Shown: piece by piece, positions 1 through 64,000 of the stretch
Position numbering within the stretch: the stretch's first letter is position 1
Layout of the letters: every line of letters begins with the position of its first letter
Assembly (NCBI GenBank): GCA_033286805.1
Contig: GCA_033286805.1_4727.1
Strand: one strand, 5' to 3'
Length of the DNA: 64,000 nucleotides
Origin: a phage
Translations under genes and position numbers: made by a program
Notes under the pieces: generated by a model
The model's database searches: none
Seen by the model: the letters and a program-made list of their open reading frames with translations, nothing else
Told to the model about the DNA's origin: nothing

Positions 1-456
1 AGCGATTGCCAAATTCTGTTTGTATAACGTATTCCCAGTTGTGAAGTCGAATCCAAAACTGTTCCCATACCGTAGGTGCGGTGCCAGCGTTGACGAAGCT
101 TCGAAGCTTTGCGCGATGGGTTTACGACCAACGGCTTTTGTGTAGTGACGGCGGATGTTGCTGAGTTCGAGCTGTAGTGCGCGACTACGATCGATAAACC
201 GTGCGATAAACGCGGTAATGTTCCGCAACGTTGTCCAGATCGCATCGATGATGGCTTTGATGATTTTCATCGCAAGCTGATTGTACGATTCCATCGTGAG
301 GAGATCAGCACTTTCTGTGGTATAACCGGTTGCCGGAATACCGCCTGCTTGCTGATAAATAAGCTGGTGAATTTGTCGTTGCGTTGCTGTCTCTGGCACA
401 GGTAATGTTTTTAACAAGCTTAACGCTTGAATCTGTCCGTCATAGGTCTGCAGCAT
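1..456 (-). CDS. hypothetical protein, 3' end runs off the window edge (begins MLQTYDGQIQAL)
   Basis: ATG at 456-454 preceded by GAGGAAA; frame checked open for ~40 codons towards position 1; start overlaps the end of the upstream gene. Confidence 0.45.
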   Translation of the reverse strand, partial: MLQTYDGQIQALSLLKTLPVPETATQRQIHQLIYQQAGGIPATGYTTESADLLTMESYNQLAMKIIKAIIDAIWTTLRNITAFIARFIDRSRALQLELSNIRRHYTKAVGRKPIAQSFEASSTLAPHLRYGNSFGFDFTTGNTLYKQNLAIA

Positions 457-1741
457 TGCTGGTTTCCTCAAGTTCGAGATGCGCGTCAAGATAATCATTA
501 AGACCGTCGATGACGTCGCAGACAGTTAACAGGAATCGGGCAAAAGCAACCGCCTGGAAGCCGACGACGTTACGCGCGATACCCACACGTTGAACGATAG
601 CGGATGCGGTGGTATCGTCGTTGTCCATCTGTTGTAGCAAACGCTCGTAAGGTTGAATCCATTCGTCCTGGTCGGCAAGGCTTGTTTCAAGACAACGTTT
701 AAATTCCAACTGTCGTAGCGTAGACCATAACGTACTTAATGCGTTGATGATCGCGTTGGTTCCGTCGATAACATCGTTTAACGGTAAGAAACGGAATCCG
801 TCTTTTGCTGATTGGAAAGGTACAGCCTCCCACACAACACTGAACTGCGTTCCTGATGCGTCTTCGATGTTGTGTAATTTAAGGTAGGAAGCACCAACAG
901 GAACGTCAACGACCAGATCGTCTGTTCCGGTAGGTGTTAACGGTTTCTCGCATAACGCATCGTTGATGACTTCGAGGATATTCTCCCAACAGGCTTCGTT
1001 TTCTGCAGCGATACCTTCTTTGTTATCCGCTGATGGTGCTTTTAGTAGCTGCATTAATAACGGATCGAGTTGACGATGCCATGCTGCGAGGATTCCTGTG
1101 TTCGTTACGATGTTTTCTGCGGTTTGTCGTAAATCAGCAATGCTGCTCACCGCACCGCCTTTCGGATGAAGATATCGCCAGTTGTAAGGAAAGTTCTCCC
1201 AGAATGCGTTATCTTCATTAACATCGTATTCGGAAATAGTTTTCAACGCAGCCGCTTTCTTTAATAACGGCTTCACCTGACGAACGAATCGACGATAACA
1301 ACGATTGCAGATATCGATCGCGTAGCGGTATAATTCGTTCATGTAAAGCCATAACGCTCGGGTTGCTTCTTTTGCGGTCTTGTCAAAACTTTCCATGTTC
1401 AAGCTCATCCCGCTGGAAGTTTCCTCTTCCATACCTTCGATGATGTGGTTTGGATCCATCCCCATCCCGGCTGCTGCGGTCGATGCGATATGTTTGATGG
1501 TGTTGATATCGCGTTCCTCGACTTCAGCCATGTTTGGGACAATATCCAGCCTGAGTTTATTTAATGTTTGAAGGTGTTGTTCACCTTCTTTCATCACCGT
1601 GTTTGTTTCGTCGATTGAGTGAAACTGATTCTCAATATTACTGGCATCGAGAATGTTGCCAGCGATACCGAACGATTCTACAGGTTCATCATCAATCCCT
1701 TGAAACAACGATGTCATGGGTTGTTGTAACACGTTTTCCAT
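440..1741 (-). CDS. putative virion/internal protein, paralog family member
   Basis: 433-aa ORF, ATG with GGAG SD; shares a central segment (IIEGM...) with neighbouring paralogs. Confidence 0.65.
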   Translation of the reverse strand: MENVLQQPMTSLFQGIDDEPVESFGIAGNILDASNIENQFHSIDETNTVMKEGEQHLQTLNKLRLDIVPNMAEVEERDINTIKHIASTAAAGMGMDPNHIIEGMEEETSSGMSLNMESFDKTAKEATRALWLYMNELYRYAIDICNRCYRRFVRQVKPLLKKAAALKTISEYDVNEDNAFWENFPYNWRYLHPKGGAVSSIADLRQTAENIVTNTGILAAWHRQLDPLLMQLLKAPSADNKEGIAAENEACWENILEVINDALCEKPLTPTGTDDLVVDVPVGASYLKLHNIEDASGTQFSVVWEAVPFQSAKDGFRFLPLNDVIDGTNAIINALSTLWSTLRQLEFKRCLETSLADQDEWIQPYERLLQQMDNDDTTASAIVQRVGIARNVVGFQAVAFARFLLTVCDVIDGLNDYLDAHLELEETSNAADL

Positions 1742-1767
1742 TTGGGACTCCTACGTAGGAAAATCTT

Positions 1768-1816
1768 GGCGGGTGATCATGTCCGCCATTTACCTTCTGA
1801 ACCGTTGATTCAGAAG
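1768..1816. promoter_or_regulatory. two further hairpins in the same leader (GGCGG...CCGCC and CTTCTGAA...TTCAGAAG)
   Basis: Inverted repeats at 1768-1787 and 1794-1816 between the terminator hairpin and the start at 1741. Confidence 0.4.
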
Positions 1817-1848
1817 TCAAAAGATAACCGGATACCAACGTCATAAAA

Positions 1849-1881
1849 CCTTCCTCCAACCCAACAGGGAAGGAGGAAGGG
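1849..1881. terminator. GC-rich hairpin element CCTTCCTCC-AACCCAACAGGGA-AGGAGGAAGG
   Basis: 9-bp stem read directly; flanked by CATAAAA on the left; 10 nt downstream of the minus-strand stop at 1891. Confidence 0.6.
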
Positions 1882-1890
1882 ATATAGTGG

Positions 1891-3180
1891 TTATGCTTTT
1901 TCGGTTACAGCGTCGAAGTATTTCGCTGCAGCAAATACAGCATCTGCATATTGACGGTTAGCAACACGGAGGATCTTAGCTGCTAATACTGCACTCAAGC
2001 GTGCCATTTCAGAAATGGCGCTTATATAAGGGCGAACGGTTTCACGATCTGCTTCCGGTAGATTGTCGAGCATACCGTCCCATTTAGTTTTAATTTTCAT
2101 ACCGTTTAGTTTAGCAGTACGTTCGACAGTACTCGTTAAACTTTCGGTCTGGCGGAAATATGCAGGGTCAACAATACGAAATACGTTAAGATACGAAGTC
2201 AGTGCGGCTTTCAATTCGTCGTCGTTATTGAAAATGTTCGCGTTTTCGATATTACCGGTCGCGGTTTCTTCAACTTCGATCTGAATATTCTTCACGAGCG
2301 CGCAGGCCTTAATGGTATCTTTCTCAGCCAAAAGAGCGTCAAGACCTTTAACAACATATCGTTTCCCACCGCTTTCTGGTATTTTGAGTCCTTTTAACGC
2401 AGGCTTGATAGCGTAAATATAATCGTCCAGAATATCGGCAAGTGTCGTCAAATCGGTTAGTTTATTAACTTTCTTGTTAATGTCGTCAGTTTGGAGTAGT
2501 AAAAAAGTGGATGCTTGTGTGGATGCCGCTAACTGCTCAATATGTTTACGAATCTCCAACGCGTTAACCGTTTTTGCGTTAGGGAACATGCTAATCATAT
2601 TCCCGGTCGGTTTATTTAGTTGTTTGATGTGACGCTCGCCTTTATTTACAGCGGTTGCAACATCAGTAATTTTTTTATACGCTACAGCAAGGTTTTTGAA
2701 AAGCAGCTGAATCAGTTTACATAACTGTTCAGCCATGTTCGCAATGATTACCCAAACTGCGTATAACGCTTGCGCAGCGCGTTCTTTAAAGCCTTCCAGT
2801 ACGATAGCTTGCCCTTCCACCAAACGATCGTCAGCTTGGAACATGTCTTCATCAGACATCCCCAGGTTTGCTGCTGACGTCGAAGCAATCTGACGGATAA
2901 GGGCGATGTCGCTCGCACGTGCTTCAGGGATCGTAGGTGCGATCATGTACGCGGTATCTTCCAGCGTTGCTGAGGTACGCACCGCAATTTCAGCCAGTTC
3001 GCTGGATTCATCGATTGTCTCGTCGGTACGTCGAATCACCAACTCAACTTCGTCCTCTTCGATTTCTGCGTTGGGATCATTTTGCTCCGCTGGAATTGCC
3101 GCAAGAAGATCTTCGGCGCTGAGCAGTGCGAGTTCGAATGCGTTTTTATTGACGTTATCAAAAAGAGAGATGCGGGCCAT
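1891..3180 (-). CDS. putative virion/internal protein, paralog family member
   Basis: 429-aa ORF, ATG with SD; central motif RLVEGQAIVLEGFKERAAQA paralogous to the 3190-4506 product. Confidence 0.7.
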   Translation of the reverse strand: MARISLFDNVNKNAFELALLSAEDLLAAIPAEQNDPNAEIEEDEVELVIRRTDETIDESSELAEIAVRTSATLEDTAYMIAPTIPEARASDIALIRQIASTSAANLGMSDEDMFQADDRLVEGQAIVLEGFKERAAQALYAVWVIIANMAEQLCKLIQLLFKNLAVAYKKITDVATAVNKGERHIKQLNKPTGNMISMFPNAKTVNALEIRKHIEQLAASTQASTFLLLQTDDINKKVNKLTDLTTLADILDDYIYAIKPALKGLKIPESGGKRYVVKGLDALLAEKDTIKACALVKNIQIEVEETATGNIENANIFNNDDELKAALTSYLNVFRIVDPAYFRQTESLTSTVERTAKLNGMKIKTKWDGMLDNLPEADRETVRPYISAISEMARLSAVLAAKILRVANRQYADAVFAAAKYFDAVTEKA

Positions 3181-3189
3181 GTTAGTTCC

Positions 3190-4506
3190 TTAACCTTTGG
3201 TATAAGCTTTAACGAGAGTGTTGATAAATGAGGTCAATGCACGAAGATATTGGTAAGCGAATTGGTTTTCAATACGGTTCTCTTTACCGCAAAGCAGAAT
3301 CGCGCGCTTAACGAGCTTAGGATAGATCTCAACGTACGGTTGGTAGCTTGCATCAAAATTCTGTTCGTTGAAGCGTTTCATGGTGATTTCCTGGATGCGC
3401 TCCATGGTACGAATTTTATTGCGAGAGAACATCTCAGAGAAAGCACGTCCGCGTTTTGTTACCATCAACAGATCTTTCGCGAACGTCAGTTGTCGAACGC
3501 TACGCAAATCGTCAGGTGTCGGCAGGACGTACGTTTCCGGGTCACTATCCCATTCAACATCTTCAACGACAATATCCAAGTCGAGGTAACGTTTAACCGC
3601 ATCGACGATATTGTCTTTTGATGCGTCGAATTCTTTCAAGAAGACCGCGCCGTTGATGTAACGAATGCGTTTTCCGGAAACCGTTGGAGTGATAACGTCA
3701 GTACCTTCCACGGAACCGCGATTTTCCAGCGTTGATTTGACAGCGTTCAAGAAAGACAGGTAATCAACGGGAAGTTTTTCAACCTTATCTAAATGGAAGT
3801 CGATGATGTTTAACCCCAACCCATCAATAACCGAATAGCCGTCCGATTTAAGGAACATCTGATTGAAGGTATCAATGTTGCTTTTCAGCGTGTCTACACC
3901 ACCAACGTTGTTACGGTTAGGGAAAAGTGTCCGCCACTCCGCTTTAAACGCAACTTCTTTATTTTCCTTGTATTTGCCTTTAGGCATTTGTTCGAGGTCT
4001 GCAACGGCTTTCTGAAAATTGCGCGTCTCGTCGTAAACAAGACGGGTAAGCTTCTCGAAGGCTGCTGCCAAGGTCAGGGCAATATCAACAATGATATCCC
4101 AGATCTTTTTCATGGCTTTTACAACGGTGTCCTTAAACCCTTCAACAACCAAAGCTTCTCCAACTTCAACACGATCGGTTGGAGTCAGCAATGCTTCGGA
4201 GGGTAGACCCAGAGCAATCGATGCGGATTCTTGCACATTACGAACTAATGCAACGTCACTGTAGTTAGCCGATTCGATAGTCGGAGCAACATCAAAACTG
4301 ATTTCCCGTAATGCGGCAACAGCAGGGAAAGCACGATCAAGTGCATCTTCATGTTCGTCGATTGTCGCCAAACGTAATTCAACGCCATCAGCATCGATGA
4401 CATCGGCTGTAGGCTCCACAGCAAGCGCCTCAGCAACAATAGGATCTTTTTCAAACGCCTCAAGGCTGATATCGCCTTGGGTCGCAAATAGCGGTATGTG
4501 TACCAT
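3190..4506 (-). CDS. putative virion/internal protein, paralog family member
   Basis: ORF track starts at TTG 4530; ATG at 4506 has a GGAGA SD. Motif RVEVGEALVVEGFKDTVVKAMKKIW. Confidence 0.7.
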   Translation of the reverse strand: MVHIPLFATQGDISLEAFEKDPIVAEALAVEPTADVIDADGVELRLATIDEHEDALDRAFPAVAALREISFDVAPTIESANYSDVALVRNVQESASIALGLPSEALLTPTDRVEVGEALVVEGFKDTVVKAMKKIWDIIVDIALTLAAAFEKLTRLVYDETRNFQKAVADLEQMPKGKYKENKEVAFKAEWRTLFPNRNNVGGVDTLKSNIDTFNQMFLKSDGYSVIDGLGLNIIDFHLDKVEKLPVDYLSFLNAVKSTLENRGSVEGTDVITPTVSGKRIRYINGAVFLKEFDASKDNIVDAVKRYLDLDIVVEDVEWDSDPETYVLPTPDDLRSVRQLTFAKDLLMVTKRGRAFSEMFSRNKIRTMERIQEITMKRFNEQNFDASYQPYVEIYPKLVKRAILLCGKENRIENQFAYQYLRALTSFINTLVKAYTKG

Positions 4507-4554
4507 GTGTTGTCTCCAGTAATGATTCAAAAGATAAACCTGAGCGGCATAGAA

Positions 4555-4586
4555 CCCTCTCCCAACCCGTCAGGGAAGGGAGAGGG
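4555..4586. terminator. hairpin element CCCTCTCCC-AACCCGTCAGGGAA-GGGAGAGGG
   Basis: Perfect 9-bp stem; flanks CATAGAA and AATATG; between the stop at 4609 and the start at 4506. Confidence 0.65.
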
Positions 4587-4608
4587 AATATGTCAGTTTA
4601 TTAACTGA

Positions 4609-5931
4609 TTACTGCTGTGCTGCGTCAGCCGGTTTCTCAGCCGCCTGGCCGCCGTACTCTTTCAGCATTTTAGCAACGCCATCCAGGACAGCGTTACCTG
4701 CCTGAACACCGTATTTCATCAGACCGGTCTGCGGGTTCACGTAGCAGGAACGTGCGTCTTTCAGCGCAGACAGTACAGCTTGAACACGCTGTTTTTCCTG
4801 AGCGGAAACTTCGCCTTTCTTAGACAGATCGGCTTCCATATCGTCACCGAATTTAACAGCGTCTTTGAAGCCCTGGGATTTCTTACCGATGTTGCCTTTC
4901 AGCGCCAGCAGTTTGTCAGCCAGTACTTCAACACCGCTAACCGCAGCAGCCAGCTGGTTCAGGGACAGGACGGTAGCTTCAACTTCTTTTGCTTCGCCGG
5001 TGCGTTCCCAGGTTACTTTACCATCGTTGGCTTTGAAACCCCAACCTGCCGGACCAGCAACGTCAGCAATCGCCGGAGCGTTCAGTTTATCAGCGTACTC
5101 GGTGTGAGATTTAGCAACAACGGTACCAACGAATTTATCAGCGCGATCGTCAGCAGCCTTCATTGCTTTCTCGAAGGTGTCAGCGATTTTGGTCGCGCCG
5201 GTAACCAGATCGTCGCCACCGATGTAGCCAGAAACGCCGCTACCCAGTTTAACTTTGGTATTTTTAGCAGCGCCTTTACGTTTGGCGATCATTTCTTTCA
5301 GTTTAGCGGCACGTGCTTTCAGCTTGGTTGCGCCGTCGAAGATACGATCCATGAACTTCACGAAGGTTTCCCAGGAAGTCTTCAGGAAGTTCTTGATGGT
5401 TGCCCACAGTTTCTGCCACCATTTTTGTTCTTCCAGGAAGATCATGTTGGTTGCATCGTAGCGGGAAGCGGAACCACCGAAGCTTTCGAAGGACGGCATG
5501 GTTTCCGGCAGTTTGAAACCGATAGTACCGCACAGACGTTTCAGATTACGCATGTGTTCCTGAGCGGTTTGTGCAGACATACCACCGTCTTTCAGGTAGC
5601 TTTCGGTTGCAACAACGGTTTCCGTCAGTTCATCCATGGCTTCGTCCATGGCTTCTGCGGTTTCGTCGTCTTTTGCAATTTCGATAACAACAGCATCAAC
5701 CTGCTCGATATCACCACGAACTTCGATAGCCAGTTCGGTTTCAGCTGCGGTATCTTCAGCGATTTCAGCACGTTCGGTCAGTTCAGCCACAACGGTTTCA
5801 TCCGCTGGTGCAGCATCAGCTGCCGGTTCTGCTTCAACGGTTGCCGCTGCATCCGGATCGATCTCAGCAGCCAGTTGAACCAGCTGTGCGTTAGATGGAT
5901 TTGCGACAAGACGATCAAAAATAGAAGGCAT
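4609..5931 (-). CDS. putative virion protein with acidic Ala/Glu/Asp-rich N-terminal region
   Basis: 440-aa ORF, ATG with AAAGGAAAC SD; the antisense 390-aa ORF is Cys/Phe-rich and was rejected. Confidence 0.7.
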   Translation of the reverse strand: MPSIFDRLVANPSNAQLVQLAAEIDPDAAATVEAEPAADAAPADETVVAELTERAEIAEDTAAETELAIEVRGDIEQVDAVVIEIAKDDETAEAMDEAMDELTETVVATESYLKDGGMSAQTAQEHMRNLKRLCGTIGFKLPETMPSFESFGGSASRYDATNMIFLEEQKWWQKLWATIKNFLKTSWETFVKFMDRIFDGATKLKARAAKLKEMIAKRKGAAKNTKVKLGSGVSGYIGGDDLVTGATKIADTFEKAMKAADDRADKFVGTVVAKSHTEYADKLNAPAIADVAGPAGWGFKANDGKVTWERTGEAKEVEATVLSLNQLAAAVSGVEVLADKLLALKGNIGKKSQGFKDAVKFGDDMEADLSKKGEVSAQEKQRVQAVLSALKDARSCYVNPQTGLMKYGVQAGNAVLDGVAKMLKEYGGQAAEKPADAAQQ

Positions 5932-5971
5932 AATTTGTTTCCTTTACAATAAATTGCACATTAGCTAATGC

Positions 5972-6004
5972 GGCTTAAGTGAACCATCAGCCCACTTAAA
6001 AGCC
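5972..6004. terminator. hairpin TTAAGTG...CACTTAA
   Basis: 7-bp inverted repeat overlapping the 3' end of the 5996-6526 gene. Confidence 0.35.
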
Positions 6005-6526
6005 CTTAAAACCCGGTGCCATAGGTTGCCCAAACACCGCATTCAAAGTACATATGATGTCCTGGATGCCATTGTCCCAATGGAGCCAAGTACGCACCAT
6101 CTCTTCGTCTGACAACGTGATATAACTCATAAGTTTACCGCTGCTTTCCAGACGTTGGTGTGAACTTAACGACTGACGATCTGACCAGTTATCAATCAGT
6201 TGACCAGCAATCTGAACGTTCGTGTCTCGTCTACCCGTGTGAATGAATCGTAGCGTATCACGGATAAACTCCAGACTGGTGAAGTTCAGATTTGGGTTAT
6301 GGCTGTTCATTTCCACCCAATCGGTGATGGGGTACATCAAACGATAAAGGGTAGAAAGAACCTGACGTTCATATTTCCAGTCATCGAGAGGAGTACCGTC
6401 GACCAGACGCTGATACAAACTAACAACGTCACGATCGTAGTTCTCCTGGCGTTTTACGCCGTTAACCGGAAAACCAAAGAACCCGGTACCGTATAATGTT
6501 AAAGGGACGTCACGAAGTGCATTCAT
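5996..6526 (-). CDS. hypothetical protein
   Basis: 176-aa ORF; ATGA start/stop overlap with the upstream gene. Confidence 0.6.
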   Translation of the reverse strand: MNALRDVPLTLYGTGFFGFPVNGVKRQENYDRDVVSLYQRLVDGTPLDDWKYERQVLSTLYRLMYPITDWVEMNSHNPNLNFTSLEFIRDTLRFIHTGRRDTNVQIAGQLIDNWSDRQSLSSHQRLESSGKLMSYITLSDEEMVRTWLHWDNGIQDIICTLNAVFGQPMAPGFKGF

Positions 6527-7425
6527 ACAGCCGCCTCTTCTTTTCGTTTAATATCGTAACGAAGTTTCTTCAGTCGCTCTTCGTGATATTCGATCTGCTG
6601 CTGGATTTTTGGATCGTTGCCCGCATTCTGTTGCTTTTGCTTCAGTGACAAAATCCAATACTCCAACGCTTGGGCTTCTTCTTTGGCTGCTTGTAATGAT
6701 GCTTCTTCACGTTCGCTACGCCAGATGCGATAACGGTAAATAAGCGTGCTGGTCATTTGAGTGTCGGACCATGAGCCCATACGCATCGGGTCAGTATTAC
6801 CCGCGTTGTATAAGCCATTACCAACACCGTCTTCATCAGAAACCACAACATCCGGGATTTTATCCAACCCAGCAAGGATCTGTTGTTTCTGTCCGCACAG
6901 CACCTCGGTGGCAATGGCAAAACCGTACATGTTGGCGGTCAGGTAAGCAATCTCGTTTTTGGTGAAGAACTCACCAAGTGCTTTATCACCACCTGGCATG
7001 CTTTCGCAGATGACCGTTGCACGAAGCAGCGTACGAGCATAGCTAACGTAGAAGCCCAGGGACTCAACAAGACGTACCAGAGCAGCTTCTTTGAAACTTA
7101 GGCCGTCAGCGGCAACATCGATTTCCAGGTTTTTGTTAACACGTTTAACAATTTCTGGAATCAGGTCAACAGCATTACGTAGCGCTAAGTGAACGTTTTC
7201 TACCCAGCTTCCGGAGCGAACGCGGGTTAAACGCTGGTGCAGATCCTTATCAGCAAGTTTCCATAAGGCGCTTTCTCCCTTTTGGAGAAGCGAAGCGGAT
7301 GTCTCGTAGTAAGGAATCGCGGTGTTGTTGATTTCGTCACGGATTGATTCGAGTGCGTCAGCAACACCGGTGCGTTTAAAAAGCGGCTTCAAACCGCGAA
7401 TGAATTCTTTAAAATCGATTGCCAT
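6523..7425 (-). CDS. hypothetical protein
   Basis: 300-aa ORF, ATG with AGGTG SD. Confidence 0.65.
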   Translation of the reverse strand: MAIDFKEFIRGLKPLFKRTGVADALESIRDEINNTAIPYYETSASLLQKGESALWKLADKDLHQRLTRVRSGSWVENVHLALRNAVDLIPEIVKRVNKNLEIDVAADGLSFKEAALVRLVESLGFYVSYARTLLRATVICESMPGGDKALGEFFTKNEIAYLTANMYGFAIATEVLCGQKQQILAGLDKIPDVVVSDEDGVGNGLYNAGNTDPMRMGSWSDTQMTSTLIYRYRIWRSEREEASLQAAKEEAQALEYWILSLKQKQQNAGNDPKIQQQIEYHEERLKKLRYDIKRKEEAAV

Positions 7426-7464
7426 GAGTGAGCACCTATGCTATTTCGAAACAGGTTGCGTGTA

Positions 7465-8571
7465 TTAACGAATCTGTGGGACGTTTCCGGTACGGAGCGC
7501 CTGGAGGATCGTCAGGAGATCGGAACCCGAAGTTGACGAACTGTTGGATTTTTCCAGTTGCTTGAAGCTTACGGTGGTCCCTTGATCCAAGCTGTGGAAA
7601 TAGAAGGTCACCATCTCTTCAGCTTCGTCGATGATGATCAACTGCATTGCGAGGGCTTCAGCCATGACTTTCTGACGTGTGGTATAGTCAGATAAACGAC
7701 GTCCGATCTTACGCTCGATGGCTTCCTGGTTAGCCTTAGAGATGATATAGGTGGAGGCGATGGCTCCAGAAGAAGGGATCTTTGTGCTCGCTGCAGCTTT
7801 TGCGGCATTGATGCGCGCAGCGTTAACAGCCTTACGGATACCCTCTTTATCCATGCGTGAGATTCGTTTATGTTCACGAACCAGATCGCTAAGCAGGATC
7901 ATATCGCTCCAGAAAGATAGCTCACCTGCCATCATGCGATGCCAACGTGCTCGCCAGGTGTTCTGTGGGCCACCGATCGCTAAAATCGATGCAAGCACTT
8001 CCGCCGGTGAACTTGCGATACGCATGCTGATGTTCAACGGCATTTTCATCGTTGCCTGACCATCGGTCAGCGTCACGGTTAAGAACTTGCCGGTAACCGC
8101 GTTCGCATCTTTGTTCAGCAATTCGATCGCAGCGTCGCTGGCTCCAACATCGGCGATATTTTTTTGTTTCCCCTGCAGGTTGAATCCTTTGTCATCAAGG
8201 AAAACAAGGCTTTTGCTATCCGCACTTTCCAGCGCTAATTTAACAGCCTTATCCATCAGGTTAGCGTTACGATTTGGGTTCACACGACCCAGCGTTTTAT
8301 CGACACTGATGTTACCCACCTGCATGATGGTATTCAACGCCAGTAAATAGAACCCGGTATACATGTTTTCAGCGGTGCGCATGCAGTTGCCTAACGCATT
8401 GCGTGCGTCGCTATAATACAACTCACGTTCAAAGATCAACGGCGCGATAACGCGTGAAGGTTGTGAGAGTTCAACCAGCGAACCTGGCTGGATAAGTTTA
8501 TTAACTTCGTAGACTTTAGCGATACCGGACGCAACAACGTTAACAGCGTCGGCAATTTCTGATGCTACCAT
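7465..8571 (-). CDS. hypothetical protein (possibly structural)
   Basis: 368-aa ORF, ATG with AAGGA SD. Confidence 0.65.
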   Translation of the reverse strand: MVASEIADAVNVVASGIAKVYEVNKLIQPGSLVELSQPSRVIAPLIFERELYYSDARNALGNCMRTAENMYTGFYLLALNTIMQVGNISVDKTLGRVNPNRNANLMDKAVKLALESADSKSLVFLDDKGFNLQGKQKNIADVGASDAAIELLNKDANAVTGKFLTVTLTDGQATMKMPLNISMRIASSPAEVLASILAIGGPQNTWRARWHRMMAGELSFWSDMILLSDLVREHKRISRMDKEGIRKAVNAARINAAKAAASTKIPSSGAIASTYIISKANQEAIERKIGRRLSDYTTRQKVMAEALAMQLIIIDEAEEMVTFYFHSLDQGTTVSFKQLEKSNSSSTSGSDLLTILQALRTGNVPQIR

Positions 8572-8605
8572 ATTGAAATCCTTATTTACAAATAAAGGAA
8601 AGAAA

Positions 8606-9811
8606 ATGTCTAATTACTACGACCAAGCTATTCAAACCATTCAGGAGAATAATGCGTCGTTAACACCCGAAGCTGTGGAGGCAGCGGGTAATGCGGTGTT
8701 ATTCACTGATTCGGATTGGGCAATAGCGCGGAAGAATATTCGTACCAGTGTCGGTCAAGGGACATACGAGGACAGTATCGCCAGACGGTATCGGAATGTC
8801 TCACCTATTCCGGGTAACAGTCCGATTCCGATTAACCGCGATCATGCCGGTATTACCTTCTTCACACGACCTAATTTACATCTTACCGACGCGAACTTAA
8901 AACGAGATCGACGTTTGTGGTCGTTACGCACGGATAACCCTAACAGTATTCAGGCTGTTGTCCGCGACTACTTGGACCCTGTGGGTGCCAGAAAGCGGAA
9001 CCATCGAGGACGTGCCATCGTCGATGAGCGCAATCCATTCATAAGTATACTGACGGACAACCTAACGGATATCAGTGGCTTCAACGACATGGAAATGCAG
9101 GTCTATCAGGGCAAACCGGGATTACGCCAAGAAACCGTTGTGATGGCTGACGGTTCGGTGGATATGTTTCAACCCTATAACCTGAACGCGACGTTCAAGA
9201 ACATCATGGGTAACCCCATCATGTTCCTTCATTATATTTGGTTGATTTACATCGCGGGCGTGCATAATGGCGAACTGACGCCAAGCCCTCAGGCCATCAT
9301 TGATAATGAAATGGATTACTGGACAAGATGTTATCGTATCATCTTGGATCCGACTGGGATGTATGTTCGTTATATCTTCGCACCGACCGCGATGTTTCCT
9401 GTCGGACTACCGATTGGTAATATGGCTAACTACAGCATCGATAAACCCTTCACGCAAGATAACGAACGTATCACTATTCCATATCAGGCGGTTGGTAACA
9501 ACGCATTCGATGAGATTCTGAAGGATGAATTCAATCGACTTGTCCTGATGTTCTATTACGGTGAGAACGATACCCGTACGTTCCTTGAAGATGAGGAGCT
9601 GGTACCTATCTCACCCTACGAGCGTCGAATCATGTCGTATCGTGTCGATATGTATCCATTTATTCATCCGTTGACCTCAGAGCTTCTTTGGTTCGTACCC
9701 GCTGATGATTACAACGAATTCTATCTGGATCTTGAGCCGTCGGCGTTACCACCGGATACGTTCAGTCGCGACCTTGTCCGTACCACCATTCCGCAAAATT
9801 ACGAGGGATAA
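8606..9811 (+). CDS. hypothetical protein
   Basis: ORF track start 8573 lacks an SD; ATG at 8606 follows AAAGGAAAG. Confidence 0.65.
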   Translation: MSNYYDQAIQTIQENNASLTPEAVEAAGNAVLFTDSDWAIARKNIRTSVGQGTYEDSIARRYRNVSPIPGNSPIPINRDHAGITFFTRPNLHLTDANLKRDRRLWSLRTDNPNSIQAVVRDYLDPVGARKRNHRGRAIVDERNPFISILTDNLTDISGFNDMEMQVYQGKPGLRQETVVMADGSVDMFQPYNLNATFKNIMGNPIMFLHYIWLIYIAGVHNGELTPSPQAIIDNEMDYWTRCYRIILDPTGMYVRYIFAPTAMFPVGLPIGNMANYSIDKPFTQDNERITIPYQAVGNNAFDEILKDEFNRLVLMFYYGENDTRTFLEDEELVPISPYERRIMSYRVDMYPFIHPLTSELLWFVPADDYNEFYLDLEPSALPPDTFSRDLVRTTIPQNYEG

Positions 9812-9814
9812 TAA

Positions 9815-12808
9815 ATGAGCGTAACCAACAAAGATCTTGCTGAACAGCTCAATCGCTATATGCTTTCACCTATTGAAATGCAGGCTGTTGCAAGCGATAT
9901 GATCCGTTTGGCTTCTGATGGTGAATTAACCCTGGTTGACCCCAGCTGTCCGTTTGTTTATCTGCTGGAGGTTGCAACGGCGACGGCGGCGAACCAGAAC
10001 GCACGGGATGAGTCCCGTGTTCGCGAACTGTATCCAAAACTTGCAACGAACTGGAACCAGCTCTATCGTTGGATGTATGATGAGTCGTACGTCGGACGTT
10101 TCGCAATGCCGGGTAAAACGGAAATCATTTATTCGTTAGGGTATCAGGAAATCCTCGATCGTGCGGTAGAGATTCCCAACACCATCGCCTCCGATGATTT
10201 AAGCCGTTCTTACAGCCGTAAGTTAGTGATACCGCGTACGACGGCGTTTACGGTGGCCGGGATGGATTTCGGGTTGCATTATCCCATCGAAATCCAAGTG
10301 CAAGCGCACGACCAGATACGCGTCGTTTATAACACTGATAACATCAGCCCATTGCAAACCTTGGAGAGTAACCAAGTTGAGTACGGGGTCGTTCGTGTAA
10401 AAGCGGGTAAAGTGTTGGTTATGCGTATCCCGCTGTTCCAGTTTAAAACACTGGTAAAAGATGTGCCGTTTAACAGCGTTCATGGGATGAACAGCAGCAT
10501 TACCTTCGAAGATCAGTTTTACCATTGTCGTGCATACATGTCGTCGGATAACGATACCTGGACGGAGATAGCGACAACACACAGTCAGCAGATTTACGAT
10601 CCGTTAACACCAACCATCGCGTTACAAGTAGAAGGGAACAAACTTAACTGGCGTGTTCCTGAAATTTATTTGTCTCAAGGTACGATGGATAAAAGCACCA
10701 TTCGACTTGAGGTGTTGACGACGAAAGGGAAAATCAGCGTCGACCCGTCTGATTACGACGTGACCGATTGGAAAGATAACTACATCGATCTGTCGCCAAA
10801 AGCCGAACAGAAATACAGTGCGCCGCTAAGTGCATTCAACATTAAAGGGATTTATAGCGAAGGGGCATTGTCGGGTGGACGATCTGCGTTAACGTTCGAG
10901 GAACAACGTGAACGTGTTATGGCGGGTGTGAACAAAACCAAGGTACCAATCACAGGAACGCAGGTCGAGCTGGTGCTTCAAGATGCGGGCTATGGGATGG
11001 TGACCACCATCGACAACGTAACTAATCGTTCGTTCCTGGCAACCCGAGATTTACCGCAATTGAGCGACAGCGTGCCGCAAGCCGGTTCGTTGATGGGGTC
11101 TTTCTATACGTCAGCCGCAGCATTGGTGAAAAGTAAGTTTGTCGCCGATAACGGCGATCGTATTACGATTAAACCTGATTGCTTGTATCGTGACAGTAAC
11201 GGAAGTATCGCGCTGTTGTCAGACGATGAAATTGACCGTATTAATGCAGGCAACTCCGATGCGAAGTTGAATGCGGTAAACAACGCCATGTTGTTCTACA
11301 GTCCGTTTCATTACGTATTAGATGCAACAAGCGATTTCGACATCCATGCTTATTACCTGGATGCCCCTAAGATCGGCACGCAAGCATTCCTCGACGCGAA
11401 CGAGACGATCCCGTTAACCGCTATGGTGACCGGATACCGTCTGGATCGTATCGCTGAAGGATATCGTCTAAGCCTCATTGTAGAAGGTAACGACGCATGG
11501 AAGGCGCTCGACGATAAAAACGTGCATATCCAGCTGGGGTTCAATCCGCGGGGTGAGGGTGATTATGCGACGATGCTAGCATCACCGACAACCGATGAAC
11601 AAGGTCGTCGTTTGTTCACCTTCGATATCACCACGAATTATGATTTTACGCGAATCCTGGCTGATGATTCCACGGCGTATGAACCGTATATCGCATTGAC
11701 GTCGTTCTCGATGTATGAATCAACACCGCGGGATTATTGGGCATCACTGCAGCAGTATTTGGAAATCTTCCATGTGGTGACGGATTACGCACCGGAAGAT
11801 GTCGACGGTATTTTACACAGTGCTTCCGATAATTACCTGGTTAAGAAACTCACGCTTCAAAATGGGTATTGTTTCTACCGTGAACGTCTCACCGCAACCT
11901 TTGGTTACGATCTGGACGGTCTTTGGATGCGCTCACGTACGGTGGCCTCGGAGATTACGTATAAACGTTACACCGAGAACATCCCGTGGGTGTATGACGA
12001 AGATATTCCAGCGACGGATGAGACCGGTTCGGTTATCATCGAACAAGGTGATGATGGTACGTTGTCGGTTAAATACCTGCATCGTAAAGGAGACCCGAAA
12101 TTAAACAGTGATGGAAGCCAAGCCTATCGTTATCTGAAAGGCGACATCATGAAAGATAATTACGGTAATCCGATCCCCGTTGATGAACGTGAGGTTCTGC
12201 GTAACCTGGACATGTTCTTTATCGATGCGTCGTATCTGCTCGCGAACGATACGGACGTGATTGACTATCGTAATGCGATTCCTACGCAGCTTATTGAGTG
12301 GATCCAGAACGATATCAGCACGTTCAGGAATTTCTGTTATGAGGAAACAGAGATTTCATTGTATCCTAAGCAATCGCTGGGGTATGTGGATGTTATTGTG
12401 GAAAACGGATTGGAAACAACGCTTCCTGCTGCCTTATCGTTCAACGTGACGCTTTACTTACCGGCTAAGCAGTACGCAGACTTGGATTTACGTCAAGTCC
12501 TTCAAGCGATGGTATCGAAAGTCATCAATGAATGCTTAACATCACGTACAGTGGCTAAAGCAGAAATGATCGCGATGATTCGTGAGGAGGGCGGTGACGA
12601 CATCCTTAACGTTGAAATCGATGATTTTGGACCAGGTAAGAACCTCAGTGTTTATACCGCGAAGAACGACGGTGTTCGTTGTGCGGTGAAGAAAGAGCTA
12701 TATGTGAAAGCGGATGGTATCTTGTCCGTACGCGAAGCGATTGATGTGAGTTTTGTGAAACACGCACAAAGCAACAGTTCAGCGCTAGCGCAAGGCCTTC
12801 GTGTCTAA
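9815..12808 (+). CDS. large hypothetical protein (997 aa), possibly structural
   Basis: Long ORF starting 4 nt after the upstream stop. Confidence 0.7.
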   Translation: MSVTNKDLAEQLNRYMLSPIEMQAVASDMIRLASDGELTLVDPSCPFVYLLEVATATAANQNARDESRVRELYPKLATNWNQLYRWMYDESYVGRFAMPGKTEIIYSLGYQEILDRAVEIPNTIASDDLSRSYSRKLVIPRTTAFTVAGMDFGLHYPIEIQVQAHDQIRVVYNTDNISPLQTLESNQVEYGVVRVKAGKVLVMRIPLFQFKTLVKDVPFNSVHGMNSSITFEDQFYHCRAYMSSDNDTWTEIATTHSQQIYDPLTPTIALQVEGNKLNWRVPEIYLSQGTMDKSTIRLEVLTTKGKISVDPSDYDVTDWKDNYIDLSPKAEQKYSAPLSAFNIKGIYSEGALSGGRSALTFEEQRERVMAGVNKTKVPITGTQVELVLQDAGYGMVTTIDNVTNRSFLATRDLPQLSDSVPQAGSLMGSFYTSAAALVKSKFVADNGDRITIKPDCLYRDSNGSIALLSDDEIDRINAGNSDAKLNAVNNAMLFYSPFHYVLDATSDFDIHAYYLDAPKIGTQAFLDANETIPLTAMVTGYRLDRIAEGYRLSLIVEGNDAWKALDDKNVHIQLGFNPRGEGDYATMLASPTTDEQGRRLFTFDITTNYDFTRILADDSTAYEPYIALTSFSMYESTPRDYWASLQQYLEIFHVVTDYAPEDVDGILHSASDNYLVKKLTLQNGYCFYRERLTATFGYDLDGLWMRSRTVASEITYKRYTENIPWVYDEDIPATDETGSVIIEQGDDGTLSVKYLHRKGDPKLNSDGSQAYRYLKGDIMKDNYGNPIPVDEREVLRNLDMFFIDASYLLANDTDVIDYRNAIPTQLIEWIQNDISTFRNFCYEETEISLYPKQSLGYVDVIVENGLETTLPAALSFNVTLYLPAKQYADLDLRQVLQAMVSKVINECLTSRTVAKAEMIAMIREEGGDDILNVEIDDFGPGKNLSVYTAKNDGVRCAVKKELYVKADGILSVREAIDVSFVKHAQSNSSALAQGLRV

Positions 12809-12830
12809 AACAAAAATAGCATGAGCATAA

Positions 12831-12862
12831 CCCTCCTCCAACCCGTCAGGGAAGGAGGAGGG
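12831..12862. terminator. hairpin element CCCTCCTCC-AACCCGTCAGGGAA-GGAGGAGGG (bidirectional)
   Basis: Perfect stem between convergent genes (plus gene ends 12808, minus gene ends 12872). Confidence 0.7.
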
Positions 12863-12871
12863 AATATGTTG

Positions 12872-15800
12872 TTATCTTACGTTACTGCTATTCTGCTGTT
12901 CGCTGAACCAACCGTACACCTTGAGATCGGTACCATATCTCAGTGCGATATACGCATTCAGCGCAGCACAGAACAAAGACGCGAATGCCCATATCAGCGA
13001 AGGATCAACATCTTCCGTTACCACTGGGAGAGTATTATCCGGTTCCCATGATGGAGAACTGTCCATGAACGTCGTGTACCATTCCCGCCGTTGTTCTTCA
13101 GTGGTAAAGTCGCTATGGGGTTCCAATGCTTCTTTTGCCAGACGTCGATATTCGAACATATGCGTTGCTAAAGCCGATGAGTTACCAGATTCGCCTTCAT
13201 AGTTCGGATCCACCGCATAACAGAGTTCTGTGGAATCTAACAAAGCGACCGCCTGTGTGATGCTGTCGGCAGTGCCTGCACCATAGAGCTCGATAGACCG
13301 CGAGAGCTTCTCACAGAACGCATTTAACGCGGCAGGATTGGACACCTGAAGGTCAAGGCCTAATGTCCACGGATAGTTACTGAATACACCCGTAAACCGC
13401 GGCATAACACCCAACAGATGTTGTCCGATTACAGCACGGTTATAAACAGCCCGGTTATAGACTTGAAACGCAGCCTCCAGGGCTTGGTTATAATGACGAC
13501 GAAGTTCATCACGCGTGTTGCGGAACCTGTTTGCCGCGAGACTTGTGGCTGCAACGCTACAAACATCGTAATTGGTGGACGAGAGCACAACCTCGTTAAG
13601 ATCGAACGATTCCTGTTTCAATGTTCCGCTAACAGCTGCCGCTTCGCTGTTCGCTTTATCGACAACTGTACTCAAAGCGTTGATGTAACGTTTAGCTCGG
13701 ACCTCCAACCATTGTGCGATGCCGAGAATATCCACCGCAGCTTTAGCAAGATCGCGTGCATTCACGATTTCGTTCTTCAACGCCCCTAAACCTTTATTTT
13801 CAGGCGATGAGGCTTGTTGACGAATCATGCTGTTCAACATGGTAAGCAGATTATCCAACTCATGTCCGCTGACCTTGTTACGCGCATCGGTAATCGGCCC
13901 TTGCAGGAATTTACGGCAACCATCGTTGTATCGAATCAGTTTATCCACATCGATAGATTCGTTCGTAGATTCCTTGAACTGATCCTTCAATTCTTCACGG
14001 TAGTCGTGGATTTCACTTGCGAGATTATCGATAGTGATACCGTCATGTCCAAGAAGAACTTTATTGAAGTTACCTTTCTCGAATGCCAGAGCAAGACCTT
14101 CACGAATCTTAGCGAGTTTATCCTGATCGAGTTCACGACCGTTCGATAGCTCTTTCACTTCCGAGCTGATTAATGCCGAAACGTTACCCAGATTGTCGGT
14201 AACTCCTTTGAACGCTCCCGACCAAATCGTTCCTACTTCAGCATATTTCGCAATGGTCTGAATACCGACGGTGTGTAGCGACGCTAAACGTTTCTTCGTG
14301 CCTTCGGTAAGCAGAGCGTCTTTAGCTCGCGTAAGCTGACTGTTATTAGCTTCCGCCTGCTGAATCGCTGCTTTCGCACTTCCATTACGCCAGCTCTTAA
14401 CCAGCCAATCAACCAAACGTTTTAGGATATTGACGGTGTATTCCATTGTCCGCCGTAACGTTTCCCACGCGCTTTCTGCGGTATAGATGCCGTACCCTTC
14501 CATCTTCAACGCTTTCAAGCTTGTTTGACGTGCCAACCATTCTACCGTTGCAGAGCAAACGTTTACTAATGCTTCCAGGTAGTTGTAATAGACGTCTGTT
14601 GCAGTTGTTTCGTTGAACTTTGAATGCAGATAGAACTGATCGTAAAGTTCGTCGTCATCGCCGAAGGCATCATAGTTCCACAGTTCTGTATCACAACCTG
14701 TACCGCAGAAGACGTCAGCTGTCGTAAACTCTTTAAGCGCTTTAGCTGCGTCATTTGTCAGGAATTTACCTGTTTCAACTACATCGTCAACATTAAGCTT
14801 GGGGAGTTCGTCGGTGACTGGCTCTTCCAACATCAGCATATTGAAGAATGTGCTGTACTTGTATCCGAGCCATTTTGGATAACTGCTTTCAGGGATCGTA
14901 GACAGCGGCTTGATTTTCTTGGCTTCAGCCAATGTGTCTTTTGCGACCTGATATTGGTTTTCCCCAGCCTTGACGCGACGTAATGCTTTTTCTTCCAACT
15001 GCTTAAGCTTGGCATGGCGTGCTTGTGCTGGAGCTTCAACAAGTTTTTGTACCGACCGCATTGCAGAAATCGCTTCTTTTAATACGATCATCGGCATACG
15101 AACTTTACCGTCGTCGAAACTAAGAGCGCGAGCGACACGTTTACTTACGACCGGCTTATCATGGATATTTCGTTCCACCCACGATTTGTTTGCGTAAGTT
15201 TGAGCGATCTGCTGTTGGATATTTTCAAGGTATTTCCAGCTGCTGGATGCTTTATTATCCAAAAGCGGATTCGGTCCCTTCTTATCGAAAAGTTTCAGAA
15301 TCGGACCAAAGAAACCTTCCTGTACGAGTTCGATACGCGTGTATCCGTCAGCCGCTTCGATTTCTTCTTGGGTTTTGTCCCAGAGCTGTTCACTACGGAC
15401 AGCAGTAGCTGTTTCAGATACCGACATAACAAGCTCGGCAACAACTTCAGCGCAGGTCAGTACGGTACGCACGCATTGCAGTAGCATACGCTGGTAAACG
15501 ATACGGGCGTTTTGTAAACGTGCGATAACCGCTAAATAACCGATATTGTCAAGACGTTCGTCGGCTTGAGCAGAGTCAACACGTTCTATCAGTTGTTTAA
15601 CCAGCGCGGCTGTTTCCGGATAATCGTTCACGACGTCACGCATAATTCGTGATGCGAAAACCGCGGTACCTAAAACAGTGAGGAGTGTTTTACTATCCCA
15701 TTCTTTTGGTGTCGCTACCGATTCAGTAGGGATGAGATTTCCCGCCTGGTCGAAGTACGGCATAAGGACATTGATATCAGTAGACGGAACAGCAGTAATT

Positions 15801-16477
15801 GCGTTATACTCTTCATCCGCACCATCGTTGCCAGACGGCTGTAATGCAAGTGCTTGTTCAAGGATTTTGCGGTCAGCGGCATAAAGCGCCGACAGAGCTT
15901 GCGTTGCCGCAACCAAATCAACGATCGGCGACCAGAGCTGTGCGAGCTTACCTTCGTATTTCCGTACAGCGATAGCAAGGTCTTCTTTTACGTCTGGATG
16001 ATTGATTAAACCACCCAATGTTTCATGGATGGCAGAAAAACGTTCGGAATGTGCTTGTGTCAACGCGGTAAAATCGTCAACGTACGACGCATTTTCTTCA
16101 AGGCGTGTAAGTTCCTGCTCCAGGAGATCTTTTACTTGCGTAGCAGATGCGTTTCTCAACTGTTCACCGATAATCGCGATGGCTTTATCGACAACGCGAC
16201 AAGCTTCATTGAAGCCGGTTGTTGAAGGTAACTCGGTCCATAATGCCAGCGGCTTACCTTCCATTGCGTCAGGAAGGGAATATGACAACATTGCTAGTTG
16301 TTGACGTGATACCTGTTTGTCACGATGTAATGTTTCTTTCAACGCCAGAAGCTCATCAAGACCCACACTGCTAGGGATCGTGGGATGTGATACAGCGTTG
16401 ATGTTTTCTGCTAATGACTCAAGAACCAATAAACCATTTTCAGCGGAAGATAACCCTGCTTTAAGGTATTTGTTCAT
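12872..16477 (-). CDS. large putative virion/internal protein (1201 aa), paralog family
   Basis: ATG with GGAG SD; contains RIELVQEGFFGPILKLF, related to the motif in the 430-aa paralogs. Confidence 0.7.
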   Translation of the reverse strand: MNKYLKAGLSSAENGLLVLESLAENINAVSHPTIPSSVGLDELLALKETLHRDKQVSRQQLAMLSYSLPDAMEGKPLALWTELPSTTGFNEACRVVDKAIAIIGEQLRNASATQVKDLLEQELTRLEENASYVDDFTALTQAHSERFSAIHETLGGLINHPDVKEDLAIAVRKYEGKLAQLWSPIVDLVAATQALSALYAADRKILEQALALQPSGNDGADEEYNAITAVPSTDINVLMPYFDQAGNLIPTESVATPKEWDSKTLLTVLGTAVFASRIMRDVVNDYPETAALVKQLIERVDSAQADERLDNIGYLAVIARLQNARIVYQRMLLQCVRTVLTCAEVVAELVMSVSETATAVRSEQLWDKTQEEIEAADGYTRIELVQEGFFGPILKLFDKKGPNPLLDNKASSSWKYLENIQQQIAQTYANKSWVERNIHDKPVVSKRVARALSFDDGKVRMPMIVLKEAISAMRSVQKLVEAPAQARHAKLKQLEEKALRRVKAGENQYQVAKDTLAEAKKIKPLSTIPESSYPKWLGYKYSTFFNMLMLEEPVTDELPKLNVDDVVETGKFLTNDAAKALKEFTTADVFCGTGCDTELWNYDAFGDDDELYDQFYLHSKFNETTATDVYYNYLEALVNVCSATVEWLARQTSLKALKMEGYGIYTAESAWETLRRTMEYTVNILKRLVDWLVKSWRNGSAKAAIQQAEANNSQLTRAKDALLTEGTKKRLASLHTVGIQTIAKYAEVGTIWSGAFKGVTDNLGNVSALISSEVKELSNGRELDQDKLAKIREGLALAFEKGNFNKVLLGHDGITIDNLASEIHDYREELKDQFKESTNESIDVDKLIRYNDGCRKFLQGPITDARNKVSGHELDNLLTMLNSMIRQQASSPENKGLGALKNEIVNARDLAKAAVDILGIAQWLEVRAKRYINALSTVVDKANSEAAAVSGTLKQESFDLNEVVLSSTNYDVCSVAATSLAANRFRNTRDELRRHYNQALEAAFQVYNRAVYNRAVIGQHLLGVMPRFTGVFSNYPWTLGLDLQVSNPAALNAFCEKLSRSIELYGAGTADSITQAVALLDSTELCYAVDPNYEGESGNSSALATHMFEYRRLAKEALEPHSDFTTEEQRREWYTTFMDSSPSWEPDNTLPVVTEDVDPSLIWAFASLFCAALNAYIALRYGTDLKVYGWFSEQQNSSNVR

Positions 16478-16492
16478 AAAACACTCCGTTGA

Positions 16493-16523
16493 CCTAGGTG
16501 GAGGCCAATAACCTCCACCTAGG
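16493..16523. terminator. hairpin CCTAGGTGGAGG-CCAATAA-CCTCCACCTAGG
   Basis: Perfect 12-bp stem between the 16559 gene end and the 16477 gene start. Confidence 0.6.
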
Positions 16524-16558
16524 GTTGAACAACGCGTACGGTTATACGGTACGCACGA

Positions 16559-19357
16559 TTACGCTAATTTACCGAAACCGGCTTTCTGTAGTTTCTCGTT
16601 GATCAGTTTTGCTTCCGCGAAAACATAATCACGATACGCGGTCACTAACCCGTCCACCCGTGAACGCAAGGCTTCTTCGAAGCTATACCACGCAGCGATT
16701 TCACGAATCTGTGCGTTGATATAATCAACGGTTGAGCGAAGCTCGGTTGCGTTTTCTTGCGGGATGGCTTTCACCTGGCGAGCAACGTCATTTAAACGAC
16801 GGAACTGTGTTTCGATTTCTTTAAACTTACTGTCGGCAAGTTTGCTGAATTCGTCACCAGAACGGGTAAATAACAGATAGCTGTTGCCGTCAAGTGCGGT
16901 CGCTAACTGCTGAAGTACGTTGGTGTCCGGATACACAGGAGTACCGCTTTGCAATACTTTCTCACCGAATTCCGCGAAGTCCTTCGGCGGTAAGTGCGCA
17001 GACGTTGTCAATTCGTTGAAACGGAAAGTCAGCGAATTATCATACAGCATCCGGTACGCTTCCATACCCTGTTTCATGGTACCGGCCAGGTTAGCCAGAC
17101 GCGGAGCAATCTCACCCTCTTTAGCGCGTTTCTGATCTTCTAACGCCCCTTCCAGTTCTTTACATTGGTCGTTCAGATACACGATACGATCGGGACGCAG
17201 ACGACGCATCTCACGAAGAATAGTATCCAGCTTGCCTTCCTGGAAATAACCTAACGTTAAAGACGTACACGCTTGCTGAAGACGATCGAAGACCGGTAAA
17301 GTCACCATCTCCTTACGGATACCATCAACAATCGCAGAGACAGCCGAAAGTTTCTGTTCTGTCGTTAATGGAACATCAGAGGCCGACTTGCTGGGTGCAC
17401 CAACAACGTTACGCATTGCGTCGGTATCCTCGGTTTTATCAACCTCTTTACGAACATGCTCATCAGGAACATAAACGTTAGCATTACGTTTCGCCTGCTT
17501 GATGGCGTCGTTGGCCGCTTTTTCGGTGGCTGCTACGCTATCAGCACGTTTCTTCAAGAGTTCAATAATCCAGAGCAACAGACGACGAATCGCAGTATAG
17601 GCCGTCGTGATGATGACACCGATAACAGCCATCTTCATGATACCGAACGATTCCATGGTCGGCTCTAATGCCTGGTCTGGCATATACCGTTCACGCAGTT
17701 CCAGATAGATCTGCTCATCTGGTTTGCTGACCTCACCACGATGCGAAGTACGATAGATGGCTTCGTCAATCTCAACAAGATCTTTGCGGGCCTGACGGTC
17801 TGTTTCGGTCAGATAAGCGCAGCCAGATACGTCGTCTTCAAAACTTTCGAACTTAAAGAAATCGACAACCATCTGGGCAAGCATCTCCTTCTTAGCAGGA
17901 TCGAGTGTCTTCGCATCTTCTTTTTGCTTAGCCGCTGCTTTATCGAATTTCTCTTTGTAATCATTCAGGGGTTTCACTGCTCTTGCTTTCAGTGCCTGAT
18001 AAATGATTTTCCAATCATCGTCACGTTCGAGGATGATGAAATGGTTTTTGAGTTCGAAAGCGCGATAGCGTGCAACGAGCTGTTCCACCTGAATGTGGGC
18101 GAGTTGGATATCCATTAGCCAACGGGACATCGCTGAAATCAAACGACTAAAAGCAAACAGCGCTTGATACGCGAGTTTCATATGCGTCTCGTACAGCTCT
18201 ATATCGCCGCTCCGGATATCGGCTGTTGGATTCATTTCTTTCGTTGCTTTGAAGATCTGCTCTGCTTCTTTCAGCGTCTTTTCGAACTTAACGTCATTAA
18301 ACGCGGTGAATGGTTCAGCGAGCTCATGCATTTTATCATGGAGTTCACGAACCCAAGCTTCCTTGTTGTTGCGGATGACGCTTCCATCGTGAAGTTCGGT
18401 TTGGTGTTTCTGTACCCATTCTTCGACGATATCTGCTGCGGCGACAACACCGACGTTTTTACCAACGAGAGGAACAATGGCTTCAAGTGTGCCGCGTCGG
18501 ACACCCCATAACCGATTTACCGAATCGTAGAATTCTCTGATCTCGGCTATATGTGGAACAATATTTAAGAAGGTGTTCCCGTTATGGCTCATCGATGAAG
18601 CCATTTCCGAGAATTGCTGGAACTTAATGACGACATCAGGGATCGTGTCCATCAGCCATTCTGCAGTATACTTCGCTTTCTCTTTCAGATTTTTGTCAGC
18701 GATTTCTTTAAGGTTAATCGCGCTACCGTATCCTGCAAGTTCGTTGTAGACGTCGTTAACCGTCATCTCTTTATCCAGCATTTCTTTAAAACGTGGATAA
18801 TCTGCACCTAACGCATCGATGACTTCTTGGATGATGTCGTCTGTGGTGGCGATAAATTTATTCGTACCCCCGTAATGTTTCCAGATTTTCTGTAGCGTCT
18901 TCTTAAAGAATTCGAAGACGAATGTCCAGATACGCTTAATGAGTTCCCAGACTTTCTTCGCACCATCGACAAACAGTTTAGAGACCTTGGCAACGAATCC
19001 TTCCTGTACCAACTCAACGCCGTTACGTGATGGGATTTCGGTGAAGAAAGCATCCGGTAGTTGTTTCGGGAACGCATCACCAAGTCGCATACGCAATTCG
19101 GGTACATCGGCACGAGAAATACCACGCGTCGTTAGCTGCTCGTGAAGACGAACGTTTTCTTCACCAGAGGCTACGAATTCGTTAACGTCAAATGAAACCA
19201 GTTCTTGATCTTCGGTGGTAACGACGCTTGAACCGTCACTGGTTTGGATGTCTTCGTCAGGGAATGCCATGAGCATACCGTGACGCATTTCAACCACTCC
19301 GTAATCGGTTGCTAAACCGAATTCGTTGTGGTCTGGGGTAATAACTGGGATACTCAT
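16559..19357 (-). CDS. large putative virion/internal protein (932 aa), paralog family
   Basis: ATG with AAGGAG SD; contains GVELVQEGFVAKVSKLF. Confidence 0.7.
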   Translation of the reverse strand: MSIPVITPDHNEFGLATDYGVVEMRHGMLMAFPDEDIQTSDGSSVVTTEDQELVSFDVNEFVASGEENVRLHEQLTTRGISRADVPELRMRLGDAFPKQLPDAFFTEIPSRNGVELVQEGFVAKVSKLFVDGAKKVWELIKRIWTFVFEFFKKTLQKIWKHYGGTNKFIATTDDIIQEVIDALGADYPRFKEMLDKEMTVNDVYNELAGYGSAINLKEIADKNLKEKAKYTAEWLMDTIPDVVIKFQQFSEMASSMSHNGNTFLNIVPHIAEIREFYDSVNRLWGVRRGTLEAIVPLVGKNVGVVAAADIVEEWVQKHQTELHDGSVIRNNKEAWVRELHDKMHELAEPFTAFNDVKFEKTLKEAEQIFKATKEMNPTADIRSGDIELYETHMKLAYQALFAFSRLISAMSRWLMDIQLAHIQVEQLVARYRAFELKNHFIILERDDDWKIIYQALKARAVKPLNDYKEKFDKAAAKQKEDAKTLDPAKKEMLAQMVVDFFKFESFEDDVSGCAYLTETDRQARKDLVEIDEAIYRTSHRGEVSKPDEQIYLELRERYMPDQALEPTMESFGIMKMAVIGVIITTAYTAIRRLLLWIIELLKKRADSVAATEKAANDAIKQAKRNANVYVPDEHVRKEVDKTEDTDAMRNVVGAPSKSASDVPLTTEQKLSAVSAIVDGIRKEMVTLPVFDRLQQACTSLTLGYFQEGKLDTILREMRRLRPDRIVYLNDQCKELEGALEDQKRAKEGEIAPRLANLAGTMKQGMEAYRMLYDNSLTFRFNELTTSAHLPPKDFAEFGEKVLQSGTPVYPDTNVLQQLATALDGNSYLLFTRSGDEFSKLADSKFKEIETQFRRLNDVARQVKAIPQENATELRSTVDYINAQIREIAAWYSFEEALRSRVDGLVTAYRDYVFAEAKLINEKLQKAGFGKLA

Positions 19358-19794
19358 GCATTCTCTCCTTGCAGTGCGTTAGCGAAAGCCGTTGCGAGTT
19401 GCGCAACCAGTTTCGGATCAACACCTTCGATAACGTCAGGCAGCCCTGCGGTTTCCTGGTCACGAACGGCGGAGGCTAATAACAGCATGGTTTCAGGCGC
19501 GGTTGGCTCATGCACCATGCGGTAACGCAGGCACCAGAAGTAGCGAGCAACGTCTAACGCATCAGCCAGCCCGATAACCAGCACCTTGTTCAGCTTATCC
19601 AACCCTTCACGGATTTTAGGGAGATGTTCACGAACGAAGATGCTGTCCGCAGTCAGATCTTCTTTTTCAGCGAATACCGGCATGCTGTAACCGGCGATGT
19701 AACCAGCGGCAATACTTAATGCGCGGGTCTGTTGTTCGGCTGGGAAGTCACGTACCAGGTCTTTCAGCTGAACGGCGAAATCAGAAATATTCAT
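19354..19794 (-). CDS. hypothetical protein
   Basis: 146-aa ORF, AAAGGAA SD; stop overlaps the downstream start (ATGA). Confidence 0.6.
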   Translation of the reverse strand: MNISDFAVQLKDLVRDFPAEQQTRALSIAAGYIAGYSMPVFAEKEDLTADSIFVREHLPKIREGLDKLNKVLVIGLADALDVARYFWCLRYRMVHEPTAPETMLLLASAVRDQETAGLPDVIEGVDPKLVAQLATAFANALQGENA

Positions 19795-19826
19795 GTTAAA
19801 TTCCTTTATAGTAAAAATAGAAGAGA

Positions 19827-21137
19827 TTAGGCGATAATGGAATCAAGAGTCGCTGCGGTTTTGAACAGATCGCTGTTCATTGTAGAAGAAAGGACTTGCT
19901 GAATTTCTTCCTGTTTAACCGCTTTACGAACCCCAGGACGAAGGATAAGCGTAACCATCTGTGAAAAGGTACGATTATTGTTCATCGCACTCAGCGTTTC
20001 ATCGATTGTTTTGATGGCATCCAGCGTCATGGAACGAACATCGCTTGGGATATCACGATCTTTCAAGCGTATAATTAAATCTTGTTTGATTTTACGGAAT
20101 CGTTCCATGTCGTTATCGTAAATGCTGTATGTCGGATCTAACCAAACAGAAAGCGCGGTTACAGCGACAACAACCAACACGCCGATAGCACCAACAGAAG
20201 CTAAACCTATCGCCATCATAGAAGCTATAGTAGCATCCATGATGAAGGAGAGCCAGAACATCGTTTTGGACTTCACGGAGTCTTTGCTATAAAGCCGATA
20301 CATTTTAGCAAGCCCGCTAACGAGATACTCCCCACCACCATGACGCGTAGCGAACTGATCGGCCATGAATTCGGAAGCAACGTCGGTATATCGTCCAGCG
20401 TTGTTTACATTTCGTAACTGCATTGCTCTGTTAGACACGTAAACCGTGTACCAGACACTACCATCGTCTGAATCACTGATTTTGTCTACGTCGACGTTGG
20501 TATCCAACGTTTTGTTTAACGCTTTCGCCAGTTCGATACGTTTTACCTTATCGGTTGTCCCCAACAGTTCACGCTGTACGGTCATGATTGAGGCTTCGAC
20601 ACGAACCGTTTCCGACAATGTTTCAAGGAAGGTAAATGCGTGCCCGATTTCATGCAGCATTATGGCTGCTTTTTCTTCCGGAAGAAAGGGTTCTGTCGCT
20701 GTTAGCAATTCATACGTGATGGCAGAACGAATCTTCAATTCTTCAAAGATACCGTAAACACGACCTTTTTCTAAATCGACGTAACCGACAGGCGTATCTT
20801 TAATCTTCTTAAGGAGCGTAACGCCATCAGCACCGCGCATCCATAACCGATGATAGTCTGCCAGAATTGTGTTGTTTGTCGAAATATCCGGTGGGTACAC
20901 GTAGGCATTCATTTGGCCCATTTTCACGTCGACCGAGAATTCGATGTTCAACCCCGTATAGCGTTTAACCATCTCGGTTAAACGACCGTCCTTGAAAACG
21001 TTTAAAACCTCTTTTTTATCCAGTCCCTGTTTGCTTCTGAAGAACTCGGTCATTTCCTTGAACAAGGAACCATCTTGAAACTTGATGGCCTCCATCGTTA
21101 ATTCGTCATGACCGTACACGCGTTGTAGTAATGACAT
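19827..21137 (-). CDS. putative zinc metallopeptidase (HExxH) with C-terminal transmembrane segments
   Basis: MLHEIGHAF motif; hydrophobic stretch WLSFIMDATIASMMAIGLASVGAIGVLVVVAVTALSVWL. Confidence 0.5.
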   Translation of the reverse strand: MSLLQRVYGHDELTMEAIKFQDGSLFKEMTEFFRSKQGLDKKEVLNVFKDGRLTEMVKRYTGLNIEFSVDVKMGQMNAYVYPPDISTNNTILADYHRLWMRGADGVTLLKKIKDTPVGYVDLEKGRVYGIFEELKIRSAITYELLTATEPFLPEEKAAIMLHEIGHAFTFLETLSETVRVEASIMTVQRELLGTTDKVKRIELAKALNKTLDTNVDVDKISDSDDGSVWYTVYVSNRAMQLRNVNNAGRYTDVASEFMADQFATRHGGGEYLVSGLAKMYRLYSKDSVKSKTMFWLSFIMDATIASMMAIGLASVGAIGVLVVVAVTALSVWLDPTYSIYDNDMERFRKIKQDLIIRLKDRDIPSDVRSMTLDAIKTIDETLSAMNNNRTFSQMVTLILRPGVRKAVKQEEIQQVLSSTMNSDLFKTAATLDSIIA

Positions 21138-21358
21138 TGTACACTCTCTAAATTTACGTAAATTTAAGGGCTAATGGATCGGCTGGCCGCACCAATCACA
21201 ATGTGTCCGCTGCTATGCAACGGCATTCATAGAAATACCTTTTGACGGTAACATCACCGTTCATAGCCCAAGCAATAAGAGTGGTCGGTTAAAAACAACA
21301 GAACGTGGGGATGATATAGAAAATCACCTTTTAACACTTATTACGAGTTTATCAAGCC

Positions 21359-23110
21359 ATGAGCGAACAAGAACGAAAACCTAAGAAGAAACTGCTCGGT
21401 ATTCAATGTCGACACATCAGCTATAACGAAGCGAACGATGGCAGCAAGAACGACCTCATGATCGCAAAAGAGATCATGTTCTTCGATGATAATACGCAAG
21501 CGACGAATCTTCGCTTCTTCGAGAATTACAAACGTCCGTTTTGGGTGACGGTAGAGAGTAAACGTAAGAACAAATATAAAAAGGAAAGCGAGAAGCTCTC
21601 GCATGTGCGTCGCTATGATGTCCGCCAAAGTGAACTGGTTGAAAAGATCAGTTCGGTGCTTTATAAAAGACGTGCTGATGACAACACCCGTCTACAGCAG
21701 CTTGCACGGAGTCCATACCTCTATGGCACGGACGTTAGCGCCAGCTGTTATTTAAAAACCCAGTACAACACAAAATGGCCGGAATACGTCGATAAATTAC
21801 CCGCTTCCATTGCCTGTTTCGATATCGAAACCGACGTTGTCCACGGGCACGGTAAGATCGTCTGTATGTCTATTACAATGGGATACAATGCGATACTTTG
21901 CTATACCAAGGACTTCGTTGGTCATATTCCGAATGCGATTGAGAAAACCCATGAGAAGATTCGATATTACCTGGCCGAACGTCTGAATACCAAAGAAGAT
22001 CCTCATGCGTTCGAAAAATATCATTACGATGTGCGAATCGTAGAAAGTCCGGCGCAAGCAGTCATCCAGTGCATGCAGAAGGTTCACGAATGGCAGCCGG
22101 ATTATCTCCTTGGCTGGAATATCGCGTTCGATATTCCGCGCATGCTCCAGGCACTGAACGAGGAAGGGTATCGTCCCGAGGATGTTTTCTCCGATCCTCG
22201 TGTACCACCTAAATATCGTATTGCTCGCTGGGTACCACCGAAGACAGACAAGGTATCTGCTTCAGGTCGTAAAACCAACCTTACCCTTGAGCAGACCTGG
22301 CCGATGTTTTATACGATGGCCACATACCAGGTTATGGATGCGATGTGCGGTTATAAGTTCGTTCGTTTAGGAAGACCGGATGAAGGACGCTATTCACTCG
22401 ATGCGGTGTTAGAGCGAAATAAATGCCATACGAAATTAAAAGCGATTCCTGGTACAGAGGGGTTCACGGAGCTTGCGTGGCACGAAGAGATGCAAACGAA
22501 CCATCAAATCGACTACGGCGTATATAACCTTTGGGATAACCAGGGTATCGAGGCGTTGGACCAGAAAACAAAAGACTATTCGATGACCATCCCTATTCGT
22601 TTGGCGGCGTCGGATTTGAAAGATTTCAGTTCTAACCCTAAACGTATCTGTGACAAACTTTTCTTCGTTTATCTTAACCGTGGGGAAGTCATGGGATGCA
22701 CTGCCGACGACATGACCCAGGAAGAAGATAAGTGGGTTATCTCACGAACCGGACATATCGTCACATTACCGTGCGATCTCATGGCGGACAACGGCATTCA
22801 TCTCTTCTGGGATATGCCGAACCTGAGAAGTTATATCCGTCTATTCGTTGCAGACCTCGACATTAGCAGTTCATACCCAAACGGGCAGATCCTGTTGAAT
22901 TTATCCAGAGCATGTGTTTTTCGTGAGCTCTCGCGCATTGAAGGCGTCTCTGACTATCAATTCAGGAAGTTAGGTATCAACTTTATTACCGGAGGTAAAA
23001 CGAACGCTGTAGACTTCTGTAGAATCGTTTATAAAGCACCATCGATGTTCGAACTCTTAGAACATTTCGATGCAACGCGTCCAAAAGGGGAAGCGCGGAC
23101 CATCGAATGA
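21359..23110 (+). CDS. family-B DNA polymerase N-terminal fragment (3'-5' exonuclease domain plus palm motif A)
   Basis: Exo I CFDIETD, Exo II GWNIAFD, Exo III YNLWD, motif A DLDISSSYP; ends ~75 aa after motif A with no motif B or C. No SD before the ATG. Confidence 0.6.
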   Translation: MSEQERKPKKKLLGIQCRHISYNEANDGSKNDLMIAKEIMFFDDNTQATNLRFFENYKRPFWVTVESKRKNKYKKESEKLSHVRRYDVRQSELVEKISSVLYKRRADDNTRLQQLARSPYLYGTDVSASCYLKTQYNTKWPEYVDKLPASIACFDIETDVVHGHGKIVCMSITMGYNAILCYTKDFVGHIPNAIEKTHEKIRYYLAERLNTKEDPHAFEKYHYDVRIVESPAQAVIQCMQKVHEWQPDYLLGWNIAFDIPRMLQALNEEGYRPEDVFSDPRVPPKYRIARWVPPKTDKVSASGRKTNLTLEQTWPMFYTMATYQVMDAMCGYKFVRLGRPDEGRYSLDAVLERNKCHTKLKAIPGTEGFTELAWHEEMQTNHQIDYGVYNLWDNQGIEALDQKTKDYSMTIPIRLAASDLKDFSSNPKRICDKLFFVYLNRGEVMGCTADDMTQEEDKWVISRTGHIVTLPCDLMADNGIHLFWDMPNLRSYIRLFVADLDISSSYPNGQILLNLSRACVFRELSRIEGVSDYQFRKLGINFITGGKTNAVDFCRIVYKAPSMFELLEHFDATRPKGEARTIE

Positions 23111-23158
23111 ATCAAGTATGTTGATCCTCGTTTAACAAAAAAGAAAACGCATGCGAAG

Positions 23159-23190
23159 CCCCTCCCCCTGGCGGAAGCCGGAGGGAGGGG
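23159..23190. terminator. GC-rich compound hairpin with flanking T/A runs (bidirectional)
   Basis: CCCCTCCC...GGGAGGGG stem followed by TTTT on plus and preceded by an A-run; between convergent genes. Confidence 0.65.
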
Positions 23191-23208
23191 TGGAGGTTTT
23201 ATGTGTTT

Positions 23209-23655
23209 TTAATTATTGTTGGTGGGGTTATCGTCCGGTTTATATTCAATGCCGTAGGCGACGTAACGGTCTGTTGTATGGACGACAAGCGAGATAGGGA
23301 AATCATAATGCATAGTTTTGTCTCGAACGAGCTGAGTAAAGAGATCCATATAACGTATTAAGTCTTCACTGGTGTAATCAGAAGGGAAGAAGACATCGAT
23401 GGTTATTGAATCTTCATAGAGGCGTATGACCAACTTATCCAGAAGGTCGGCATATTGGTTAGCCGGGGTGACGTCCAGCTGACAGATGTCACGATCTCCT
23501 TCGTCTCGCGATACCCACATCGTGGTATCCTGTAATGAGGTTTCAAGGATCTCGAAAACACATTTTGCTGTAAGTCTTAGTTTATTTGTTACGTCATGGT
23601 TAGGTGAATAATGGTCACGGATGTTTTTCACTGCGTCTTTGATAGAGAAAGTCAT
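23209..23655 (-). CDS. small paralog-array protein (family member A)
   Basis: Start moved to the ATG with AGGAA SD (MTFSIKDAVKNI); C-terminal DFPISLVVH...YGIEYKPDD shared with the neighbouring paralogs. Confidence 0.6.
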   Translation of the reverse strand: MTFSIKDAVKNIRDHYSPNHDVTNKLRLTAKCVFEILETSLQDTTMWVSRDEGDRDICQLDVTPANQYADLLDKLVIRLYEDSITIDVFFPSDYTSEDLIRYMDLFTQLVRDKTMHYDFPISLVVHTTDRYVAYGIEYKPDDNPTNNN

Positions 23656-23686
23656 TGTTGCTGTTCCTGTTATAGTCAACATATAG

Positions 23687-23717
23687 CCCTTCCCTAGCCG
23701 TCAAGGCCGGGGAAGGG
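23687..23717. terminator. hairpin CCCTTCCC...GGGAAGGG
   Basis: 8-bp stem flanked by ATATAG and TATG; between paralog genes. Confidence 0.55.
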
Positions 23718-23732
23718 TATGTTTACGTGTAA

Positions 23733-24128
23733 TTACTTTTTGGCGTCCGTTGGTGATTCAGTATGTTTCTCGCTGCTGGTGTACCAGAGTAGGTATGTCG
23801 GGAAAAGATTAACCTCTAAGCTAAACGGGATATTATATTTTTCTTCCATTTTGCAGAGATGTTCTTTAAGTAAATCCCTTGCTTCTTTGTTACGGCGAGC
23901 GGAGTGCCAATGTAGTTCTTCGTTCTCCTTTACCAGTACTTCTACAATGATACGCTGCTCGTGAACCTCGGTTTTCACAATAGCAAGTAAATCGTTACTA
24001 TCGAAACGGGTAAAACGAATGTACGAACCAGGCGTTTTTTCTTGTTTAACGATATCGATCATAGTAGAAATGTGTGGGTGATCGATGTTGTCGTTAACTG
24101 CTTTAACGATGGAATCTACAACGCTCAT
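23733..24128 (-). CDS. small paralog-array protein (divergent member)
   Basis: N-terminus MSVVDSIVKAVN resembles the paralog N-termini; AAGGA SD. Confidence 0.55.
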   Translation of the reverse strand: MSVVDSIVKAVNDNIDHPHISTMIDIVKQEKTPGSYIRFTRFDSNDLLAIVKTEVHEQRIIVEVLVKENEELHWHSARRNKEARDLLKEHLCKMEEKYNIPFSLEVNLFPTYLLWYTSSEKHTESPTDAKK

Positions 24129-24168
24129 TTTTTTTTATCCTTAATGTTATCGGTTTAGAAATAATATT

Positions 24169-24933
24169 TTATTTGCTGTTATCTTTATCGACAGTTGTTA
24201 CCCATGATGGGAAAGCCGGATGGAAACAGAGCGTGAACGTAACCTTCGTATCGTATTTAAACGCACGGTCCACTAGCCGAGTATCGAACGTTTCCCTTAG
24301 ACCGTCATCATCGTTATCGATGACAGCCATATCCCTTAATATCCCAAGCACGTTAACGCCATCTGGTGTCTGGGTTACAACAAGTCGTCGTAATGGTCCG
24401 CATGTATAATCACGTACGTATCCTTTCTTCGGGTCCGATACTCTATTTAACGCATCGTGATTTTCGATGAATTCATCGGCAATACGAGTGATGTGTTCCC
24501 TTGCTTTATCTGGATCGTATTCTGCTAATAGTTCCTTCGTGTCGAATGTTATCGCGTTATTAGCATTCGATTCAGAAGGGAAACATAAAACTAAACGAAC
24601 AGGGTATTCGTATTGATCTGTTCTTGTTTCGAAAGCATTAGCTAAACACGGCTTGTATGCCTTTGCGTCGACATTGTCCAAACACGGATGCAATAATGCA
24701 TGAATAACGGCACCATCATCAGTTAAACCGAATTCCATAAATTGTGTTTCATCGGTGTCTGTTACGGTTTTCTGAAGGTACGCTTTACCGTTAACAATAT
24801 CGGTATCCCACATATCGTCGTTTAACGATTCTTCAAACTTATCGAATATATGGTTTACGAGATTGACGAGTTCATCAATACGGCACTGTTGGTTGAATTC
24901 GATTAATCGTTGAACTTTATCTTTGATAGACAT
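24169..24933 (-). CDS. small paralog-array protein, apparently duplicated domain (254 aa)
   Basis: MSIKDKVQRL N-terminus; internal YEYPVRLVLCFP and VTFTLCFHP repeats; AGGAG SD. Confidence 0.6.
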   Translation of the reverse strand: MSIKDKVQRLIEFNQQCRIDELVNLVNHIFDKFEESLNDDMWDTDIVNGKAYLQKTVTDTDETQFMEFGLTDDGAVIHALLHPCLDNVDAKAYKPCLANAFETRTDQYEYPVRLVLCFPSESNANNAITFDTKELLAEYDPDKAREHITRIADEFIENHDALNRVSDPKKGYVRDYTCGPLRRLVVTQTPDGVNVLGILRDMAVIDNDDDGLRETFDTRLVDRAFKYDTKVTFTLCFHPAFPSWVTTVDKDNSK

Positions 24934-24935
24934 GA

Positions 24936-25394
24936 TTACCCATTAGCTCCTTCTTCGTCTGGAGAGTATTCCATCGTGTAGAATTCATAACCGTCGGAAA
25001 ACTTGAGTGTTAATGTAATAGGGAAATCGCACGGCATAGCTGATTTCGTAAATGCGTTATTAGCAACATCAGCCAACCGACGTATAGCATCAGTCCCGCT
25101 GACGCTGAATGGTAGTTGTATGTTGATAAGGATGCGGTGCTTGTAAACATAGAAAACAACGGTGCTGTCAAGATAAACGCTATGGAACGGTATTGTTGGG
25201 ATGCGTTCCACGATGGTAAAATACGTCCCGTCATTATCGCTATGTCCCACCGACCAAATATCGGATTTGCGTAGATTTTGTTTGAGAGATTCGATACTTC
25301 GAGTGACGGTATCAGCAACAGGTGCGACGTAAGCGTCTTTATGCGAGTCGAAAAGTTCGTTGACGTTAGATTCGAATGAATACATTGTTGCCAT
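24936..25394 (-). CDS. small paralog-array protein
   Basis: C-terminal DFPITLTLKFSDGYEFYTMEYSPDEEG; GAGGT SD. Confidence 0.6.
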   Translation of the reverse strand: MATMYSFESNVNELFDSHKDAYVAPVADTVTRSIESLKQNLRKSDIWSVGHSDNDGTYFTIVERIPTIPFHSVYLDSTVVFYVYKHRILINIQLPFSVSGTDAIRRLADVANNAFTKSAMPCDFPITLTLKFSDGYEFYTMEYSPDEEGANG

Positions 25395-25460
25395 TATTCT
25401 ACCTCAATGGTTTAACCGATACGTGCCCCACCTAACAAGGGACACGTTATCGTTGATTAA

Positions 25461-25955
25461 TTACTCTTCTGTGTTTTCATTGTCTGGATCGTAGTGGAAT
25501 TCGAACAGCCCTGAACCGTCGTGCCCGTTGATTGTTAGTATAACGGGCATATCGAATCCTCGGACACGCGAATGAAAACACTGTGCTAATTTTAGTTTGG
25601 CATATGCCGCTATTTCATTGATGGCAATACACGACTCACCTGTTATACTCAGTATAACGTCGATACTAATGATGTTATCATGCAACGCAAAACGCCAGCG
25701 ATCGATACGATTATTATCTTTATCGGTTGTCTCGTTTACGAGATAGACTTTATCATCAACCGACAAAGCGGGACTCCAGCAACGTTCGTTTATTAAATTC
25801 GCCTGGAGTTTTAGTATCGTCTGATCGATAATATCCCAACACGTAACCAGCGTGGTGTCAGGCACTGAGTAGAGAAGGGCGTGCACTTTATCCTTTATTT
25901 TAAGTGCTTCCGCAGGACGTCCGCAAATACCATGCATTTCAACTTTCTTATTCAT
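25461..25955 (-). CDS. small paralog-array protein
   Basis: C-terminal DMPVILTINGHDGSGLFEFHYDPDNE; ORF-track start is GTG 25961, ATG at 25955 preferred. Confidence 0.55.
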   Translation of the reverse strand: MNKKVEMHGICGRPAEALKIKDKVHALLYSVPDTTLVTCWDIIDQTILKLQANLINERCWSPALSVDDKVYLVNETTDKDNNRIDRWRFALHDNIISIDVILSITGESCIAINEIAAYAKLKLAQCFHSRVRGFDMPVILTINGHDGSGLFEFHYDPDNENTEE

Positions 25956-25998
25956 ATTCACTTCTTTCTTAATCTAAATGTTAGTTGGGGTGGGATGC

Positions 25999-26601
25999 TT
26001 ACATGCTTTCTAGCATATTGACGATCATGGAACCCATACCGAAACTCGGTCTTTCACCGATGTACTCAGCAAGCTGGCGATGGACGTCTTTTGGATTTCC
26101 TTCTTCACCATCGGCATCGATGTAAACCGAAAAAGAAACCGAATCGGAATCCACGCTGATAACCAGACGACGTTCATTGCGTTCCTTGAGCGTGTCGACG
26201 ATAGATGCTTTCAGTACCGGGATCGCATTCATCGCGTGCAAGATATCTCCATCGGGTTTCGGCAGATCGATCTTTTCTTTCAGGTCGATATTGATGTTGG
26301 TTACAATTGGGTTGAGGTCGACCTTGACGTAATCGTTAGGGTACATGCGAATAATCGCACGATCAATATCTGAACCGTAAAAGTCAACACGTGGCTTTAA
26401 CACTTCTTTGTTTGGATCCATGTTTTCATCCATACCTGCCTGCAAGAAACGTTCTACGTTATCCAGTTCACGATAAACTGACGCTTCGATTTCTTTCAGA
26501 TAGTTGGCTGCGGTTTCATGTTCTTTGCGCAGCTCGTCTTTAAGGAGCTGTACGGTGGTTTCACTGGAACGGATGCTGTTCGCGAATTGGGTAATTGACA
26601 T
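25999..26601 (-). CDS. hypothetical protein
   Basis: 200-aa ORF, AAGGAA SD. Confidence 0.6.
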   Translation of the reverse strand: MSITQFANSIRSSETTVQLLKDELRKEHETAANYLKEIEASVYRELDNVERFLQAGMDENMDPNKEVLKPRVDFYGSDIDRAIIRMYPNDYVKVDLNPIVTNINIDLKEKIDLPKPDGDILHAMNAIPVLKASIVDTLKERNERRLVISVDSDSVSFSVYIDADGEEGNPKDVHRQLAEYIGERPSFGMGSMIVNMLESM

Positions 26602-26649
26602 ATCGAATTCCTTAAATTATCTTGAGTTCAATTAATGATGAAAAGCTGT

Positions 26650-26675
26650 AAAAAAAAGGTGGGGCGAACCCCACC
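26650..26675 (-). terminator. rho-independent terminator (minus strand)
   Basis: GGTGGGG-CGAA-CCCCACC preceded on plus by A8, so a U-tract follows on the minus transcript; just past the stop at 26701. Confidence 0.75.
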
Positions 26676-26700
26676 AAAACGTCAGACACACGCAGGAAAA

Positions 26701-27126
26701 TTAATTCAGTGATGCATATAACGCGTAACGACTGTAGATCTCAACCGCCGGTCCGTTATGCGTTAACAGACCATCCTGGTTGTAATATTGGAAAAATGAA
26801 TAACGTTTGTCGAAGTGATAAACAAAAGCAATGTCTTTGCTGCCAAGACCTGTGATGCGTGGTCTGTTTTTATCTAGCAGAGCTTTGACTTTTAACAGTG
26901 TTGCCGCACGTGCTTTAACGTTAGGGATCAAGCCATCACAATCGATATAAACTGTGTAACCTGTTTCAGATGTTGCGACGGTTGTATTACGATTGACGCG
27001 GAAGATTTTTGTTTCGTATGTACTATCTTCAAGAATTGGGTTTTGTTTTTCGTATTTTCGTTTACGTAGAAATTCTACAACGGTGATATAGTTAGCGGTG
27101 ATATGTCCGGTTATAGCTTGTAACAT
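26701..27126 (-). CDS. hypothetical protein
   Basis: 141-aa ORF; AAGAGGA SD lies inside a conserved leader element. Confidence 0.6.
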   Translation of the reverse strand: MLQAITGHITANYITVVEFLRKRKYEKQNPILEDSTYETKIFRVNRNTTVATSETGYTVYIDCDGLIPNVKARAATLLKVKALLDKNRPRITGLGSKDIAFVYHFDKRYSFFQYYNQDGLLTHNGPAVEIYSRYALYASLN

Positions 27127-27244
27127 CTTGACATCCTCTTATATCGGATTGATTACAGTTATCTTAAATAGGCGATAAGATATTTTGCTCTTATCACTAA
27201 GGTAATGTAGTCGCGAAATAAACTGCGTTAAAACGAAATAAAAC
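27127..27244 (-). promoter_or_regulatory. conserved leader/promoter-like element, copy 1
   Basis: 30 nt directly upstream of the ATG are 27/30 identical to 53683-53712, with a second conserved block ~90 nt upstream (ctaaggtaatgtagtcgcgaaataa). Confidence 0.5.
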
Positions 27245-27254
27245 AGCATAGAAA

Positions 27255-27297
27255 CCTCCTCCCCCATCCTTCAAGAGGACGGTGGGAAGAGGGAGAG
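27255..27297. terminator. imperfect GC-rich hairpin
   Basis: CCTCCTCCCCCATCC...GGTGGGAAGAGGGAGAG directly after the stop at 27299; left flank CATAGAAA. Confidence 0.5.
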
Positions 27298-27298
27298 A

Positions 27299-27700
27299 TT
27301 AAATGTCGTGGACGGCAATGCCGTTTAACCAGCAATACAGCTTAACGCGACAGGAATACCGCTTCGTTGCGGCAACCATTTCATCGCGTAAACGCTGGTA
27401 GATTTCATCCTGGTGTTCACGATCAATGGGGTAATCAGCCCAACATTCGATCATGACGTCACCATTCGTCAGAATCGTCGTACGCATCCTGTCCTGGATA
27501 CGGCGGTCTTTCCCGGCATTAGGGAAATACATTCCTTCAGTACGAATAAGGTCGCCGCAGGGCATGACTAACCATTCGTTCGTTTTGCCGGTATTCTTAT
27601 AATCCATTACAGCTTGCATTGCGGTGTCAACGCTAAAAGAAACATAATTCCAAACGGATGTCCAACGATAGATTGCGGGTTGTTCGAGTGTTTCGTTCAT
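27299..27700 (-). CDS. hypothetical protein
   Basis: 133-aa ORF flanked by hairpin elements. Confidence 0.55.
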   Translation of the reverse strand: MNETLEQPAIYRWTSVWNYVSFSVDTAMQAVMDYKNTGKTNEWLVMPCGDLIRTEGMYFPNAGKDRRIQDRMRTTILTNGDVMIECWADYPIDREHQDEIYQRLRDEMVAATKRYSCRVKLYCWLNGIAVHDI

Positions 27701-27754
27701 GGAGTGCTTGTCCTATTTTTATTTTCTGCACAGGATAAATTCAACGGCATAAAG

Positions 27755-27786
27755 CCCTTCCCTGCCCTTATATGGGGCGGGAAGAG
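27755..27786. terminator. hairpin CCCTTCCCTGCCC-TTATAT-GGGGCGGGAAG
   Basis: Flanks CATAAAG and TTTATG; in the 214-bp intergenic region. Confidence 0.5.
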
Positions 27787-27914
27787 TTTATGACCGCAAT
27801 GAGAATCTCTCACGACAAGCTCACGACGATTATCGCATCACCCCGCGAGTGAGGGAGATCAGGATCACCTCCTACGTCGTAACGACAGCAATCCCGTTAA
27901 CGCCACCTTAGGCA

Positions 27915-28541
27915 TTATGCAAAGCGACGCATGTAACCTGCCAGATAGTTACGCGTATCGAAGTAGGCAATTTCAGGAATTGCGATATTAAGGTCGATAG
28001 CACGGATTTCAACTTGGCGACGGCTTTCATCATAGATCGCATCCATCAGACGCAGTACTGTCAGGAAAGCCATGCGGGTATGGTAGTCCAGCGGCATGTT
28101 ATCGATACCGCGATACAGATAACGGTTTGCGTTAAATGCCCCTTCGCTGTTATCTTTCCAGATCTTCAGAATATCAGCAAAGGCGGTGCGGAAAACCTCA
28201 GGATTATCCACATCCAGTAACGCACGGAAAGCAGACATTAAAGACCGCTGATGACGGATCAACGACTGCGGCGTTTGCGGCATGGTCGGACCCATTTCTT
28301 CCGCATATTTCTGGAACGGAGCAACCAGGGTTGCGGCACGAGAAGCCACGATAGAAATAACAGGCGATTCTTTCACCACCGGTTTCGCAGGCTTTTCTTC
28401 AACAACGGTTTCCTTCTTCTCAACAGCGACCGTTTCCGGCTGTGCTACAACATCACTAACCGGAGCATCGGCAACGGTGGTTTCTACCGCAGTAATCTCC
28501 TCGTCCATTTTTGCAGAACGTTGGTCTTTATTCTTGCTCAT
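27915..28541 (-). CDS. hypothetical protein with low-complexity N-terminal region
   Basis: 208-aa ORF, AAAGGAAA SD. Confidence 0.6.
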   Translation of the reverse strand: MSKNKDQRSAKMDEEITAVETTVADAPVSDVVAQPETVAVEKKETVVEEKPAKPVVKESPVISIVASRAATLVAPFQKYAEEMGPTMPQTPQSLIRHQRSLMSAFRALLDVDNPEVFRTAFADILKIWKDNSEGAFNANRYLYRGIDNMPLDYHTRMAFLTVLRLMDAIYDESRRQVEIRAIDLNIAIPEIAYFDTRNYLAGYMRRFA

Positions 28542-28566
28542 GTTTATTTCCTTTCATTTAACAAGG

Positions 28567-29868
28567 TTAACTAATATAAAGTTCAGGATCGTAAGGCGCT
28601 AACGATACACTGGCGTTATGCATTGCTTTCATCATAGTGTTCATGAAAACGTTGTTTACACCGGTGATCTCTGCCCCGATCGCGTCTGGGGTTGGAGCCA
28701 TCGCGTTACCGCAACAGGTAGCACAGTATTCCAATGGGCCTGCTTTACAACGTTGAGGATCACGTAACTTGATGGTTTGTCCTTCCAAGGAAGCAAGTAA
28801 TTCAGCATCAATAAGTTTAAGCGCCGCGCCGTCGATCATGTAACGACCGACAAGCAGCTTATCTTTGACATGATCGCGGTTTACCGTGAACAGAATATGT
28901 TCGTGGGTACCACAGTCGTCCATCGTGATTTTAAGGTTCTGTGTCGCACGCTGTGATTCTTTCGCCGTCTGTCCCGCTAAAGCGGTCAGTGCGCCACGTG
29001 AGAACGAACCTGCACGTGCACTGTTGTTGTACTCCGCCCAATGGTCGACACGCATCCCTTCAGCCAGGCTGTGTGTGATAACGTTACGTTTACCAGGGTC
29101 AACGAAGTCGGCTTCAACCCCCATCATGATGTGCGTTTTCTTTCGAGTATTACCGAAACTCTTGCCAGGGTTAATATAAAACCCTTCCGATTCATCACCC
29201 TTAAAGGATTCCTTATCCATTTTGGTTAGCGTGGCTTCGAGTTTGATCAGTTCTTCAGGTGTGAACTTACCTTCCTCTTGTAAGCGTGCTAACTCTTTAT
29301 CACGATAGGCAATAATATCATCATCGACCGTTAACGCTTTATCGCTCATCGATGGGACAATTAAACGGTTGATAGCGGTTAACGCACTGATATTGTTGGT
29401 GAATTTCTTCACTTCGCTTGCGTACAGCGGGCCAATAGGACGTTCGTTAGGATCGGGTATCCCCTCTTCGGGATCGTCCGCTACGCGTGGCGCAATCAGT
29501 GATTCCAGTGTACCGCTGGTCAACCGCCCTGCCTGATATTCAATCTGAATACCAAAAGCATCATAAAGGACGTACATATTGAACAACGCTTCACCGAAGG
29601 TTGTGGTGGTCGTATTCTTAACCGACGGTAGATCACCAGGTGCAAGCTCCAATGGCTCCCAGAAACTCAACAGGGGTTTTGTTGGCTCGGTTTCCCATTG
29701 GTGTTCTTCACCGTCGATGGTAACCGTAACGACGTTACCTTGACGACGTAATTTAGGCTGATACTTCTCAGCGCCGCCTTCCGTAAAAGCAAATGCGTCG
29801 TTAATCCATTCAAGATAACGGTAGTGCCCTTCACGCATCGCGTAAAGGAAATATTCACGAGGTGTCAT
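28567..29868 (-). CDS. putative multisubunit RNA polymerase beta-prime fragment
   Basis: By-eye match to the E. coli beta-prime region: bridge-helix-like SRGALTALAGQTAKE, then DCGT, then CKAGPLEYCATCCG (cf. C..CAHCYG zinc motif), then AIG...TMMKAMH (cf. GEAIGV...TMRTFH). No NADFDGD motif. AAGGAG SD. Confidence 0.45.
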   Translation of the reverse strand: MTPREYFLYAMREGHYRYLEWINDAFAFTEGGAEKYQPKLRRQGNVVTVTIDGEEHQWETEPTKPLLSFWEPLELAPGDLPSVKNTTTTTFGEALFNMYVLYDAFGIQIEYQAGRLTSGTLESLIAPRVADDPEEGIPDPNERPIGPLYASEVKKFTNNISALTAINRLIVPSMSDKALTVDDDIIAYRDKELARLQEEGKFTPEELIKLEATLTKMDKESFKGDESEGFYINPGKSFGNTRKKTHIMMGVEADFVDPGKRNVITHSLAEGMRVDHWAEYNNSARAGSFSRGALTALAGQTAKESQRATQNLKITMDDCGTHEHILFTVNRDHVKDKLLVGRYMIDGAALKLIDAELLASLEGQTIKLRDPQRCKAGPLEYCATCCGNAMAPTPDAIGAEITGVNNVFMNTMMKAMHNASVSLAPYDPELYIS

Positions 29869-29881
29869 GTAACAACTCCTT

Positions 29882-30754
29882 TTAAACCCGGGTCAGGTCA
29901 CCGTGACATGAAACGAACTCTGATAGCGCTCGGGTTGCTTCTTTGGATTCTTCAGCCATCGGGAAGTTTGCGGTAATAAGTTCTCGTAAGACAGGGACGA
30001 GTTCATTATCTTCGAGATCGGAAGCTAAGGCGAATGCAATCAGTTCTTGGGTGTATGCATACGGTTGCTGACGTAATGCAGTAAGCTGATCCCGACACTG
30101 CGACATTAGCAGGTCCAGTGGAACCGCTATCGTACCCCCTTCATCAATATACTGGCTGAACACCGGTGGGAACGCATCGCTGATGACACGAATACGTCGA
30201 CGAATATGATCCGGAATCTGGACGTTTTCTTCGTCAGCGACGTTTTCGCTATCTTTCTCCAGCTTCTTGGTCAGTACCTGTTGGATGCGTGGGAGCAAGC
30301 TTGAATGCACGAAACCGATTAATGGGGTTACGTTAACAGCATCAACGCCGTAAATATGACGCACGCATTCCGCCAGCGCTTCAGCTGTGGTGTAGTCTTC
30401 ATCTTCAACGATAGCGAGTAGAAAAGCGGTATCGTCGTGTGTTTCCAGGTCTAATAACGTAGACGCTAGTGCATGAAGATATTTCAGGCTATCCAGAGTT
30501 AGCTGTCCTTCGTTAATTCGGATCCCGAAGGCAAGCAATTGTTGTTTATAAAGTTCGATACATCCGTTTGTTAAAATGATATCTAATTCGTTTAAATCGT
30601 ATTGTTCCCCAGCACCTGATAACATCGTACTGCAGAACGTTTCCAGTTGTTCACATTTAAAATCTTGGTATAAACGATGCATGCAGTGCTGTAACAGCGT
30701 ACGCCTTGTTTCAGGGATCTTACCTTCTAACAAAGCCAAGACGGAATCAATCAT
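29882..30754 (-). CDS. hypothetical protein
   Basis: ORF-track start is GTG 30760; ATG at 30754 with GGAGTGG SD. Confidence 0.6.
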   Translation of the reverse strand: MIDSVLALLEGKIPETRRTLLQHCMHRLYQDFKCEQLETFCSTMLSGAGEQYDLNELDIILTNGCIELYKQQLLAFGIRINEGQLTLDSLKYLHALASTLLDLETHDDTAFLLAIVEDEDYTTAEALAECVRHIYGVDAVNVTPLIGFVHSSLLPRIQQVLTKKLEKDSENVADEENVQIPDHIRRRIRVISDAFPPVFSQYIDEGGTIAVPLDLLMSQCRDQLTALRQQPYAYTQELIAFALASDLEDNELVPVLRELITANFPMAEESKEATRALSEFVSCHGDLTRV

Positions 30755-30850
30755 ATCCACTCCGATGCGGTAAATGTCTACTAGCTCTCATAATCTATTG
30801 AAGAAACTACCAGCTTACGCCAACTTAGATTAATCAGGAGTAACCATCCC

Positions 30851-31324
30851 ATGCCAGTTTCATCCAAACCAAGAAAAAAATCCGTAGGAAACCCTAAAGC
30901 TCAGGAAACAACAGCGATTCGTTGGGACGAGTTACGTGAACCTATCGAAAACTGCGAATTGTTGTTGGGCACCCTGGGTGCGGCTATTTACCAAGCGACG
31001 CAACCCTGTCGTTTACGATTAACCCAAAACAAACGTGATGAGTTCGTTGCGTTATCAACAAGCACGAATAAAGATCTGACCGAACTTCAAACCGAGTTGA
31101 CGACGATCAAGAACTCCATTACGCCGATGTACGGTAAAGAAGTTGATGAACAAAGTATTCTGTTACAGTACAACTACGGGATGTCGTTAATGAACATCCT
31201 GGAACGCGCATCCGATATTCTGCGTCCTGACGTTGCACGCCTAAGCCAACTGCGTGTCGAAGGGATGGAGAACCAGATCCGATTCGCTAACAGTGTTAAA
31301 TCTCAAGGAGCCACCGAAGCATGA
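30851..31324 (+). CDS. hypothetical protein
   Basis: 157-aa ORF, AGGAG SD; stop overlaps the next start (ATGA). Confidence 0.6.
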   Translation: MPVSSKPRKKSVGNPKAQETTAIRWDELREPIENCELLLGTLGAAIYQATQPCRLRLTQNKRDEFVALSTSTNKDLTELQTELTTIKNSITPMYGKEVDEQSILLQYNYGMSLMNILERASDILRPDVARLSQLRVEGMENQIRFANSVKSQGATEA

Positions 31325-33006
31325 GCGAACAAGAAAAAGAAGTCGTGACGAATCAGGAAGCCGTCGAGCGTTCAGAGTCGTCCGTTGAAACCACGATTCC
31401 GGCAAGTTCCGAGCCTGTTGGTTCCACACAGCAGGAAAGTAAAGACGAAGTCAGCACGACTAAAGAAGATGTAGCGGCTCCAGAAGCAACCCGTGAAGAA
31501 GAACCATCACATCCACCGCTGGTTGATTTCTCGAAAGCAACGATACGTTTCCAATGCGAAGACATTCGTCCTAAGAGCCCGAAGAAAACAAAACGCCAGC
31601 CGCTGGTGTTACCGCTGTATTCTCCGCGTGTACAAACAGCGTATTACAAGGAATACATCAACGAAGCAATGGATACCGTACAAGCCATTGTCGCTCAACG
31701 CGGTAAACCTTCGGACGAGCAATTTGATAAATTCAGTAAAGCGGTAGTGCAATCGGTTGCTGATGGGCAATACCAACCGCGTGGCCCAGCTCACGATCGC
31801 GCCTTGGAACGTAAGGGCAGTCAGTGGACTAACGTACCCGTAGACTCATCGGGTGTTGGTCGCGTTATTCCTGGCATTCCACAACCGAATCATATTCCTG
31901 ATGATGTCGAAGCGCCGCTGACAGGAACCGATGCGATCTATTTTGCAATCCGCAATACGAAATCGGGCGCACCTGCGGTAATGCCGTTATGGCATAGCGG
32001 TATTAAGCTGCAGTTCAATCCACCGTCAAATGAACGTGTCGCAATTATGCATGAACGTATTGCACGCGATAAAATCCTGGGTGGACGTGATAGTACCGGT
32101 TTCCTGTTTTCGGCAACCTCGATTATCACCATGAAGCACGCAATCGAATTAGCATTAGAATGCTGCTACATGGCCAACGTACCGAACCTGGATATCCAGC
32201 GTTTGAAAGACATTATTCCGGTTACCGATGTTCCAGCACTGTTGTTGAACGTGCTGGTAACCATGTATCCGTACGGATATCCTTACGTACAGACCTGCTA
32301 TCAGAATCCAGAAACCTGCGACTATCGTGTTGAAGATACCGTAAGCTTTGCGAAGCTCTATCAAGTTGACAACAGTGCGATTACCAAACGTATGCGACAG
32401 ATCATGACCGAAGGTCCGGTCATGACCGATGAACTTTTGCGTGAGTATGCAAACGAACTGGGTGAAACAAACTCCCGTACGCTGGATCTGTCCGACAACG
32501 GTTCTGTTATCATTGAACTTGAAGTACCGAAGATCTCACGACAAATCGCCATGGGCGAGCGCTGGTTAAGCGATACCCTGGAAGATCTGCGTGATATTCT
32601 ATCGCGTCCGTCAATGACCGAAGAAGAGCGCGATCGTGTTATTCGTGAACGTCAGTTCTATAGCTGGATGCGTCAGTATGATGCATGGATCAAATCGATG
32701 CATGTGTCAGTAAACGGCACCATGCGTCGTGTAAGCGATGCGGATACAGCAACGGTATTAGCGCAGCTGTCTCGTGATAGTGATCTTCGTGAACGCTATA
32801 TCGATGGGTTGATGCAATTCATCGGTGATTCGACGATTGCGCTCGCAGCAATGCCTGCCTGGAAATGTCCGAAATGTAATGCCGATATTGCTGACAATCT
32901 GCGTGACCAGAAATACTACGATCTGATTGCTTTGGATGTACCCCAGCTTTTTTTTACCCTAAACTCCGTCCAATCTCTTCAGGAGGGGATGGACGCGGTA
33001 TTCTAA
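31321..33006 (+). CDS. hypothetical protein with acidic Ser/Thr/Glu-rich N-terminus (561 aa)
   Basis: AAGGAG SD; a T8 run at 32948-32955 lies near the 3' end. Confidence 0.65.
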   Translation: MSEQEKEVVTNQEAVERSESSVETTIPASSEPVGSTQQESKDEVSTTKEDVAAPEATREEEPSHPPLVDFSKATIRFQCEDIRPKSPKKTKRQPLVLPLYSPRVQTAYYKEYINEAMDTVQAIVAQRGKPSDEQFDKFSKAVVQSVADGQYQPRGPAHDRALERKGSQWTNVPVDSSGVGRVIPGIPQPNHIPDDVEAPLTGTDAIYFAIRNTKSGAPAVMPLWHSGIKLQFNPPSNERVAIMHERIARDKILGGRDSTGFLFSATSIITMKHAIELALECCYMANVPNLDIQRLKDIIPVTDVPALLLNVLVTMYPYGYPYVQTCYQNPETCDYRVEDTVSFAKLYQVDNSAITKRMRQIMTEGPVMTDELLREYANELGETNSRTLDLSDNGSVIIELEVPKISRQIAMGERWLSDTLEDLRDILSRPSMTEEERDRVIRERQFYSWMRQYDAWIKSMHVSVNGTMRRVSDADTATVLAQLSRDSDLRERYIDGLMQFIGDSTIALAAMPAWKCPKCNADIADNLRDQKYYDLIALDVPQLFFTLNSVQSLQEGMDAVF

Positions 33007-33068
33007 TCGATCCGCGATACGGGTTACATGACGGACAACTTGTTCGTAATGATGGAAAAATCTGGGAA

Positions 33069-33428
33069 TTGCTGTTAGCGCGTAAAGGCGATGGTGGCAT
33101 GAAATTGAACATCGAAATGGGTATTGCGTACGATACCATGTTTGGTTTGTACGATCGGGTTAACGACTGGACGCCGTTGAAATGGGTGGCTCAGCACCCC
33201 GCTGAAGATCCCTGGGACAGATTAGGGATTAAACCCTTAATCGAGGATTATGTCCGATTCGGTATTAAAGAGTTCATGACGCTGGATGCGTTTTTAAAAG
33301 CACCGTATCCTTACGCGCAAACGGTACTCAAAATCGCACAAGACGAACTGCGGAAACGTAGTGCGGTACTGGACGACGATGAGGACAAGTTACGACGAGA
33401 AGAAGAACGTTTACGAAACGGAAAATAA
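33069..33428 (+). CDS. hypothetical protein; possibly the C-terminal continuation of 31321-33006 after a -1 shift
   Basis: This frame is open from 32907 with no ATG/GTG/TTG until TTG 33069 and ATG 33099; translation upstream of 33069 looks protein-like. Confidence 0.45.
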   Translation: MLLARKGDGGMKLNIEMGIAYDTMFGLYDRVNDWTPLKWVAQHPAEDPWDRLGIKPLIEDYVRFGIKEFMTLDAFLKAPYPYAQTVLKIAQDELRKRSAVLDDDEDKLRREEERLRNGK

Positions 33429-33429
33429 A

Positions 33430-33939
33430 ATGGCAAGATTTACCAGTTTGATTGGATTGGACATTTGGGAAACACCGGCTGACGTTCGGGTTATTCCTGT
33501 CAACACCGTCGGTGTGATGGGACGTGGTCTTGCCAAGCAGGCAGCCGATCGTGTGCCCGGTCTTCTTGAAGCGTACCGTAAGCAATGTCAAGATGGGTTT
33601 AAGGTGGGCGAAGTCGTGTCATATCAGCATGGCGAGAACGATCAGCTCACTTACGTGTTGTTTCCATCAAAATCGGATTGGCGTGAAAGAACACGACGCG
33701 AGTATATCGTTAACGGTTTACTGGCGTTAAAAGCATGGTTATTGGAGCTTCAGTTCGAAAGAGATGGCTTCTCATACCACCGTCCGGCTGAACCGTTGAT
33801 TGTCGCAATTCCTCCGGTTGGTTCTGGTTGCGGTAATATCGGTTACGGACAATCCGAAACAATCCAGCCTCAGTGGGTACGCGCACAAATCAAACAGTAT
33901 CTTGCCACCGTGCCGAACGTTCATTTCTACTTGTTCTAA
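33430..33939 (+). CDS. macrodomain protein, DarG/TARG1-like (putative ADP-ribosyl hydrolase)
   Basis: IPVNTVGVMGRGLAKQ (cf. VNTVNxVGVMGKGIA), FPSKSDWRER with candidate catalytic Lys, AIPPVGSGCGNIGYG. ATG 2 nt after the upstream stop; start moved from ORF-track 33361. Confidence 0.6.
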   Translation: MARFTSLIGLDIWETPADVRVIPVNTVGVMGRGLAKQAADRVPGLLEAYRKQCQDGFKVGEVVSYQHGENDQLTYVLFPSKSDWRERTRREYIVNGLLALKAWLLELQFERDGFSYHRPAEPLIVAIPPVGSGCGNIGYGQSETIQPQWVRAQIKQYLATVPNVHFYLF

Positions 33940-33955
33940 CGCAACGGTAACATAA

Positions 33956-33987
33956 CCCTCTCCCAACCCAGCAGGGAAGGGAGAGGG
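33956..33987. terminator. hairpin element CCCTCTCCC-AACCCAGCAGGGAA-GGGAGAGGG (bidirectional)
   Basis: Perfect stem between convergent genes (33939 and 34005); flanks CATAA and CTTATG. Confidence 0.7.
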
Positions 33988-34004
33988 CTTATGCTGTTAT
34001 GCTA

Positions 34005-34379
34005 TTAATGTTCGTTCCAGATGGCATCTTCCGGTGGAACAATAGGATCTTTCTTCGGCATTGATGGCACTTCATGACGATGTTTACGGAACTGCCTATC
34101 AATAACCTCACGAAGCCGGTACGCGTCAACCCATGTTGATTTATTGAACAGCTCCAATGTCACAGTTAATCGTGTTCTTGACATTGAATAGCTTTTCTTT
34201 GCAATCAAATTGGGATAATTCAGTTGAGCGAACCACGCACGTATTTGTGCTTCGGTAAAAGCGATGCTGTAATAACTAAGTTTACCGTCATTAAAATCGT
34301 GCGCGTGGGTGTAGCGTCCAGCGTAACGCCAGACAAGATGCACATTCAGATCGATCCATGGTGGGGTGGTATCAGCCAT
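34005..34379 (-). CDS. hypothetical protein
   Basis: 124-aa ORF, GAGGG SD. Confidence 0.55.
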   Translation of the reverse strand: MADTTPPWIDLNVHLVWRYAGRYTHAHDFNDGKLSYYSIAFTEAQIRAWFAQLNYPNLIAKKSYSMSRTRLTVTLELFNKSTWVDAYRLREVIDRQFRKHRHEVPSMPKKDPIVPPEDAIWNEH

Positions 34380-34388
34380 GTGTTACCC

Positions 34389-34958
34389 TCAACGATTCTT
34401 CATCACTTTACCCAGGCTTTCGATATTATCCCAAAAGCGATTTTTACTTGGCGCATCGCCAACGATAACCGACATCAAATCGCGACGTTCGCGACTGATG
34501 ATGCCCTGTGATTTCCAGATCACCATCGTCCAGCAAGCTGCCAGAACGAACAGATGGTTAATGCTCGGTTTGGTTTGCGCGATGAACGCAAGCCATGCCC
34601 AGATACCGGTGTATACTATCGTCACTAAAAAGAGCGAGATTGTTGCAACGACAACAACGAAGTTTTGGACAGCGGGTTGATTAGCGTTATCATGAATAGC
34701 GGTAAGATCAGGAAGGTTACCTTCAACTGAACTCGTTTCATCGATTTCCAATTCTTCGATTTCTTTTCGTGTGTCGGGAGCTAATCCGGCATCATCAAGA
34801 TGCTTTTTTAACCGCTGTATACTTAATCGTTGACCGACAGGAATGTTGATGTTGTCGTAACTATTAAGCGCATCAACCAGGGAGCGTCCATCAACGAGAA
34901 CCAAGCTCGCGGTACCCATCGTTTGCGGTTTTATTTTGTAAAGGTCTTTTACTTTCAT
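34389..34958 (-). CDS. hypothetical membrane protein (C-terminal TM helices)
   Basis: Hydrophobic VVVVATISLFLVTIVYTGIWAWLAFI; GGAGGTGG SD. Confidence 0.6.
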   Translation of the reverse strand: MKVKDLYKIKPQTMGTASLVLVDGRSLVDALNSYDNINIPVGQRLSIQRLKKHLDDAGLAPDTRKEIEELEIDETSSVEGNLPDLTAIHDNANQPAVQNFVVVVATISLFLVTIVYTGIWAWLAFIAQTKPSINHLFVLAACWTMVIWKSQGIISRERRDLMSVIVGDAPSKNRFWDNIESLGKVMKNR

Positions 34959-34979
34959 GTAGACACCACCTCCAACGTG

Positions 34980-37592
34980 TTAAGCGTCCGGCGTAAAATC
35001 AAAAGGAATGTCCGTACGAATGATATCGTAACGTTTTCCTAGGAAATAAAACTCTTCGGGAACCTGACCAGGAATAATGCTATCGCCGATGAACTGCGGA
35101 TACGCCCAGATGTACTGAGTGAGTCCTTCGAACATATCCAGGTTATTTGCATGGTTACCCATGATACGTTTCCAGAGTTCGCGTTTATACGGTGTTTTAA
35201 CATCGAATCCATAAAGCGGTGCAAGATCTTCACCAGGAACAAATCCCAGGTAATAATGGATCTGACTAACCGGGAAACCAAGCGTATCTCGCGGAATGGT
35301 GATCGCTTGCTCTGCCTTGGTGACATGCGTCTCAATAATCCAGTCGTAGCACTCCGAATAGAACCGGTCGAATTTCTCTGGGTTATACCACGCTTTGGGA
35401 AGATTGAGTTTCTCCGTGAACGCGTTCGACATGATCGTCGGCAAGAACGGAAGAACACCGGTTTTGATCTGCGTGTATTTCGATTTTACCCGATTAACCA
35501 AATTCCAGCAACTGTATCCTAACTGTTCGTTACAAAACTCAACGTAGAGATCGTAGTCACCACCGGATAATGGGTTGTTAATATCACCGATGTCTGCGGC
35601 ATATTTGTTGGGATATCGGTTATTGAAAGCCAGTTTGGTTTGGTAATCGTAGATACACGGTTTGTTGTTCGCTGTATTGATCCACCACCAGGGTTCACCT
35701 ACTTGCACACAAATGTCCTGGACATGGGGGTAGATGATATCAGCAAACGCGGTTAACACATCCCCTAACCACGCCATCGCCTGTTGGTTACATGGAGACA
35801 GCAACCAGGACGGTGGTGTGTATCCGGTTGCTGCGATGTTTCCTTCCCAATCCTGCTGCGCCCACTCGAACGGGCAGGCTGTACTCATCAATTCGTAACT
35901 TAAACTGATGGTGACAGAGAAATGGTGTTTTGCGGCGTATGCAGCGAAAGCTTCATGCCATGCGATACAGGGTGGATTTAATACATCCGTGGTGTTCACC
36001 AGTAACTTACCTGCACTTGGCGTCCAGACAGTATCGTAGAAATGCGACATTCCAACATAGTGCACTAATTCATCCTGATATCCAGCATAAACCAGGTTTT
36101 CAAATACACGCTCTGGCGTGATGTTGTAATGGTCATCATAAGCGGTTATCGCACGAAGTTCGTGTGGCGTACAATGATGGCGATTAACCGTCATTTCCTG
36201 ATACACCCCATCGATAGGAAGAATCTCGAGGGTTAAACCAAGATCGATCGGTGTTTCCAGATAGGTCGTTTCTGTAGCACCTTCTTTATAATGTCGAGAA
36301 CTCATGCTGAACATCAACGACGTTACCGATTCGAGTTCGATAGGCTCGTCAGCATAGAACCCCGCCATTGCGTCATTGAAATCGATCGTTACGATTGCGC
36401 TTCTACCGTCTTCAGAGACATCGGTGGCGTATCGGGTTAATGAGATATACTGACGGCTATCGTCTTTGTGTACGACGGTTAAAACCGGCGGGTTTTCGGT
36501 ATCTGCAAAGTTACGCTGATCGCCAGTAAACGTGATCTTCGCTTTAAAGATCAAACCGAATAACGACGTCATGGGATCATACGCAATACAACCGTGATCC
36601 AGCGTATCCGTTGTCCGCCATTCTATCCCGACCAACCCGTTAGCGGTATGGCATCGCATATACGCATTAAGGACCATGTCTTCACTGACAACCGCGAAGT
36701 TCTCTGTTGACTGACCGTTGATAATCCAATACATCGGTTGCCAGAGGTTACGCGTACCTTTTGCGTAGCGGTAGGTTGGCGCGCCTTTAGGGTTGCCGTT
36801 ATTAAGATGGAATACAGCAGTACCTTGATAATGGTCGTTCGTATTAATCGGAACACTGTAAGCATCACCGAGATCCGTACGTTCCACCTTCTTGACTGTT
36901 GCGTTTTCAAATAACCCACGCAGCGCGGGTAAACCGATATCATCAGGCGCGTTTTCTCGACGAATCGCATCCGCGATGCGGTGGGCTAGGGCGGGGTAAA
37001 TGGTCTCACCCTGTTGTAGGTTTGCAAGACCTACAAAGCGATCGGGAGCGATGCCAGCAATCAATAACTCAACATCACCCTTCGTTCTATCGTCATTAAG
37101 ATATTTCAGTCCGGTAAGGTCAAGATGCTGAATAAGCGACAACAGGTTGTATTTACGGTTTTCAACAGTTAGTACAAGATCGCCTGCCCAAACCAAACTT
37201 CCCTCATCCGCTGTTACTTTAACGGATTGTCGGCCTGTGGTAGACGTTGTTGTCGTTTTATTTAATTGTCCTTGTAGGAAGTCGGTTGCGAGGTCAAAGG
37301 CAATACCGTAACGGTCAGCGACCGCTTGCATGATTTCACGTAACTGGGTATCTTCTTCAATGATAATCTTGACAGGTATTCCCAAGAACGCTTTAGCGAG
37401 GTCTCGTTTAACCAACGAGACGAATACGGATTTGTAGTATCGGCTTCCATCTTTCCCTTTAAAAAGAATGGAGGTTGTTTCGGGTGCCGATAGAACACGT
37501 GCAAATACAACATCGTCGGAAGTAAGAGAAAGTCCGTTTTTCTCGTTGACCAATCTTAGTATTTCATTTTGCGCGGTTTCATGTAACTTCAT
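34980..37592 (-). CDS. putative tail fibre/tailspike-like protein (870 aa) with shared N-terminal domain
   Basis: N-terminal ~110 aa (RDLAKAFLGIPVKI) paralogous to the 43326-43853 and 47669-48499 products. Confidence 0.55.
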   Translation of the reverse strand: MKLHETAQNEILRLVNEKNGLSLTSDDVVFARVLSAPETTSILFKGKDGSRYYKSVFVSLVKRDLAKAFLGIPVKIIIEEDTQLREIMQAVADRYGIAFDLATDFLQGQLNKTTTTSTTGRQSVKVTADEGSLVWAGDLVLTVENRKYNLLSLIQHLDLTGLKYLNDDRTKGDVELLIAGIAPDRFVGLANLQQGETIYPALAHRIADAIRRENAPDDIGLPALRGLFENATVKKVERTDLGDAYSVPINTNDHYQGTAVFHLNNGNPKGAPTYRYAKGTRNLWQPMYWIINGQSTENFAVVSEDMVLNAYMRCHTANGLVGIEWRTTDTLDHGCIAYDPMTSLFGLIFKAKITFTGDQRNFADTENPPVLTVVHKDDSRQYISLTRYATDVSEDGRSAIVTIDFNDAMAGFYADEPIELESVTSLMFSMSSRHYKEGATETTYLETPIDLGLTLEILPIDGVYQEMTVNRHHCTPHELRAITAYDDHYNITPERVFENLVYAGYQDELVHYVGMSHFYDTVWTPSAGKLLVNTTDVLNPPCIAWHEAFAAYAAKHHFSVTISLSYELMSTACPFEWAQQDWEGNIAATGYTPPSWLLSPCNQQAMAWLGDVLTAFADIIYPHVQDICVQVGEPWWWINTANNKPCIYDYQTKLAFNNRYPNKYAADIGDINNPLSGGDYDLYVEFCNEQLGYSCWNLVNRVKSKYTQIKTGVLPFLPTIMSNAFTEKLNLPKAWYNPEKFDRFYSECYDWIIETHVTKAEQAITIPRDTLGFPVSQIHYYLGFVPGEDLAPLYGFDVKTPYKRELWKRIMGNHANNLDMFEGLTQYIWAYPQFIGDSIIPGQVPEEFYFLGKRYDIIRTDIPFDFTPDA

Positions 37593-37614
37593 TAAAAACC
37601 TCAGCCCTTTAGAA

Positions 37615-38256
37615 TTAAATGTACTGCTTACCGCCCACGAAGGAAGTTAACCAGTTCCCGCTGACGAGTTGTGATACCCAGCCTGGAACGGCTCTACCAT
37701 TCTGGCTCATGATGTTACCACACCAACCAGGGAATCCGGGACGGATGTAATAGAAAGTTAAATTGTAGAGATGGCAATTCCATACCGCAACGTTATGTTT
37801 ACCAGAAACCGCTTTAAAGACAAACGCGACAGGTAACGGAGACGATAACAATTCGGTCACAGGGACGGCTGACCAGTTCGCATTCGCGTTCCATGGCTGC
37901 CAGGTATGGCTACGCGAGTCACCGTTAACGTTACCGTTGCTACCGCGTCCGCCCGCGTTCCACCATAGCGACGGACTCATGTTCTTAAGTGAGGTAAATT
38001 GCTGTGGTGGAATATTCGGAATGATAACAGGGTTGGTACCTTGTCCGTGTTTCTTTTCTTTTGCGTTCACATACCCGCTTATCGATTCCAGGTATTTGGT
38101 ACCAGGATAATTGTTCTGGACTTGTGTCGCAATATCACGAACGTCGAACGTCCAGCAGATCATGGTGTTGTAGTAAGCGTCGGTGTTATCGTGCCATGAG
38201 TTACCATCTTGTAAACGTGCGCCGCTATTCGGTGTTTTATCTGTGCTTATAGCCAT
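37615..38256 (-). CDS. hypothetical protein, possibly tail-fibre associated
   Basis: 213-aa ORF with Trp/Gly/Asn-rich segments, next to the fibre module. Confidence 0.5.
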   Translation of the reverse strand: MAISTDKTPNSGARLQDGNSWHDNTDAYYNTMICWTFDVRDIATQVQNNYPGTKYLESISGYVNAKEKKHGQGTNPVIIPNIPPQQFTSLKNMSPSLWWNAGGRGSNGNVNGDSRSHTWQPWNANANWSAVPVTELLSSPLPVAFVFKAVSGKHNVAVWNCHLYNLTFYYIRPGFPGWCGNIMSQNGRAVPGWVSQLVSGNWLTSFVGGKQYI

Positions 38257-38438
38257 GGTGTTGTCCTATACGTTGGTGGTTGAGGTGGCGGATATCGGAT
38301 GCGTGTTGTCGTCAGGTAATACATACAGAAACGCCCACTGATAAAACAGTAGCTTCTTTTAAATGGAATTTAGATATCGCGTATTTCTACCTCGTTTCTA
38401 TTCTCAAAAAGGAAATTTCATACGATGACGCCATAGCA

Positions 38439-38468
38439 GCTCCTCCTTCCCTGACGGGTTGGAGGAGC
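38439..38468. terminator. hairpin element in inverted orientation (GCTCCTCC-TTCCCTGACGGGTT-GGAGGAGC)
   Basis: Same stem and loop as the 12831 element, reverse-complemented; 9 nt past the lipoprotein gene stop. Confidence 0.65.
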
Positions 38469-38476
38469 ATACTTAA

Positions 38477-38983
38477 TTACTTACTGATAACCTCAACGGA
38501 GTTGGGATCAGCGATCAATGCACGGTCGGTAGAACAATTGAAGAAGACCGTACCAACACCATCACCGTTCGAGTTCAGGGTTGAACTTGCGTAAGACAGG
38601 GTTGGTTTATTCATGCGGTAGAAGCGTTCGCTGGTTGCGGTATTGAACCCCAGGTCAACGTAGTCTTTCACCGTGGTATACAACTGGGTGGACTCGAAAA
38701 CGGTTACCGGAGAGTCGACGGTAAATTGACTGCCTTCGTCCACAACCAGAACTTTATCGTTCCAGATTTCAGTGGTTGAGAACTTCGGTTTCCAATGTTC
38801 GAATTCCTGGGTTGCACCCCAGCAAGAATACACAGCGAGATTGCTGTTCTTCTCGACAGGTTTCAACCCCACCAGTTGTGTCAGGTCTTTATCCAGGTTC
38901 GGTAAACCTTCCAGCGTAGCACACCCACCCAGAGAAAGCACCATTAGCATACCAAGAACGATCGCGCAAAGTTTCTTTGTCAT
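38477..38983 (-). CDS. putative lipoprotein
   Basis: Signal peptide with lipobox LSLGG-C (MTKKLCAIVLGMLMVLSLGGCAT); GAGGAAA SD. Confidence 0.65.
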   Translation of the reverse strand: MTKKLCAIVLGMLMVLSLGGCATLEGLPNLDKDLTQLVGLKPVEKNSNLAVYSCWGATQEFEHWKPKFSTTEIWNDKVLVVDEGSQFTVDSPVTVFESTQLYTTVKDYVDLGFNTATSERFYRMNKPTLSYASSTLNSNGDGVGTVFFNCSTDRALIADPNSVEVISK

Positions 38984-39024
38984 CGGATTTCCTCATGTGT
39001 TAACGGGAGTGATTTCCATAGTAA

Positions 39025-39441
39025 TTACACAGTTGTAGGAAATTCCGGCCAATCGATATTTGGTGCAGCATCGGTATCGACAGCAGTCACCGCATCAGTG
39101 TAATCCAAAACAGCATTAAGTCGGGTCGTTTCTTCCTGAGTCAGTTTTCGCCCAGCCCGTAATTTTAACTGAATAAGATCGATGGAAGCCAGCGCAGAAT
39201 CAATCAAAGATTGTTTTATCTGTTCTGCCTCGGCGACGAGATCTTCGTGTTGCCGCTCGGGTTCCGGAGGTGCGGTAAACTCACCATTTGAGTATGACCA
39301 ACCTATTCCAGGTGACACAGCCTCCTTATCGTCGATATGAACCAACTGCTGATTGTCGAATATATCGAGCTCTGCTTCACCGTCGTAAACAATCGTGTTT
39401 ACTACCACCCCATTTTCAATAACAGCGTATGATGTACTCAT
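39025..39441 (-). CDS. tail fibre assembly protein (Tfa-like chaperone)
   Basis: C-terminal NIDWPEFP resembles the Tfa C-terminus; TAATG overlap with the fibre gene; start moved to ATG 39441 with GAGGAG SD. Confidence 0.7.
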   Translation of the reverse strand: MSTSYAVIENGVVVNTIVYDGEAELDIFDNQQLVHIDDKEAVSPGIGWSYSNGEFTAPPEPERQHEDLVAEAEQIKQSLIDSALASIDLIQLKLRAGRKLTQEETTRLNAVLDYTDAVTAVDTDAAPNIDWPEFPTTV

Positions 39442-42400
39442 TACATAAACTCCTCGATGATGCAAATCCCATTAGCACCACGCCCACCAGGCTTAGCGGT
39501 TCCTGAGTAAGAGTTATCGTAAGCACCGCCACCACCCGAACCAGGCGCGAGGCCGTTATGGGCGGTGCCAACACCAGCGCGACCGCCACCGCCCCAATAT
39601 GACGCACCCCCACATCCACCGACGGCAAGAGTACCGGCTTGTCCATCGTTACCGTCTCCGCCCGGAATGCGTATATCCCCGGTAGTAGGTACGCCCCCAT
39701 AGCCACCGCCAGTGTTTGTGACAGTTGTTTTTCCTGCGCCTTGCCCGCCGGGAGCAGTTAGCAGGGATGCAAATTTACTATCCCCACCCCCGTTCCCAGA
39801 CGTCGCCCCAGAGCCACCGGAACCACCAGAACCAATTACAACAGAATAACTAGCAGCTGTTACCGTTATAACCGAAATTACTGTTCCGCCAGCGCCTCCC
39901 CCAGCGCCAAAAAACGTTTCGCTGTTGGAATAAGCCTGACAGCCACCGCCGCCACCGCCGCCACCGGTTATTGTTACTCTAATCCGTTTTGTTCCTTGTG
40001 TTGGGGTGTACGTCCCTGACGATGTGAAAACACGCATGTTCAGTAAACGTCCGACATATCCGCTAGAATCGGCTAAACCAAGATCTTTAGCTGCTAACGT
40101 GATATTAGCTGTACCGTCAAACGGTTTACCGTTAATCGTGCGCGCGGTCTGCAACTTCGTCGCCGTTGCTGCGTTTCCTGATGTGTTCTGGTTCCCCGCA
40201 GCGTTAACACCCGGCAGATTGATGTTCGCACTACCGTCGAAAGATACCCCACCAATGGTGCGGGCTGTTTTCAGTTTTGTCGCCGTGGCAGCATTACCGG
40301 TTGTGTCTTGGTTACCGGTGGTGTTTACCCCAGGCAGGTTGATATTTGCCGTTCCGTTAAATGAAACACCGCCAATCGTCCTTGCTGTTTGAAGCCTCGT
40401 CGCGGTAGCGGCGTTACCCGTCGTGTTCTGGTTTCCGGTTGTGTTCACACCAGGGATACTATCTTTCGAGGTGTAGATCTGTGCCCATTCTGACCAGTTC
40501 GAATCGGCCGCATCACGACGTGAACGTAGGTAAGCTGGAGCGTATGCACCTGAGGTACCTGACCACCCAATGAGGATTTCACCTTCACCGACCGATGAAG
40601 CCCCTTTAAGATGAATGACGTTACCATAAGCGGTGGGATACCCGTTATTGTACGCTTCATACATCTGGATGCCCGCATTGCTGCCCTGAGCCGTGTTAGC
40701 TAATGCCGTAACACGACCTTTGGAGGCGAGAGCGGTAATACTGAAGCTAATATCCTTAGTACCGTCAAAGGCGACCCCATTAATCTTCCGTGCTGTTTGG
40801 AGTTTCGTGGCGGTAGCCGCATTACCAGAGGTACTCTGATTACCTGCTTTGTTCACGCCAGGCAAATCAATGTTGGCTGTTCCATCAAAGGACACGCCCC
40901 CTATGGTTCTCGCTGTCTGGAGTTTTGTTGCTGAGCCAGCGTTTCCGGAAGTGCTTTGATTACCTGCCGCGTTGACACCTGGTAGGTTAATGCTAGCAGA
41001 GCCATCAAAAGAAACTCCACCGATCGTGATTGGTGTTTTCAATTTCGTGGCTGTCGCAGCATTACCCGTCGTATTCTGATTGCCAGCCGCATTAACGCCT
41101 GGTAATGCGATATCGGTCGTACCATCGAACGCGACACCACCGATTTTACGGGCAGTCTGTAGCTTGGTCGCTGTAGCCGCGTTGCCGCTGGTATTTTGCG
41201 TGCCCGCTTTATTTACGCCTGGTAAATCAATGTTCGCAGTACCATCAAAAGAAACACCCCCGATGGTTCTCGCGGTCTCAAGTTTGGTTGCGCTTCCTGC
41301 GTTTCCGCTGGTGTCTTGGTTTCCCGCTGCATCAACACCCGGTAGACTGATGCTGGCCGAACCATCGAAACTCACACCACCGATCGTAACAGCGGTTTTC
41401 AATTTCGTAGCGGTTGCAGCGTTCCCCGTGGTATTTTGGTTACCTGTCGCATTCACACCCGGTAATGCAATATCCGCTGTTCCGTCAAAGGCAACGCCAC
41501 CGATTCTACGTGCAGTTTGTAGCTTGGTTGCACTAGCAGCGTTACCGCTGGTATTCTGGGTGCCAGCTTTGTTAACACCAGGGAGATCGATGTTAGCAGA
41601 ACCATCGAAGCTAACGCCACCTATCGTTCTTGCAGTAGCAAGTTTAGCTGCTGTAGCAGCGGCGTTACCGACTTTTAACCATTCGCCCCATGGACCATCC
41701 TGGCCGTTCCATGATGCCGTTAAACTACGTACGTAAATATTGCCGGTACATACAGTGTAACGTTGCGTTCCACCGAATTGCCCGGTTGGGAGCACTTCAA
41801 TGTAACCTGCGGCATTTGCTTCAGGGAAATTGTGGGCGACGTCCGCGTTCGTTGATACTGGTTTAGACCAAATACCCACAGACGCTTCAACCGGACCGTA
41901 CGTATTCAGATTTGCGTCGGTGGGAAGTTGTCCTCGAAAACGCTGGAATTGTGTTGCCGATAACCCCAACGTTGTTTGCATGCTTTCAATGCTGGATTGC
42001 TGAAGTAACGTCCGTGCTGTCGACGTAATCACGGTAAGCGCAACTTTATTAACACCGGTGAAATACGGGAGTTTGTCTGCTGATGTCGCTAAACCTGAAA
42101 AGGCGGTCAGTAATGCGTTAAGGGGCTGCTTCCCAGCTAACGCATTTGTTACCGTCGTTGCGAAATTAGGATCACTTCCTATAGCTCGAGCCAGCTTATT
42201 AAGCGTATTTAGCGTCGCTGGTGACGAGTCGATCAGCGCCGTGATCGCACGCATCACAAATTCCGTGTTGGCTATCTGTCGACTGCTATTGTTAACTGCT
42301 GCGGTGGGCGCTGCTGGCGTACCAGTGAATACAGGGCTATTAAGATCCGCCTTGAGGGCGATGAGACGTTTAAGCGCTTCAACATCAACTTTCAGGTTTT

Positions 42401-43319
42401 CCCATCCGATGAGAGAACCACCACTGTTGGTATGATAACGGTTGTACCAGAAGTCACCGTTAACGCCAAAAAAGAATATACATTTCTCTTCGTTTTGTGG
42501 ACCGGAACTATTTCGTGATGAGTCGATATATTTGATTTCAATAAGACCGCTAAACACCACTCCTGGGATTATATTGTTGTCTCCAGCTGATTGTGATACT
42601 TGGTACATCCCCGGGGTTGCAGCTTTAACCCACGTTAAGAATTCTGTTACTCCAGCGTTACCGCTGAAACGCTTAACGTCGGTAAGTATCGCCCCATAAC
42701 CGAACATACCGGGTAAAGCAACTCGCCCATCGGTACGGTCACGAATATCTGTTGCAACAACAGGCAATTGTTTACGAACGGCATTAACCGCTTTAGGCGT
42801 GGCCGATTTTGTCTCGTCGTCGCTATCGGTTTCATTACTTAGAATAGTTAAACCGCGTGTAGTAGTAGTTGCATCAGGAAGAAATGCGTTATCCAACACC
42901 TTAAGCTGTACTGCACTCGTATTACTAACAACGACATGCACTTGACAGTTAAGAACGCTGGTTGCGCCTTCGGCAGGCGTAGGCTTATATCTTTCTGGTG
43001 CACTGCAGACGGCAATCAGAACACCTTGGTCGTCATACAGACCGATCTCACGTACCCAGAACCCACCTTGACCAGCAGGAATAATACCCTCAACGATAAT
43101 CCTAGTTGTGCTATCACCATCCGCATGGATATTAGAAACTTCCCCACGATAAACTTCGTGAACAAGCGCTGTTTGGCTGGCGGTAGGGGTTGGGATCGAG
43201 CCGTTACCATCACCAACGGCAAAGTGTGTGATTTTTAGTTTCTCACCGTCGGGAAGTAACGCAGCGGTGATACGTTCTGCTCCTTTATCGGTAACTACCG
43301 TTATATATGCTGTACTCAT
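39441..43319 (-). CDS. tail fibre protein (1292 aa) with tandem repeats and glycine-rich C-terminus
   Basis: N-terminal KITHFAVGDGNGSIPTPTASQTALV (P2 H / side-tail-fibre-like); more than 10 repeats ending GNAATATKL; Gly-rich C-terminus; Tfa gene immediately downstream. Confidence 0.8.
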   Translation of the reverse strand: MSTAYITVVTDKGAERITAALLPDGEKLKITHFAVGDGNGSIPTPTASQTALVHEVYRGEVSNIHADGDSTTRIIVEGIIPAGQGGFWVREIGLYDDQGVLIAVCSAPERYKPTPAEGATSVLNCQVHVVVSNTSAVQLKVLDNAFLPDATTTTRGLTILSNETDSDDETKSATPKAVNAVRKQLPVVATDIRDRTDGRVALPGMFGYGAILTDVKRFSGNAGVTEFLTWVKAATPGMYQVSQSAGDNNIIPGVVFSGLIEIKYIDSSRNSSGPQNEEKCIFFFGVNGDFWYNRYHTNSGGSLIGWENLKVDVEALKRLIALKADLNSPVFTGTPAAPTAAVNNSSRQIANTEFVMRAITALIDSSPATLNTLNKLARAIGSDPNFATTVTNALAGKQPLNALLTAFSGLATSADKLPYFTGVNKVALTVITSTARTLLQQSSIESMQTTLGLSATQFQRFRGQLPTDANLNTYGPVEASVGIWSKPVSTNADVAHNFPEANAAGYIEVLPTGQFGGTQRYTVCTGNIYVRSLTASWNGQDGPWGEWLKVGNAAATAAKLATARTIGGVSFDGSANIDLPGVNKAGTQNTSGNAASATKLQTARRIGGVAFDGTADIALPGVNATGNQNTTGNAATATKLKTAVTIGGVSFDGSASISLPGVDAAGNQDTSGNAGSATKLETARTIGGVSFDGTANIDLPGVNKAGTQNTSGNAATATKLQTARKIGGVAFDGTTDIALPGVNAAGNQNTTGNAATATKLKTPITIGGVSFDGSASINLPGVNAAGNQSTSGNAGSATKLQTARTIGGVSFDGTANIDLPGVNKAGNQSTSGNAATATKLQTARKINGVAFDGTKDISFSITALASKGRVTALANTAQGSNAGIQMYEAYNNGYPTAYGNVIHLKGASSVGEGEILIGWSGTSGAYAPAYLRSRRDAADSNWSEWAQIYTSKDSIPGVNTTGNQNTTGNAATATRLQTARTIGGVSFNGTANINLPGVNTTGNQDTTGNAATATKLKTARTIGGVSFDGSANINLPGVNAAGNQNTSGNAATATKLQTARTINGKPFDGTANITLAAKDLGLADSSGYVGRLLNMRVFTSSGTYTPTQGTKRIRVTITGGGGGGGGCQAYSNSETFFGAGGGAGGTVISVITVTAASYSVVIGSGGSGGSGATSGNGGGDSKFASLLTAPGGQGAGKTTVTNTGGGYGGVPTTGDIRIPGGDGNDGQAGTLAVGGCGGASYWGGGGRAGVGTAHNGLAPGSGGGGAYDNSYSGTAKPGGRGANGICIIEEFM
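40094..41654 (-). repeat. in-frame tandem coding repeats (~42 aa / ~126 bp units) within the tail fibre gene
   Basis: Repeated TARTIGGVSFDGSANIDLPGVNxxGNQNTSGNAATATKLQ units in two blocks; mirrored by antisense repeat ORFs. Boundaries approximate. Confidence 0.7.
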
Positions 43320-43325
43320 GGTGTT

Positions 43326-43853
43326 TTATCCTGGATAAATAGTGATGATATCACCAATGACGGTTGTGGCACCGGCGTAAAGATGAGCCGGAGATACATC
43401 ATGTTGGTTTGTCACAGTAAGATCCAATCGACCACGCCAAACCATGGAGGTATTCGCGATGGGGATAGAAATCTTTTTGGATATATCGTCACGAAAATCA
43501 ATAACAGTGGCAAGGGTAACCGCATCAAAATCAACATCGGGATCAAAGACGAACCCGTATTGATCTGAAATCGCCCGAATAATGGCATGTATAGTTGTTG
43601 TCTCAACAGACTCTAAAACGATTTTTACCGGTATTCCTAAAAATGCCTTCGCGATATCGCGTCGGGCGTAAACGATAAAGCATTCACCGCACCACTTTGT
43701 TCCTTCATTTGCTGTGACGATCACTTTTGCCCTGTTAGCACCAGAACTCCCATCCAAGGTTAATGTAAGATCGGAGTTGCTGAACACGCTACCGTTACGT
43801 TGGTTTATCAACGTAATCAGTTCGTCTTTCCATGGTGGGTAAAGTGAACGCAT
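43326..43853 (-). CDS. hypothetical tail protein with shared N-terminal domain
   Basis: RRDIAKAFLGIPVKI segment; start moved to ATG 43853 with GGAGGAGGG SD. Confidence 0.55.
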   Translation of the reverse strand: MRSLYPPWKDELITLINQRNGSVFSNSDLTLTLDGSSGANRAKVIVTANEGTKWCGECFIVYARRDIAKAFLGIPVKIVLESVETTTIHAIIRAISDQYGFVFDPDVDFDAVTLATVIDFRDDISKKISIPIANTSMVWRGRLDLTVTNQHDVSPAHLYAGATTVIGDIITIYPG

Positions 43854-43894
43854 AAGCGCACCCTCCTCCAACAATCAAATTAAGATATATAACT

Positions 43895-43998
43895 CCTCGA
43901 AACCAAAGTGCGATTCGAGGTAAGCGTAAACAGTCCAGACGACCGCATAAAATTCCGCGCATATTACCCCTCTACCCCGACAAAGCGAGATAGAGGGG
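43895..43998. terminator. two hairpins (CCTCGAA...TTCGAGG and CCCCTCTA...TAGAGGGG)
   Basis: Inverted repeats at 43895-43920 and 43967-43998 in the 184-bp intergenic region. Confidence 0.5.
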
Positions 43999-44058
43999 AG
44001 GTTAATACGATTATGCTATTGCACTCCAAAGTTCATGGGGCGGTAACCGCCCCATCGG

Positions 44059-47000
44059 TTAAATTGTCGGTTTTACATCACGTAATAAGGCAATATAATA
44101 GCCTAATCCTCGGAGGATCTCCCCACTCCAGAAACCAAAATACATTCCGTCTCTGCCGAGATTAGCGCTATCTGGTGCGGGACTCCACCCACCGTTCATT
44201 ACGTCATCAACGGTGTAGCGGTTGATGTAGTTCTCAACGATTTCGTTATACGCATTAACAGCAACAGAATAGCCTTTATCGTTGGGATGTCCGTACAACA
44301 TTGCTAACGACGCACCAGCCAACCATAATCCTGCCATGTGACCAGTAAAGTCATTAGGGATAAAAGCAGGGGGTTTATCCATCGGAAAATCCGTAGGAGA
44401 TTGATAGGCGTTTTCCTGTTGATACGTAAACAAGAAATCAATCCAATGACTGATGTAAGTGGTTAATTTCTCAGGGACGGCTAAACCACGATCAAGCAGT
44501 CCAGCATAAAGCCGCACCGCTGAAAAGAAAGCCCTCGGCTGATAACCAGACCATGCTGTCTGATCGCCGAAATGGTACATCGTAAAATCATTAACTTTTG
44601 ATCCGCTTGGCGCATCCCAACGATCCCACACGTACGCACTTGCCCCTGGCCCTAAAACCCCGAATTTCTGATAATACCACTGCTGCGAGTCATACCAGAA
44701 ATTCACAACATTCTGAATCATGAGGTCACGTCGTTCAGCCGATACGTCCATATCCAGGAAGACCCATGGATGTTGGTAGCCGGGATAAGGCTGACCACGC
44801 CAACTGTCGAACGTCGGTGCGTTAGGGATATAGTTGTTAGAGAACGGAATAATACCCGGAGTATAAGGCAATGGATCCAGACGTTGGTTGACAATCGTAC
44901 AATCGCCAACACGTAATGTTCCCTCCGCCTCAAAGGTTGCTTTTAACGTAAACAGCATGGTATATCCGTCATCCGTGGTGTAAGTTGACGGTGGATTGTT
45001 GATAGCGTAAAGCTTAAATACCCCTTCAGCGATATCGCTGTCATCAGGCAAGAACAGAATTTCAGTTGAGCCATCACCCCACACAGGTGCAGAAGGTTTA
45101 GGGTCAGTGTCAACATGGTTCGGTTGATACCCTGAGAGCGTCCACCCATTCGCCGAAAGCGTCAATGTATTTCTTGCTGTGGTGGCCGGTAGCATATACC
45201 ACCATCGCCAACCATTTGCATCTTCTACACGAACGTTGTAGTCAATCGACGCGAAATAACTGACCTGCCTTACGATCTGTTTTGCGGTTGGATTGAATTC
45301 AAATTGCCCGCCTGCCGCAGTAAGCTGCGCTTTTAGGAACAACCCATCCCAGGAATCTTCCACCGCTTCGCTGAATTCTGTTGTAATTGCGACATCGTCT
45401 TTCCAGCCGACTTTATCAGCCGATATCAACACAGAACCTGTAACAGCATCGCCGGTTGGCGTTGAAGCTTCATCAACCGCATCAGCAGGAATCAACGAGC
45501 CTATTTTGAAATCCCATTCTTTCGGCTCAGCACTGGAAGGTAATACCAGCTTGTATGTTTTGGCTTTCGCTTCGGTTTTGTCCAAAGAAAGCGATAATGA
45601 GATCTCAACCGGAATTGCAATACCTGCCGTATCCTTACCTCCGCAGGTTACACGAAGAATTGAATTACGATTGACACGGAACGGAATGGCCTGCTGTTCA
45701 AGATAAATTTGTGCTGAAGATGCTTGAATCACGATCCAGCCATCGGTATCACGTGTGATTGTGAACGGTGCTTTCGATGGGTACGTATACGTGTAAGCGA
45801 TACCGTCGGTGTCGTAACGATCGGTTCCTTTTACTTGACGGAAGAACTTATCGTTGGCGTCAATACGGGTATATTCTTCAATCGTAAACAAAGATGCCTT
45901 GTACGCTTTCTGATAACGCTCCTGCTGCGTTAAACGATATAAGGTGTAGGCTGCTTCACAAAACCATTGTTCGGCGTCTGACGCGTTTCCCATGTAGTCT
46001 CTGGTGACCGGCACCTGGATCGGTCGGTTATGCTGACACTCGTTCGTTTTGATGAGGTATCCGCCATATTCAACAGGAACACGCGGTGCCCATGCAACCA
46101 AGTAAGAACCGCTGACGGATTTATCTTTGAGTACGATGGTACCTACCTCATCGTCAGTACACGCTTCAAGATCGTCTCCGTCAGCACTTACGTAACGTTT
46201 TGTGCGTAACGCAACTTTCTCGATAGGGAACACCGTACCCTTTGTATCCCAGTCAATCGTCCCATCATCATTGGTTTTGAACACATCGGCGTTCAAATTC
46301 TGCCAGCCGAGTTTACCCTCATAGACCTGAACAACAAGATCCATGTATTCCCCGAACGTTGGTGCCCCATGTGTTATTTTTCCAATACCGTTGGTGAATG
46401 TAACCGCTGTGTCATGGAAACCGCCATGTGTTGGGTAATCGTCTTTTGCAAGAGGATAATGGGCCAACACAGGTTGTTTACCATTAACAATCCAGTTAGC
46501 GATCCAGCGTGTCGGTGTATCCGGTGGTTCAAGGCCTGCATAGAACGCTTTTATATACGCATCGAACGATGTCTCTGCTAATGTGAGATAATGCGCTTTA
46601 AGCTTGGTGTCATCCGTTGTATGACTGAATATACCCGCACCCAGAATTAACAACGACTGTCCTTCTGTTGTTGCGTCACCATCCGGTTGTGCTTCTTGTC
46701 GTGTTGCTGCAATGAAATGACGGTTGTTTACCATGACCCCGCTTTCATTTAACACGTAATGATCGGTTTCTGGGTCGGTAAACGTTCCTGTGTTTCGGGT
46801 TAAGAATCTTGCATGGCCATAACCAACGAAATTAACCGGCGACGCTGTAATCACCCATTTACCGATAAGTTGAGCAACATCATTATAACGCTCGGATGCG
46901 GTGATTTGTTTCACGTACCAGTCTTTATGGTTAAATGTCCAAAGCAGGAAGTAATAAGTTGTATCGATTTCCATCACTGGGAACGTCGGCGTTAACGGCT

Positions 47001-47655
47001 CCAGCATTAAGTAGTTGCTCCAGTCAATCTGTCCGCCAACAACCGATGGGGTAATCTCTAATAACTGACACCATTCATAACGGTCCGGTACACTACTGTA
47101 CGTTGTTGGTAAAGGTAACTTGTATACGCCAGTACGATTCAGATCGAACGCTTTTCTAGCCGATCCTAAATCAACATAAATACTCGACGATGTGCTTGCA
47201 TCAGATGCCTCCAAAGCACCTAACGTTGACCGATACATTGAGATGAACAACGTATCTTTCCAGTAAGGGTTATCCTTGATTGGTTCTAAAGCGATTTGTG
47301 CGGAGATGCTGTTCTGTGTCCCTAACTGGTATGTTGCATTTAAAGATTCTTCTGTGAAATAACTTTCTGCAATCGTCAGATGGAACTGCTCGTTCAATAA
47401 CGCGAGTGCGGCGCGGCCAGTAACATCCTCGTTACCGGTTTCTTTTTTCACGATCGCGCCGAACGGAAACAGTGTCGCGAATGACCGTTTTGGTTTATTA
47501 ACCGTAACCGTCCCTGTGTAATTTCCAACACCGTCAAGTTTTTGACTATCGCCAACAGCAGTGACTGCGATACCATCAGCCGGGATATTTGTTTTATTTA
47601 GCACATTGAGTTGGTCAACCAGATCCTGCTTATCGTCAGGTAAGAATGTCGCCAT
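44059..47655 (-). CDS. large tail-associated protein (1198 aa)
   Basis: Long ORF, AAGGTGGAG SD, located within the tail-fibre module. Confidence 0.6.
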   Translation of the reverse strand: MATFLPDDKQDLVDQLNVLNKTNIPADGIAVTAVGDSQKLDGVGNYTGTVTVNKPKRSFATLFPFGAIVKKETGNEDVTGRAALALLNEQFHLTIAESYFTEESLNATYQLGTQNSISAQIALEPIKDNPYWKDTLFISMYRSTLGALEASDASTSSSIYVDLGSARKAFDLNRTGVYKLPLPTTYSSVPDRYEWCQLLEITPSVVGGQIDWSNYLMLEPLTPTFPVMEIDTTYYFLLWTFNHKDWYVKQITASERYNDVAQLIGKWVITASPVNFVGYGHARFLTRNTGTFTDPETDHYVLNESGVMVNNRHFIAATRQEAQPDGDATTEGQSLLILGAGIFSHTTDDTKLKAHYLTLAETSFDAYIKAFYAGLEPPDTPTRWIANWIVNGKQPVLAHYPLAKDDYPTHGGFHDTAVTFTNGIGKITHGAPTFGEYMDLVVQVYEGKLGWQNLNADVFKTNDDGTIDWDTKGTVFPIEKVALRTKRYVSADGDDLEACTDDEVGTIVLKDKSVSGSYLVAWAPRVPVEYGGYLIKTNECQHNRPIQVPVTRDYMGNASDAEQWFCEAAYTLYRLTQQERYQKAYKASLFTIEEYTRIDANDKFFRQVKGTDRYDTDGIAYTYTYPSKAPFTITRDTDGWIVIQASSAQIYLEQQAIPFRVNRNSILRVTCGGKDTAGIAIPVEISLSLSLDKTEAKAKTYKLVLPSSAEPKEWDFKIGSLIPADAVDEASTPTGDAVTGSVLISADKVGWKDDVAITTEFSEAVEDSWDGLFLKAQLTAAGGQFEFNPTAKQIVRQVSYFASIDYNVRVEDANGWRWWYMLPATTARNTLTLSANGWTLSGYQPNHVDTDPKPSAPVWGDGSTEILFLPDDSDIAEGVFKLYAINNPPSTYTTDDGYTMLFTLKATFEAEGTLRVGDCTIVNQRLDPLPYTPGIIPFSNNYIPNAPTFDSWRGQPYPGYQHPWVFLDMDVSAERRDLMIQNVVNFWYDSQQWYYQKFGVLGPGASAYVWDRWDAPSGSKVNDFTMYHFGDQTAWSGYQPRAFFSAVRLYAGLLDRGLAVPEKLTTYISHWIDFLFTYQQENAYQSPTDFPMDKPPAFIPNDFTGHMAGLWLAGASLAMLYGHPNDKGYSVAVNAYNEIVENYINRYTVDDVMNGGWSPAPDSANLGRDGMYFGFWSGEILRGLGYYIALLRDVKPTI

Positions 47656-47668
47656 TATTTACTCCACC

Positions 47669-48499
47669 TTAATCGTAACTAAAATAAAGTTTGCTGCTGA
47701 CGCCGCTATCGGAATGAGGTTTTAATACCAGAACAGAGCTTCCGAACGACGGAAGTATTGGAACATCTAAATCGTTCGCATCGGCAACTTTTCCATTATA
47801 AACGACATTGGCTGTTGTGATGAGTTCCCAAGCTAAGGTATAACTCATTGAAATCAGCGACGAGGCTAAACGGAATGCGTTGTATCCTTCTGGAGTATCT
47901 CCAACCGACATCGAACGTATCGCATCTTGCGGTGGTAAATTTAGCTTGATGCCGTAGGTGCTGAATGTGTGGAAATCCCCTTGTTTACTATCTTCTGGAT
48001 AATACGAGGTTAGCGGTTCTCGCACCGTAATCAGTTCGCTAATATCGGTACTTACATCTTTTCGTGCGAGGAATTGAAACGTACCGTGCCATGATGCCGA
48101 TGCGTCAGAACGAACGGGAACAGATATGGTTTTCTCGCCGCTTTCAAATTTAACCTGTGATGCTAACGCTGAAGAATCAAAGATCGTTAAATCGATCTTC
48201 AACCCATATTTCTTAAACAGCTGCGTTAAGCAGTCTGCTATCGTCGTCTTATCAGCAACGACAATAAAAGGTTGGTGTTTGATAAAGAGCTTATTAATGT
48301 CTCGACGTTGAAGATAAACCTGTACGGGGTCTTCGACGTAGTAAACCGATTGTGGTGCGGGGGCTATAGAAAGGCGTAACCGACCCGATGCACCATACCA
48401 GGCTGGCGTTAACGTAACGTCTGACAGGGACAACGGATGCTGGAGATAGGCGTTTATTTTAGATAACACTTCCTCCTGCCATGATGCTTCAGGATACAT
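47669..48499 (-). CDS. hypothetical tail protein sharing the N-terminal domain
   Basis: N-terminal segment (LQRRDINKLF) weakly paralogous to the 34980 and 43326 products. Confidence 0.5.
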   Translation of the reverse strand: MYPEASWQEEVLSKINAYLQHPLSLSDVTLTPAWYGASGRLRLSIAPAPQSVYYVEDPVQVYLQRRDINKLFIKHQPFIVVADKTTIADCLTQLFKKYGLKIDLTIFDSSALASQVKFESGEKTISVPVRSDASASWHGTFQFLARKDVSTDISELITVREPLTSYYPEDSKQGDFHTFSTYGIKLNLPPQDAIRSMSVGDTPEGYNAFRLASSLISMSYTLAWELITTANVVYNGKVADANDLDVPILPSFGSSVLVLKPHSDSGVSSKLYFSYD

Positions 48500-48560
48500 G
48501 CTGACCTCATAGATGATCGTTGATAGGAAAGAGACCTAATTCATACCATGGGAACCTCAA

Positions 48561-48614
48561 AAAAAAAAACGAAAAATAGGGAAACGGTGTTCATCCTTTT
48601 TAGGGATGAACACC
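48561..48614 (-). terminator. rho-independent terminator (minus strand)
   Basis: Perfect stem CGGTGTTCATCC/GGATGAACACCG with loop TTTTTA; plus-strand A11 run gives a U-tract on the minus transcript. Confidence 0.75.
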
Positions 48615-48635
48615 GCGTACCGTTATATCGAACGA

Positions 48636-49211
48636 TTAGTAAGGAATCAGATCGTTAAGCTTTTCTTCTTCAACGACAAAGAAGTTGTTCTGGTCGTCTA
48701 AATCTGTTAACAGGACTTGTCCGACAGTAAAGCAGGTGCCGCCCTTCTTAGGTATCCATACCGGCTCATTCGTTACCTTATCGGGATACCATTTGAAACG
48801 ATTGGTATCCAAGAAGAACGCTGCTTTGTTCGCTTTATCGGTTGAACGATAGCTAACCAACGCAGGCCACTCAATCCAGGTGTTTGTGCATGGTACATGT
48901 AAAGGATACCATGCGCGCCAGCGTTTGCCTGGGTTGCTAGGATCAACCCAATACTCGGCAGTCAATACAGCATCTTTATAATGTTTCTGCATTAACATTT
49001 CGAGCACAAGCTCATTACCTTTTGATGCATCTAAAGTCACTTCCGTCATATAAAGAGATTTAGGTAACTCAGACTGTTTTGCGGGTGTTACAACACCGGT
49101 AACCAACGGTCTGCTCGGTTTACGTTTCTGTTCTTTCCGACGTGTGTAAAAGAATAGTCCGACAGATACAGCAACAAGTACAATAAACAACACTACCTTA
49201 ATCCAATTCAT
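48636..49211 (-). CDS. hypothetical membrane-anchored protein (N-terminal TM helix)
   Basis: MNWIKVVLFIVLVAVSVGLFFYTRRK; ATGA overlap with the upstream gene. Confidence 0.6.
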   Translation of the reverse strand: MNWIKVVLFIVLVAVSVGLFFYTRRKEQKRKPSRPLVTGVVTPAKQSELPKSLYMTEVTLDASKGNELVLEMLMQKHYKDAVLTAEYWVDPSNPGKRWRAWYPLHVPCTNTWIEWPALVSYRSTDKANKAAFFLDTNRFKWYPDKVTNEPVWIPKKGGTCFTVGQVLLTDLDDQNNFFVVEEEKLNDLIPY

Positions 49212-49948
49212 TCGTCAATGTCTCCTTCTGCAAACAGGGTCAATTTGATTTCGGGATCATAGAACATGGTGATCACACCATCTCGCTCTGCTGAACGCTG
49301 TGCTGTCCATATTAACTGTTCATCCCGAATATCAAACTTATACCGTTCGTCGCTAACCACCGCTTCCGCATCGACATAGTGATAAATGCCACCTTCAGGA
49401 TTCTCAATCCAACCACGTACCATCAGACGGTCTTTCTGCTTACGTGTGAAGAATCTATACGGATCTTCGCAGGTTTGCCAAACGTCACCGCTCTCGCTTA
49501 CCAGTTCGTCATACACCTTCGAAAGCTCGTCAGGCACTGGAATCAAAATGTTATCCTGATAGCCTGACCAGAAACGACGTACGTCTTGTAATAGATCGTC
49601 GCTTTGTAGTTTAACCACATGCGTGTGATTCGCAAAATCAGTTTTTGATTCGCTGAACCAAAACGCTTTTTCGTTCCCTACAACGACATCGATTCGATCA
49701 TGTTGAACACAAACCCACCCATAAATCCATCCGTAACCATCAACGTTATATAACGTTGTTTGGTAACTGACAATATCGATATCATCAAACGATGCTAATA
49801 AAGCTTTAGCCGCTAGAAGCGGGGAGAAGTTTTTCGATTGCGATGCTTTACGGATGTCTTCTTTGATGAGTAATTTACCGTGAATTGGATGTTCAATAAC
49901 AAAACCACAGGAGAGCATGATGCTTCCTTGATAACGTGCTTCTTGCAT
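49208..49948 (-). CDS. hypothetical protein
   Basis: 246-aa ORF, GAGGAA SD. Confidence 0.6.
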   Translation of the reverse strand: MQEARYQGSIMLSCGFVIEHPIHGKLLIKEDIRKASQSKNFSPLLAAKALLASFDDIDIVSYQTTLYNVDGYGWIYGWVCVQHDRIDVVVGNEKAFWFSESKTDFANHTHVVKLQSDDLLQDVRRFWSGYQDNILIPVPDELSKVYDELVSESGDVWQTCEDPYRFFTRKQKDRLMVRGWIENPEGGIYHYVDAEAVVSDERYKFDIRDEQLIWTAQRSAERDGVITMFYDPEIKLTLFAEGDIDE

Positions 49949-50065
49949 TTCTATTCCTCAAATAAAGATTGTCTTTTAACGCGACATGATTACAAGTACA
50001 CAGGTTACTGGATTTCTGTAAAAGTTAATTTTCGTAAACTAAAAGAAAATGTATCCGTGTTTCTT

Positions 50066-50102
50066 GGTTCTTCCCCTCCACAGCCTCAGGAAGAGAAGAA
50101 CC
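50066..50102. terminator. hairpin GGTTCTTC...GAAGAACC
   Basis: Inverted repeat downstream of the 50123-50380 gene. Confidence 0.5.
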
Positions 50103-50122
50103 GTTTGCTAAGTTGTTATGTA

Positions 50123-50380
50123 TTAAAATGCATTGATTGGACTGCTCAACGCTTTATCGCGGATTTGAATCGCCGCCAGCATTGCTTTCTGGTACGAATC
50201 GTAAGCATCAACAGAAACCGTCATATCAACCAATTTCTCTAATACGGATTCAGCCGCTTTTACACGAACGCGGAACTTGGTGATTGCGTTATCTTTGTTA
50301 CGATAAACCGTGATGTGGTGCAGCGGTTGAACGTTAGTTTTATTGGTTTTAACGGATTTAGTTGCTTTGATCGTTTTCAT
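50123..50380 (-). CDS. small basic hypothetical protein
   Basis: 85-aa ORF with strong GAAGGAAA SD. Confidence 0.5.
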   Translation of the reverse strand: MKTIKATKSVKTNKTNVQPLHHITVYRNKDNAITKFRVRVKAAESVLEKLVDMTVSVDAYDSYQKAMLAAIQIRDKALSSPINAF

Positions 50381-50434
50381 GATGATTTCCTTCTTTATTA
50401 GGATGATTACATTTAGTCAGTTTAACAGCATAAA

Positions 50435-50459
50435 CCCTTCCCGCCTTACGCAGGAAGGG
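50435..50459. terminator. hairpin CCCTTCC...GGAAGGG
   Basis: Left flank CATAAA; downstream of the endolysin gene stop. Confidence 0.55.
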
Positions 50460-50473
50460 CATACGGATTTGTT

Positions 50474-50971
50474 TTACGTGTGTCGTCGTTTACCAAAGAA
50501 AATGTGGCTGTCTACCACGGTGATATTGGTAGCATGTTTTCTGAAATGTTTAGGGCGAAGATGTTTCGCGTTAAAGAATACGGCTCCTCGTGTTGGGTCG
50601 GCTTTATGGTAAGCCGCAATGTCAGTATAACGTAATGTTGCGACCTCTCGTGCTATTGCTCTTGCTCGCTCAAAAGCAGCATGATCGCGTATGACAATAC
50701 GCCTTTGTTTTGTCCAGGGGAATTGACCTCTTTGCAGTACGACGTCTCTGACGTTCGTAGGGAATCGGTAGTCCATAGATCGATTATGTATTAAAAACGC
50801 CACGGAGTATTGCCCTTTTACAGATTCGCCTCTGGCTTCCATATACACCGCACATGCGACGATCTCTTTCCGGCAATCGATTCTAGGCCCTGCGTTCACT
50901 GATGCTTGACTGAACGGTGTAATAAGCAGCATAACAAGCCCTAAAATCAACGTGTGTAAAATACCTTGCAT
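50474..50971 (-). CDS. SleB-type cell wall hydrolase (putative endolysin) with N-terminal signal/SAR-like segment
   Basis: AVYMEARGE...SVAFLIHNR...DVVLQRGQF...GAVFFN matches the SleB/Hydrolase_2 signature; hydrophobic N-terminus MQGILHTLILGLVMLLITPFSQA. Confidence 0.75.
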   Translation of the reverse strand: MQGILHTLILGLVMLLITPFSQASVNAGPRIDCRKEIVACAVYMEARGESVKGQYSVAFLIHNRSMDYRFPTNVRDVVLQRGQFPWTKQRRIVIRDHAAFERARAIAREVATLRYTDIAAYHKADPTRGAVFFNAKHLRPKHFRKHATNITVVDSHIFFGKRRHT

Positions 50972-51223
50972 CTTAATAACCTCACGATAAGGTGCTGTCC
51001 ACTGGCGTCTTGATAACGCATCCCGTCATCGGGTTGTTCTATTCAGCGGGCAGCAGGTTAGCGTCAGATGTTTGCCCGACATCCACGACAGAAATAAACG
51101 GTACTGAAAATACGGTCTCCTCTGGTTTGGCAATAAACATAACGTTGGATAACAGAACCCATTTCCCGCATCCAACGCGGTAAAGGTGTACATCGTTTGA
51201 ATTCATATAGTTTCTCAAAGATG

Positions 51224-51535
51224 TTAACCTCTACCGTCGAGCCATAGGTTGTATTTATCCCGAATGTACGGATCACGATAAATACGTCGATAGACTTGAT
51301 GCGGTATAAACTTGCAATGTACGAGTTCGTCGCTTAATTTATGCCGTCGCTCCATACCGTTGTGAATACGACGTATCTCCCGGATATTAAAGGTTGTTTT
51401 ATTCAAGAGAATAGACATAATGGCGGATCGATGATCCAGATTAAAGATCGCCATCACGCTTCGTATCTCGCGTAAAACAACTTCTCTATCGACAAGGATG
51501 CGATTAGTTAACTTAAGATTCTCCGTGATACCCAT
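51224..51535 (-). CDS. hypothetical basic protein (start uncertain)
   Basis: ORF-track 134-aa ORF overlaps the upstream gene by ~116 nt; an internal ATG at 51535 with GAGG SD gives 103 aa. Confidence 0.35.
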   Translation of the reverse strand: MGITENLKLTNRILVDREVVLREIRSVMAIFNLDHRSAIMSILLNKTTFNIREIRRIHNGMERRHKLSDELVHCKFIPHQVYRRIYRDPYIRDKYNLWLDGRG

Positions 51536-51884
51536 AACCTTCATCCTCGACACGTCGACACATCGGTAAAAATAAACACCAGCTTGTTGCACTGAGGATC
51601 GCCGTTGCGATGATATTTGCGATATCACTCAATCGAGCATCGGCTTGCCACATAACAAGCATGAAAAGAACGTACGCGAACCCATACACGACAAACCGTC
51701 TGATGTTACGCGTCGACCACGTACAAATATACAAAAGGGGAAGCTGCCCTATAACACAAACGATGGTTCGGATAACGTAATAAACGCGTTCCGTCGTTGT
51801 TTCAAAATCGATATTCGTTGCAGAAATCCCAATCATTATAAAAGTGAAAATGAAATAGATTTTTGCGTATGTCTTTAAACTCAT
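51513..51884 (-). CDS. multi-pass membrane protein, holin candidate
   Basis: 123 aa with 3-4 hydrophobic segments, next to the endolysin. Confidence 0.5.
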   Translation of the reverse strand: MSLKTYAKIYFIFTFIMIGISATNIDFETTTERVYYVIRTIVCVIGQLPLLYICTWSTRNIRRFVVYGFAYVLFMLVMWQADARLSDIANIIATAILSATSWCLFLPMCRRVEDEGYGYHGES

Positions 51885-51900
51885 GGCTTTTCCCGATCGT

Positions 51901-52134
51901 TTATTTGTGTTTTCCTACATTCCTCAACAAGGTAACGATAACGAATACCGCTATCATCAAGAAGACGAACCATAACCCTACGTTAATTCGGGCAGCAGGT
52001 TCATCGACCATGAAGAACATCATCCCACAAAACCCAATGACCATCCATGCTAGAACCATCCCCGTTAATCCCCGTAGTAGCATATGTCCCATCATGAACT
52101 CCTTCTTACTTTTTCTGATAAAGCGATGATTCAA
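51901..52134 (-). CDS. small two-TM membrane protein, holin/antiholin candidate
   Basis: 77 aa, two hydrophobic helices, basic C-terminus. Confidence 0.5.
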   Translation of the reverse strand: MNHRFIRKSKKEFMMGHMLLRGLTGMVLAWMVIGFCGMMFFMVDEPAARINVGLWFVFLMIAVFVIVTLLRNVGKHK

Positions 52135-52268
52135 ATTTTAGAAACACCGCTAACGCGAATGCGAGTAATAACGCACGTACCCACATACCTCCTTGACAAC
52201 TGTTGTACAACATAAAGACCAGAGCAATGCCGCCCATATGTAGGCGGCACTTATCGAACAATGTTGGT

Positions 52269-52478
52269 TTATACATAAGAGATTAAACGTTGAATGATTT
52301 TTACTTTGCCTTTACCTGGACCTTTCTTGCGGCGATTCAACAGTCGGATACTGTTTCCAGTTACGGTGTCGCCATCATAATCAGCCCGGAACTGTGATAA
52401 AAAAGCAGGCTGTATCGGATCGACACCAGGATTGCTGTGGAAAGGATTGAGACTTAAAAGAGGGTTAGCTGGAATCAT
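52269..52478 (-). CDS. small hypothetical protein
   Basis: ORF-track start is TTG; ATG at 52478 with AAGGA SD gives 69 aa. Confidence 0.35.
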   Translation of the reverse strand: MIPANPLLSLNPFHSNPGVDPIQPAFLSQFRADYDGDTVTGNSIRLLNRRKKGPGKGKVKIIQRLISYV

Positions 52479-52496
52479 CGTATTGTCCTTACTCAA

Positions 52497-52847
52497 TTAT
52501 TTACCCAGATAGAGATATTCACCGCCCTGAACAACACCGGTTGCAGGATCAACAAGTATACGAACCCGCGCGTAGGTCTTGAAAGAGGGGTTGAAAACTT
52601 CGAAGTCTGCCACTTTCAATTTCACGCTGGGGTTGGTAGGGTTCTTAACTCCGGGAAGTTCTTTCGGGGTACCGAAATCAACACCGCATTCTTCAAGGTC
52701 TGCTGGCGTCATGCTCTCCATGGCCATGTAGATTGCTTTCGCTTTATCGTAAACTTCTGGGCTATCCAGCAATCCAGCCTGCGCTGAACCGACAACACTA
52801 CCGAACAGAATAGCAACAGCAACAAACAATTTAGTTAACGTTTTCAT
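52497..52847 (-). CDS. secreted/periplasmic hypothetical protein
   Basis: Signal peptide MKTLTKLFVAVAILFGSVVGSAQA; GAGGAAAA SD. Confidence 0.6.
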   Translation of the reverse strand: MKTLTKLFVAVAILFGSVVGSAQAGLLDSPEVYDKAKAIYMAMESMTPADLEECGVDFGTPKELPGVKNPTNPSVKLKVADFEVFNPSFKTYARVRILVDPATGVVQGGEYLYLGK

Positions 52848-52883
52848 GATATTTTCCTCGAAAGTAAAATGTTACAATACTTA

Positions 52884-53306
52884 TTAACGTACGGCCGCCA
52901 CACTGTTAGCGCATGCCTGAATATCATCGGTATTTACGATGATGGTTTCGTTAAACGCACGAATACGCGCACGACGTGCTTCTTTAAGGCTGGCGATTGC
53001 GCTAGCAGCTTGATCTGTATTCGCAAGGCTAATAACCGGGATCAAACGCATGTCAGGACTGCAGATATTCAATGCTTGGTATACACGTCCATTGATTCCT
53101 ACGGTATCAGACATCGGATAGTGCGCACGGCATTGAAATTGACCCATGACAACAAGCGAACGATCGGAGATACCAATCTGATAACGACCGTCTTCGCTGT
53201 AGGCGTAGCAGTTATTCCCACGAGCCATCCAGTTAGCCTGTGCTTGCGTGCTAACAAAAGCCAGGGTGGTGACGATAGCGAATACGATATTTTTGAACAG
53301 TTTCAT
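52884..53306 (-). CDS. secreted/periplasmic Cys-containing hypothetical protein
   Basis: Signal peptide MKLFKNIVFAIVTTLAFVSTQAQA; AAGGA SD. Confidence 0.6.
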   Translation of the reverse strand: MKLFKNIVFAIVTTLAFVSTQAQANWMARGNNCYAYSEDGRYQIGISDRSLVVMGQFQCRAHYPMSDTVGINGRVYQALNICSPDMRLIPVISLANTDQAASAIASLKEARRARIRAFNETIIVNTDDIQACANSVAAVR

Positions 53307-53341
53307 GATAAAGATCCTTATTGAAATAAAATCGGTATAAA

Positions 53342-53361
53342 GGCCCCCATTTAGGGGGACC
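53342..53361. terminator. hairpin GGCCCCC-ATTTA-GGGGGACC
   Basis: Left flank TATAAA; between the 53365 gene end and the 53306 gene start. Confidence 0.5.
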
Positions 53362-53364
53362 TGA

Positions 53365-53682
53365 TTAGTTTGCGCGTAAGAAATGACCCAGAACCGTTAC
53401 GATTGGAAACAGCCCTGTAACAGTATCATCGCCCGAAAACATCATCATTGTTCCGTTAACGGTGATGAAACGGATGTCGGTTGCGGACCCATCGATAGCG
53501 ACAAAACGCATCGAGTTCGGTGGAAGGTCCTCAACCACTTCCACGAGATACTCGCGATTATCAAAGGCTTCTTTAACACGACGCATGAAACGAATCAGTG
53601 TTCCTTCCGCGTCGGCTTCCAAATGACCTAAGATATCGCGATTATTACGAATAGCAAATACAGCCATTTTAAACATACACAT
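53365..53682 (-). CDS. hypothetical protein
   Basis: 105-aa ORF directly preceded by a conserved leader element. Confidence 0.55.
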   Translation of the reverse strand: MCMFKMAVFAIRNNRDILGHLEADAEGTLIRFMRRVKEAFDNREYLVEVVEDLPPNSMRFVAIDGSATDIRFITVNGTMMMFSGDDTVTGLFPIVTVLGHFLRAN

Positions 53683-53790
53683 CTTGACATCCTTTTATAT
53701 TGGATTGATTGCTAATAATTCAAGGTGAAGCTGATTACTGTATTGCTTCACCTAGGTAATATAGCCGTGAAAATTAATGTATTAACCTAT
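53683..53790 (-). promoter_or_regulatory. conserved leader/promoter-like element, copy 2
   Basis: cttgacatccttttatattggattgattgc ... cctaggtaatatagccgtgaaaattaa, matching the 27127-27244 copy. Confidence 0.5.
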
Positions 53791-54747
53791 TCACGCTTTT
53801 GCTGAGTAGGGTTGGATCTCATTAATTCGTTTAACCACAACCTCAGGGAAAAGTTTGAGTATCTCATCAGGTGGTATCGCACCTTCTGTCCAACGATAAC
53901 GTTCAACCATCTCGATGCGTGGACTCCCTCCGACGTCAGCGATACGAAAGATGCAGGCGATGCCTAAATCGAAGCATACGCTGTAAATATCTTCCGTACC
54001 TCCTTTATCTGCAAGTATTTTCGCAAAATGCTCGTTATCAGGAAGAATGGCTAAATTACGGATACACCAAACATTATTCCCCATTTCTTCAAGTTTTGGG
54101 TAGGTTAAAGTGTGCCCGTATTGTGTTAACCATCGATGATTTTCGAGGTAGAAGTCCTTATCTCCGGGTCGATAACTCCGTAACACCGCCGTGTAGAAGA
54201 GATTGGGCATATCGAGCAGTTCTTGAATCGTTGGACCCGTATGCTCCCAGAGACAGATTTGTTTACGGTCTATATCGTAATCTGTGACGTTACTCACCTC
54301 CCAACTTATCGTAAGTTCATCGGCAACATGCCAACCTAAAGCCTGTTCACCACCAAGCAGATTAACAATGGCTGTTATTTCATACTTGTCAAATACGCCT
54401 AAATTACGCGGCGGCTGCATCGTACGTAATGGCTCCCACAGCACACTGTAATCATAGAGCAAATGGCGACATAAACTTTTTGTTAGAGGTGTCTGTTCAG
54501 TGAACAGTGGAAGAATCACCGTATCCAATAACGGGCGTAACGGATGACCATTCGGTGGTAACGGGGCAGCCAGCCGACCTCCTTCTTTGGGGTAATCGAA
54601 ACCAAACCCGTAACGCTCCGAAATGAGTGCAATCAGCACTTTTGCTACGCGGTTACGTAGCATGCGATGGATGTCATCACTGTAACTGAATTTCGGTTTA
54701 TTACCGCAAACGAAGGTGAAGTATCTGGGCGTTAGCGCAGCCATCAT
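53791..54747 (-). CDS. hypothetical protein
   Basis: 318-aa ORF, GAGGGAAAG SD. Confidence 0.6.
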   Translation of the reverse strand: MMAALTPRYFTFVCGNKPKFSYSDDIHRMLRNRVAKVLIALISERYGFGFDYPKEGGRLAAPLPPNGHPLRPLLDTVILPLFTEQTPLTKSLCRHLLYDYSVLWEPLRTMQPPRNLGVFDKYEITAIVNLLGGEQALGWHVADELTISWEVSNVTDYDIDRKQICLWEHTGPTIQELLDMPNLFYTAVLRSYRPGDKDFYLENHRWLTQYGHTLTYPKLEEMGNNVWCIRNLAILPDNEHFAKILADKGGTEDIYSVCFDLGIACIFRIADVGGSPRIEMVERYRWTEGAIPPDEILKLFPEVVVKRINEIQPYSAKA

Positions 54748-54754
54748 CTTTCCC

Positions 54755-55201
54755 TCAATCTAAATAGTACGTGATGGATAGGTCTTTTCCATCGAATACG
54801 ATATCCGTGCAATCGTGGATCGTCGGTAATACCATTTTTGCTGCTATTGGGACGTATGCCTGCAGTTCCATGAAGTTATTCATGCGGAACGCACGACGTA
54901 CCATCAGCGGTGTTAGTGTAAACGTTACGCTGACGTTACCGCTTGGGAGCAGGTGCATTATCGCATGCCCGTGATCGCACCAGCAATGGTTTTCGATCCA
55001 TCCGGTGTAAATCAGAATATCTTTATCTTCGTCGTAATAAGCAATGCCGGTCTGCTTTAAGTGGCTGGTAAATCGAGAGGCTTGCTCGTAGCCTGCACGC
55101 AACATTCGAGCAACCAGTCGAGTATTGTTGGCGATTCGATTCTGTTCGTTGGTTTTTGTGGTTTTGAAAATTTCGATACGTTCTGCTTTTGTAATTTGCA
55201 T
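54755..55201 (-). CDS. hypothetical protein
   Basis: 148-aa ORF, AAGGA SD. Confidence 0.6.
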   Translation of the reverse strand: MQITKAERIEIFKTTKTNEQNRIANNTRLVARMLRAGYEQASRFTSHLKQTGIAYYDEDKDILIYTGWIENHCWCDHGHAIMHLLPSGNVSVTFTLTPLMVRRAFRMNNFMELQAYVPIAAKMVLPTIHDCTDIVFDGKDLSITYYLD

Positions 55202-55283
55202 GATTACTGTCCTTTTGAAATATGTTTAGATAAGGAGGATTTACCGGGTATTAAAAAGTTATTTGGTATGTAATGTTTTTTTT

Positions 55284-55883
55284 TTACTTAGGTTCCAGTA
55301 TTGGTCCGAACAACCAGAATGTCAGACGCTGGTAAACCTGTTCGATGACTGCGGCTTCTGTTTGCTCTTCTAGCGCTTTCCCTTTCTTATGTTGTATTTC
55401 TGGCGGGATGTCGCCGTTGTAAACATACCCTGCTGAGAAGTCCCACGCCAGCCGTTTACCGAAAGTAGGTAAGAACACCTCTTCGAATCGGAACGCTTTC
55501 GAATTCCAATGAAGCAGCTGATCGGATTCAACATGTAAAGCTTTATTACGTTTGCTTGGCATGTTTCCGAAGTACTGAACGATAGCTGATTTCATAACCC
55601 GATCTGCGAAGTCTTTGGCTTCGACCTCATCGAGGGGAGGCAGACGATGCGATAGATTCAGCTTGCGTTGTTCAACATCTATCTTACGCATCGCTTTAAT
55701 CAAATCACCAGGAACGATTTTACCCTTATGGCCTTCCTGTCGGTGTATGAAACACCCCTGGAATAGCACGCAAAGTTCTTGAGGTGCTGTACTTTCCATT
55801 CGTCCGTAAGCAACGATCACCGAACGACGACGATCAATAACTTCGCGGATAAACCGCGGCTCAGTAATACTCACCACTGTCAT
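55284..55883 (-). CDS. hypothetical protein
   Basis: 199-aa ORF, AGAGGG SD. Confidence 0.6.
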   Translation of the reverse strand: MTVVSITEPRFIREVIDRRRSVIVAYGRMESTAPQELCVLFQGCFIHRQEGHKGKIVPGDLIKAMRKIDVEQRKLNLSHRLPPLDEVEAKDFADRVMKSAIVQYFGNMPSKRNKALHVESDQLLHWNSKAFRFEEVFLPTFGKRLAWDFSAGYVYNGDIPPEIQHKKGKALEEQTEAAVIEQVYQRLTFWLFGPILEPK

Positions 55884-55927
55884 TTAAAGCCCTCTTTATC
55901 TTTTTCCATTTCTCTTTACATAACCAC

Positions 55928-56614
55928 TTAAGACGTTGCCATCTTATCTTCCAGAGACTTCTTCGGTAAACCATGGATAACTCCTTCCGGGGTTAAGAAC
56001 ACACAGTCTGGATTCTGCGTTCGCGAACGGTCTTCTGGGCTGTTCAACGAGAACAGCAACGCAGAAATACCTTTTGTCCGATTTAACGTTGCGACGATCA
56101 CATCAAGCTGCCGTAGCGCATCCGATACCGTTCGATGAGGAACGATTCGCGACTGTTTGAAGCTGGCTAACCGCCAAGTCTCGAACAAACAACGCAGTTT
56201 AAACACGTCGGACGGAATAGCTGTAGATCCCTGTTCGATAACCTCAACCCGATCAGCTTCAGGATAACCTACAGCAACCGCACTAAAGTGTCTTACCCCA
56301 TTATGAAAATCATTGATAGACGCTTCGGCGTATTTACATACCGTACCAGAAACGACCATCACTTTTGCTAAACCGCGATAATTGATCGTTAACGGAATAC
56401 GAAATACACGTAAAGCATGTTCCGGATTTAATGAGACGTCATTCACTTTCGCAGATACCAGCGCACCTCGTTCATATCGAGCTTTGAACGGCAGCCCATT
56501 ATAAACGGGGTTGATTACAACGCCCCCTGGGGAGGCGTTAGCGTTAAGATGAGTGTTAAGCCAATCGGATACTTCCTGCCTGCTGGTTACGATTAACATA
56601 AAACGGTCCTCCAT
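55928..56614 (-). CDS. hypothetical protein
   Basis: Start moved to ATG 56614 with GAAGGAAAAG SD, avoiding overlap with the methyltransferase gene. Confidence 0.55.
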   Translation of the reverse strand: MEDRFMLIVTSRQEVSDWLNTHLNANASPGGVVINPVYNGLPFKARYERGALVSAKVNDVSLNPEHALRVFRIPLTINYRGLAKVMVVSGTVCKYAEASINDFHNGVRHFSAVAVGYPEADRVEVIEQGSTAIPSDVFKLRCLFETWRLASFKQSRIVPHRTVSDALRQLDVIVATLNRTKGISALLFSLNSPEDRSRTQNPDCVFLTPEGVIHGLPKKSLEDKMATS

Positions 56615-56624
56615 TTCTTTTCCT

Positions 56625-57275
56625 TCATTCATGGCGCATATCTTCCAAATCATCCTTTTGTTTTGTAAATTCTGATTGCTTGCGATAAACCTCCCATGAG
56701 TCGTATATACCGTAAAAGTTCAAATGGCGTGCATTTAAGTTCACAGTAAATTCTTCCACAGAGGCAAAATCCGAACGAAGCATCGAATGGAAGGTGTCAT
56801 CTCCAGTGCAGCCTCCGTATCCTTCACCCTGATAGACCAAAAGCTGGTGAGGTTGGATACGTGCGGCAACCAATGCAGCTTGTGGTTCGTCGTAAGGTGG
56901 CCATGACAGTAGAATAACGTCGTACTGTGAAAGATCGATGTTTGTGTAGTCGGCTTGCTGAATGTCCTCGATAAACGGGTGGGGATGTAATTCCGTATCG
57001 TAAGCGGTAATGTCCTCAACACCAAGTTTACGCAACACATAGGTCAGGTAACCTGTCCCACAACCCAGGTCAGCAACACGTCGCCCGTAACAGATGTTCG
57101 CTAACTGGAGTGCGGTATCCATGGTTAACAACGACCATCCAACGTGCTGGGTATATTCTTCACGGACAATCCATTGTTGATGGTGCGTCATCGGTTCTAA
57201 GATAGCAGCAAGCTGCTGGTACGGCAACGGCATTTTGGTTTCGCCTTGCGTGAGTAATGCGATAACATCGTTCAT
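56625..57275 (-). CDS. SAM-dependent methyltransferase (GxGxG plus PPY motif)
   Basis: VADLGCGTGYLT (SAM motif I) and ILLSWPPY (xPPY-like); ORF-track start 57308 lies in a terminator hairpin loop, ATG 57275 has AAAGGAAA SD. Confidence 0.6.
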   Translation of the reverse strand: MNDVIALLTQGETKMPLPYQQLAAILEPMTHHQQWIVREEYTQHVGWSLLTMDTALQLANICYGRRVADLGCGTGYLTYVLRKLGVEDITAYDTELHPHPFIEDIQQADYTNIDLSQYDVILLSWPPYDEPQAALVAARIQPHQLLVYQGEGYGGCTGDDTFHSMLRSDFASVEEFTVNLNARHLNFYGIYDSWEVYRKQSEFTKQKDDLEDMRHE

Positions 57276-57298
57276 TTTGTTTCCTTTTATCGGCATAA

Positions 57299-57319
57299 GC
57301 CCTCCCATGTCGGGAGGGT
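57299..57319. terminator. hairpin GCCCTCCC-ATGTC-GGGAGGG
   Basis: Left flank CATAA; just past the 57324 gene stop; overlaps the ORF-track start of the methyltransferase. Confidence 0.55.
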
Positions 57320-57323
57320 ACGA

Positions 57324-57752
57324 TTATTCATTTTCAATAACTTTAAGATTCGGTGTACCGAGCGTTTTCTTCACCAACGCCTCAGCGACGCGTTTCTCGA
57401 TGAAATCGGTCGCATTGCTTCCGTCTATCGTACGCATATCACCACGGAAATTGTTGAAGACCATAAACAAGTCACAACCGTCGATAGGTATCGCAAGATC
57501 ATAACTGACTTGTGATGCGGTGAAATGGACACCCACGACAACGGCGGGAACGAATTTAACCGCTGTGTTATCTCCTTCTTCTCCGGTTCCGAACGGAAGC
57601 TCAACACGATCACCGATAGAGAACTGTGAGACATCATTAATCGCGTGAGTTAGTGCGATTCGTTGCATGTCGGCGATCTTTTCCTTATTCGCGTCGCAAG
57701 GTAGGTCCAAGACTTCTTCCAACGTGAAGAATTTACGATCGAACCAGCTCAT
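57324..57752 (-). CDS. hypothetical protein
   Basis: 142-aa ORF starting 2 nt after the GNAT gene stop. Confidence 0.6.
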   Translation of the reverse strand: MSWFDRKFFTLEEVLDLPCDANKEKIADMQRIALTHAINDVSQFSIGDRVELPFGTGEEGDNTAVKFVPAVVVGVHFTASQVSYDLAIPIDGCDLFMVFNNFRGDMRTIDGSNATDFIEKRVAEALVKKTLGTPNLKVIENE

Positions 57753-57753
57753 G

Positions 57754-58287
57754 TTAAGCTCCTTTGTGTTTTACGGACGATGTTAACCAGGACGATCTTA
57801 CCGTGAAACCCTCAGACTCGTAGAACGCCTGGGCTTCAGCGTTATCAGCACGAACATCCAGACCAATAGAATGCCCGCCGCATCGGTAAGCGATGTTGCG
57901 CGCTTCATTCATCAAGGCATGACCGATCCCACGTCCGCGATATTCGGGTTTTACAATAATCGATGTAACGTCATGAATGCCCATATGGCTCTCTGTATTC
58001 ACTTCCAAGAGGCCTACCGGTATCGAAGCGATAGCATCGATCATAACGACCAACATTGCAGTATCTGGTAAACGCTTTTCTAATTCTAAAGCATCGTACT
58101 CGCGTTTTAAATCGGGGATATTCTCAAACATAAACGTGGTAGCCCATGCCTCTGATTCTACATCGTCGAGAATACGGTACAGCTCACGAATCTGTCGTTT
58201 ATGTGGGTAAAGGTGTGGATCGGCAGCCGTTGAGGCGATAACGCAATAGAACTGTCGTTCATTAATAACTACTGTTTTGATGCTCAT
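57754..58287 (-). CDS. GNAT-family N-acetyltransferase
   Basis: Acetyl-CoA motif VKPEYRGRGIGHALM and AQAFYESEGF; GAGGGAA SD; ATGA overlap with the upstream HTH gene. Confidence 0.75.
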   Translation of the reverse strand: MSIKTVVINERQFYCVIASTAADPHLYPHKRQIRELYRILDDVESEAWATTFMFENIPDLKREYDALELEKRLPDTAMLVVMIDAIASIPVGLLEVNTESHMGIHDVTSIIVKPEYRGRGIGHALMNEARNIAYRCGGHSIGLDVRADNAEAQAFYESEGFTVRSSWLTSSVKHKGA

Positions 58288-58790
58288 GCTAAAATTCCCT
58301 CATTACCTAACAGTCGATTACGATGACGTCGGTACATTTGACAAAGTGTTGTGATTTGATAATGTTTGTTGTAACGTACCTCGATACGTTTTTGCACCTC
58401 TTTCCATGGAAGTTTATCGTATTGCCGATAACGATGGATTTCATTTAACATACGAAGACGAGTAGGATCGGTGTTCTTTATCGTCGTGAGCTTCACACGT
58501 TGATATCCACGCTGTAGTCCTGATTCGGAATACGTGACGTCAAACTCATCTTGAATGATGGTAATGATCTCCCGCCACCGACGGTTCTCGCCGTCACGTA
58601 AATGGACAACCCGCGATAAGATATCGTTCCGATTACGATGACTCAGTTTAATGTTAAGCATTGAAGCAATCGCGCTAATTGCTCTCTGACTCCGTCCTAA
58701 CGCTTCACCTATTTCTTTCGATGTCATGACGCCCGCGTTTCGGCGTATGAATGCGATTTCGGTTGTTGTGTATTCTTTACCTGCTGCCAT
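58284..58790 (-). CDS. HTH DNA-binding protein, tandem paralog 1
   Basis: YTTTEIAFIRRNAGVMTSKEIGEALGRSQRAISAIASML helix-turn-helix-like repeat. Confidence 0.6.
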   Translation of the reverse strand: MAAGKEYTTTEIAFIRRNAGVMTSKEIGEALGRSQRAISAIASMLNIKLSHRNRNDILSRVVHLRDGENRRWREIITIIQDEFDVTYSESGLQRGYQRVKLTTIKNTDPTRLRMLNEIHRYRQYDKLPWKEVQKRIEVRYNKHYQITTLCQMYRRHRNRLLGNEGILA

Positions 58791-59254
58791 TTCTTACCAC
58801 GTGTGTTATAATAGTAACGCTGACAAAGATGTGTGTGACGGTACTCCCGTTTGAACTCGACGCTGATAATGCGAGCAACTTCTCTCCAGTTAACTCCTTC
58901 ATGCCGAAGTGCTGTAATACGGTCTGAAATTTTGCACCATTCATCTGGGTCGTATCGTCGTAGCTTGAGTCGTCGTATTACGGAGGCGACACTCGCTCTC
59001 GATCGGCCAAGATGATTTGACAGTTGTTTAACCGAGTATCTGTGGATATTGTCGCGAATATAGGAAATCTCGTTGTTCGTATATGCCTCATTGGTTCTCG
59101 ACGAAGGGAACAGCATATACAACTTATTCTTAATCGCGCTTTCTGTGCGTTGAAATACAATAGCCAGATCACTAACCGGTGGTCTGGGTATCTGATCCGC
59201 GTAACTCTCGAGGCGTGAGAGTTCCTCATCTGTCCAGCGACGGTATTTGCGCAT
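58724..59254 (-). CDS. HTH DNA-binding protein, tandem paralog 2
   Basis: Start moved to ATG 59254 (MRKYRRWTDEELSRL) with AAGGAG SD; two HTH-like repeats. Confidence 0.6.
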   Translation of the reverse strand: MRKYRRWTDEELSRLESYADQIPRPPVSDLAIVFQRTESAIKNKLYMLFPSSRTNEAYTNNEISYIRDNIHRYSVKQLSNHLGRSRASVASVIRRLKLRRYDPDEWCKISDRITALRHEGVNWREVARIISVEFKREYRHTHLCQRYYYNTRGKKWQQVKNTQQPKSHSYAETRAS

Positions 59255-59729
59255 AGGCAACTCCTTTGTTTTTCGTGTAGTAACACCAACGTTGATACAA
59301 CGCATGTTTATTCGTTGTAATCCCAAATTTAACAACAACGTCGTATGTGATAACATTCCAATTTTGGGTAACGTTAAGTCGTTCCGCGATAAACGCGATA
59401 ATCGCTTCCCGTTCTTGCTTGGTGAGCGCACGACGAATTCCATTAAGCCGTATAAACTGACGAACCGAGTCATACGAACGGTTTAAATCGTACGCAATCT
59501 CACGCAGCGATTTTTGTTTGATTACGGACTTGATGTACGCGCGTTCTTCTTCCGTATAAGGTCGATGCTTTTGGCGTTGACGTATTCCCAAACGTCCCAG
59601 ACGCGCGTCGATGCTGGCGCGTGTTCGTCCTGTCCGTTGTGCGATTTCATCAATCGTCATCGATGTGTTTAAGTACAGATGCGTGACGTCTTTCAGCTCG
59701 TCGTCACGCCATGGTTGAGATCGTCCCAT
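59226..59729 (-). CDS. HTH DNA-binding protein, tandem paralog 3
   Basis: WRDDELKDV...MTIDEIAQRTGRTRASIDARLGRLGI plus a second repeat; start/stop overlaps with neighbours. Confidence 0.65.
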   Translation of the reverse strand: MGRSQPWRDDELKDVTHLYLNTSMTIDEIAQRTGRTRASIDARLGRLGIRQRQKHRPYTEEERAYIKSVIKQKSLREIAYDLNRSYDSVRQFIRLNGIRRALTKQEREAIIAFIAERLNVTQNWNVITYDVVVKFGITTNKHALYQRWCYYTKNKGVAYAQIPSLDR

Positions 59730-60207
59730 CTTGTATCCCTCTTTTCTTTCTATGATGCCACCAACGCTGATAGACAGCCTGCTTCGTACGTGTTATACCG
59801 AAATGCGCATTAACCCGTTCAGCAATGTGGTGCCAATCCTGTGTTTCTTCCAACAATGTATCAACGAAGGCTACGAAGATCTTAGTATCAGCCTCGCTTA
59901 ACCGCTTGAAACCATGACGGTGTGCTATCGTTCTAATACTGTTTGGATCCCTGTTTAAATCGCGTGCGAGTTGTTTGTAACTTTTGTGTTTGCAGTGTGC
60001 TCTGATATATTCCAACTCATCGACACTGAAACGTTTATGCGGTTTACGACGTTCAACATTTAAGTATATCAACCTCGATTTAATTGCACCGTACGTTGTT
60101 TCCATGATTTCTGCGATTTCACGGATTTTTAATTTCGGGTGACGATAGTACAATTCCAGCAACTGTTCATCATCCTTACGATTCCATCGTCGTACTGGAG
60201 GTTTCAC
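59704..60207 (-). CDS. HTH DNA-binding protein, tandem paralog 4
   Basis: RRWNRKDDEQLLELY...IREIAEIMETTYGAIKSRL plus a second repeat. Confidence 0.65.
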   Translation of the reverse strand: MKPPVRRWNRKDDEQLLELYYRHPKLKIREIAEIMETTYGAIKSRLIYLNVERRKPHKRFSVDELEYIRAHCKHKSYKQLARDLNRDPNSIRTIAHRHGFKRLSEADTKIFVAFVDTLLEETQDWHHIAERVNAHFGITRTKQAVYQRWWHHRKKRGIQDGTISTMA

Positions 60208-60220
60208 AACGAGATTTCTC

Positions 60221-60688
60221 CTATTCTGCGCGTTTTAATGCTTGAGTGTAGTAGAGGCTATGAACACCGCTTAACGTGTAATGGGTGTTAAATTCGTTAT
60301 TGATGATATTCCGTATTCTCTCCCAGGTGTTATTCTCTTTTCTAAGGGTGTGTATTCGATAATAAATCATCTCTCGACGTTGCGCTTTGCATGCAACAAT
60401 ACCGTAACGGTAGCAGAGTTTAGCGATTGCATCCACGCTACGATTGAACATCACTGCGGCTTCTTTTACGCTATGCGTCTTAAGATAATCAGCTAACATC
60501 ACGCGTTCTTCGAAACAGCAATAGCGGTGACGCGACGTGAGTTTCCAACGCTTGCGATTACGGTTAATTCGACCTTGAACAGAGCCTTCTGTTCGGTCAA
60601 GCCGTGCCGCAATCTCTTGCATCGGGATACCGTTTCGGTACAGAGTAATCAATATCGCGTCTTCTTCGGGTGTCCAGTCCTTGACCAT
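60221..60688 (-). CDS. HTH DNA-binding protein, tandem paralog 5
   Basis: WTPEEDAILITLYRNGIPMQEIAARLDRTEGSVQGRI resembles the GcrA N-terminal / Myb-like HTH. Confidence 0.65.
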   Translation of the reverse strand: MVKDWTPEEDAILITLYRNGIPMQEIAARLDRTEGSVQGRINRNRKRWKLTSRHRYCCFEERVMLADYLKTHSVKEAAVMFNRSVDAIAKLCYRYGIVACKAQRREMIYYRIHTLRKENNTWERIRNIINNEFNTHYTLSGVHSLYYTQALKRAE

Positions 60689-60700
60689 AGTGCCACCCCA

Positions 60701-63364
<2,664 letters not shown>

Positions 63365-63471
63365 GTTGTCGTTTCCTCCATACGAAACCAAAAAATTGTC
63401 AAAATGTACATCAGCATAACGCCCGTGCCCGCCCGCGATGGGAGGGACACAGGCAATACGCTTTTATTTCA

Positions 63472-64000
63472 TCAAGACTTCACAACACATTCGACTTCGT
63501 CGTTCATATAAGCTTCGTATAACGACAGCACTTCCTTCATTTTAATTTCAGGTAGCGCGACGGAACGAATCGCTTTCAGGATATTCCGTGTTTGATGGTG
63601 TTTAACCTTCGCTTCACGTAGTTTACAGAATTGACGGATGCAGGTATTAACCTTACCCCCTTCCGCACGTTCGAGGGCGACATGCAGTTTCAGGTCCAGT
63701 AATACTTCCGTGAGTTCCTGGGTGGCAGGATCGTTACGAATAAGCCGTACTGTACGTTCATCCGGATTCAGCATCTCGAGATACTGAAGCTTGATATGTT
63801 CAGGTACGGGTTTCGTGTTCATCATGATGGCATCAAGCTGTTCCTTAACACCCAACTCATTGAACACGTAACGTTCGATGTTTACGACATGTGCTTTTCC
63901 TGACTCACCATAAACCGCCATCGCACGATAGTCATCAAACAGCACAGCATACAACAAATCCTGTTCCGGTCCGATGGTACCATCGATGAGCTTCGGCGCA
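63472..64000 (-). CDS. hypothetical protein, 5' end beyond the window
   Basis: Reading frame remains open upstream of the ORF-track TTG start to position 64000. Confidence 0.5.
   Translation of the reverse strand, partial: APKLIDGTIGPEQDLLYAVLFDDYRAMAVYGESGKAHVVNIERYVFNELGVKEQLDAIMMNTKPVPEHIKLQYLEMLNPDERTVRLIRNDPATQELTEVLLDLKLHVALERAEGGKVNTCIRQFCKLREAKVKHHQTRNILKAIRSVALPEIKMKEVLSLYEAYMNDEVECVVKS

Follow-up and report, generated by a model that had tools for sequence, protein, structure and literature searches.

A stand-alone DarG-class macrodomain of a Goslar-like nucleus-forming jumbo phage is very probably an AdfM-type counter-defence enzyme against DarTG2

The gene on the plus strand at positions 33430 to 33939 of the 64-kb stretch of phage DNA analyzed here (referred to as the window) is an adfM-like gene. 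It encodes a DarG2-type macrodomain of 169 aa that stands alone and is orthologous to gp83 of Escherichia phage vB_EcoM_Goslar. Its product is very probably an AdfM-type enzyme with which a Goslar-like nucleus-forming jumbo phage would counter the DarTG2 defense. The AdfM ("anti-DarT factor macro") family was named by Morgan et al. (Cell Rep 2026; PMC13309987), with PhiKZ gp104, PhiPA3 gp108, Asesino gp217, and Goslar gp83 as members; Goslar gp83 (YP_009820768.1) is included in the alignment of their Figure 1B, and their experiments used other members. The finding is already known: AdfM has been in print since 2026, with Goslar gp83, nearly identical to the window protein, among its named members. 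Judged by its sequence, the window protein corresponds to the description of AdfM, namely, a stand-alone DarG2-like macrodomain of a chimallivirus. The present analysis established the fold and family of this protein, its catalytic residues, and its orphan status, and it also showed that the gene is conserved and under purifying selection.

A role in counter-defense against DarT had been proposed for this gene in the first-pass annotation of the window. That role has been demonstrated for the homologs PhiKZ gp104 and PhiPA3 gp108 (PMC13309987) and would extend to the window protein by analogy. PhiKZ gp104 strips ADP-ribose from a DarT2-modified TNTC oligonucleotide, an activity impaired by the substitution N23A, and completely relieves DarT2 toxicity in E. 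coli (PMC13309987). Deletion mutants of PhiKZ and PhiPA3 have a lower titer on DarTG2 hosts, the loss amounting to three to six logs in PhiKZ, and after deletion of adfM the phage DNA is ADP-ribosylated in such hosts and its replication and packaging are impaired (PMC13309987). GFP fusions of AdfM from Asesino, PhiKZ, and PhiPA3 go to the phage nucleus, approximately half of chimalliviruses encode an AdfM-type gene, and the phage proteins align closest to bacterial DarG2 macrodomains, which are active only on DNA ADP-ribosylation (PMC13309987). AdfM shows that the phage nucleus is an incomplete shield against DNA-targeting defenses and needs an imported repair enzyme as a backup, a point already in print (2026) for PhiKZ and PhiPA3.

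The identity of the phage was established from the nucleotide sequence. A 3.6-kb query around adfM shared 96.8% identity with Escherichia phage vB_EcoM_Goslar, and a search of the phage collection with this query found no match besides Goslar. The window, which covers 64 kb out of a genome of ∼237 kb, is collinear with Goslar from ∼59.4 to 124 kb at ∼91 to 97% nucleotide identity; the collinearity is broken by a few indels and one divergent tail-fiber segment. Homologs of PhiKZ gp80 (the virion RNA polymerase [vRNAP] beta subunit) and of PhiKZ gp77 are encoded in the window. Goslar itself is a chimallivirus, a jumbo phage that forms a nucleus (PMC9891218, PMC11087766), and on the basis of the identity and collinearity the window comes from an E. 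coli jumbo phage of the nucleus-forming, Goslar-like kind. That the phage is a nucleus-forming chimallivirus had been missed at the first reading. Because it is one, the enzyme would be expected to be imported selectively and to act within the phage nucleus.

The open reading frame list and the translation confirmed the 169-aa gene, which begins with an ATG at 33430 and ends with a TAA at 33937 to 33939 on the plus strand. The ATG lies 1 nt past the stop codon of the 119-aa gene upstream. Three lines of evidence back this start: the N terminus MA-x-F is common to the window protein, PhiKZ, PhiPA3, Psa21, and metagenomic homologs in the alignment; the stop-then-ATG junction is identical in a metagenomic relative (L009) whose macrodomain protein is 46% identical; and 169-aa records titled "macro domain-containing protein" are present in other NCBI assemblies. 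The RefSeq model of Goslar gp083 (= gp83) has 186 aa, begins within the upstream gene, and is probably overlong. At the amino acid level, the window protein and Goslar gp83 are 98.2% identical. The two genes differ by 8 synonymous and 3 nonsynonymous substitutions, which corresponds to a dN/dS of ∼0.11 from small counts, and the amino acid changes (D40E, Q54R, and K58T) include none within the conserved motifs (0/3). Small as these counts are, adfM is a constrained gene under purifying selection.

The protein belongs to the DarG/TARG1 macrodomain class, to which it had been assigned at the first pass from two motifs, and Pfam, PADLOC, NCBIfam, phmmer, and Foldseek agree on this classification. 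Pfam Macro (PF01661) matched residues 23 to 141 with 25.4 bits (gathering score, 22; E = 1.4e-5); a Pfam DUF7242 match of 17.8 bits, under its cutoff of 27, was set aside. The PADLOC DarG model was matched over profile positions 8 to 143 of 329 (E = 3.9e-22), and the NCBIfam model antitoxin_DarG (NF048014) was matched over positions 7 to 146 of 338 (E = 7.5e-23) with 81.3 bits, a score that does not reach the full-length equivalog cutoff of 250 bits. Among PDB sequences searched with phmmer, the best match was the Thermus aquaticus DarG macrodomain (5m31/5m3e, E = 6e-15), and the Mycobacterium tuberculosis DarG macrodomain (5m3i, E = 2e-11) and 7omu were also found.

The predicted structure leads to the same class. 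An AlphaFold2 model built from 14 sequences was confident (pLDDT 86.5, pTM 0.85), with blocks of low pLDDT at residues 111 to 120 and 131 to 140. Foldseek found 211 matches in the PDB at an E value of ≤1e-3, and the best 50 of the 211 are almost all macrodomains or designs on a macrodomain scaffold. The T. aquaticus DarG macrodomain 5m3e came first (E = 2.2e-14, TM 0.87, rmsd 1.9 Å), followed by the T. aquaticus and M. tuberculosis DarG macrodomains 5m31 and 5m3i (E = 3.3e-14 and 5.7e-13), the T. africanus DarTG fusion 7omu (E = 5e-12), and human TARG1 (4j5s and related structures, E ∼1e-9). Among the best 50 of the 211 matches, DarG/DarTG structures occupy ranks 1 to 4 and TARG1 structures occupy ranks 5 to 11. 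A search of the viral structures in BFVD gave nothing more specific than "macrodomain."

Both motifs recognized at the first pass are present in the protein and contain the residues expected of an active enzyme of this class. They were examined in a 16-sequence alignment that included the window protein, Goslar gp83, five Goslar-type metagenomic relatives, PhiKZ gp104 (as the translation of the construct printed in PMC13309987), PhiPA3 gp108, the Psa21, Noxifer, and SPN3US homologs, and the T. aquaticus and M. tuberculosis DarG segments. Residues V24, N25, G28, M30, G31, G33, A35, Y49, P79, and K81 are invariant in this alignment. The glycine-rich motif VNTVGVMGRGLAKQ (residues 24 to 37; 33499 to 33540, plus strand) includes the predicted catalytic asparagine, N25, which aligns with N22 of the T. 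aquaticus DarG and N23 of PhiKZ gp104, and the putative first glycine-rich ADP-ribose-binding loop. The segment FPSKSDWR (residues 78 to 85; 33661 to 33684, plus strand) is the predicted catalytic lysine motif of the DarG/TARG1 class: K81, invariant in 16/16 sequences, aligns with K80 of the T. aquaticus DarG and K78 of PhiKZ gp104, and F78 and W84 are nearly invariant. The Asn/Lys pair (N23 and K78 in PhiKZ, N22 and K80 in T. aquaticus) is marked as active-site residues in PMC13309987. The structural search and the alignment of the lysine, which the first-pass annotation had itself named as possible refutations, both came out in favor of its reading. The motif-based call of an anti-DarT macrodomain of the DarG class was upheld, and such calls are thereby validated.

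A third segment, AIPPVGSGCGNIGY (residues 126 to 139; 33805 to 33846, plus strand), comprises the second glycine-rich loop and leads into a Goslar-clade insertion. In a second alignment (A2), P128, G131, G133, and G135 are invariant among database homologs. The insertion GQSETIQPQ, directly after the second glycine loop, is confined to Goslar-type sequences in the 16-sequence alignment. There are two Goslar-clade-specific insertions, at residues ∼108 to 122 and ∼136 to 146, and they are low-confidence regions of the AlphaFold2 model.

The insertions and the relationship to TARG1 raise the question of the substrate. It is improbable that the target is something other than the mark left by DarT2, such as Glu/Asp-linked ADP-ribose on proteins, nucleic acid ends (cf. 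TARG1), or ADP-ribosylated mRNA, and a target of that kind would still make the protein a counter-defense or repair enzyme. TARG1 is the next structural class after DarG, but DarG macrodomains clearly outscore it in both sequence and structure. The insertions near the second binding loop could alter the reach of the Goslar-clade enzymes, and the window protein is no nearer to PhiKZ AdfM than to many uncharacterized stand-alone macrodomains; however, the phage proteins are closest to the DNA-specific DarG2 macrodomains (PMC13309987), and the assayed members of the family act on T-ADPr DNA. Points counted against the assignment to AdfM include the clade-specific, low-confidence insertions, one of them right behind the second phosphate-binding loop, and the ability of TARG1-class enzymes to use other ADP-ribosylated substrates.

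It is very improbable that the protein is a housekeeping macrodomain like Poa1p, YmdB, or MacroD, processing free ADP-ribose derivatives (ADP-ribose-1''-phosphate or O-acetyl-ADP-ribose), although this is the role that existing labels convey: the RefSeq note on Goslar gp083 cites cd02901 Macro_Poa1p_like, phrog_335 is labeled "phosphatase," and the annotation of several phage homologs reads Appr-1-p processing protein. Among the best 50 of the 211 Foldseek matches, the first Poa1p structure (6lfr, E = 1e-7) was at rank 18 and YmdB (5cb5, E = 2e-6) was at rank 50; their E values trail those of DarG by five to eight orders of magnitude, and the rmsd for Poa1p is at least 5 Å. The NCBIfam ADP-ribose-binding-protein model (PRK00431) reached 12.8 bits versus 81 bits for DarG, and the protein carries the DarG/TARG1-class lysine motif, FP(S/T)K, which is invariant in the alignment. 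The RefSeq labels ("Macro_Poa1p_like" and the 186-aa model) undersell and slightly misannotate the gene.

The window protein stops at residue 169, and the PADLOC and NCBIfam profiles indicate that the C-terminal DarT-binding domain of DarG is absent. No darT gene lies next to adfM, and no DarT or other significant defense match was found in the operon neighbors by PADLOC, NCBIfam, or the annotation. Without the C-terminal domain and without a neighboring darT, the protein is an orphan antitoxin-like enzyme. An exhaustive search of representatives yielded 2891 of them at an E value of ≤1e-3, mostly stand-alone proteins of 140 to 180 aa; this wider family is visible only by that search, since the word-index protein search gave 15 matches. 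The closer relatives include full-length DarGs, two of which scored 273.9 bits (P0017) and 327.4 bits (P0067) against the NCBIfam cutoff of 250. Some phages carry their own ADP-ribosyltransferases, and only 64 kb of the genome is covered, yet it is hardly credible that the protein is an antidote to, or regulator of, such a transferase of the phage itself or a noncatalytic ADP-ribose reader, as the operon neighbors have no DarT or defense-type match, the annotation of the Goslar interval corresponding to the window lists no transferase, and the intact catalytic residues and purifying selection argue against a mere reader.

The genomic setting of adfM was analyzed for partners of the putative counter-defense enzyme. 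As the first-pass annotation stated, adfM is the last gene of a four-gene plus-strand operon (30851 to 31324, 31321 to 33006, 33069 to 33428, and 33430 to 33939), and minus-strand genes flank the block on each side. The annotation had described the other three products as unrecognizable, which does not hold for the second and third. The second gene (31321 to 33006, plus strand) encodes a 561-aa conserved chimallivirus protein that matches phrog_4585 (E = 9.5e-68) and is a homolog of PhiKZ gp77 (tblastn E = 1e-32); homologs occur in 158 jumbo-phage records. The gp77-like gene is divergent from the adjoining vRNAP beta subunit gene in PhiKZ, RAY, and Goslar alike. The third gene (33069 to 33428, plus strand) encodes a 119-aa Goslar gp082-like protein that matches phrog_12109 (E = 8.6e-9) and has homologs in Noxifer and RAY. 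The first gene (30851 to 31324, plus strand) overlaps the second by 4 nt, and its 157-aa product is Goslar gp080-like, with 100% identity to that protein. It sits at the position of PhiKZ gp078, and similarity to gp078 was not detected. Packaging of the protein in the virion was considered because of the late and virion-gene context; the main text of the Goslar virion preprint does not mention gp80 to gp83.

A role for the 561-aa neighbor as PicA/Imp1, the AdfM importer, was considered and rejected: the protein is a homolog of PhiKZ gp77, not gp69. The suspicion had arisen since both genes adjoin RNA polymerase subunit genes. The PicA protein of Goslar is gp174 (PMC11087766).

Downstream of adfM, a strong hairpin (33941 to 34002) lies in the 65-nt gap between the convergent adfM (plus strand) and gp084-like (minus strand) genes. 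Its minimum free energy is −32.8 kcal/mol (z = −5.3), and 0/200 shuffled sequences fold as well. A terminator is annotated at the corresponding position in Goslar, and the hairpin is probably a bidirectional terminator. A scan of 29.5 to 35.5 kb for sigma-70 promoters and terminators found such sites to be no commoner than in shuffled sequence; the hairpin was missed by the terminator scan because no T-run stands behind it.

Comparison with other phages separates adfM from the genes that precede it. In RAY, the homolog of the 119-aa gene directly follows the gp77-like (gp081-like) gene and has no macrodomain gene behind it, and in Noxifer the homolog is ∼36 kb away from the macrodomain gene. 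Judged by this gene order, the conserved association of the 119-aa gene is with the 561-aa gene rather than with adfM. The metagenomic relative L009 keeps the four-gene layout, the divergent vRNAP beta gene, and a ∼290-aa gene, with proteins 46 to 64% identical to those of the window (46% for the 157-aa protein and 47% for the 119-aa protein). In the PhiKZ-type phages, AdfM is encoded after the gp98-gp102 block of virion genes, and in SPN3US it is found at another location again. When the 5 kb on either side of the macrodomain gene were compared in PhiPA3, Noxifer, Psa21, and SPN3US, the macrodomain alone matched the window, and synteny of AdfM or a conserved partner gene across chimalliviruses was rejected on these grounds. 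Considering the RAY gene pair that lacks a macrodomain and the differing locations of AdfM in the PhiKZ-type phages and SPN3US, adfM gives the impression of an accessory gene that the Goslar clade has at the end of a conserved operon and that forms no functional module with its neighbors.

The differing locations are accompanied by sequence divergence. The window protein is only ∼31% identical to PhiKZ gp104, and many DarG-like proteins, stand-alone or bacterial, match it at least as well as PhiKZ-type AdfM does (∼74 bits). A neighbor-joining distance tree was built from 65 sequences chosen by similarity to the query (143 columns, 200 bootstraps). The Goslar-type and PhiKZ-type proteins formed an exclusive group in 0/200 bootstraps of this poorly resolved tree (monophyly of the Goslar type, 0.42; of the PhiKZ type, 0.07), and the smallest split with both types held approximately half of the 65-sequence set, DarG-length proteins included. 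This result is compatible with repeated capture and with fast divergence alike and is not decisive. An independent capture of a DarG macrodomain by the Goslar-type lineage, separate from the PhiKZ-type and SPN3US-type genes, is a tentative proposal that we consider rather unlikely. If it is true, nucleus-forming phages took up orphan DarG domains repeatedly, with insertion at differing places in the genome, and a species-specific import surface evolved anew each time, possibly including the insertions at ∼108 to 122 and ∼136 to 146. A related possibility is that the Goslar-clade insertions adapt the enzyme to the DarT variants of enterobacteria or to a different ADP-ribosylated substrate.

Because the window protein does not group exclusively with PhiKZ-type AdfM, the transfer of function from the characterized homologs rests on the shared active site of the DarG class and not on close orthology. 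By analogy with those homologs, we infer enzymatic activity, toxin neutralization, nuclear localization, and a DarTG2-dependent phenotype for the window protein. If the gene product is an AdfM-type counter-defense enzyme, infection of an E. coli, Salmonella, or Shigella host carrying DarTG2 would free the DarT2 toxin, which would ADP-ribosylate thymidines in single-stranded phage DNA, with a small amount of the toxin reaching the DNA despite the phage nucleus. DarTG that ADP-ribosylates single-stranded DNA is reported to occur in E. coli (EPEC) (PMC7003065). The phage does not avoid the target motif of DarT2: TNTC was counted 1299 times on the plus strand of the window versus 1236 ± 35 expected. 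Avoidance was therefore rejected, and DarT2 targets are plentiful in the phage DNA. With its two glycine-rich loops, the macrodomain would hold the ADP-ribose, and with the DarG catalytic pair N25 and K81 it would hydrolyze the thymidine-ribose bond; the repaired DNA would again be fit for replication and packaging.

The proposed mechanism would also place the enzyme inside the phage nucleus. Import of PhiKZ gp104 is PicA dependent and uses a species-specific surface at residues 77 to 95 that includes the catalytic lysine loop (PMC11087766). The import-recognition stretch is RERTRREYIVNG in the window protein versus RNPSQISFIERG in PhiKZ and differs at variable positions. As the stretch is species specific and different here, nuclear import of the window protein is an assumption, one that is plausible by analogy with PhiKZ, PhiPA3, and Asesino; the protein would probably enter by the PicA pathway via a species-specific surface of its own.

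Among known systems, the closest is AdfM itself. Like PhiKZ gp104, PhiPA3 gp108, Asesino gp217, and Goslar gp83, the window protein is a stand-alone macrodomain of ∼160 to 170 aa from a nucleus-forming jumbo phage, with the DarG2-like Asn and Lys active site and both glycine loops. It departs from PhiKZ gp104 in sequence, as given above, and in the extra insertion after the second glycine loop, and its gene follows the gp77-like/gp082-like pair, whereas the PhiKZ gene follows the gp98-gp102 virion block. DarG of DarTG2 (5M31, 5M3E, 5M3I; NF048014) has the same macrodomain subclass and catalytic residues and is the best match to the window protein in sequence and structure; unlike DarG, the window protein is phage encoded and has neither the C-terminal DarT-binding domain nor an adjacent darT. 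Human TARG1/OARD1 (4J5Q/R/S) is likewise of the lysine-based class and is the second-best structural family (TM ∼0.8), but it is only 16 to 20% identical to the window protein, with an rmsd of 3.4 to 3.7 Å. TARG1 is a eukaryotic enzyme that acts mainly on protein-linked ADP-ribose. AdfN of T4-like phages, which is directed against DarTG1, and AdfB of ICP1 resemble AdfM in being orphan antitoxin-like phage factors that neutralize DarTG (PMC11825919, PMC11481870). They differ from it in kind: AdfN has a NADAR fold instead of a macrodomain and undoes the modifications that DarT1 makes on DNA (PMC11825919), and AdfB, also not a macrodomain, appears to block DarT via direct interaction (PMC11481870).

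The start annotated for the macrodomain gene in the Goslar reference differs from the start assigned in the window. In RefSeq, gp083 (NC_048170.1 92868-93428) is modeled as a 186-aa protein that equals window 33379-33939, with a start located 51 nt upstream of the ATG at window 33430 and within gp082. The ATG at 33430 is favored by N-terminal conservation and by NCBI records that are 169 aa long. The CDD label for gp083, "Macro_Poa1p_like," is less specific than the DarG-class assignment.

Copies that are identical or 97% identical to the protein encoded at 33430-33939 (protein clusters P0001 and P0002) were found in many isolate assemblies, on contigs of about 234 to 247 kb. The assemblies bear the labels Shigella flexneri, E. 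coli (O157 among them), and Salmonella enterica of several serovars. Coassembly of Goslar-like phage genomes with enterobacterial isolates is therefore frequent, the route being carriage or contamination. Separately, the representative library includes a 318-aa protein (P0039) in which a DarG-type macrodomain (residues 6 to 153) is fused to a NADAR domain (residues 167 to 303); a single polypeptide thus unites the type of hydrolase that undoes DarT2 modification with the type that undoes DarT1 modification. Near the macrodomain gene, the 870-aa product of window 34980-37592 (minus strand) is the homolog of Goslar gp86. A 2026 preprint (10.64898/2026.04.21.720040) places gp86 in the chimallivirus-only DUF7941 family, for which carbohydrate-binding or glycoside-hydrolase domains are predicted, and regards it as a candidate for host recognition.

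Several segments of the window are replaced, diverged, or missing relative to Goslar. By blastn, no counterpart in Goslar was detected for window 23199-24950 (1.75 kb in place of 1.16 kb, near gp070-071) or for 14507-16179 (1.67 kb in place of 0.86 kb, within the large gp064-like gene). The tail-fiber gene segment at 40443-42055 (Goslar gp090, P1 gpS-like) has just 65 to 84% identity to Goslar, to which it aligns at more than one offset; the segment contains internal repeats and is diverging, which would be expected of a gene that determines host range. The NUMOD1/HNH homing-endonuclease gene gp069, which directly follows the DNA polymerase gene in Goslar, is missing at window 22854-22874, where 20 nt correspond to 1.8 kb in Goslar (81185-82967), a presence/absence difference typical of mobile homing endonucleases. 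The hypothetical genes gp096, gp108, and gp120 are likewise absent from the window phage, because too little space is left for them at 50030-50060, 55233-55284, and 61024, respectively.

The 561-aa protein encoded at window 31321-33006 carries a CxxC near its C-terminus (WKCPKCN), and its zinc-finger match is weak and below threshold. Its gene belongs to a divergent arrangement (window 28570-30760 and 31321-33006) that is conserved in the Goslar clade as well as in PhiKZ and RAY. One strand carries the gene for the vRNAP beta subunit together with an ∼290-aa gene, and the opposite strand carries an ∼155-aa gene and an ∼540- to 560-aa gene. The two divergent halves are gp80/gp79 and gp78/gp77 in PhiKZ and gp270/gp269 and gp268/gp267 in RAY.

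Follow-up and report, generated by a model that had tools for sequence, protein, structure and literature searches.

Four proteins encoded in the window, by which we mean the whole 64,000-nucleotide stretch of phage DNA analysed, carry a DUF7941 domain at their N-termini, and a docking and chaining network built on this domain is probably the best explanation for all four. The domain is an alpha/beta globular unit of about 150 residues. An attachment role for it is well founded, since phiKZ gp127 (PDB 9XQD; Nat Commun 2026, PMC13250141), the one protein in the PDB with a related structure, is located at the outer edge of the baseplate. The observation is real and functionally plausible, but the family, these members and a working model were already made known in 2026 for Goslar. 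What we add is the cassette variation among Goslar-like phages, the N-terminal position of the domain across the family and its tandem copies in some relatives.

The shared domain and its carriers

The original prediction had seen a related N-terminal segment on the 870-, 176- and 276-aa products, weaker in the last, and both the segment and the gene coordinates (Table 1), all on the minus strand, hold up. The similarity is that of a homologous domain rather than of a few residues or a 14-residue motif, since it extends over about 145 residues. BLASTP gave E 4e-22 for the 870- and 176-aa proteins (31% identity, 142 aa), E 1e-11 for the 176- and 276-aa proteins (29%, 147 aa) and E 1e-3 for the 870- and 276-aa proteins (26%, 82 aa). 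The last value is weak, yet the 276-aa protein scores 37.6 bits against PF25613 DUF7941, and together with the 870-aa (149.6 bits) and 176-aa (57.3 bits) proteins it lies above the Pfam gathering score of 27 bits. The matches of the 870- and 276-aa proteins extend over the full 276-position model, aa 56-275 of the latter being aligned to HMM positions 63-274, and that of the 176-aa protein is limited to positions 7-154.

The homology of these three stood, but a fourth carrier had been missed, the 1198-aa protein. Its N-terminal domain (NTD) escapes BLASTP as well as a three-sequence HMM and phmmer, and the N-terminus alone reaches 17.2 bits against PF25613, which is below the threshold but in the correct register. 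Finding it required a 130-sequence NTD profile, to which hhalign aligned it at 97.7% (E 1.9e-12, 141 columns). When the 178 ORFs of at least 80 aa in the window were compared with the NTD profile in this way, the four members scored 95.6-100% (99.6% for the 276-aa protein) and the next best 7%, with no further DUF7941 member among the other 174.

The motif that had first drawn attention, KRDLAKAFLGIPVKII in the 870-aa protein, is the DUF7941 signature Y.R.DLAk.F.GiP of the family consensus, and a linker motif, L..iI....L.GL.Yp, is conserved after the NTD as judged by column conservation. Because 11 of the 13 motif residues that are identical in the 870- and 175-aa proteins use different codons, the near-identity points to selection on the protein; recent gene conversion as its source is ruled out by the codon usage. 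An AF2 model of the 176-aa protein has residues 1-154 folded (block pLDDT about 75-94) and residues 155-176 below 50. This fits the DUF7941 architecture of a globular NTD (about 150 aa) and a disordered linker behind it, to which a C-terminal globular domain (CTD) may or may not be added.

Table 1. Positions of the DUF7941 genes, their domains and neighbouring features in the window
Feature	Position	Strand	Remark or evidence
870-aa protein	34980..37592	-	Goslar gp86 orthologue
870-aa protein, full DUF7941: NTD	37143-37592	-	Pfam 149.6 bits (full DUF7941)
870-aa protein, full DUF7941: linker + CTD	36762-37142	-	
870-aa protein, NCTSP_N domain, aa 285-450	36243-36740	-	Pfam 41.3 bits
870-aa protein, N4 gp64/gp65-type TIM barrel, aa 476-837	35082-36167	-	Pfam TIM-barrel_NCTSP 286.5 bits
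870-aa protein, signature motif	37362..37409	-	codon comparison, family consensus
Caudo_TAP assembly gene of the tail fibre	39025-39441		overlaps 1292-aa gene by 1 nt
1292-aa P2/P1-type tail fibre	39441..43319	-	Pfam; not a DUF7941 member
175-aa protein	43326..43853	-	Goslar gp91 orthologue
175-aa protein, minimal DUF7941: NTD, aa 1-153	43395-43853	-	
175-aa protein, disordered tail, 22 residues	43329-43394	-	
175-aa protein, signature motif counterpart	43617-43664	-	
Non-coding gap, about 205 nt, 1198-aa to 175-aa gene	43854..44058		blastn map
1198-aa protein	44059..47655	-	Goslar gp92 orthologue
1198-aa protein, cryptic DUF7941 NTD, aa 1-144	47224-47655	-	hhalign 97.7%, E 1.9e-12
1198-aa protein, C-terminal tail-protein module, about aa 279-1190	44086-46821	-	PHROG 2871 'tail protein' E 2e-298
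276-aa protein (DUF7941 only)	47669..48499	-	Goslar gp93 orthologue
276-aa protein, NTD, about aa 1-150	48050-48499	-	
276-aa protein, linker + CTD, aa 151-276	47672-48049	-	
276-aa protein, signature motif counterpart	48260-48307	-	

The idea of a shared anchor on otherwise different proteins is borne out, although only two of the four continue into what sequence comparison predicts to be receptor-binding-type C-terminal modules. The 870-aa protein matches N4 Gp64 (9lc0_M, E 4e-30) and the non-contractile tail sheath (9lc0_I, E 5e-7) in the PDB, and its best BFVD match is Goslar gp86 (TM 0.77). The C-terminal module of the 1198-aa protein is common to many unrelated phages; tblastn found homologues at 28-42% identity in 533 phage records, and the annotations of some read 'colanic acid degradation' or 'glycosidase superfamily'. 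A search for homologous proteins with its N-terminus gave two fragments only, and the orthologues were taken from the relatives' loci. The 276-aa protein and the 176-aa product consist of DUF7941 only. Because the two have no receptor-binding part, they look more like connectors or filament subunits. Counted from its ATG, the 176-aa product has 175 aa, the same as Goslar gp91, and an upstream TTG start would give 182 aa.

The canonical tail fibre of 1292 aa in the middle of the cluster does not fit the multiple-fibre pattern that had been suggested. It has a Phage_tail_fib N-terminus, repeats of about 32 aa and a Gly_rich_2 C-terminus in Pfam, and neither Pfam nor hhalign finds a DUF7941 signal in it. 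The 175-aa gene lies directly upstream of the fibre gene, a synteny that is constant among relatives and that suggests the 175-aa protein as an adaptor of this fibre. We kept this as a weak idea only, because mass spectrometry of Goslar contradicts it, with about 1.2 copies of the one against about 43 of the other.

Goslar and the wider family

Over 98% of the region, the window has 94.6% nucleotide identity to Escherichia phage Goslar (Chimalliviridae), and the order of the four orthologous genes is kept. The DUF7941 assignment, including the cryptic N-terminus of gp92, and the types of C-terminal domain are also the same, whereas the window is a different isolate, with a tail fibre of 1292 aa against 1324 aa in Goslar. 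Basu et al. (bioRxiv 10.64898/2026.04.21.720040, April 2026) named gp86, gp91, gp92 and gp93 as DUF7941 proteins, in a set that also holds gp22, 23, 31, 33, 34 and 161. Independently of that list, the NTD profile recovers gp22, 23, 31, 33 and 34 at 99% or more and matches none of 13 neighbouring Goslar genes; gp31, gp33 and gp34 flank the spoke gene gp32.

The preprint also reports these proteins in virions. By LC-MS/MS there are about 4.9 copies of gp92 per virion, 4.8 of gp93, 4.5 of gp86 and 1.2 of gp91 (Table S4 of Basu et al.), gp91 being near the detection limit at about one copy, against about 43 copies of the tail fibre. DUF7941 protomers in total number more than 2500 per virion. Head-to-tail DUF7941 dimers are predicted by AF3, and filaments were seen by negative stain for recombinant gp22 only. 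The model proposed there has head-to-tail DUF7941 filaments starting from six sites on the peripheral baseplate of a contractile tail, although the Goslar baseplate map has no density for any DUF7941 protein. Cassette variability, the co-occurrence of gp93 and gp92, a 584-aa DUF7941+DUF285 gene, the survey of fusion partners and the tandem-NTD proteins are absent from that preprint.

Among relatives, the 276- and 1198-aa genes behave as a unit in gain, loss and truncation, and the pair is dispensable in natural relatives. The 584-aa gene occupies the position of the gap between the 1198- and 175-aa genes in related phages, as seen in the gene tables of L002, L003, L009, L011 and L012; it is absent from the window and varies independently of the pair. 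In a wider survey of 305 cluster representatives, the NTD starts at most 30 residues from the N-terminus in 138 of the 148 top representatives, and protein lengths fall into three modes of about 170, about 280 and over 400 aa. Two or three tandem NTD+linker units occur in about 15 proteins. The fusion partners are DUF285 (12 cases), the T2-type adhesin GP38 (2), LRR_5 (2), Laminin_G_3 and the NCTSP TIM barrel, with lectin-like domains also among them.

Divergence within the family exceeds what BLAST can detect, and tblastn with the 176-aa protein found Goslar alone in 50,697 phage records, so the distribution was taken from profile and fold searches. The BFVD fold search gave 75 matches, every named one from a phiKZ-like jumbo phage, and DUF7941 has so far been seen almost only in chimalliviruses. 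Partial matches, to the first ~65 aa only, occur in Mollicutes-like lipoproteins, and the InterPro listing of DUF7941 includes Spiroplasma entries (PMC13375240).

Comparison with phiKZ, branched spikes and N4

Structure-based searches of the PDB give the NTD of phiKZ gp127 as the same fold and as the sole relative, with moderate TM-scores of about 0.5-0.6 that partly compare prediction with prediction, since gp127 was placed by docking its AlphaFold3 model into a map of 4.4 A. Sequence-profile searches of the same database missed gp127. In phiKZ one gp127 per star lobe ends a band of five gp139 dimers, and at each of six sites in the virion its NTD is in direct contact with the terminal dimer (PMC13250141); a gp126-gp127 heterodimer also fits the phiKZ map (bioRxiv 10.64898/2026.04.21.720040). 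The 276-aa protein matches the architecture of gp127 (290 aa), but the sequence identity is only 13-14%. Further differences are that gp126 is a bare NTD whereas the downstream partner in the window is the 1198-aa fusion, and that phiKZ has about three family members against ten in Goslar-type phages.

Branched adaptor systems, such as those of CBA120 (TSP1-4), G7C (gp63.1/gp66) and Klebsiella phage PhiK64-1, carry trimeric spikes on a defined branched scaffold, to which T4 gp10-like/XD domains at the spike N-termini attach them. They share with the proteins described here the logic of a conserved N-terminal attachment module, unrelated exchangeable distal domains and several such proteins per virion. 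However, the fold of DUF7941 is unrelated to these adaptors, and the domain is apparently monomeric and proposed to chain head to tail. Pfam, PHROG and structure searches detected no gp10-like/XD attachment domain in the window proteins, so the branched-spike type that had been suggested does not apply in the sense of a gp10-like trimeric adaptor system.

The 870-aa protein also shares its NCTSP_N and TIM-barrel domains, whose Pfam scores of 41.3 and 286.5 bits exceed a cut-off of 27, with the gp64/gp65 sheath heterodimer of N4 (PDB 9LC0, 9YF4), in which gp65 is the receptor-binding protein (PMC13434306). The protein corresponds to a part of gp65 and not to all ten of its domains, and the N4-type module is anchored through DUF7941 in a jumbo phage with a contractile tail, whereas in N4 it belongs to a sheath around a short tail. 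Because the Goslar tail is contractile, the formation of a six-fold, N4-type sheath by the 870-aa protein is unlikely. Its C-terminus is a case of domain homology to the N4 sheath proteins and not of membership of a sheath system.

Proposed docking, chaining and host recognition

In a docking and chaining network, the NTD would be the plug that attaches its protein to the outer rim of a phiKZ-type baseplate, at the end of the spoke-protein dimer band (Goslar gp32, phiKZ gp139) present six times per virion, or else to a socket formed by the linker and CTD of another DUF7941 protein. Two of the window proteins would place host-interaction modules at the distal end, the 870-aa protein a TIM barrel of the kind found in the sheath and receptor-binding proteins of N4, and the 1198-aa protein a glycosidase-like tail-protein module widely exchanged among phages. 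The 276-aa (NTD, linker and CTD) and 175-aa (NTD and linker) proteins would serve as connectors, and the most likely arrangement has the former connecting the 1198-aa protein in a mirror of phiKZ gp127-gp126. Each of the four would be present at low copy number, about six per virion, in a network of DUF7941 filaments that extends outward from the baseplate. Head-to-tail chaining would have indirect support in the tandem NTD+linker proteins and in the linker motif conserved after the NTD.

The original prediction had put its proteins on one attachment site. A variant in which all the NTDs share or compete for a single baseplate docking site, with the receptor-binding proteins side by side and no chaining, agrees with the direct contact of the gp127 NTD with the terminal gp139 dimer at six sites per virion (PMC13250141) and with the roughly five copies each of Goslar gp86, gp92 and gp93, which fit a six-fold stoichiometry. 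We still find it unlikely. Three to four proteins at about five to six copies each already exceed six sites, and the total of DUF7941 protomers in Goslar is far above such a capacity. The filaments of gp22 and the two proteins that have no receptor-binding part speak against it as well, and the natural proteins with two or three tandem NTD+linker units argue for a serial NTD-to-NTD arrangement. One attachment site is therefore not established, and the model for Goslar is one of chains.

Slightly less probable again is a purely structural or decorative role, with adsorption left to the 1292-aa and other fibres and the C-termini of the 870- and 1198-aa proteins used, say, for matrix degradation after release or for bracing. 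The cluster does hold a complete P2/P1-type fibre with its chaperone, abundant in the Goslar virion, natural relatives can do without the 276/1198 pair, and host binding by the modules is only putative. However, the fusion partners across the family are mostly of adhesin or ligand-binding types, including T2-type GP38, the 870-aa C-terminus is homologous to gp64 and to the N4 receptor-binding protein gp65 (PMC13434306), and gain and loss in the manner of cassettes is what host-range determinants typically show. Chance, low complexity or recent local gene conversion without a common domain, for which only the E 1e-3 of the 870- and 276-aa pair could speak, is refuted by E-values down to 4e-22 over 142 aa, three scores above a curated Pfam threshold, the clean separation of the four members from 174 other ORFs by hhalign, and the differing codons.

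The homology, the domain architecture, the fold match to phiKZ gp127 and, across the family, the N-terminal position and the fusion partners are results of this analysis. For the docking and chaining network, we infer the docking partners, the chain order and receptor binding by the window proteins. The order of the chain and the contacts between different DUF7941 proteins are predictions based on AF3 ipTM values (bioRxiv 10.64898/2026.04.21.720040), and virion association, copy numbers, the in vitro filaments of gp22 and the map position of gp127 come from the literature rather than from the window. The network could belong to a general plug-and-socket system by which Goslar-like phages add, drop and swap host-recognition cassettes, with the 276-aa protein as the dedicated 1:1 connector of the 1198-aa protein and host range as a combinatorial outcome of the DUF7941 fusions plugged in. 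We put this forward tentatively, with somewhat less than an even chance of being correct.

The value of this work is in its independent confirmation and in the comparative detail on cassette gain and loss, fusion partners and tandem arrays. Host recognition by nucleus-forming jumbo phages is poorly understood, while such phages are considered for therapy. A docking domain with interchangeable distal modules would explain many of the 'structural protein' paralogues in their virions and could serve as a handle for host-range engineering. If the plug-and-socket idea is true, host range in this clade would be set by which DUF7941 fusions plug into the baseplate network.

The domain and its members

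The N-termini of the 870-, 176- and 276-aa proteins had been predicted to share a domain, and this was borne out by BLASTP and Pfam, with homology over about 145 residues. The similarity is not confined to a short motif, as the 870- and 176-aa proteins align with 31% identity over 142 aa (E 4e-22), the 176- and 276-aa proteins with 29% identity over 147 aa (E 1e-11) and the 870- and 276-aa proteins over 82 aa (E 1e-3). All three pass the curated Pfam threshold for PF25613 (DUF7941), a module of an N-terminal domain (NTD) and linker with or without a CTD, and match PHROGs 1037 and 2935, 'virion structural protein'. The motif first noticed proved to be the family-wide core signature of DUF7941, with the consensus Y.R.DLAk.F.GiP. 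Of its 13 residues that are identical between the 870- and 175-aa proteins, 11 use different codons, so the conservation points to protein-level selection and speaks against recent gene conversion as the source of the likeness.

The gene of the 1198-aa protein lies between two of these genes, and in the first alignment its N-terminus resembled the others by eye. BLASTP, phmmer and a three-sequence HMM gave no match of this N-terminus to the domain. A 130-sequence NTD profile made from an exhaustive HMM search matched it and its orthologues with 97.7% probability (E 1.9e-12, 141 columns). When the 178 window ORFs of at least 80 aa in six frames were scanned with this profile, exactly four matched (100, 99.8, 99.6 and 95.6%); the best non-member reached 7%, and the tail fibre and all other neighbours were negative. 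The observation is confirmed and the membership grows from three proteins to four.

The region at 34980-48499 is 94.6% identical at the nucleotide level, over 98% of its length, to Escherichia phage vB_EcoM_Goslar, a 237-kb jumbo phage of the Chimalliviridae. In the orthologous genes of Goslar the domain has already been described: a bioRxiv preprint (22 April 2026) places it in gp22, gp23, gp31, gp33, gp34, gp86, gp91, gp92, gp93 and gp161 (10.64898/2026.04.21.720040). Our profile independently finds gp22, gp23, gp31, gp33 and gp34, each with at least 99%, and matches none of 13 genes neighbouring them. The spoke protein gp32, homologous to phiKZ gp139, is flanked by gp31, gp33 and gp34.

Features of the locus in the window and their Goslar orthologues
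Feature	Goslar orthologue	Coordinates	Strand
276-aa protein	gp93	47669-48499	minus
1198-aa protein	gp92	44059-47655	minus
Non-coding gap, ~205 nt		43854-44058	
175-aa protein	gp91	43326-43853	minus
1292-aa tail fibre	gp90	39441-43319	minus
Caudo_TAP chaperone	gp89	39025-39441	minus
168-aa protein	gp88	38477-38983	minus
213-aa protein	gp87	37615-38256	minus
870-aa protein	gp86	34980-37592	minus

Architecture, fold and family

The 870- and 276-aa proteins span the entire 276-position Pfam model (NTD, linker and CTD), and by the same coverage the 175-aa protein is an NTD with a short tail. Structure prediction of the shared domain gave a folded alpha/beta NTD at residues 1-154 of the 175/176-aa protein and a disordered tail at residues 155-176 (AlphaFold2 with a 15-sequence alignment, mean pLDDT 77.7). 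The single significant Foldseek match in the PDB was 9xqd_0 (E 9.8e-7, probability 1.0, all 150 modelled residues aligned), a chain which is PHIKZ127. Both phiKZ gp127 and gp126 lie above the DUF7941 threshold and gp143 lies below it. In the phiKZ virion atlas, a band of five gp139 dimers crossing the outer baseplate ends in one gp127 per star lobe, the gp127 model being an AF3 prediction docked in a 4.4-A map (PMC13250141). Predicted viral structures gave 75 fold matches, and every named one comes from phiKZ-like jumbo phages (Goslar gp86 with a TM of 0.77, PhiPA3, EL, PhiEaH1, RisingSun, Eowyn, Moabite and PS1).

In the 870-aa protein DUF7941 is followed by the Pfam domains NCTSP_N and TIM-barrel_NCTSP, which are homologous to phage N4 Gp64 (PDB 9lc0_M, E 4e-30) and also to the N4 non-contractile sheath protein (9lc0_I). 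The N4 sheath heterodimer consists of gp64 and gp65, the latter being the receptor-binding protein (PMC13434306). From residue ~280 to residue 1198 the 1198-aa protein matches PHROG 2871 'tail protein'. Homologues of this part, sharing 28-42% identity, occur in 533 phage records that cover many morphotypes, and a few of these carry the annotation 'colanic acid degradation' or 'glycosidase superfamily'. In Goslar, gp86, gp92 and gp161 carry carbohydrate-binding, glycoside-hydrolase or LRR domains (10.64898/2026.04.21.720040).

The same preprint predicts head-to-tail oligomers, in which the linker/CTD of one protomer binds the NTD of the next, reports that recombinant gp22 makes filaments, fits a gp126-gp127 heterodimer to the phiKZ map and proposes a 'fibre cloud' anchored on six peripheral baseplate sites, DUF7941 density not being resolved in the Goslar baseplate map (10.64898/2026.04.21.720040). 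Its copies per virion (Table S4) are about 4.9 for gp92, 4.8 for gp93, 4.5 for gp86, 1.2 for gp91, 43 for the tail fibre gp90 and 577 for gp22 (10.64898/2026.04.21.720040).

Searched exhaustively, 1.84 billion representative proteins yielded 305 clusters at E <=1e-3. In 138 of the top 148 the NTD starts no more than 30 residues from the N-terminus, and lengths in these 148 fall into three modes (about 165-195, about 270-300 and >400 aa). Some 15 of these 148 proteins repeat the NTD+linker unit two or three times in tandem at a period of ~170 aa, for example the distant relatives P0075, P0081, P0108 and P0123 (2-3 complete units each), and amount to a covalent counterpart of the proposed chain. 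A moderately conserved motif, L..iI....L.GL.Yp, comes after the NTD; short members terminate directly past it and phiKZ gp126 ends ahead of it. C-terminal Pfam domains in the 56 long members include DUF285 (12), GP38 adhesin (2), LRR_5 (2), Laminin_G_3, the NCTSP TIM barrel and an Ig-like domain. In a few Mollicutes-like surface lipoproteins, among them P0093 and P0095, just the first ~65 residues of the NTD (helix and hairpin) are repeated 6-8 times, and at least P0093 has a BspA/DUF285-like C-terminus. Such partial repeats may account for the Spiroplasma entries for DUF7941 in InterPro (PMC13375240).

Cassette variation and neighbouring genes

We compared eight Goslar-like contexts, the window and Goslar included. 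Every context that reaches far enough has the genes for the 175-aa protein, the tail fibre and the 870-aa protein. The 276- and 1198-aa genes are both present in the window, Goslar and two related loci (L002 and L012), both missing in L005, L009/L010 and L011, and both cut short by one ~3-kb deletion in L003/L004. The deletion remnants (L003 6635-8054, L004 6099-7518) are a truncated 215-aa gp93-like ORF and a 255-aa remnant equivalent to residues 929-1170 of a gp92-like protein, and the locus looks like a decaying cassette. For the non-coding gap of the window no nucleotide-level match was found in the relatives; exactly at its position most relatives (L002, L003, L009, L011 and L012) have an inserted 584-aa DUF7941+DUF285 (+PKD-like) gene.

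The tail fibre is of the P2/P1 type, with a Phage_tail_fib N-terminus, ~32-aa repeats and a Gly_rich_2 C-terminus. It aligns poorly with its 1324-aa Goslar counterpart in the repeat region, and the end of its stop codon and the beginning of the Caudo_TAP gene share 1 nt. Among relatives the fibre C-terminus alternates between Gly_rich_2 with a separate assembly protein (TAP) and a Peptidase_S74 self-cleaving chaperone. The 213-aa ORF has no family match in Pfam or PHROG; beside its orthologue some relatives have an extra gene, of 255 aa (L002 14986-15753, a paralogue with 37-39% identity) or 221 aa (L009 14893-15558).

The 168-aa ORF starts with a lipoprotein signal peptide, MTKKLCAIVLGMLMVLSLGG followed by C, and in each related locus an orthologue with 89-95% identity follows directly downstream of the genes for the tail fibre and the chaperone. 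T5 Llp and Cor are receptor-masking lipoproteins, and by analogy the place of this ORF beside receptor-binding genes recalls theirs. Goslar virion mass spectrometry gives gp88 about 740 copies per virion with function unassigned (10.64898/2026.04.21.720040). Co-purifying membrane may instead be the source of this high number.

Proposed docking and connection on the baseplate

The most probable reading, and one we consider likely, makes the NTD a docking module that would bind the baseplate rim or the linker/CTD of another DUF7941 protein. The two long proteins (870 and 1198 aa) would engage the host, and the two short ones (276 and 175 aa) would act as connectors. The original prediction saw several receptor-binding proteins on one attachment site. 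This interpretation is supported in part: the shared N-terminal domain stands, and a single site is less likely, because the Goslar DUF7941 protomers far outnumber what six sites could hold and because two of the three proteins it named are without a receptor-binding part. The logic of a docking system is analogous to that of branched tailspike adaptors, but the two are unrelated, since a gp10-like domain was not detected in these proteins by Pfam, PHROG or structure searches.

Within the docking reading, the 276-aa protein may be the connector of the 1198-aa protein, as suggested by three observations, namely how the genes are ordered, that gp93 and gp92 have equal copy numbers and that the two are gained and lost jointly. 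This putative pair would mirror phiKZ gp127-gp126. Beyond what is known from Goslar, the residual novelty lies in the dynamics of the cassette and in this proposed connector pair.

Follow-up and report, generated by a model that had tools for sequence, protein, structure and literature searches.

A predicted outer-membrane lipoprotein gene and the 220-bp gap that follows it in the host-recognition region of a Goslar-like jumbo phage

Among described systems, T5 Llp, T1/phi80 Cor and Rtp45 are phage-encoded proteins that carry a lipobox, are predicted to reside in the inner leaflet of the outer membrane and are encoded beside host-recognition genes, and the lipoprotein described here shares all of these properties. 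Mature Llp and Cor have about 60 aa, compared with 148 aa for the present protein. Llp is reported to protect progeny from debris, which is plausible here too. Llp and Cor are made early and concern a TonB-dependent transporter as receptor, whereas the lipoprotein of phage Goslar is late, depends on the phage nucleus and belongs to a phage with an LPS-core receptor. The spanins (lambda Rz1, an o-spanin, and T1 gp11, a u-spanin) are likewise late phage lipoproteins targeted to the outer membrane, and in SPN3US-like relatives the gene described here also lies near an endolysin gene; spanins, however, have a partner i-spanin or a C-terminal anchor and a proline-rich or extended periplasmic segment, in contrast to the folded barrel with a predicted disulfide that we find here. 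MliC, PliC and PhiA are small 8-stranded barrels, whereas our model is larger (about 10 strands) and their inhibitor loop motifs are not conserved in it. The true homologs are members of PHROG 9559 (phrog_9559; PHROGs, E = 3e-20), a family without an assigned function, which has the lipobox, two cysteines and a DUF7941 neighbourhood in common with the copy analysed here.

The nucleus-forming jumbo phages are intensively studied, though little is known of their effects on the host envelope or of how they lyse the cell. The protein in question, Goslar gp88, is the sole lipoprotein candidate in that phage and is conserved, its gene always lying next to those of the DUF7941 host-recognition filaments. 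It offers this phage family a single candidate for a role in exclusion at the envelope, in protecting progeny or in disrupting the outer membrane. No experiment or homology assigns a function to any member of its family.

The window, that is, the whole 64,000-nt stretch of contig GCA_033286805.1_4727.1 that was analysed, is from a Goslar-like nucleus-forming jumbo phage, of the giant E. coli phage type. Its lipoprotein is 98.8% identical in amino acid sequence to Goslar gp088. A reading of the sequence alone (hereafter the sequence-only reading) had placed the gene directly downstream of the tail-fibre and Tfa genes, and both the ORF coordinates and the Pfam Caudo_TAP match agree with this (Table 1). 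The Tfa gene overlaps the 3′ end of the tail-fibre gene and is separated by 41 nt from the lipoprotein gene downstream of it, which has a Shine-Dalgarno sequence, GAGGA, at 38990-38994, 6 nt ahead of the ATG. The tail fibre itself is only 84% identical to Goslar gp090, with indels.

Table 1. Features of the lipoprotein locus, in window coordinates.
Feature	Coordinates	Strand	Remarks
870-aa DUF7941 + NCTSP TIM-barrel protein	34980..37592	(-)	Goslar gp086; Pfam; host-recognition candidate (10.64898/2026.04.21.720040)
213-aa gene	37615..38256	(-)	Goslar gp087; no assigned function; next gene downstream of gap
Conserved gap 3′ end	38257..38305	(-)	Leader and RBS AGGA (38264-38267) of 213-aa gene
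Variable gap middle	38306..38383	(-)	Replaced in Goslar by a shorter, unrelated sequence; total gap length 220 bp (177 bp in Goslar)
Block after hairpin	38384..38438	(-)	Same in Goslar, conserved in L007; TATG at 38432-38435 and 38419-38422; probable promoter and leader start of next gene
Terminator-type hairpin GCTCCTCCAACCCGTCAGGGAAGGAGGAGC	38439..38468	(-)	8 nt past lipoprotein stop codon
Lipoprotein gene, 168 aa	38477..38983	(-)	ATG start; ortholog of Goslar gp88 (YP_009820773)
Cys150 codon, motif F-x-C	38534..38536	(-)	Invariant column; last barrel strand, 142-151 in model
Cys54 codon, motif Y-x-C	38822..38824	(-)	Invariant column; strand 50-62 in model; predicted disulfide partner of Cys150
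Lipobox L18-G19-G20-C21	38921..38932	(-)	C21 is predicted acylated N-terminus; +2 is Ala
Signal peptide, residues 1-20	38924..38983	(-)	n-region MTKK, hydrophobic core LCAIVLGMLMVLSL; read from sequence
41-nt spacer upstream of lipoprotein gene	38984..39024	(-)	TATG at 39017-39020, then GAAATCACTCCC, promoter-like; Shine-Dalgarno GAGGA
Tfa gene, Caudo_TAP (tail-fibre assembly)	39025..39465	(-)	Pfam E = 7.7e-21; Goslar gp089
Tail-fibre gene, 1292 aa	39441..43319	(-)	Goslar gp090 ortholog

The clear lipobox that had been reported for this 168-aa protein is borne out, in that the product of 38477-38983 (-) satisfies the PROSITE PS51257 rule for bacterial-type lipoproteins, the substrates of Lgt/LspA/Lnt (K/R among residues 1-7, a hydrophobic core without charges, a lipobox of the form [LVI..][ASTVI..][AGS]-C, and the Cys at 15-35). 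The N-terminus reads MTKKLCAIVLGMLMVLSLGGCATLEG, and the signal is MTKKLCAIVLGMLMVLSLGG followed by C21; K3 and K4 fall inside the first 7 residues, positions 11-16 are uncharged, and S17-L18, G19 and G20 lead up to the cysteine. A hydrophobic N-terminal stretch ending in a lipobox is present in 28/28 homologs, and residue +2 is A, K, S, T or Q in the 28 homologs, V in the SPN3US homolog and Asp in none. Because +2 is Ala rather than Asp in the window's copy, the protein is predicted to be sorted to the outer membrane by Lol. A PS51257-like scan of the 237-kb Goslar genome in six frames found the gp88 signal to be the sole convincing lipobox among annotated genes and ORFs. The mature protein has 148 aa, a pI of about 4.6 and just 6 Pro, and its C-terminus (...FFNCSTDRALIADPNSVEVISK) is hydrophilic and lacks a transmembrane segment.

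The family is small and restricted to jumbo-phage contigs, with members in the E. coli, Salmonella and Erwinia phages of the group. Its named homologs include the UniProt ‘Lipoprotein’ entries of Erwinia phages Kwan, Huxley and Asesino, SPN3US gp159 and Goslar gp88, and the named phage homologs among the family matches are 26-35% identical. An exhaustive HMM search of 1.84 billion cluster representatives returned 17 matches, of which the weak ones are repeats or scrambled sequences, and no relatives were found in the 185,579 bacterial and archaeal species genomes searched. In the alignment, lipobox residues G20-C21 and two further cysteines (Cys54 and Cys150) are invariant in 28/28 members. 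The gene is under purifying selection, with differences between the window and Goslar in 19 synonymous and 2 non-synonymous codons. The structure model is a small beta-barrel of about 10 strands with a core pLDDT of 85-93; it has no specific structural match, and its fold matches are generic.

In the Goslar RNA data at 30 min, gp088 counts were 358/426/425 in controls and 6/11/3 upon ChmA knockdown, a 12- to 65-fold drop in mRNA (log2 -3.6 to -6.0) when the phage nucleus is depleted. Genes gp086-gp090, including the late fibre genes, respond in the same way, and the authors of those data describe the knockdown transcriptome as that of early infection. Since transcription of gp88 depends on the phage nucleus, we assign it to the late class. 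The gp088 read density is 2-2.5x that of gp089/gp090 and 1.6x that of gp087, an excess that fits a promoter of its own together with partial termination at the downstream hairpin. The protein was detected by mass spectrometry (MS) at 77.84% coverage with 20 peptides. We consider it very probable that the gene encodes a real, exported outer-membrane lipoprotein, which is late and abundant.

The candidate promoter lies in the 41-nt spacer, and relatives L008 and L009 carry similar leaders (TATGGGAACTCCCC / TATGGGAACTTCCC). The late promoters of phiKZ have TATG, with G as +1 (PMC4666361). A sigma-70 promoter scan gave zero sites, as expected given that these phages do not use the host RNA polymerase.

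The sequence-only reading had also set the gene beside host-recognition genes, and this linkage is conserved both in Goslar-like phages and in 15 loci of the SPN3US/Erwinia clade. In Goslar-like relatives the gene lies within the fibre/DUF7941 cluster, and 15/15 loci of the SPN3US/Erwinia clade have it head-to-head with a DUF7941 gene; its constant neighbours are the DUF7941 filament genes. An obligate pairing with the two-TMD protein gp085 was considered and rejected, as the two families occupy different phages.

In the mechanism that we favour, a gp88-type protein would be exported by Sec, acylated at Cys21 and delivered by the Lol system to the host outer membrane, on its periplasmic side. 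The part displayed there would be a beta-barrel of about 110-125 residues, probably held together by a disulfide between Cys54 and Cys150. The gene may form its own late transcription unit within the host-recognition cluster, with the promoter-like TATG element upstream and the terminator hairpin downstream. The protein is made in large amounts and at lysis would be located in outer-membrane fragments, which is the simplest reason for its co-purification with virions. From the inside it might alter the envelope of the producing cell, such that sister virions, with their sticky DUF7941/fibre apparatus, are not lost on the infected cell or on debris. Such a role would resemble the protection of progeny by T5 Llp, except that the target would be a conserved envelope step or component, and not the receptor of the neighbouring variable fibre. 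We propose this role, that of a late envelope-modifying or anti-readsorption protein, tentatively: a lipoprotein of the inner leaflet cannot mask the LPS core directly, late expression suits lysis functions equally well, and the abundance in virion preparations could mean true virion association.

The first of the alternatives is that the protein is a lysis or release factor, which provides the outer-membrane part of the last lysis step, as an o-spanin analogue or an outer-membrane weakener, after the endolysins have removed the cell wall. In favour of this, its expression is late and nucleus-dependent and its abundance high, and within the 237 kb of Goslar gp88 is the only ORF in six frames with a convincing lipobox, no Rz/Rz1-like pair having been seen. 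In the SPN3US/Erwinia clade the gene is 1-4 genes from a GH108 endolysin in 15/15 loci, and in L008 it is directly followed by a gene for a two-transmembrane protein with a charged C-terminus (gp085-like). Against this, the phages that have gp085-like proteins are not the same set as those with the lipoprotein, and of the Goslar endolysin genes, gp024 lies about 80 kb and gp098 about 12 kb away. The protein is not a u-spanin, since it lacks a C-terminal transmembrane segment, and no type-II membrane partner is adjacent or embedded: Tfa and gp087 have no N-terminal TMD, and an embedded same-strand lipobox ORF of at least 40 aa was found nowhere else in Goslar. The mature part, a folded 148-aa barrel with 6 Pro, is also unlike the short proline-rich o-spanins. 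On balance we regard a role in lysis as unlikely, although it is the alternative that we take most seriously.

Less probable still is a periplasmic inhibitor of cell-wall hydrolases, similar to T4 Spackle or MliC/PliC/PhiA, that, from its anchor under the outer membrane, would block the tail-tip lysin (Goslar gp204) of incoming sister phages or hold the phage's own endolysin in check. MliC, too, is a lipoprotein barrel of the outer membrane, with a Y-x-C motif near its start and an N-C near its end; a conserved tail-tip target would explain a divergence that follows the genome backbone instead of the fibres; and a high copy number would suit a stoichiometric inhibitor. The structural and profile comparisons nevertheless argue against such a kinship. 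Unrelated barrels match the model with scores equal to or higher than those of the inhibitors (Cap15 8.0, OmpW 7.5), and Foldseek against the PDB found nothing at E ≤ 0.001 (best 5.5e-03). None of the 28 family members matches any Pfam entry at E ≤ 1, MliC (PF09864) included. An hhalign comparison with the MliC sequence covers just the signal peptide and Y-x-C, at 47% probability. Finally, late expression would be poorly timed against superinfection.

A third alternative is that gp88 is a true virion component, located in or on the particle (for example, in the DUF7941 filament cloud or the peripheral baseplate), and that its N-terminal segment does not act as an export signal in infection. 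The protein is abundant in purified Goslar virion preparations, at about 740 copies per virion-equivalent (range 491-1158), which is in the same range as the DUF7941 protein gp22 at about 580; the figure for gp087 is about 19. In addition, the gene always adjoins DUF7941 genes and its regulation follows that of the fibre genes. In a 2026 preprint, gp88 is one of the most abundant ‘virion-associated proteins of unknown function’, and its lipoprotein signal goes unmentioned (10.64898/2026.04.21.720040). That signal changes how the proteomics may be read, as carry-over of outer membrane is simpler than packaging. The same preparation is not one of pure virions, for it contains host OmpA and OmpF as well as chimallin and PhuZ, and one OmpA peptide (area 879,000, 23 spectra) exceeds the best gp88 peptide among those listed (529,000, 8 spectra). 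Furthermore, gp88 is not placed in the Goslar cryoEM model, an invariant Gly-Cys in a Sec/lipobox signal (28 sequences) is hard to explain for a particle assembled in the cytoplasm, and SPN3US gp159 is absent from the full protein list of CsCl-purified virions, in which its neighbour gp160 is very abundant. The sequence-only reading had named a lack of protection on expression, together with detection in the virion instead of the host envelope, as the result that would speak against it. Part of this has been observed, inasmuch as gp88 is abundant in virion preparations, with OmpA/OmpF present in the same preparation and SPN3US gp159 absent from the virions of that phage. We consider a virion component improbable.

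The peptide data also bear on the processing of gp88. The MS coverage corresponds to 130/167 residues, and the 37 unseen residues can be accounted for in two ways: as the N-terminal 31 plus FYR and MNK, or as MK, K, FYR and the 31-residue peptide MNKPTL...STDR. The peptide expected for an uncleaved precursor is LCAIILGMLMVLSLGGCATLEGLPNLDK. A free or carbamidomethylated N-terminal Cys peptide would fall among the listed peptides (those starting with A to D), and none of these contains ATLEGLPN. MS coverage was rejected as proof of signal-peptide removal, given the two solutions of the residue arithmetic. A related scenario, which we rate about as improbable as a virion component proper, is that gp88 is processed by the host as a lipoprotein and becomes attached, in hundreds of copies, to released virions, perhaps by binding the DUF7941 filaments or fibres at lysis, and there serves as a removable adhesin cap against debris or as a lipid-anchored adaptor for the next infection. 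If true, gp88 would be a virion-associated bacterial-type lipoprotein of a tailed phage, encoded beside the filaments that it regulates.

The function originally suggested for the gene, that of a T5 Llp-like receptor blocker, has fared poorly. Here the protein would plug a specific OMP receptor used by the neighbouring fibre and so cause superinfection exclusion, in the manner of T5 Llp or T1 Cor. The location of an outer-membrane lipoprotein gene directly after the fibre and Tfa genes is as expected, and binding of an Rtp lipoprotein to LptD, on its periplasmic face, has recently been reported, which counts in favour of a plug. The sequence, however, shows no co-variation with the fibre. L007 has an 86% identical lipoprotein next to an unrelated fibre tip and a chaperone from a different family, and L008 and L009 have 89% identical lipoproteins and unrelated upstream fibres; divergence of the lipoprotein, as judged from these comparisons, tracks the genome backbone and not the swapped adjacent fibres. 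Resistance genes found by RB-TnSeq of Goslar are those of the LPS core only (galU, hldE, waaC/F/G/P/Q/Y, rfaI and rfaH), and the LPS core is the only receptor of Goslar found genetically. No outer-membrane protein is among these genes, although such transposon screens are blind to essential ones, such as LptD or BamA. The late expression of gp88, where an early one would be expected, and a mature size about 2.5x that of Llp or Cor also argue against the plug, and searches of Pfam, NCBIfam and PADLOC (no match), of the PDB by sequence profile (noise only, best E 0.086) and of folds gave no sequence or fold relation to known exclusion lipoproteins, Llp and Cor included. We therefore hold a receptor plug to be very unlikely.

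The gap that follows the lipoprotein gene (38257-38476, 220 bp) reaches the ATG of the next minus-strand gene. The absence of an ORF from it, as noted at the outset, is confirmed for minus-strand ORFs of at least 40 aa; plus-strand ORFs of 52 and 104 aa that cross it are antisense, and the length of the stretch differs in Goslar by 43 nt, which is not a multiple of 3. The inverted hairpin element that had been seen in the gap is likewise there, at 38439-38468. Its outer stem of 8 bp leads through an A.A/A.A internal loop to 3 G-C pairs capped by GUCA, and its 30-nt pattern has 2 matches in the window at ≤3 mismatches, compared with 0 in 100 shuffles. The hairpin family has the core CCAACCC-N4-GGGAAGG, which this copy matches exactly, and occurs 5 times in the window and 14 times in Goslar, compared with 0-1 times in shuffles. 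Every copy is located just past a stop codon, about half of them at convergent junctions, their outer stem covaries, and two are annotated as terminators in the Goslar record. The family is a practical marker for annotating transcript ends in Goslar-like genomes.

Beyond the hairpin, conservation is uneven. Over its first 93 nt the gap is 100% identical to Goslar. Gap positions 31-70, which comprise part of the hairpin and part of the block behind it, show 95% identity to L007, in which about 15 nt separate the end of the block from the next gene. Positions 172-216 are 98% identical to Goslar, and the 3′ end is 88% identical to a stretch of L007 located beyond its gp087-like gene. The TATG right after the hairpin was rejected as a proven promoter, since the same CATA...TATG flanks are found at convergent junctions that need no promoter; the second TATG with its conserved block is proposed as the promoter of the next gene. 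We conclude that the gap is probably a terminator followed by a leader, in which the hairpin would be succeeded by the next gene's promoter and long leader, without a separate RNA gene.

The suggested check of the region for a small RNA gave a negative outcome, in that there is no Rfam match at E ≤ 1 and the hairpin is of a terminator-type family. That the gap encodes a regulatory RNA or micro-peptide is extremely unlikely, for although it folds better than shuffles (z = -2.8) and holds a 15-codon ORF (MASSYEISFLRIETR) from 38434, with an AGGAGG in the hairpin's 3′ arm, the predicted fold centres on the terminator hairpin, the gap middle is replaced in Goslar, the gaps of relatives are merely about 80-115 bp, and the ATG of the micro-ORF is part of the TATG that recurs after these hairpins. 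The micro-ORF, with 9 codons in L007 and unrelated sequences in L008 and L009, was itself rejected as conserved in neither length nor sequence. As a separate observation, a 13-nt complementarity is present between 38336-38348 and codons 4-8 of the next gene; it was set aside, as by our estimate about 0.2 such pairs are expected by chance in this region.

The data strongly support Goslar gp88 and its ortholog in the window as a real, conserved, late and abundant protein with a canonical, conserved outer-membrane lipoprotein signal. Positions 37500-39500 of the window are 95% identical in nucleotide sequence to the Escherichia phage vB_EcoM_Goslar, a nucleus-forming member of the Chimalliviridae with a jumbo genome of 237 kb. 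As the sequence-only reading had it, the gene lies directly 3' of the tail-fibre and Tfa (fibre chaperone) genes, in the minus-strand order gp090, gp089, gp088 (see table), and its 168-aa product has a clear lipobox. In the N-terminus, MTKKLCAIVLGMLMVLSLGGC, two lysines of the n-region are followed by an uncharged core of 14 residues and by the lipobox L-G-G-C, whose Cys is residue 21; read directly, this N-terminus satisfies PROSITE rule PS51257, and Gly-Cys is invariant in a 28-sequence alignment. The +2 residue is Ala (Asp occurs there in none of the aligned sequences), so that Lol sorting to the outer membrane is predicted. A ribosome-binding site, GAGGA, stands 6 nt 5' of the ATG, and the gene differs from that of Goslar by 19 synonymous and 2 non-synonymous codons.

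Features of the locus, of related loci and of the hairpin family (window coordinates unless stated)
Feature	Coordinates	Strand	Goslar ortholog or remark
Tail fibre	39441-43319	-	gp090
Caudo_TAP fibre chaperone	39025-39465	-	gp089
168-aa lipoprotein ORF	38477-38983	-	gp088
220-bp gap	38257-38476		between gp088 and gp087 orthologs
213-aa ORF	37615-38256	-	gp087
870-aa DUF7941 + NCTSP TIM-barrel protein	34980-37592	-	gp086
189-aa protein	34389-34958	-	gp085
Hairpin after lipoprotein gene	38439-38468		core near 38462
Other window hairpins	1846-1883, 4552-4589, 12828-12865, 33953-33990		cores near 1856, 4562, 12838, 33963
Goslar hairpins (NC_048170)	4156, 15785, 27753, 48114, 49783, 61016, 63722, 71997, 93452, 97908, 134592, 174274, 224391, 237270		
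Hairpins beside lipoprotein gene, L008	7975-8000, 8573-8600		locus coordinates
Hairpins beside lipoprotein gene, L009	7925-7950, 8515-8542		locus coordinates
Head-to-head lipoprotein and DUF7941 genes, L002-L005 and L018-L028	~5250-6430		locus coordinates
SPN3US gp158 (L002)	7522-8037		locus coordinates
SPN3US gp157 (L002)	8047-8688		locus coordinates

The family has 27 members among 5.8 billion proteins searched by sequence and then by profile; where their contigs are long, these have jumbo-phage dimensions, reaching ~250 kb. When 1.84 billion cluster representatives were scanned exhaustively by HMM, 17 matched, about ten of them real members, and IMG/VR holds 14 loci, every contig being 107-248 kb; no member turned up in one genome each from 185,579 species of bacteria and archaea. 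The range covers Goslar-like, Salmonella SPN3US-like (gp159), Erwinia Machinavirus, Wellingtonvirus and Asesino-like phages. No match came from Pfam, NCBIfam or PADLOC, and PHROGs gave only phrog_9559 ('unknown function'), so no function is assigned by homology; some Erwinia phage members already bear the UniProt name 'Lipoprotein'. Also invariant in the alignment are P66, G84, R120, Y122, S134, G140 and G142, and two cysteines, C54 (Y-x-C) and C150 (F-x-C), which, as a conserved pair in an exported domain, would form a periplasmic disulfide.

The lipoprotein stays steady while fibres and chaperones change, and is thus a backbone gene within a hypervariable cluster. Between window and Goslar the lipoprotein is 98.8% identical, gp087 98.1% and gp086 98.6%, against only 84% for the fibre (with indels) and 91% for Tfa. 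In the Goslar-like relative L007, lipoprotein identity is 86%, similarity of the fibre is confined to the N-terminal 183 residues plus an internal segment, and a DUF4376 protein takes the place of the Caudo_TAP chaperone. In two further relatives, L008 and L009, lipoproteins are 89% identical to each other and backbone genes 75-86%, while the upstream fibres (1375 and 604 aa) are unrelated. The window fibre, 1292 aa against 1324 aa in Goslar gp090, is flanked by genes of 98-99% identity and contains many tandem ~40-aa repeats (TARTIGGVSFDG..NI.LPGVN..GNQ.TSGNAA.ATKL); its C-terminal part is rich in glycine.

Published Goslar RNA-seq counts for gp088 (HOV27_gp088) at 30 min are 358/426/425 in the control and 6/11/3 on knockdown of chimallin, the phage-nucleus protein (log2 changes of -4.5, -3.6 and -6.0), and gp086-gp090 behave alike. 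Since its authors equate the knockdown transcriptome with that of early infection, gp88 is nucleus-dependent and of the late class. We tentatively propose that gp88 acts as infection ends, at the envelope of the cell that makes it, and would keep sister virions from being lost to that cell and its debris; the route would be a conserved envelope target and not the receptor of the variable fibre.

It seems to us unlikely that gp88 is instead an outer-membrane lysis factor. A GH108 endolysin lies 1-4 genes from the lipoprotein in the SPN3US/Erwinia clade, where the flank facing away from the DUF7941 gene is either an endolysin/DUF1353/M15-like block or a run of structural paralogs; the Goslar endolysins gp024 and gp098 lie ~80 kb and ~12 kb from gp088. 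In a six-frame scan of Goslar, gp088 was the only convincing PS51257-like signal, and no Rz/Rz1-like pair was found. In SPN3US the lipoprotein gene is separated from the GH108 endolysin by gp158, weakly Peptidase_M15_3-like (E = 0.008, below the Pfam cut-off), and gp157, a DUF1353 protein annotated 'tail assembly chaperone'; in Erwinia relatives a single-TMD ORF of 37-38 aa adjoins the endolysin, and the SPN3US region may be an unrecognised lysis cluster. The topology of the gp085 ortholog is holin-like: some 105 aa at the N-terminus form a soluble domain, two transmembrane segments follow, and the C-terminus is highly charged. A gp085-like gene lies directly 3' of the lipoprotein gene in L008, and homologs occur in PCH45, PhiEaH1, Moabite and Klebsiella jumbo phages, which are chimalliviruses lacking the lipoprotein family.

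A Spackle/MliC-like inhibitor of tail or lysis hydrolases is rather improbable. In the AlphaFold2 model built from the 28-sequence alignment (mean pLDDT 76; 85-93 for residues 41-150), the signal helix and a disordered tether lead into an all-beta barrel with some ten strands. Fold-comparison scores for PliC (5.7) stand below those for Cap15 (8.0), OmpW (7.5), Brucella PhiA (7.3), NHBA (6.8), TbpB (6.3) and fHbp (6.0). Foldseek against the PDB returned nothing at E <= 0.001 (best 5.5e-03), and BFVD yielded members of the family along with a few further phage lipoproteins that lack annotation.

That gp88 truly belongs to the virion, linked to DUF7941 filaments, we regard as decidedly improbable. 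Across the family, the lipoprotein gene has a DUF7941 gene as its constant neighbour: Goslar-clade phages place it among DUF7941 and fibre genes, and in all 15 SPN3US/Erwinia loci it is head-to-head with 1-3 tandem genes resembling the DUF7941-containing SPN3US gp160, about 110-270 bp apart. DUF7941 proteins are proposed to form a filament cloud on the peripheral baseplate that makes first host contact (Goslar preprint). A cryoEM/MS preprint (bioRxiv 10.64898/2026.04.21.720040) already records Goslar gp88 (YP_009820773.1) as abundant and virion-associated (77.84% coverage, 20 peptides, 209 spectra; an estimated ~740 copies per virion, range 491-1158), one of ten abundant proteins of unknown function outside the atomic model. 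Its lipoprotein signal goes unmentioned there, and its lipoprotein nature had not previously been linked to the proteomic result. This abundance runs against the envelope location expected in the sequence-only reading, but host OmpA and OmpF are in the same 'purified virion' sample, as are chimallin and PhuZ according to the authors. In Table S4 an OmpA (NP_415477.1) peptide reaches an area of 879,000 with 23 spectra, and the best gp88 peptide among those listed is weaker (529,000, 8 spectra); OmpF (NP_415449.1) peptides likewise appear, and intensities for the two host proteins are comparable to gp88 among these entries. Because Goslar binds LPS, outer-membrane fragments are expected to stick to virions. 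The SPN3US homolog gp159 is absent from the virion-protein list, and the adjoining gp160 is among the most abundant. Most simply, gp88 is read as a late outer-membrane lipoprotein, made in abundance, that came along with membrane debris, true virion association being the less probable alternative; OmpA and OmpF also bear on how other abundant unmodelled proteins in the Goslar list are read. The mature N-terminus ATLEGLPN is in no peptide among those listed beginning A to D, a range that would take in a carbamidomethyl-Cys N-terminal peptide. Coverage of 130/167 residues is what would remain if the first 31 residues, FYR and MNK were missing, but absence of MK, K, FYR and the 31-residue peptide MNKPTL...STDR explains it equally well, so signal processing stays a prediction.

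The least probable role is that of the sequence-only reading, a T5 Llp-like plug specific for the receptor of the neighbouring fibre, to which co-variation, receptor, timing, size and relation, and location are all contrary. Genome-wide screens identify LPS (GluII) as the Goslar receptor (2026 preprint), and the RB-TnSeq hits among the rows listed are only galU, hldE, waaC, waaF, waaG, waaP, waaQ, waaY, rfaI and rfaH, with no outer-membrane protein; essential proteins (LptD, BamA) are invisible to such screens, so that this test is not absolute. Mature gp88 is 148 aa long and has no sequence relation to Llp or Cor. Phage outer-membrane lipoproteins near host-recognition genes are a known kind, to which gp88 likewise belongs; what is new is its fold, its late timing and the absence of coupling to the fibre.

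The gap 3' of the gene, as anticipated, has no minus-strand ORF of at least 40 aa and carries a hairpin, GCTCCTCCAACCCGTCAGGGAAGGAGGAGC, 8 nt 3' of the stop codon; a 15-codon ORF after the hairpin was rejected as not conserved. The hairpin is a terminator-type element, one of a family of near-identical copies. Its core, CCAACCC-N4-GGGAAGG, has 5 copies in the window and 14 in Goslar (0-1 in 20 shuffles), all intergenic and just 3' of a stop codon, about half of them between convergent genes; the Goslar record annotates two as terminators. The outer stem covaries (CCCTCCT/AGGAGGG, CCCTCTC/GAGAGGG, CCTTCCT/AGGAAGG, CCATCCTC/GAGGATGA, GCTCCT/AGGAGC), while the inner CCC/GGG pairs and A.A/A.A mismatches are fixed, which suggests sequence-specific recognition. 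Flanks are often CATAA...AATATG. Twelve of the 14 Goslar copies share one genome orientation, most genes being on the other strand; the copy after the lipoprotein gene is one of the two opposite. Relatives of the hairpin occur in L008 and L009, and a diverged form in L007. In L008 and L009, GC-rich hairpins followed by TTTTATG or TTCTATG stand on either side of the lipoprotein gene, making it an insulated single-gene transcription unit.

The small RNA suggested for the gap found no backing: Rfam has no family match there, and the folding, better than shuffles (z = -2.8), centres on the terminator hairpin. Over its first 93 nt the gap is identical to Goslar, with positions 31-70 95% identical to L007, where the conserved block stops ~15 nt 5' of the gp087 homolog start. 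This stretch holds TATG at 38432-38435 and 38419-38422; phiKZ late promoters are TATG with G as +1 (PMC4666361). The second block is probably the gp087 promoter, whereas the TATG directly after the hairpin recurs, mirrored as CATA, at convergent junctions and may thus be part of the terminator element. Read densities of about 0.8 per nt for gp088, against 0.3 (gp089), 0.4 (gp090) and 0.5 (gp087), fit an extra promoter 5' of gp088 and partial termination 3' of it. The last 49 nt, including the gp087 ribosome-binding site, are conserved; in place of the middle (38306-38383) Goslar, with a gap of 177 bp, has a shorter piece of unrelated sequence, and gaps in relatives are 80-115 bp. Within this window-specific middle, 13 nt (38336-38348) are 92% complementary to 38233-38245, codons 4-8 of the gp087 ortholog; pairing within the leader is conceivable, but chance alone would give ~0.2 such pairs in this region.

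Follow-up and report, generated by a model that had tools for sequence, protein, structure and literature searches.

The closest described counterpart of the locus analysed here is found in Escherichia phage vB_EcoM_Goslar (Goslar). Its gp090 has carried a tail-fibre annotation since 2019 and was detected in virions by mass spectrometry, with 35 peptides and an estimated ~29-68 copies per virion (10.64898/2026.04.21.720040). The chaperone gp089 (Tfa) was estimated at ~35-82 copies per virion from 2 peptides, in a preparation which also held non-virion assemblies (10.64898/2026.04.21.720040). With ~29-68 versus ~35-82 copies the two proteins are therefore roughly equimolar. In the cryoEM of Goslar the peripheral baseplate and the fibres were not resolved (10.64898/2026.04.21.720040).

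Other related systems have been characterised. In the solved gp24-gp25 complex of the cyanophage Pam3 the N-terminal beta-sandwich of the chaperone binds the glycine-rich tip of the fibre and the C-terminal helices trimerise; a release of the chaperone was proposed, and a structural resemblance of the gp24 tip to S16 gp38 was reported (PMC9608196). In T2 and S16, gp38 carries glycine-rich motifs which alternate with variable segments at the fibre tip. It is a separate monomeric protein capping gp37. Fibres and chaperones are further known as gpH/gpG in P2 and as gpS/gpU in P1 and P7; these phages are temperate, have a size of 30-100 kb and bear other tips, which P1 switches by inversion.

Here we examined a stretch of 64,000 nucleotides of phage DNA (the window; GenBank assembly GCA_033286805.1, contig GCA_033286805.1_4727.1). 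Judged from its sequence, the window comes from a relative of Goslar, a nucleus-forming jumbo phage, and thus from the Goslarvirus group of enterobacterial jumbo myoviruses; in contrast to the temperate phages above, its genome is that of a ~237-kb chimallivirus.

A Goslarvirus long tail fibre

The ORF list shows a gene of 1292 aa at 39441..43319 (minus strand, as are all features below), which is the orthologue of Goslar gp090. The locus has the same flanking genes as gp090/gp089 and the same 1-nt gene overlap. Nucleotide identity to Goslar is 91% in the fibre-Tfa region and 93-95% in the genes that flank the fibre; the protein matched PHROG tail-fibre families with E as low as 1.8e-275. At the protein level the N-terminus is 99-100%, the glycine-rich tip 98% and the Tfa 90% identical. 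The Goslar fibre is longer (1324 aa), and the window has a different linker allele which is 32 aa shorter. Taken by itself, the gene is of the usual mosaic tail-fibre kind and had been annotated before in the type phage Goslar. It is likely that 39441..43319 encodes the Goslarvirus long tail fibre, served by a dedicated Tfa chaperone and operating by the four-part mechanism proposed below.

The initial annotation had described a P2-H-like N-terminus. This was borne out by a match of aa 1-141 (42897..43319) to PF12571 (Phage_tail_fib; E 1.6e-41, 142 bits, cut-off 23), which includes KITHFAVGDGNG at aa 29-40. This putative baseplate-attachment domain is 47% identical to gpH of P2 and Wphi; in the phage collection searched Goslar alone was closer.

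The N-terminal domain is followed by a single Phage_fiber_2 motif in one stretch (aa 151-182, 42774..42869; PF03406, E 5.5e-9) and by non-repeat insert 1 (aa 185-320, 42360..42767), presumably a globular shaft domain. When the entire fibre was compared with PDB sequences, only a conserved fibre motif, ...DSSPATLNTLNKLARAIGSDPNFATTV... (aa 357-416, 42072..42251), gave a match (9d93 'Tail collar fibers, gp4', E 3.8e-8). Adjacent is an allelic linker patch (41922..42054), identified by alignment and blastn, in which Goslar has 32 additional residues. Protein identity to Goslar drops to 16-52% in alignment columns 401-500 (window aa ~401-468), and blastn found homology to the related contigs L005, L013 and L014 and none to Goslar or L015. 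Insert 2 (aa 451-549, 41673..41969) is the region to which the Goslar virion peptide AAGYIEVLPTGQFGGTQR maps (10.64898/2026.04.21.720040). Insert 3 (aa 870-965, 40425..40712) places 96 aa between the two repeat blocks described next; it is missing from orthologues of 956-996 aa, whose block 1 runs directly into block 2. The three inserts matched nothing in Pfam (E up to 10) or NCBIfam and had no BLAST similarity among one another; hence, 'knob' domain as a label for them is a guess.

A 40-residue repeat array scrambled at the DNA level

More than ten tandem repeats in two blocks with a period of ~42 aa had been noted initially. The blocks and the number were correct, the period was not: it is exactly 40 aa (120 nt). 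Block 1 consists of eight units (a-B-C-A-B-C-A-b, aa 550-869, 40713..41672) and block 2 of three units (X-Y-Z, aa 966-1085, 40065..40424), i.e. 11 units in total. Any two units are 42-93% identical as protein and 43-78% as DNA, and block 1 has a super-period of 360 nt (70% nucleotide identity vs 62% for shifts by 120 and 240). Tandem Repeats Finder detected no DNA array within the repeat blocks; a DNA repeat search recovered the 120-nt register at 60-73% identity. Owing to this strong DNA divergence, the repeats are defined at the protein level. The units are not Phage_fiber_2 repeats, since PF03406 has just the one match at aa 151-182, and they matched no Pfam (E up to 10) or NCBIfam model. 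The 40-aa repeat occurs also in Sc and Sv' of P1, P7 and RCS47.

Tandem repeats are in general open to mis-assembly, and Goslar has 7+4 instead of 8+3 units. We therefore considered whether the array is an artefact of collapsed or expanded repeats. No two units have more than 14 nt in common as an exact DNA run, which is below the length of every assembler k-mer or read, and identical residues in different units use the same codon in only 33% of cases. Moreover, the identical 1292-aa protein is present in the independent assembly SRR24668568, and 8+3 units were seen again in other samples, joined to two different C-termini. As the repeats are so scrambled at the DNA level, an assembly artefact is very unlikely, and the array is taken as genuine.

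The length variation expected from such repeats was found when repeat number was compared among relatives. Across 120 orthologue clusters the number of units is 3-8 in block 1 and 0, 3 or 4 in block 2, in ~30 in-register architectures. The commonest, aBCAb|XYZ, occurs with all three tip types (see below). However, the DNA of the units has diverged too far for simple slippage.

The glycine-rich tip

The C-terminal domain (aa 1080-1292, 39444..40082) is the presumed receptor-binding tip. Its reported richness in glycine was confirmed: PF21722 (Gly_rich_2) matched aa 1100-1289 with E 1.2e-11, or 2.1e-12 when the domain was scanned alone (45.5-48 bits, cut-off 24.3), covering profile positions 2-224 of 226, and glycine makes up 34% of the tip core (aa 1118-1292), which has 11 glycine-rich motifs. 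PF21722 was the sole match in Pfam at E up to 10; a GP38 match was absent. Regarding the tip fold, which we infer, an AlphaFold2 model from a 20-sequence alignment had a pLDDT of 37.9, and a PDB profile search with the tip alignment gave no matches.

With the single sequence, the best PDB match of the tip was the Pam3 fibre (7YFW/7YPX), collinear to the last residue, yet weak and compositionally biased. The phmmer E-value was 0.21 with the window and 0.027 with the prophage homologue introduced below, and hhalign again gave a weak match (E 0.0035 but a probability of 9%, 184 collinear columns). Beyond this marginal sequence similarity (E 0.2-0.03) the two proteins have features in common. Like the window fibre, Pam3 gp24 (7YPX, 7YFW) has a C-terminal glycine-rich tip which ends in G-I-x-I-hydrophobic-x-x-F, with 39% glycine and 12 motifs compared with 34% and 11 (PMC9608196 for Pam3). 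Unlike the window fibre, it has only 280-289 aa and an alpha-helical stalk. The window tip also shares with T2/S16 gp38 the alternation of glycine-rich motifs and variable segments; however, it is fused to the fibre, whereas gp38 is a separate protein.

Many E. coli homologues of this domain carry the source name 'carbohydrate kinase', so that an enzyme rather than a binding tip was considered. In Mu-like prophages these proteins are encoded at the position of the tail fibre, between the Mu gp45-48 baseplate genes and Tfa, and they match PF21722 only and no kinase family. The nearest solved relative is a fibre tip, although the match to Pam3 is weak. The name looks like a mis-annotation set off by glycine runs, and an enzymatic role is highly improbable. 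We retain the assignment as a tip.

The Tfa chaperone

Directly downstream is Tfa (39025..39441, 138 aa; PF02413, Caudo_TAP, E 6.8e-21, 75 bits, cut-off 22.1; PHROG 188, E 8e-26). At the junction, ...ATGTAATGAGT..., the ATG of Tfa uses the last A of the fibre TAA, giving TAATG with a 1-nt overlap. The original reading of the locus as a tail fibre followed by Tfa with a TAATG overlap thus agrees with the domain matches and with the orthology to Goslar gp090 and gp089. The C-terminal half of Tfa is ~70% identical to Tfa of P2, HK97 and SfIV; the N-terminal half is common only to the cognate Tfa of Mu-like prophages. A PDB search with Tfa gave nothing meaningful. The Tfa-like chaperone that Pam3 itself encodes is likewise variable in its N-terminal and conserved in its C-terminal half (PMC9608196), and the half-by-half sharing of the window Tfa matches the layout of the gp24-gp25 complex. 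The fate of the chaperone may differ: release was proposed for Pam3 (PMC9608196), whereas Goslar Tfa was detected with virions.

Tip and Tfa form an exchangeable cassette

Homology to four relatives with other C-termini (L003, L005, L006, L007) stops at ~40077-40095 and returns at 39020. These breaks indicate that the glycine-rich domain and Tfa are exchanged together, as a single cassette of ~1.06 kb (39021..~40080). At least three types of fibre C-terminus occur among orthologues: glycine-rich, FAG..GY and Peptidase_S74, the latter carrying its own intramolecular chaperone domain. A Tfa gene was present in all seven glycine-rich loci and in none of four with other C-termini, although these loci are related and the split does not represent independent events. 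Jedunavirus phages have the glycine-rich domain in a protein of 285 aa that is not followed by a Tfa gene; therefore, the domain is not always dependent on a neighbouring Tfa.

Mu-like E. coli prophages carry the same cassette, with amino-acid identities of 73% for the tip and 67% for the entire cognate Tfa; across their fibres the tips are 70-74% identical to that of the window. Fibre and Tfa genes again meet at TAATG. In a prophage fibre of 308 aa the tip is alike from 'LGL.D.SGYVGR' to the C-terminus, but there it sits behind a short N-terminal part of ~95 aa, while in the window it caps a shaft of 1079 aa. Next to the prophage tip and Tfa are a resolvase gene, a second fibre end and, in inverted orientation, a second Tfa, i.e. 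the tip is one of two alternatives in an invertible region resembling a G segment.

We searched the window for an inversion switch of the Mu G segment or P1 C segment type and for a second cassette copy and found none. The ORF list shows no invertase or alternative-cassette ORFs adjoining the fibre, and no inverted repeats flank 39021-40080 within the 64-kb window; the prophage homologue does have these elements. In contrast to P1, the variation seen here is between genomes and not within one. A promoter and terminator scan gave numbers close to expectation and no informative site (promoter-like 5 vs 7.5 expected, terminator-like 10 vs 6.1, by shuffling).

Horizontal acquisition as a host-range module had been suggested initially. 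Exchange as a cassette shared with Mu-like prophages supports this; the sequence bears no sign that the transfer was recent. When fibre and Tfa were compared by megablast with 5,426 complete E. coli genomes, neither a match nor a recent donor emerged. The raised GC of the cassette was rejected as a sign of foreign origin: its GC3 of 0.40-0.42 is at the low end of the 0.41-0.56 of neighbouring genes, and the excess is therefore traced to Gly and Ala codons. The downstream 168-aa lipoprotein-like gene was considered as a tip-linked, receptor-blocking exclusion protein. This was rejected, as the gene is conserved beside all tip types; the idea is also weakened by the high abundance of its Goslar orthologue in virion preparations.

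Receptor and proposed mechanism

Genome-wide receptor screens with Goslar pointed to LPS ('GluII') and found galU, hldE and waaF (10.64898/2026.04.02.716166). This assignment is that of Goslar, not of the window phage, and it is not linked to gp090. Goslar also has further candidate host-recognition proteins, among them gp025 and the DUF7941 proteins.

We propose the following mechanism. The fibre would be a homotrimer which docks with its P2-gpH-like N-terminus at the peripheral baseplate. Its shaft would consist of eleven 40-aa units plus the non-repeat inserts, the unit number setting fibre length. The last 213 residues would form the glycine-rich tip and bind the host receptor, for which the LPS outer core is the most probable candidate. 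Tfa would be translated by coupling via the TAATG overlap; its cassette-specific N-terminal half may bind the tip, its conserved C-terminal half may drive trimerisation, and it probably remains on the mature fibre. In a population, host range would shift by swaps of tip plus Tfa, and fibre length by in-register recombination among repeat units.

Possibly the fibre has just an accessory part in adsorption and is dispensable, as with lambda Stf, and essential irreversible binding is carried out by other baseplate proteins or a DUF7941 'fibre cloud'. In Goslar virions gp025, another protein with a tail-fibre domain, had a higher estimated copy number, ten DUF7941 proteins are present as proposed host-recognition filaments, and the receptor screen listed the receptor-binding protein as unknown (10.64898/2026.04.02.716166). 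In addition, the IMG/VR contig L004 misses the whole fibre ORF and keeps Tfa and the flanks. However, L004 is a 183-kb metagenome contig which also lacks most of gp092 and all of gp093 and may be defective or mis-assembled. A full-length fibre is present in more than 100 orthologue clusters and has diversified like primary host-range determinants. We consider an accessory role rather improbable and prefer a fibre that recognises the host.

Tentatively, and with more doubt than confidence, we extend this reading to Goslar-like chimalliviruses as a group. Their fibre locus might be a host-range device with two dials. One would be a plug-in tip cassette, either glycine-rich with a virion-retained Tfa, FAG..GY or the self-chaperoning S74 type, exchanged with the invertible segments of Mu-like prophages. 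The other would be the codon-scrambled 40-aa array (3-8 plus 0-4 units), reshuffled in register to tune reach, e.g. through O-antigen of differing thickness to the LPS core.

Therapeutic interest in nucleus-forming jumbo phages stems from their ability to escape many defences of the host. The locus provides a testable candidate for host recognition, a ~1-kb cassette of tip plus chaperone with clean limits and natural alternatives, and the orthologues constitute a natural series of shaft lengths in which fibre length can be related to adsorption. If the two-dial reading is true, receptor class and reach would be readable from sequence and could be engineered in nucleus-forming phages.

Organization of the fibre locus

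The tail-fibre ORF occupies 39441..43319 on the minus strand and encodes 1292 aa, exactly as initially annotated. It is an allele of an already annotated fibre, i.e. the orthologue of gp090 ('tail fiber protein, similar to gpS of P1') of Escherichia phage vB_EcoM_Goslar, a 237-kb nucleus-forming jumbo myovirus (Chimalliviridae, Goslarvirus). The adjoining chaperone Tfa is the orthologue of Goslar gp089. Nucleotide identity to Goslar is 91% across the fibre-Tfa region (39000-43900) and 93-95% in the flanking genes. The minus-strand genes are tightly packed in the order gp092-like tail protein (44059..47655), gp091-like DUF7941 protein (43326..43874, 182 aa), fibre, Tfa and a 168-aa protein directly after Tfa (38477..38983).

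The P2-H-like N-terminus claimed in the initial annotation was identified as PF12571, the P2-gpH-type N-terminal fibre domain (aa 1-141, Pfam E 1.6e-41), and includes KITHFAVGDGNG. A single Pfam Phage_fiber_2 motif is present at aa 151-182. The glycine-rich C-terminus corresponds to Pfam PF21722 (aa 1100-1289); its core (aa 1118-1292) contains 34% glycine and 11 glycine-rich motifs. Tfa (39025..39441, minus strand; 138 aa) belongs to Caudo_TAP/Tfa (E 6.8e-21), and its ATG overlaps the fibre TAA as TAATG, again as proposed.

Besides Goslar, the nearest phage relatives of the N-terminal domain were P2-like gpH proteins (47% identity); in the phage collection compared no jumbo phage was closer. 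A PDB sequence search with the whole fibre returned a sole match, aa 357-416 to 'tail collar fibers gp4' (9d93). P1, P7 and RCS47 (Sc and Sv'), 9g, JenK1 and SSU5 also carry the 40-aa repeat unit in their fibres, and T4-like cyanophage, Acinetobacter and Aeromonas fibres contain it as well. The protein thus combines, on a chimallivirus backbone, fibre parts that are widely shared. All elements except the unnamed 40-aa repeat and three unassigned inserts fall in described families. That phage fibres evolve in modules is textbook knowledge.

Several neighbouring features were noted. The 168-aa protein carries a lipoprotein-type signal peptide, MTKKLCAIVLGMLMVLSLGGC, and had no match in Pfam or NCBIfam. 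Its gene is conserved and adjoins every fibre-tip type; in purified Goslar virion preparations, the orthologue gp088 ranks with the most abundant proteins (20 peptides, 78% coverage, ~490-1160 copies per virion). An 870-aa protein (34980-37592, minus strand) combines DUF7941 with non-contractile-tail-sheath N-terminal and TIM-barrel domains. It shares the DUF7941 N-terminal module with the 182-aa gp091 homologue, and both flank the fibre locus. Head-to-tail filaments of this module ('fibre cloud') were proposed from Goslar cryoEM (preprint 10.64898/2026.04.21.720040). In five relatives (L005, L006, L013, L014, L017) the homologues of gp092 and gp091 are separated by an extra gene of 583-584 aa (DUF7941 + DUF285), a candidate second variable host-recognition gene beside the fibre; in the window (43875-44058) and in Goslar the two homologues are just 184 nt apart. 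Finally, a family of GC-rich intergenic hairpins, AACCCTCYYCCAACCC..CAGGGAAGGRGRAGGG, often followed by AATATG, probably represents terminators or regulatory stem-loops. Copies are at 1847-1885, 4553-4622, 12829-12898 and 33954-34023 (plus strand); an inverted copy just after the 168-aa gene (38421-38467) is near 38373-38387, where L005, L007 and L015 have an extra gene.

The repeat array varies in units of 40 aa

The initial annotation described two blocks with more than ten repeats in all. We counted 11 units: aa 550-869 comprise eight and aa 966-1085 another three, with a 96-aa non-repeat insert in between; however, the period is exactly 40 aa, not 42. The units matched no Pfam or NCBIfam model, and an assignment to the Pfam Phage_fiber_2 repeat was rejected on these grounds.

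Might the array be an assembly artefact? The evidence is strongly against this. Pairwise, the units share only 43-78% nucleotide identity (42-93% in protein), identical residues use the same codon in only 33% of cases, and no two units have an exact DNA match longer than 14 nt. Further, an identical protein is present in an independent assembly, and the 8+3 architecture (units in block 1 + block 2) was found again in other samples. The low DNA identity, codon sharing and exact-match length equally disfavour replication slippage as the source of repeat variation. In-register recombination between diverged units or co-infecting relatives is likelier.

The array has a 360-nt super-period (70% nucleotide identity vs 62% at offsets 120 and 240), and the alignment with the related locus L014 is offset by 360 nt. 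Therefore, the window array is a 5+3 form plus one additional three-unit A-B-C block. The Goslar fibre is 92-100% identical to that of the window across most 50-column alignment windows, with three discrete differences: block 1 has 7 units compared with 8 in the window, block 2 has 4 compared with 3, and the linker allele at window 41922-42054 differs, Goslar being 32 aa longer there. Every repeat difference is in register with the 40-aa unit.

This variation extends to the relatives, as the initial annotation had anticipated. The matches listed in a protein search comprised at least 120 full-length orthologue clusters, many from 233-247-kb contigs of metagenomes or of E. coli-, Salmonella- and Shigella-labelled assemblies. 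Protein lengths progress in 40-aa steps (1132, 1172, 1212, 1252, 1292). When each unit was classed against the unit types of the window (a, B, C, A, b in block 1; X, Y, Z in block 2), about 30 complete architectures emerged. Block 1 has 3 to 8 units (aBb, aBCb, aBCAb, aBCAAb, aBCABCb, aBCBCAb, aBCABCAb and others), and block 2 occurs as XYZ, XYYZ, XXYZ or YYZ. In some forms of 956-996 aa insert 3 is gone and block 1 is joined straight to block 2 (aBCYZ, aBXYZ). The 8+3 array of the window is the longest, tied with 7+4. The modal array, 5+3, was found with every C-terminal type; thus array and tip vary independently.

Goslar-like fibre genes were also seen on ~236-239-kb contigs in Salmonella enterica, Shigella flexneri and E. 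coli isolate assemblies (P0007, P0010, P0017, P0034, P0053 and other orthologues). This suggests that enterobacterial cultures taken for sequencing often carry such jumbo phages along or are contaminated by them.

Tip and Tfa form an exchangeable cassette

The orthologues have at least three types of C-termini: one is glycine-rich and ends in ...GICIIEEFM, another ends in FAG..GATN.GY and matched nothing in Pfam, and Peptidase_S74 types have an intramolecular chaperone domain. In four related loci with other C-terminal types (L003, L005, L006, L007) nucleotide homology to the window stops at 40077-40095, within the last repeat unit, and is back at 39020, just past the Tfa stop codon. Judged from these sequence breaks, the exchangeable unit is window 39021..~40080, which comprises the glycine-rich domain and Tfa. 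All seven glycine-rich loci compared (window, Goslar, L013, L014, L015, L016, L017) have Tfa, and all four loci with other tips lack it, the 168-aa gene there directly following the fibre; as these loci are mutually related, the counts denote linkage, not eleven independent events. This bears out the proposed exchangeable host-range module.

In a 183-kb metagenome contig, L004 (IMG/VR UViG_3300045988_173921), the entire fibre ORF is gone (L004 3871-4843). The gp091 homologue is fused straight to Tfa at the 9-nt ATGAGTACA, which is the start of both fibre and Tfa genes; gp093 and most of gp092 are also missing. L004 could be either a true deletion variant or the product of an assembly error.

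Origin of the cassette

Counterparts of the cassette occur in Mu-like prophages, where 308-aa E. coli proteins are 70-74% identical to the window tip over its whole length. They occupy the fibre slot after the Mu gp45-48 baseplate genes, and a 136-aa Tfa comes next (TAATG junction as in the window). Beyond it lie a second Tfa in inverted orientation, an alternative end for the fibre and a fragment of a resolvase, the whole making up an invertible region of the G-segment kind. Such fibre proteins with a glycine-rich tip are at 5001-5927 in the E. coli loci L010 and L011. Many of the 308-aa homologues are labelled 'carbohydrate kinase', a name widespread in public records; given their tail-fibre slot, it is almost certainly a mis-annotation.

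Over its full length, window Tfa shares 67% identity with the cognate prophage Tfa; with the alternative Tfa the figure is 37%, in the C-terminal half only. Residues 62-135 are ~70% identical to Tfa of P2, HK97 and SfIV; in the search of the phage collection, similarity was confined to this C-terminal half. Neither an invertase nor a second cassette nor flanking inverted repeats were found in the window. Transfer of the cassette is not recent; megablast against 5,426 complete E. coli genomes gave no match. A GC bump was rejected as a sign of foreign origin because GC3 of tip (0.418) and Tfa (0.403) is at the low end of the neighbouring genes (0.41-0.56); glycine and alanine codons are responsible. 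In Jedunavirus the glycine-rich domain is on a stand-alone 285-aa protein without a downstream Tfa gene. Thus, the pairing of domain and Tfa is common, not universal.

Tip fold and receptor

The nearest solved analogue of tip and chaperone is gp24-gp25 of cyanophage Pam3 (7YPX, 7YFW), in which a TNF-like sheet leads into a lattice of 12 glycine-rich motifs and variable distal loops are the proposed receptor contact (PMC9608196). The Pam3 fibre was the top PDB match (E 0.21 for the window tip, 0.027 for the prophage homologue). The sequences align collinearly right up to the final residue, with heavy glycine bias and an hhalign probability of only 9%; an AlphaFold2 model of the tip was unusable (pLDDT 37.9). 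A Pam3-type fold is the likely, though unproven, reading. Conservation of Tfa is split as well: this pattern, with a variable N-terminal and a shared C-terminal half, fits the Pam3 model.

The peripheral baseplate and fibres are unseen in Goslar cryoEM, yet gp090 was detected in purified virions (35 peptides, estimated 29-68 copies per virion) and gp089 was about equimolar (2 peptides, 35-82 copies) (preprint 10.64898/2026.04.21.720040, with supplementary table). This near-equimolar Tfa, on two peptides only, suggests that Tfa is kept on the fibre and not released. A genome-wide screen assigned Goslar to the LPS receptor class 'GluII' (galU, hldE and waaF hits), the receptor-binding protein being entered as unknown (preprint 10.64898/2026.04.02.716166). 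From this screen we infer the LPS core as ligand. A Pam3-like tip, bound by Tfa, would engage the LPS core as receptor, and Tfa probably stays on the fibre.

Overall, every feature of the initial annotation was present, and its two inferences, an exchangeable host-range module and repeat length variation, held. For Goslar-like phages, the practical yield is a candidate receptor-binding cassette with well-defined limits, together with a natural series of lengths.
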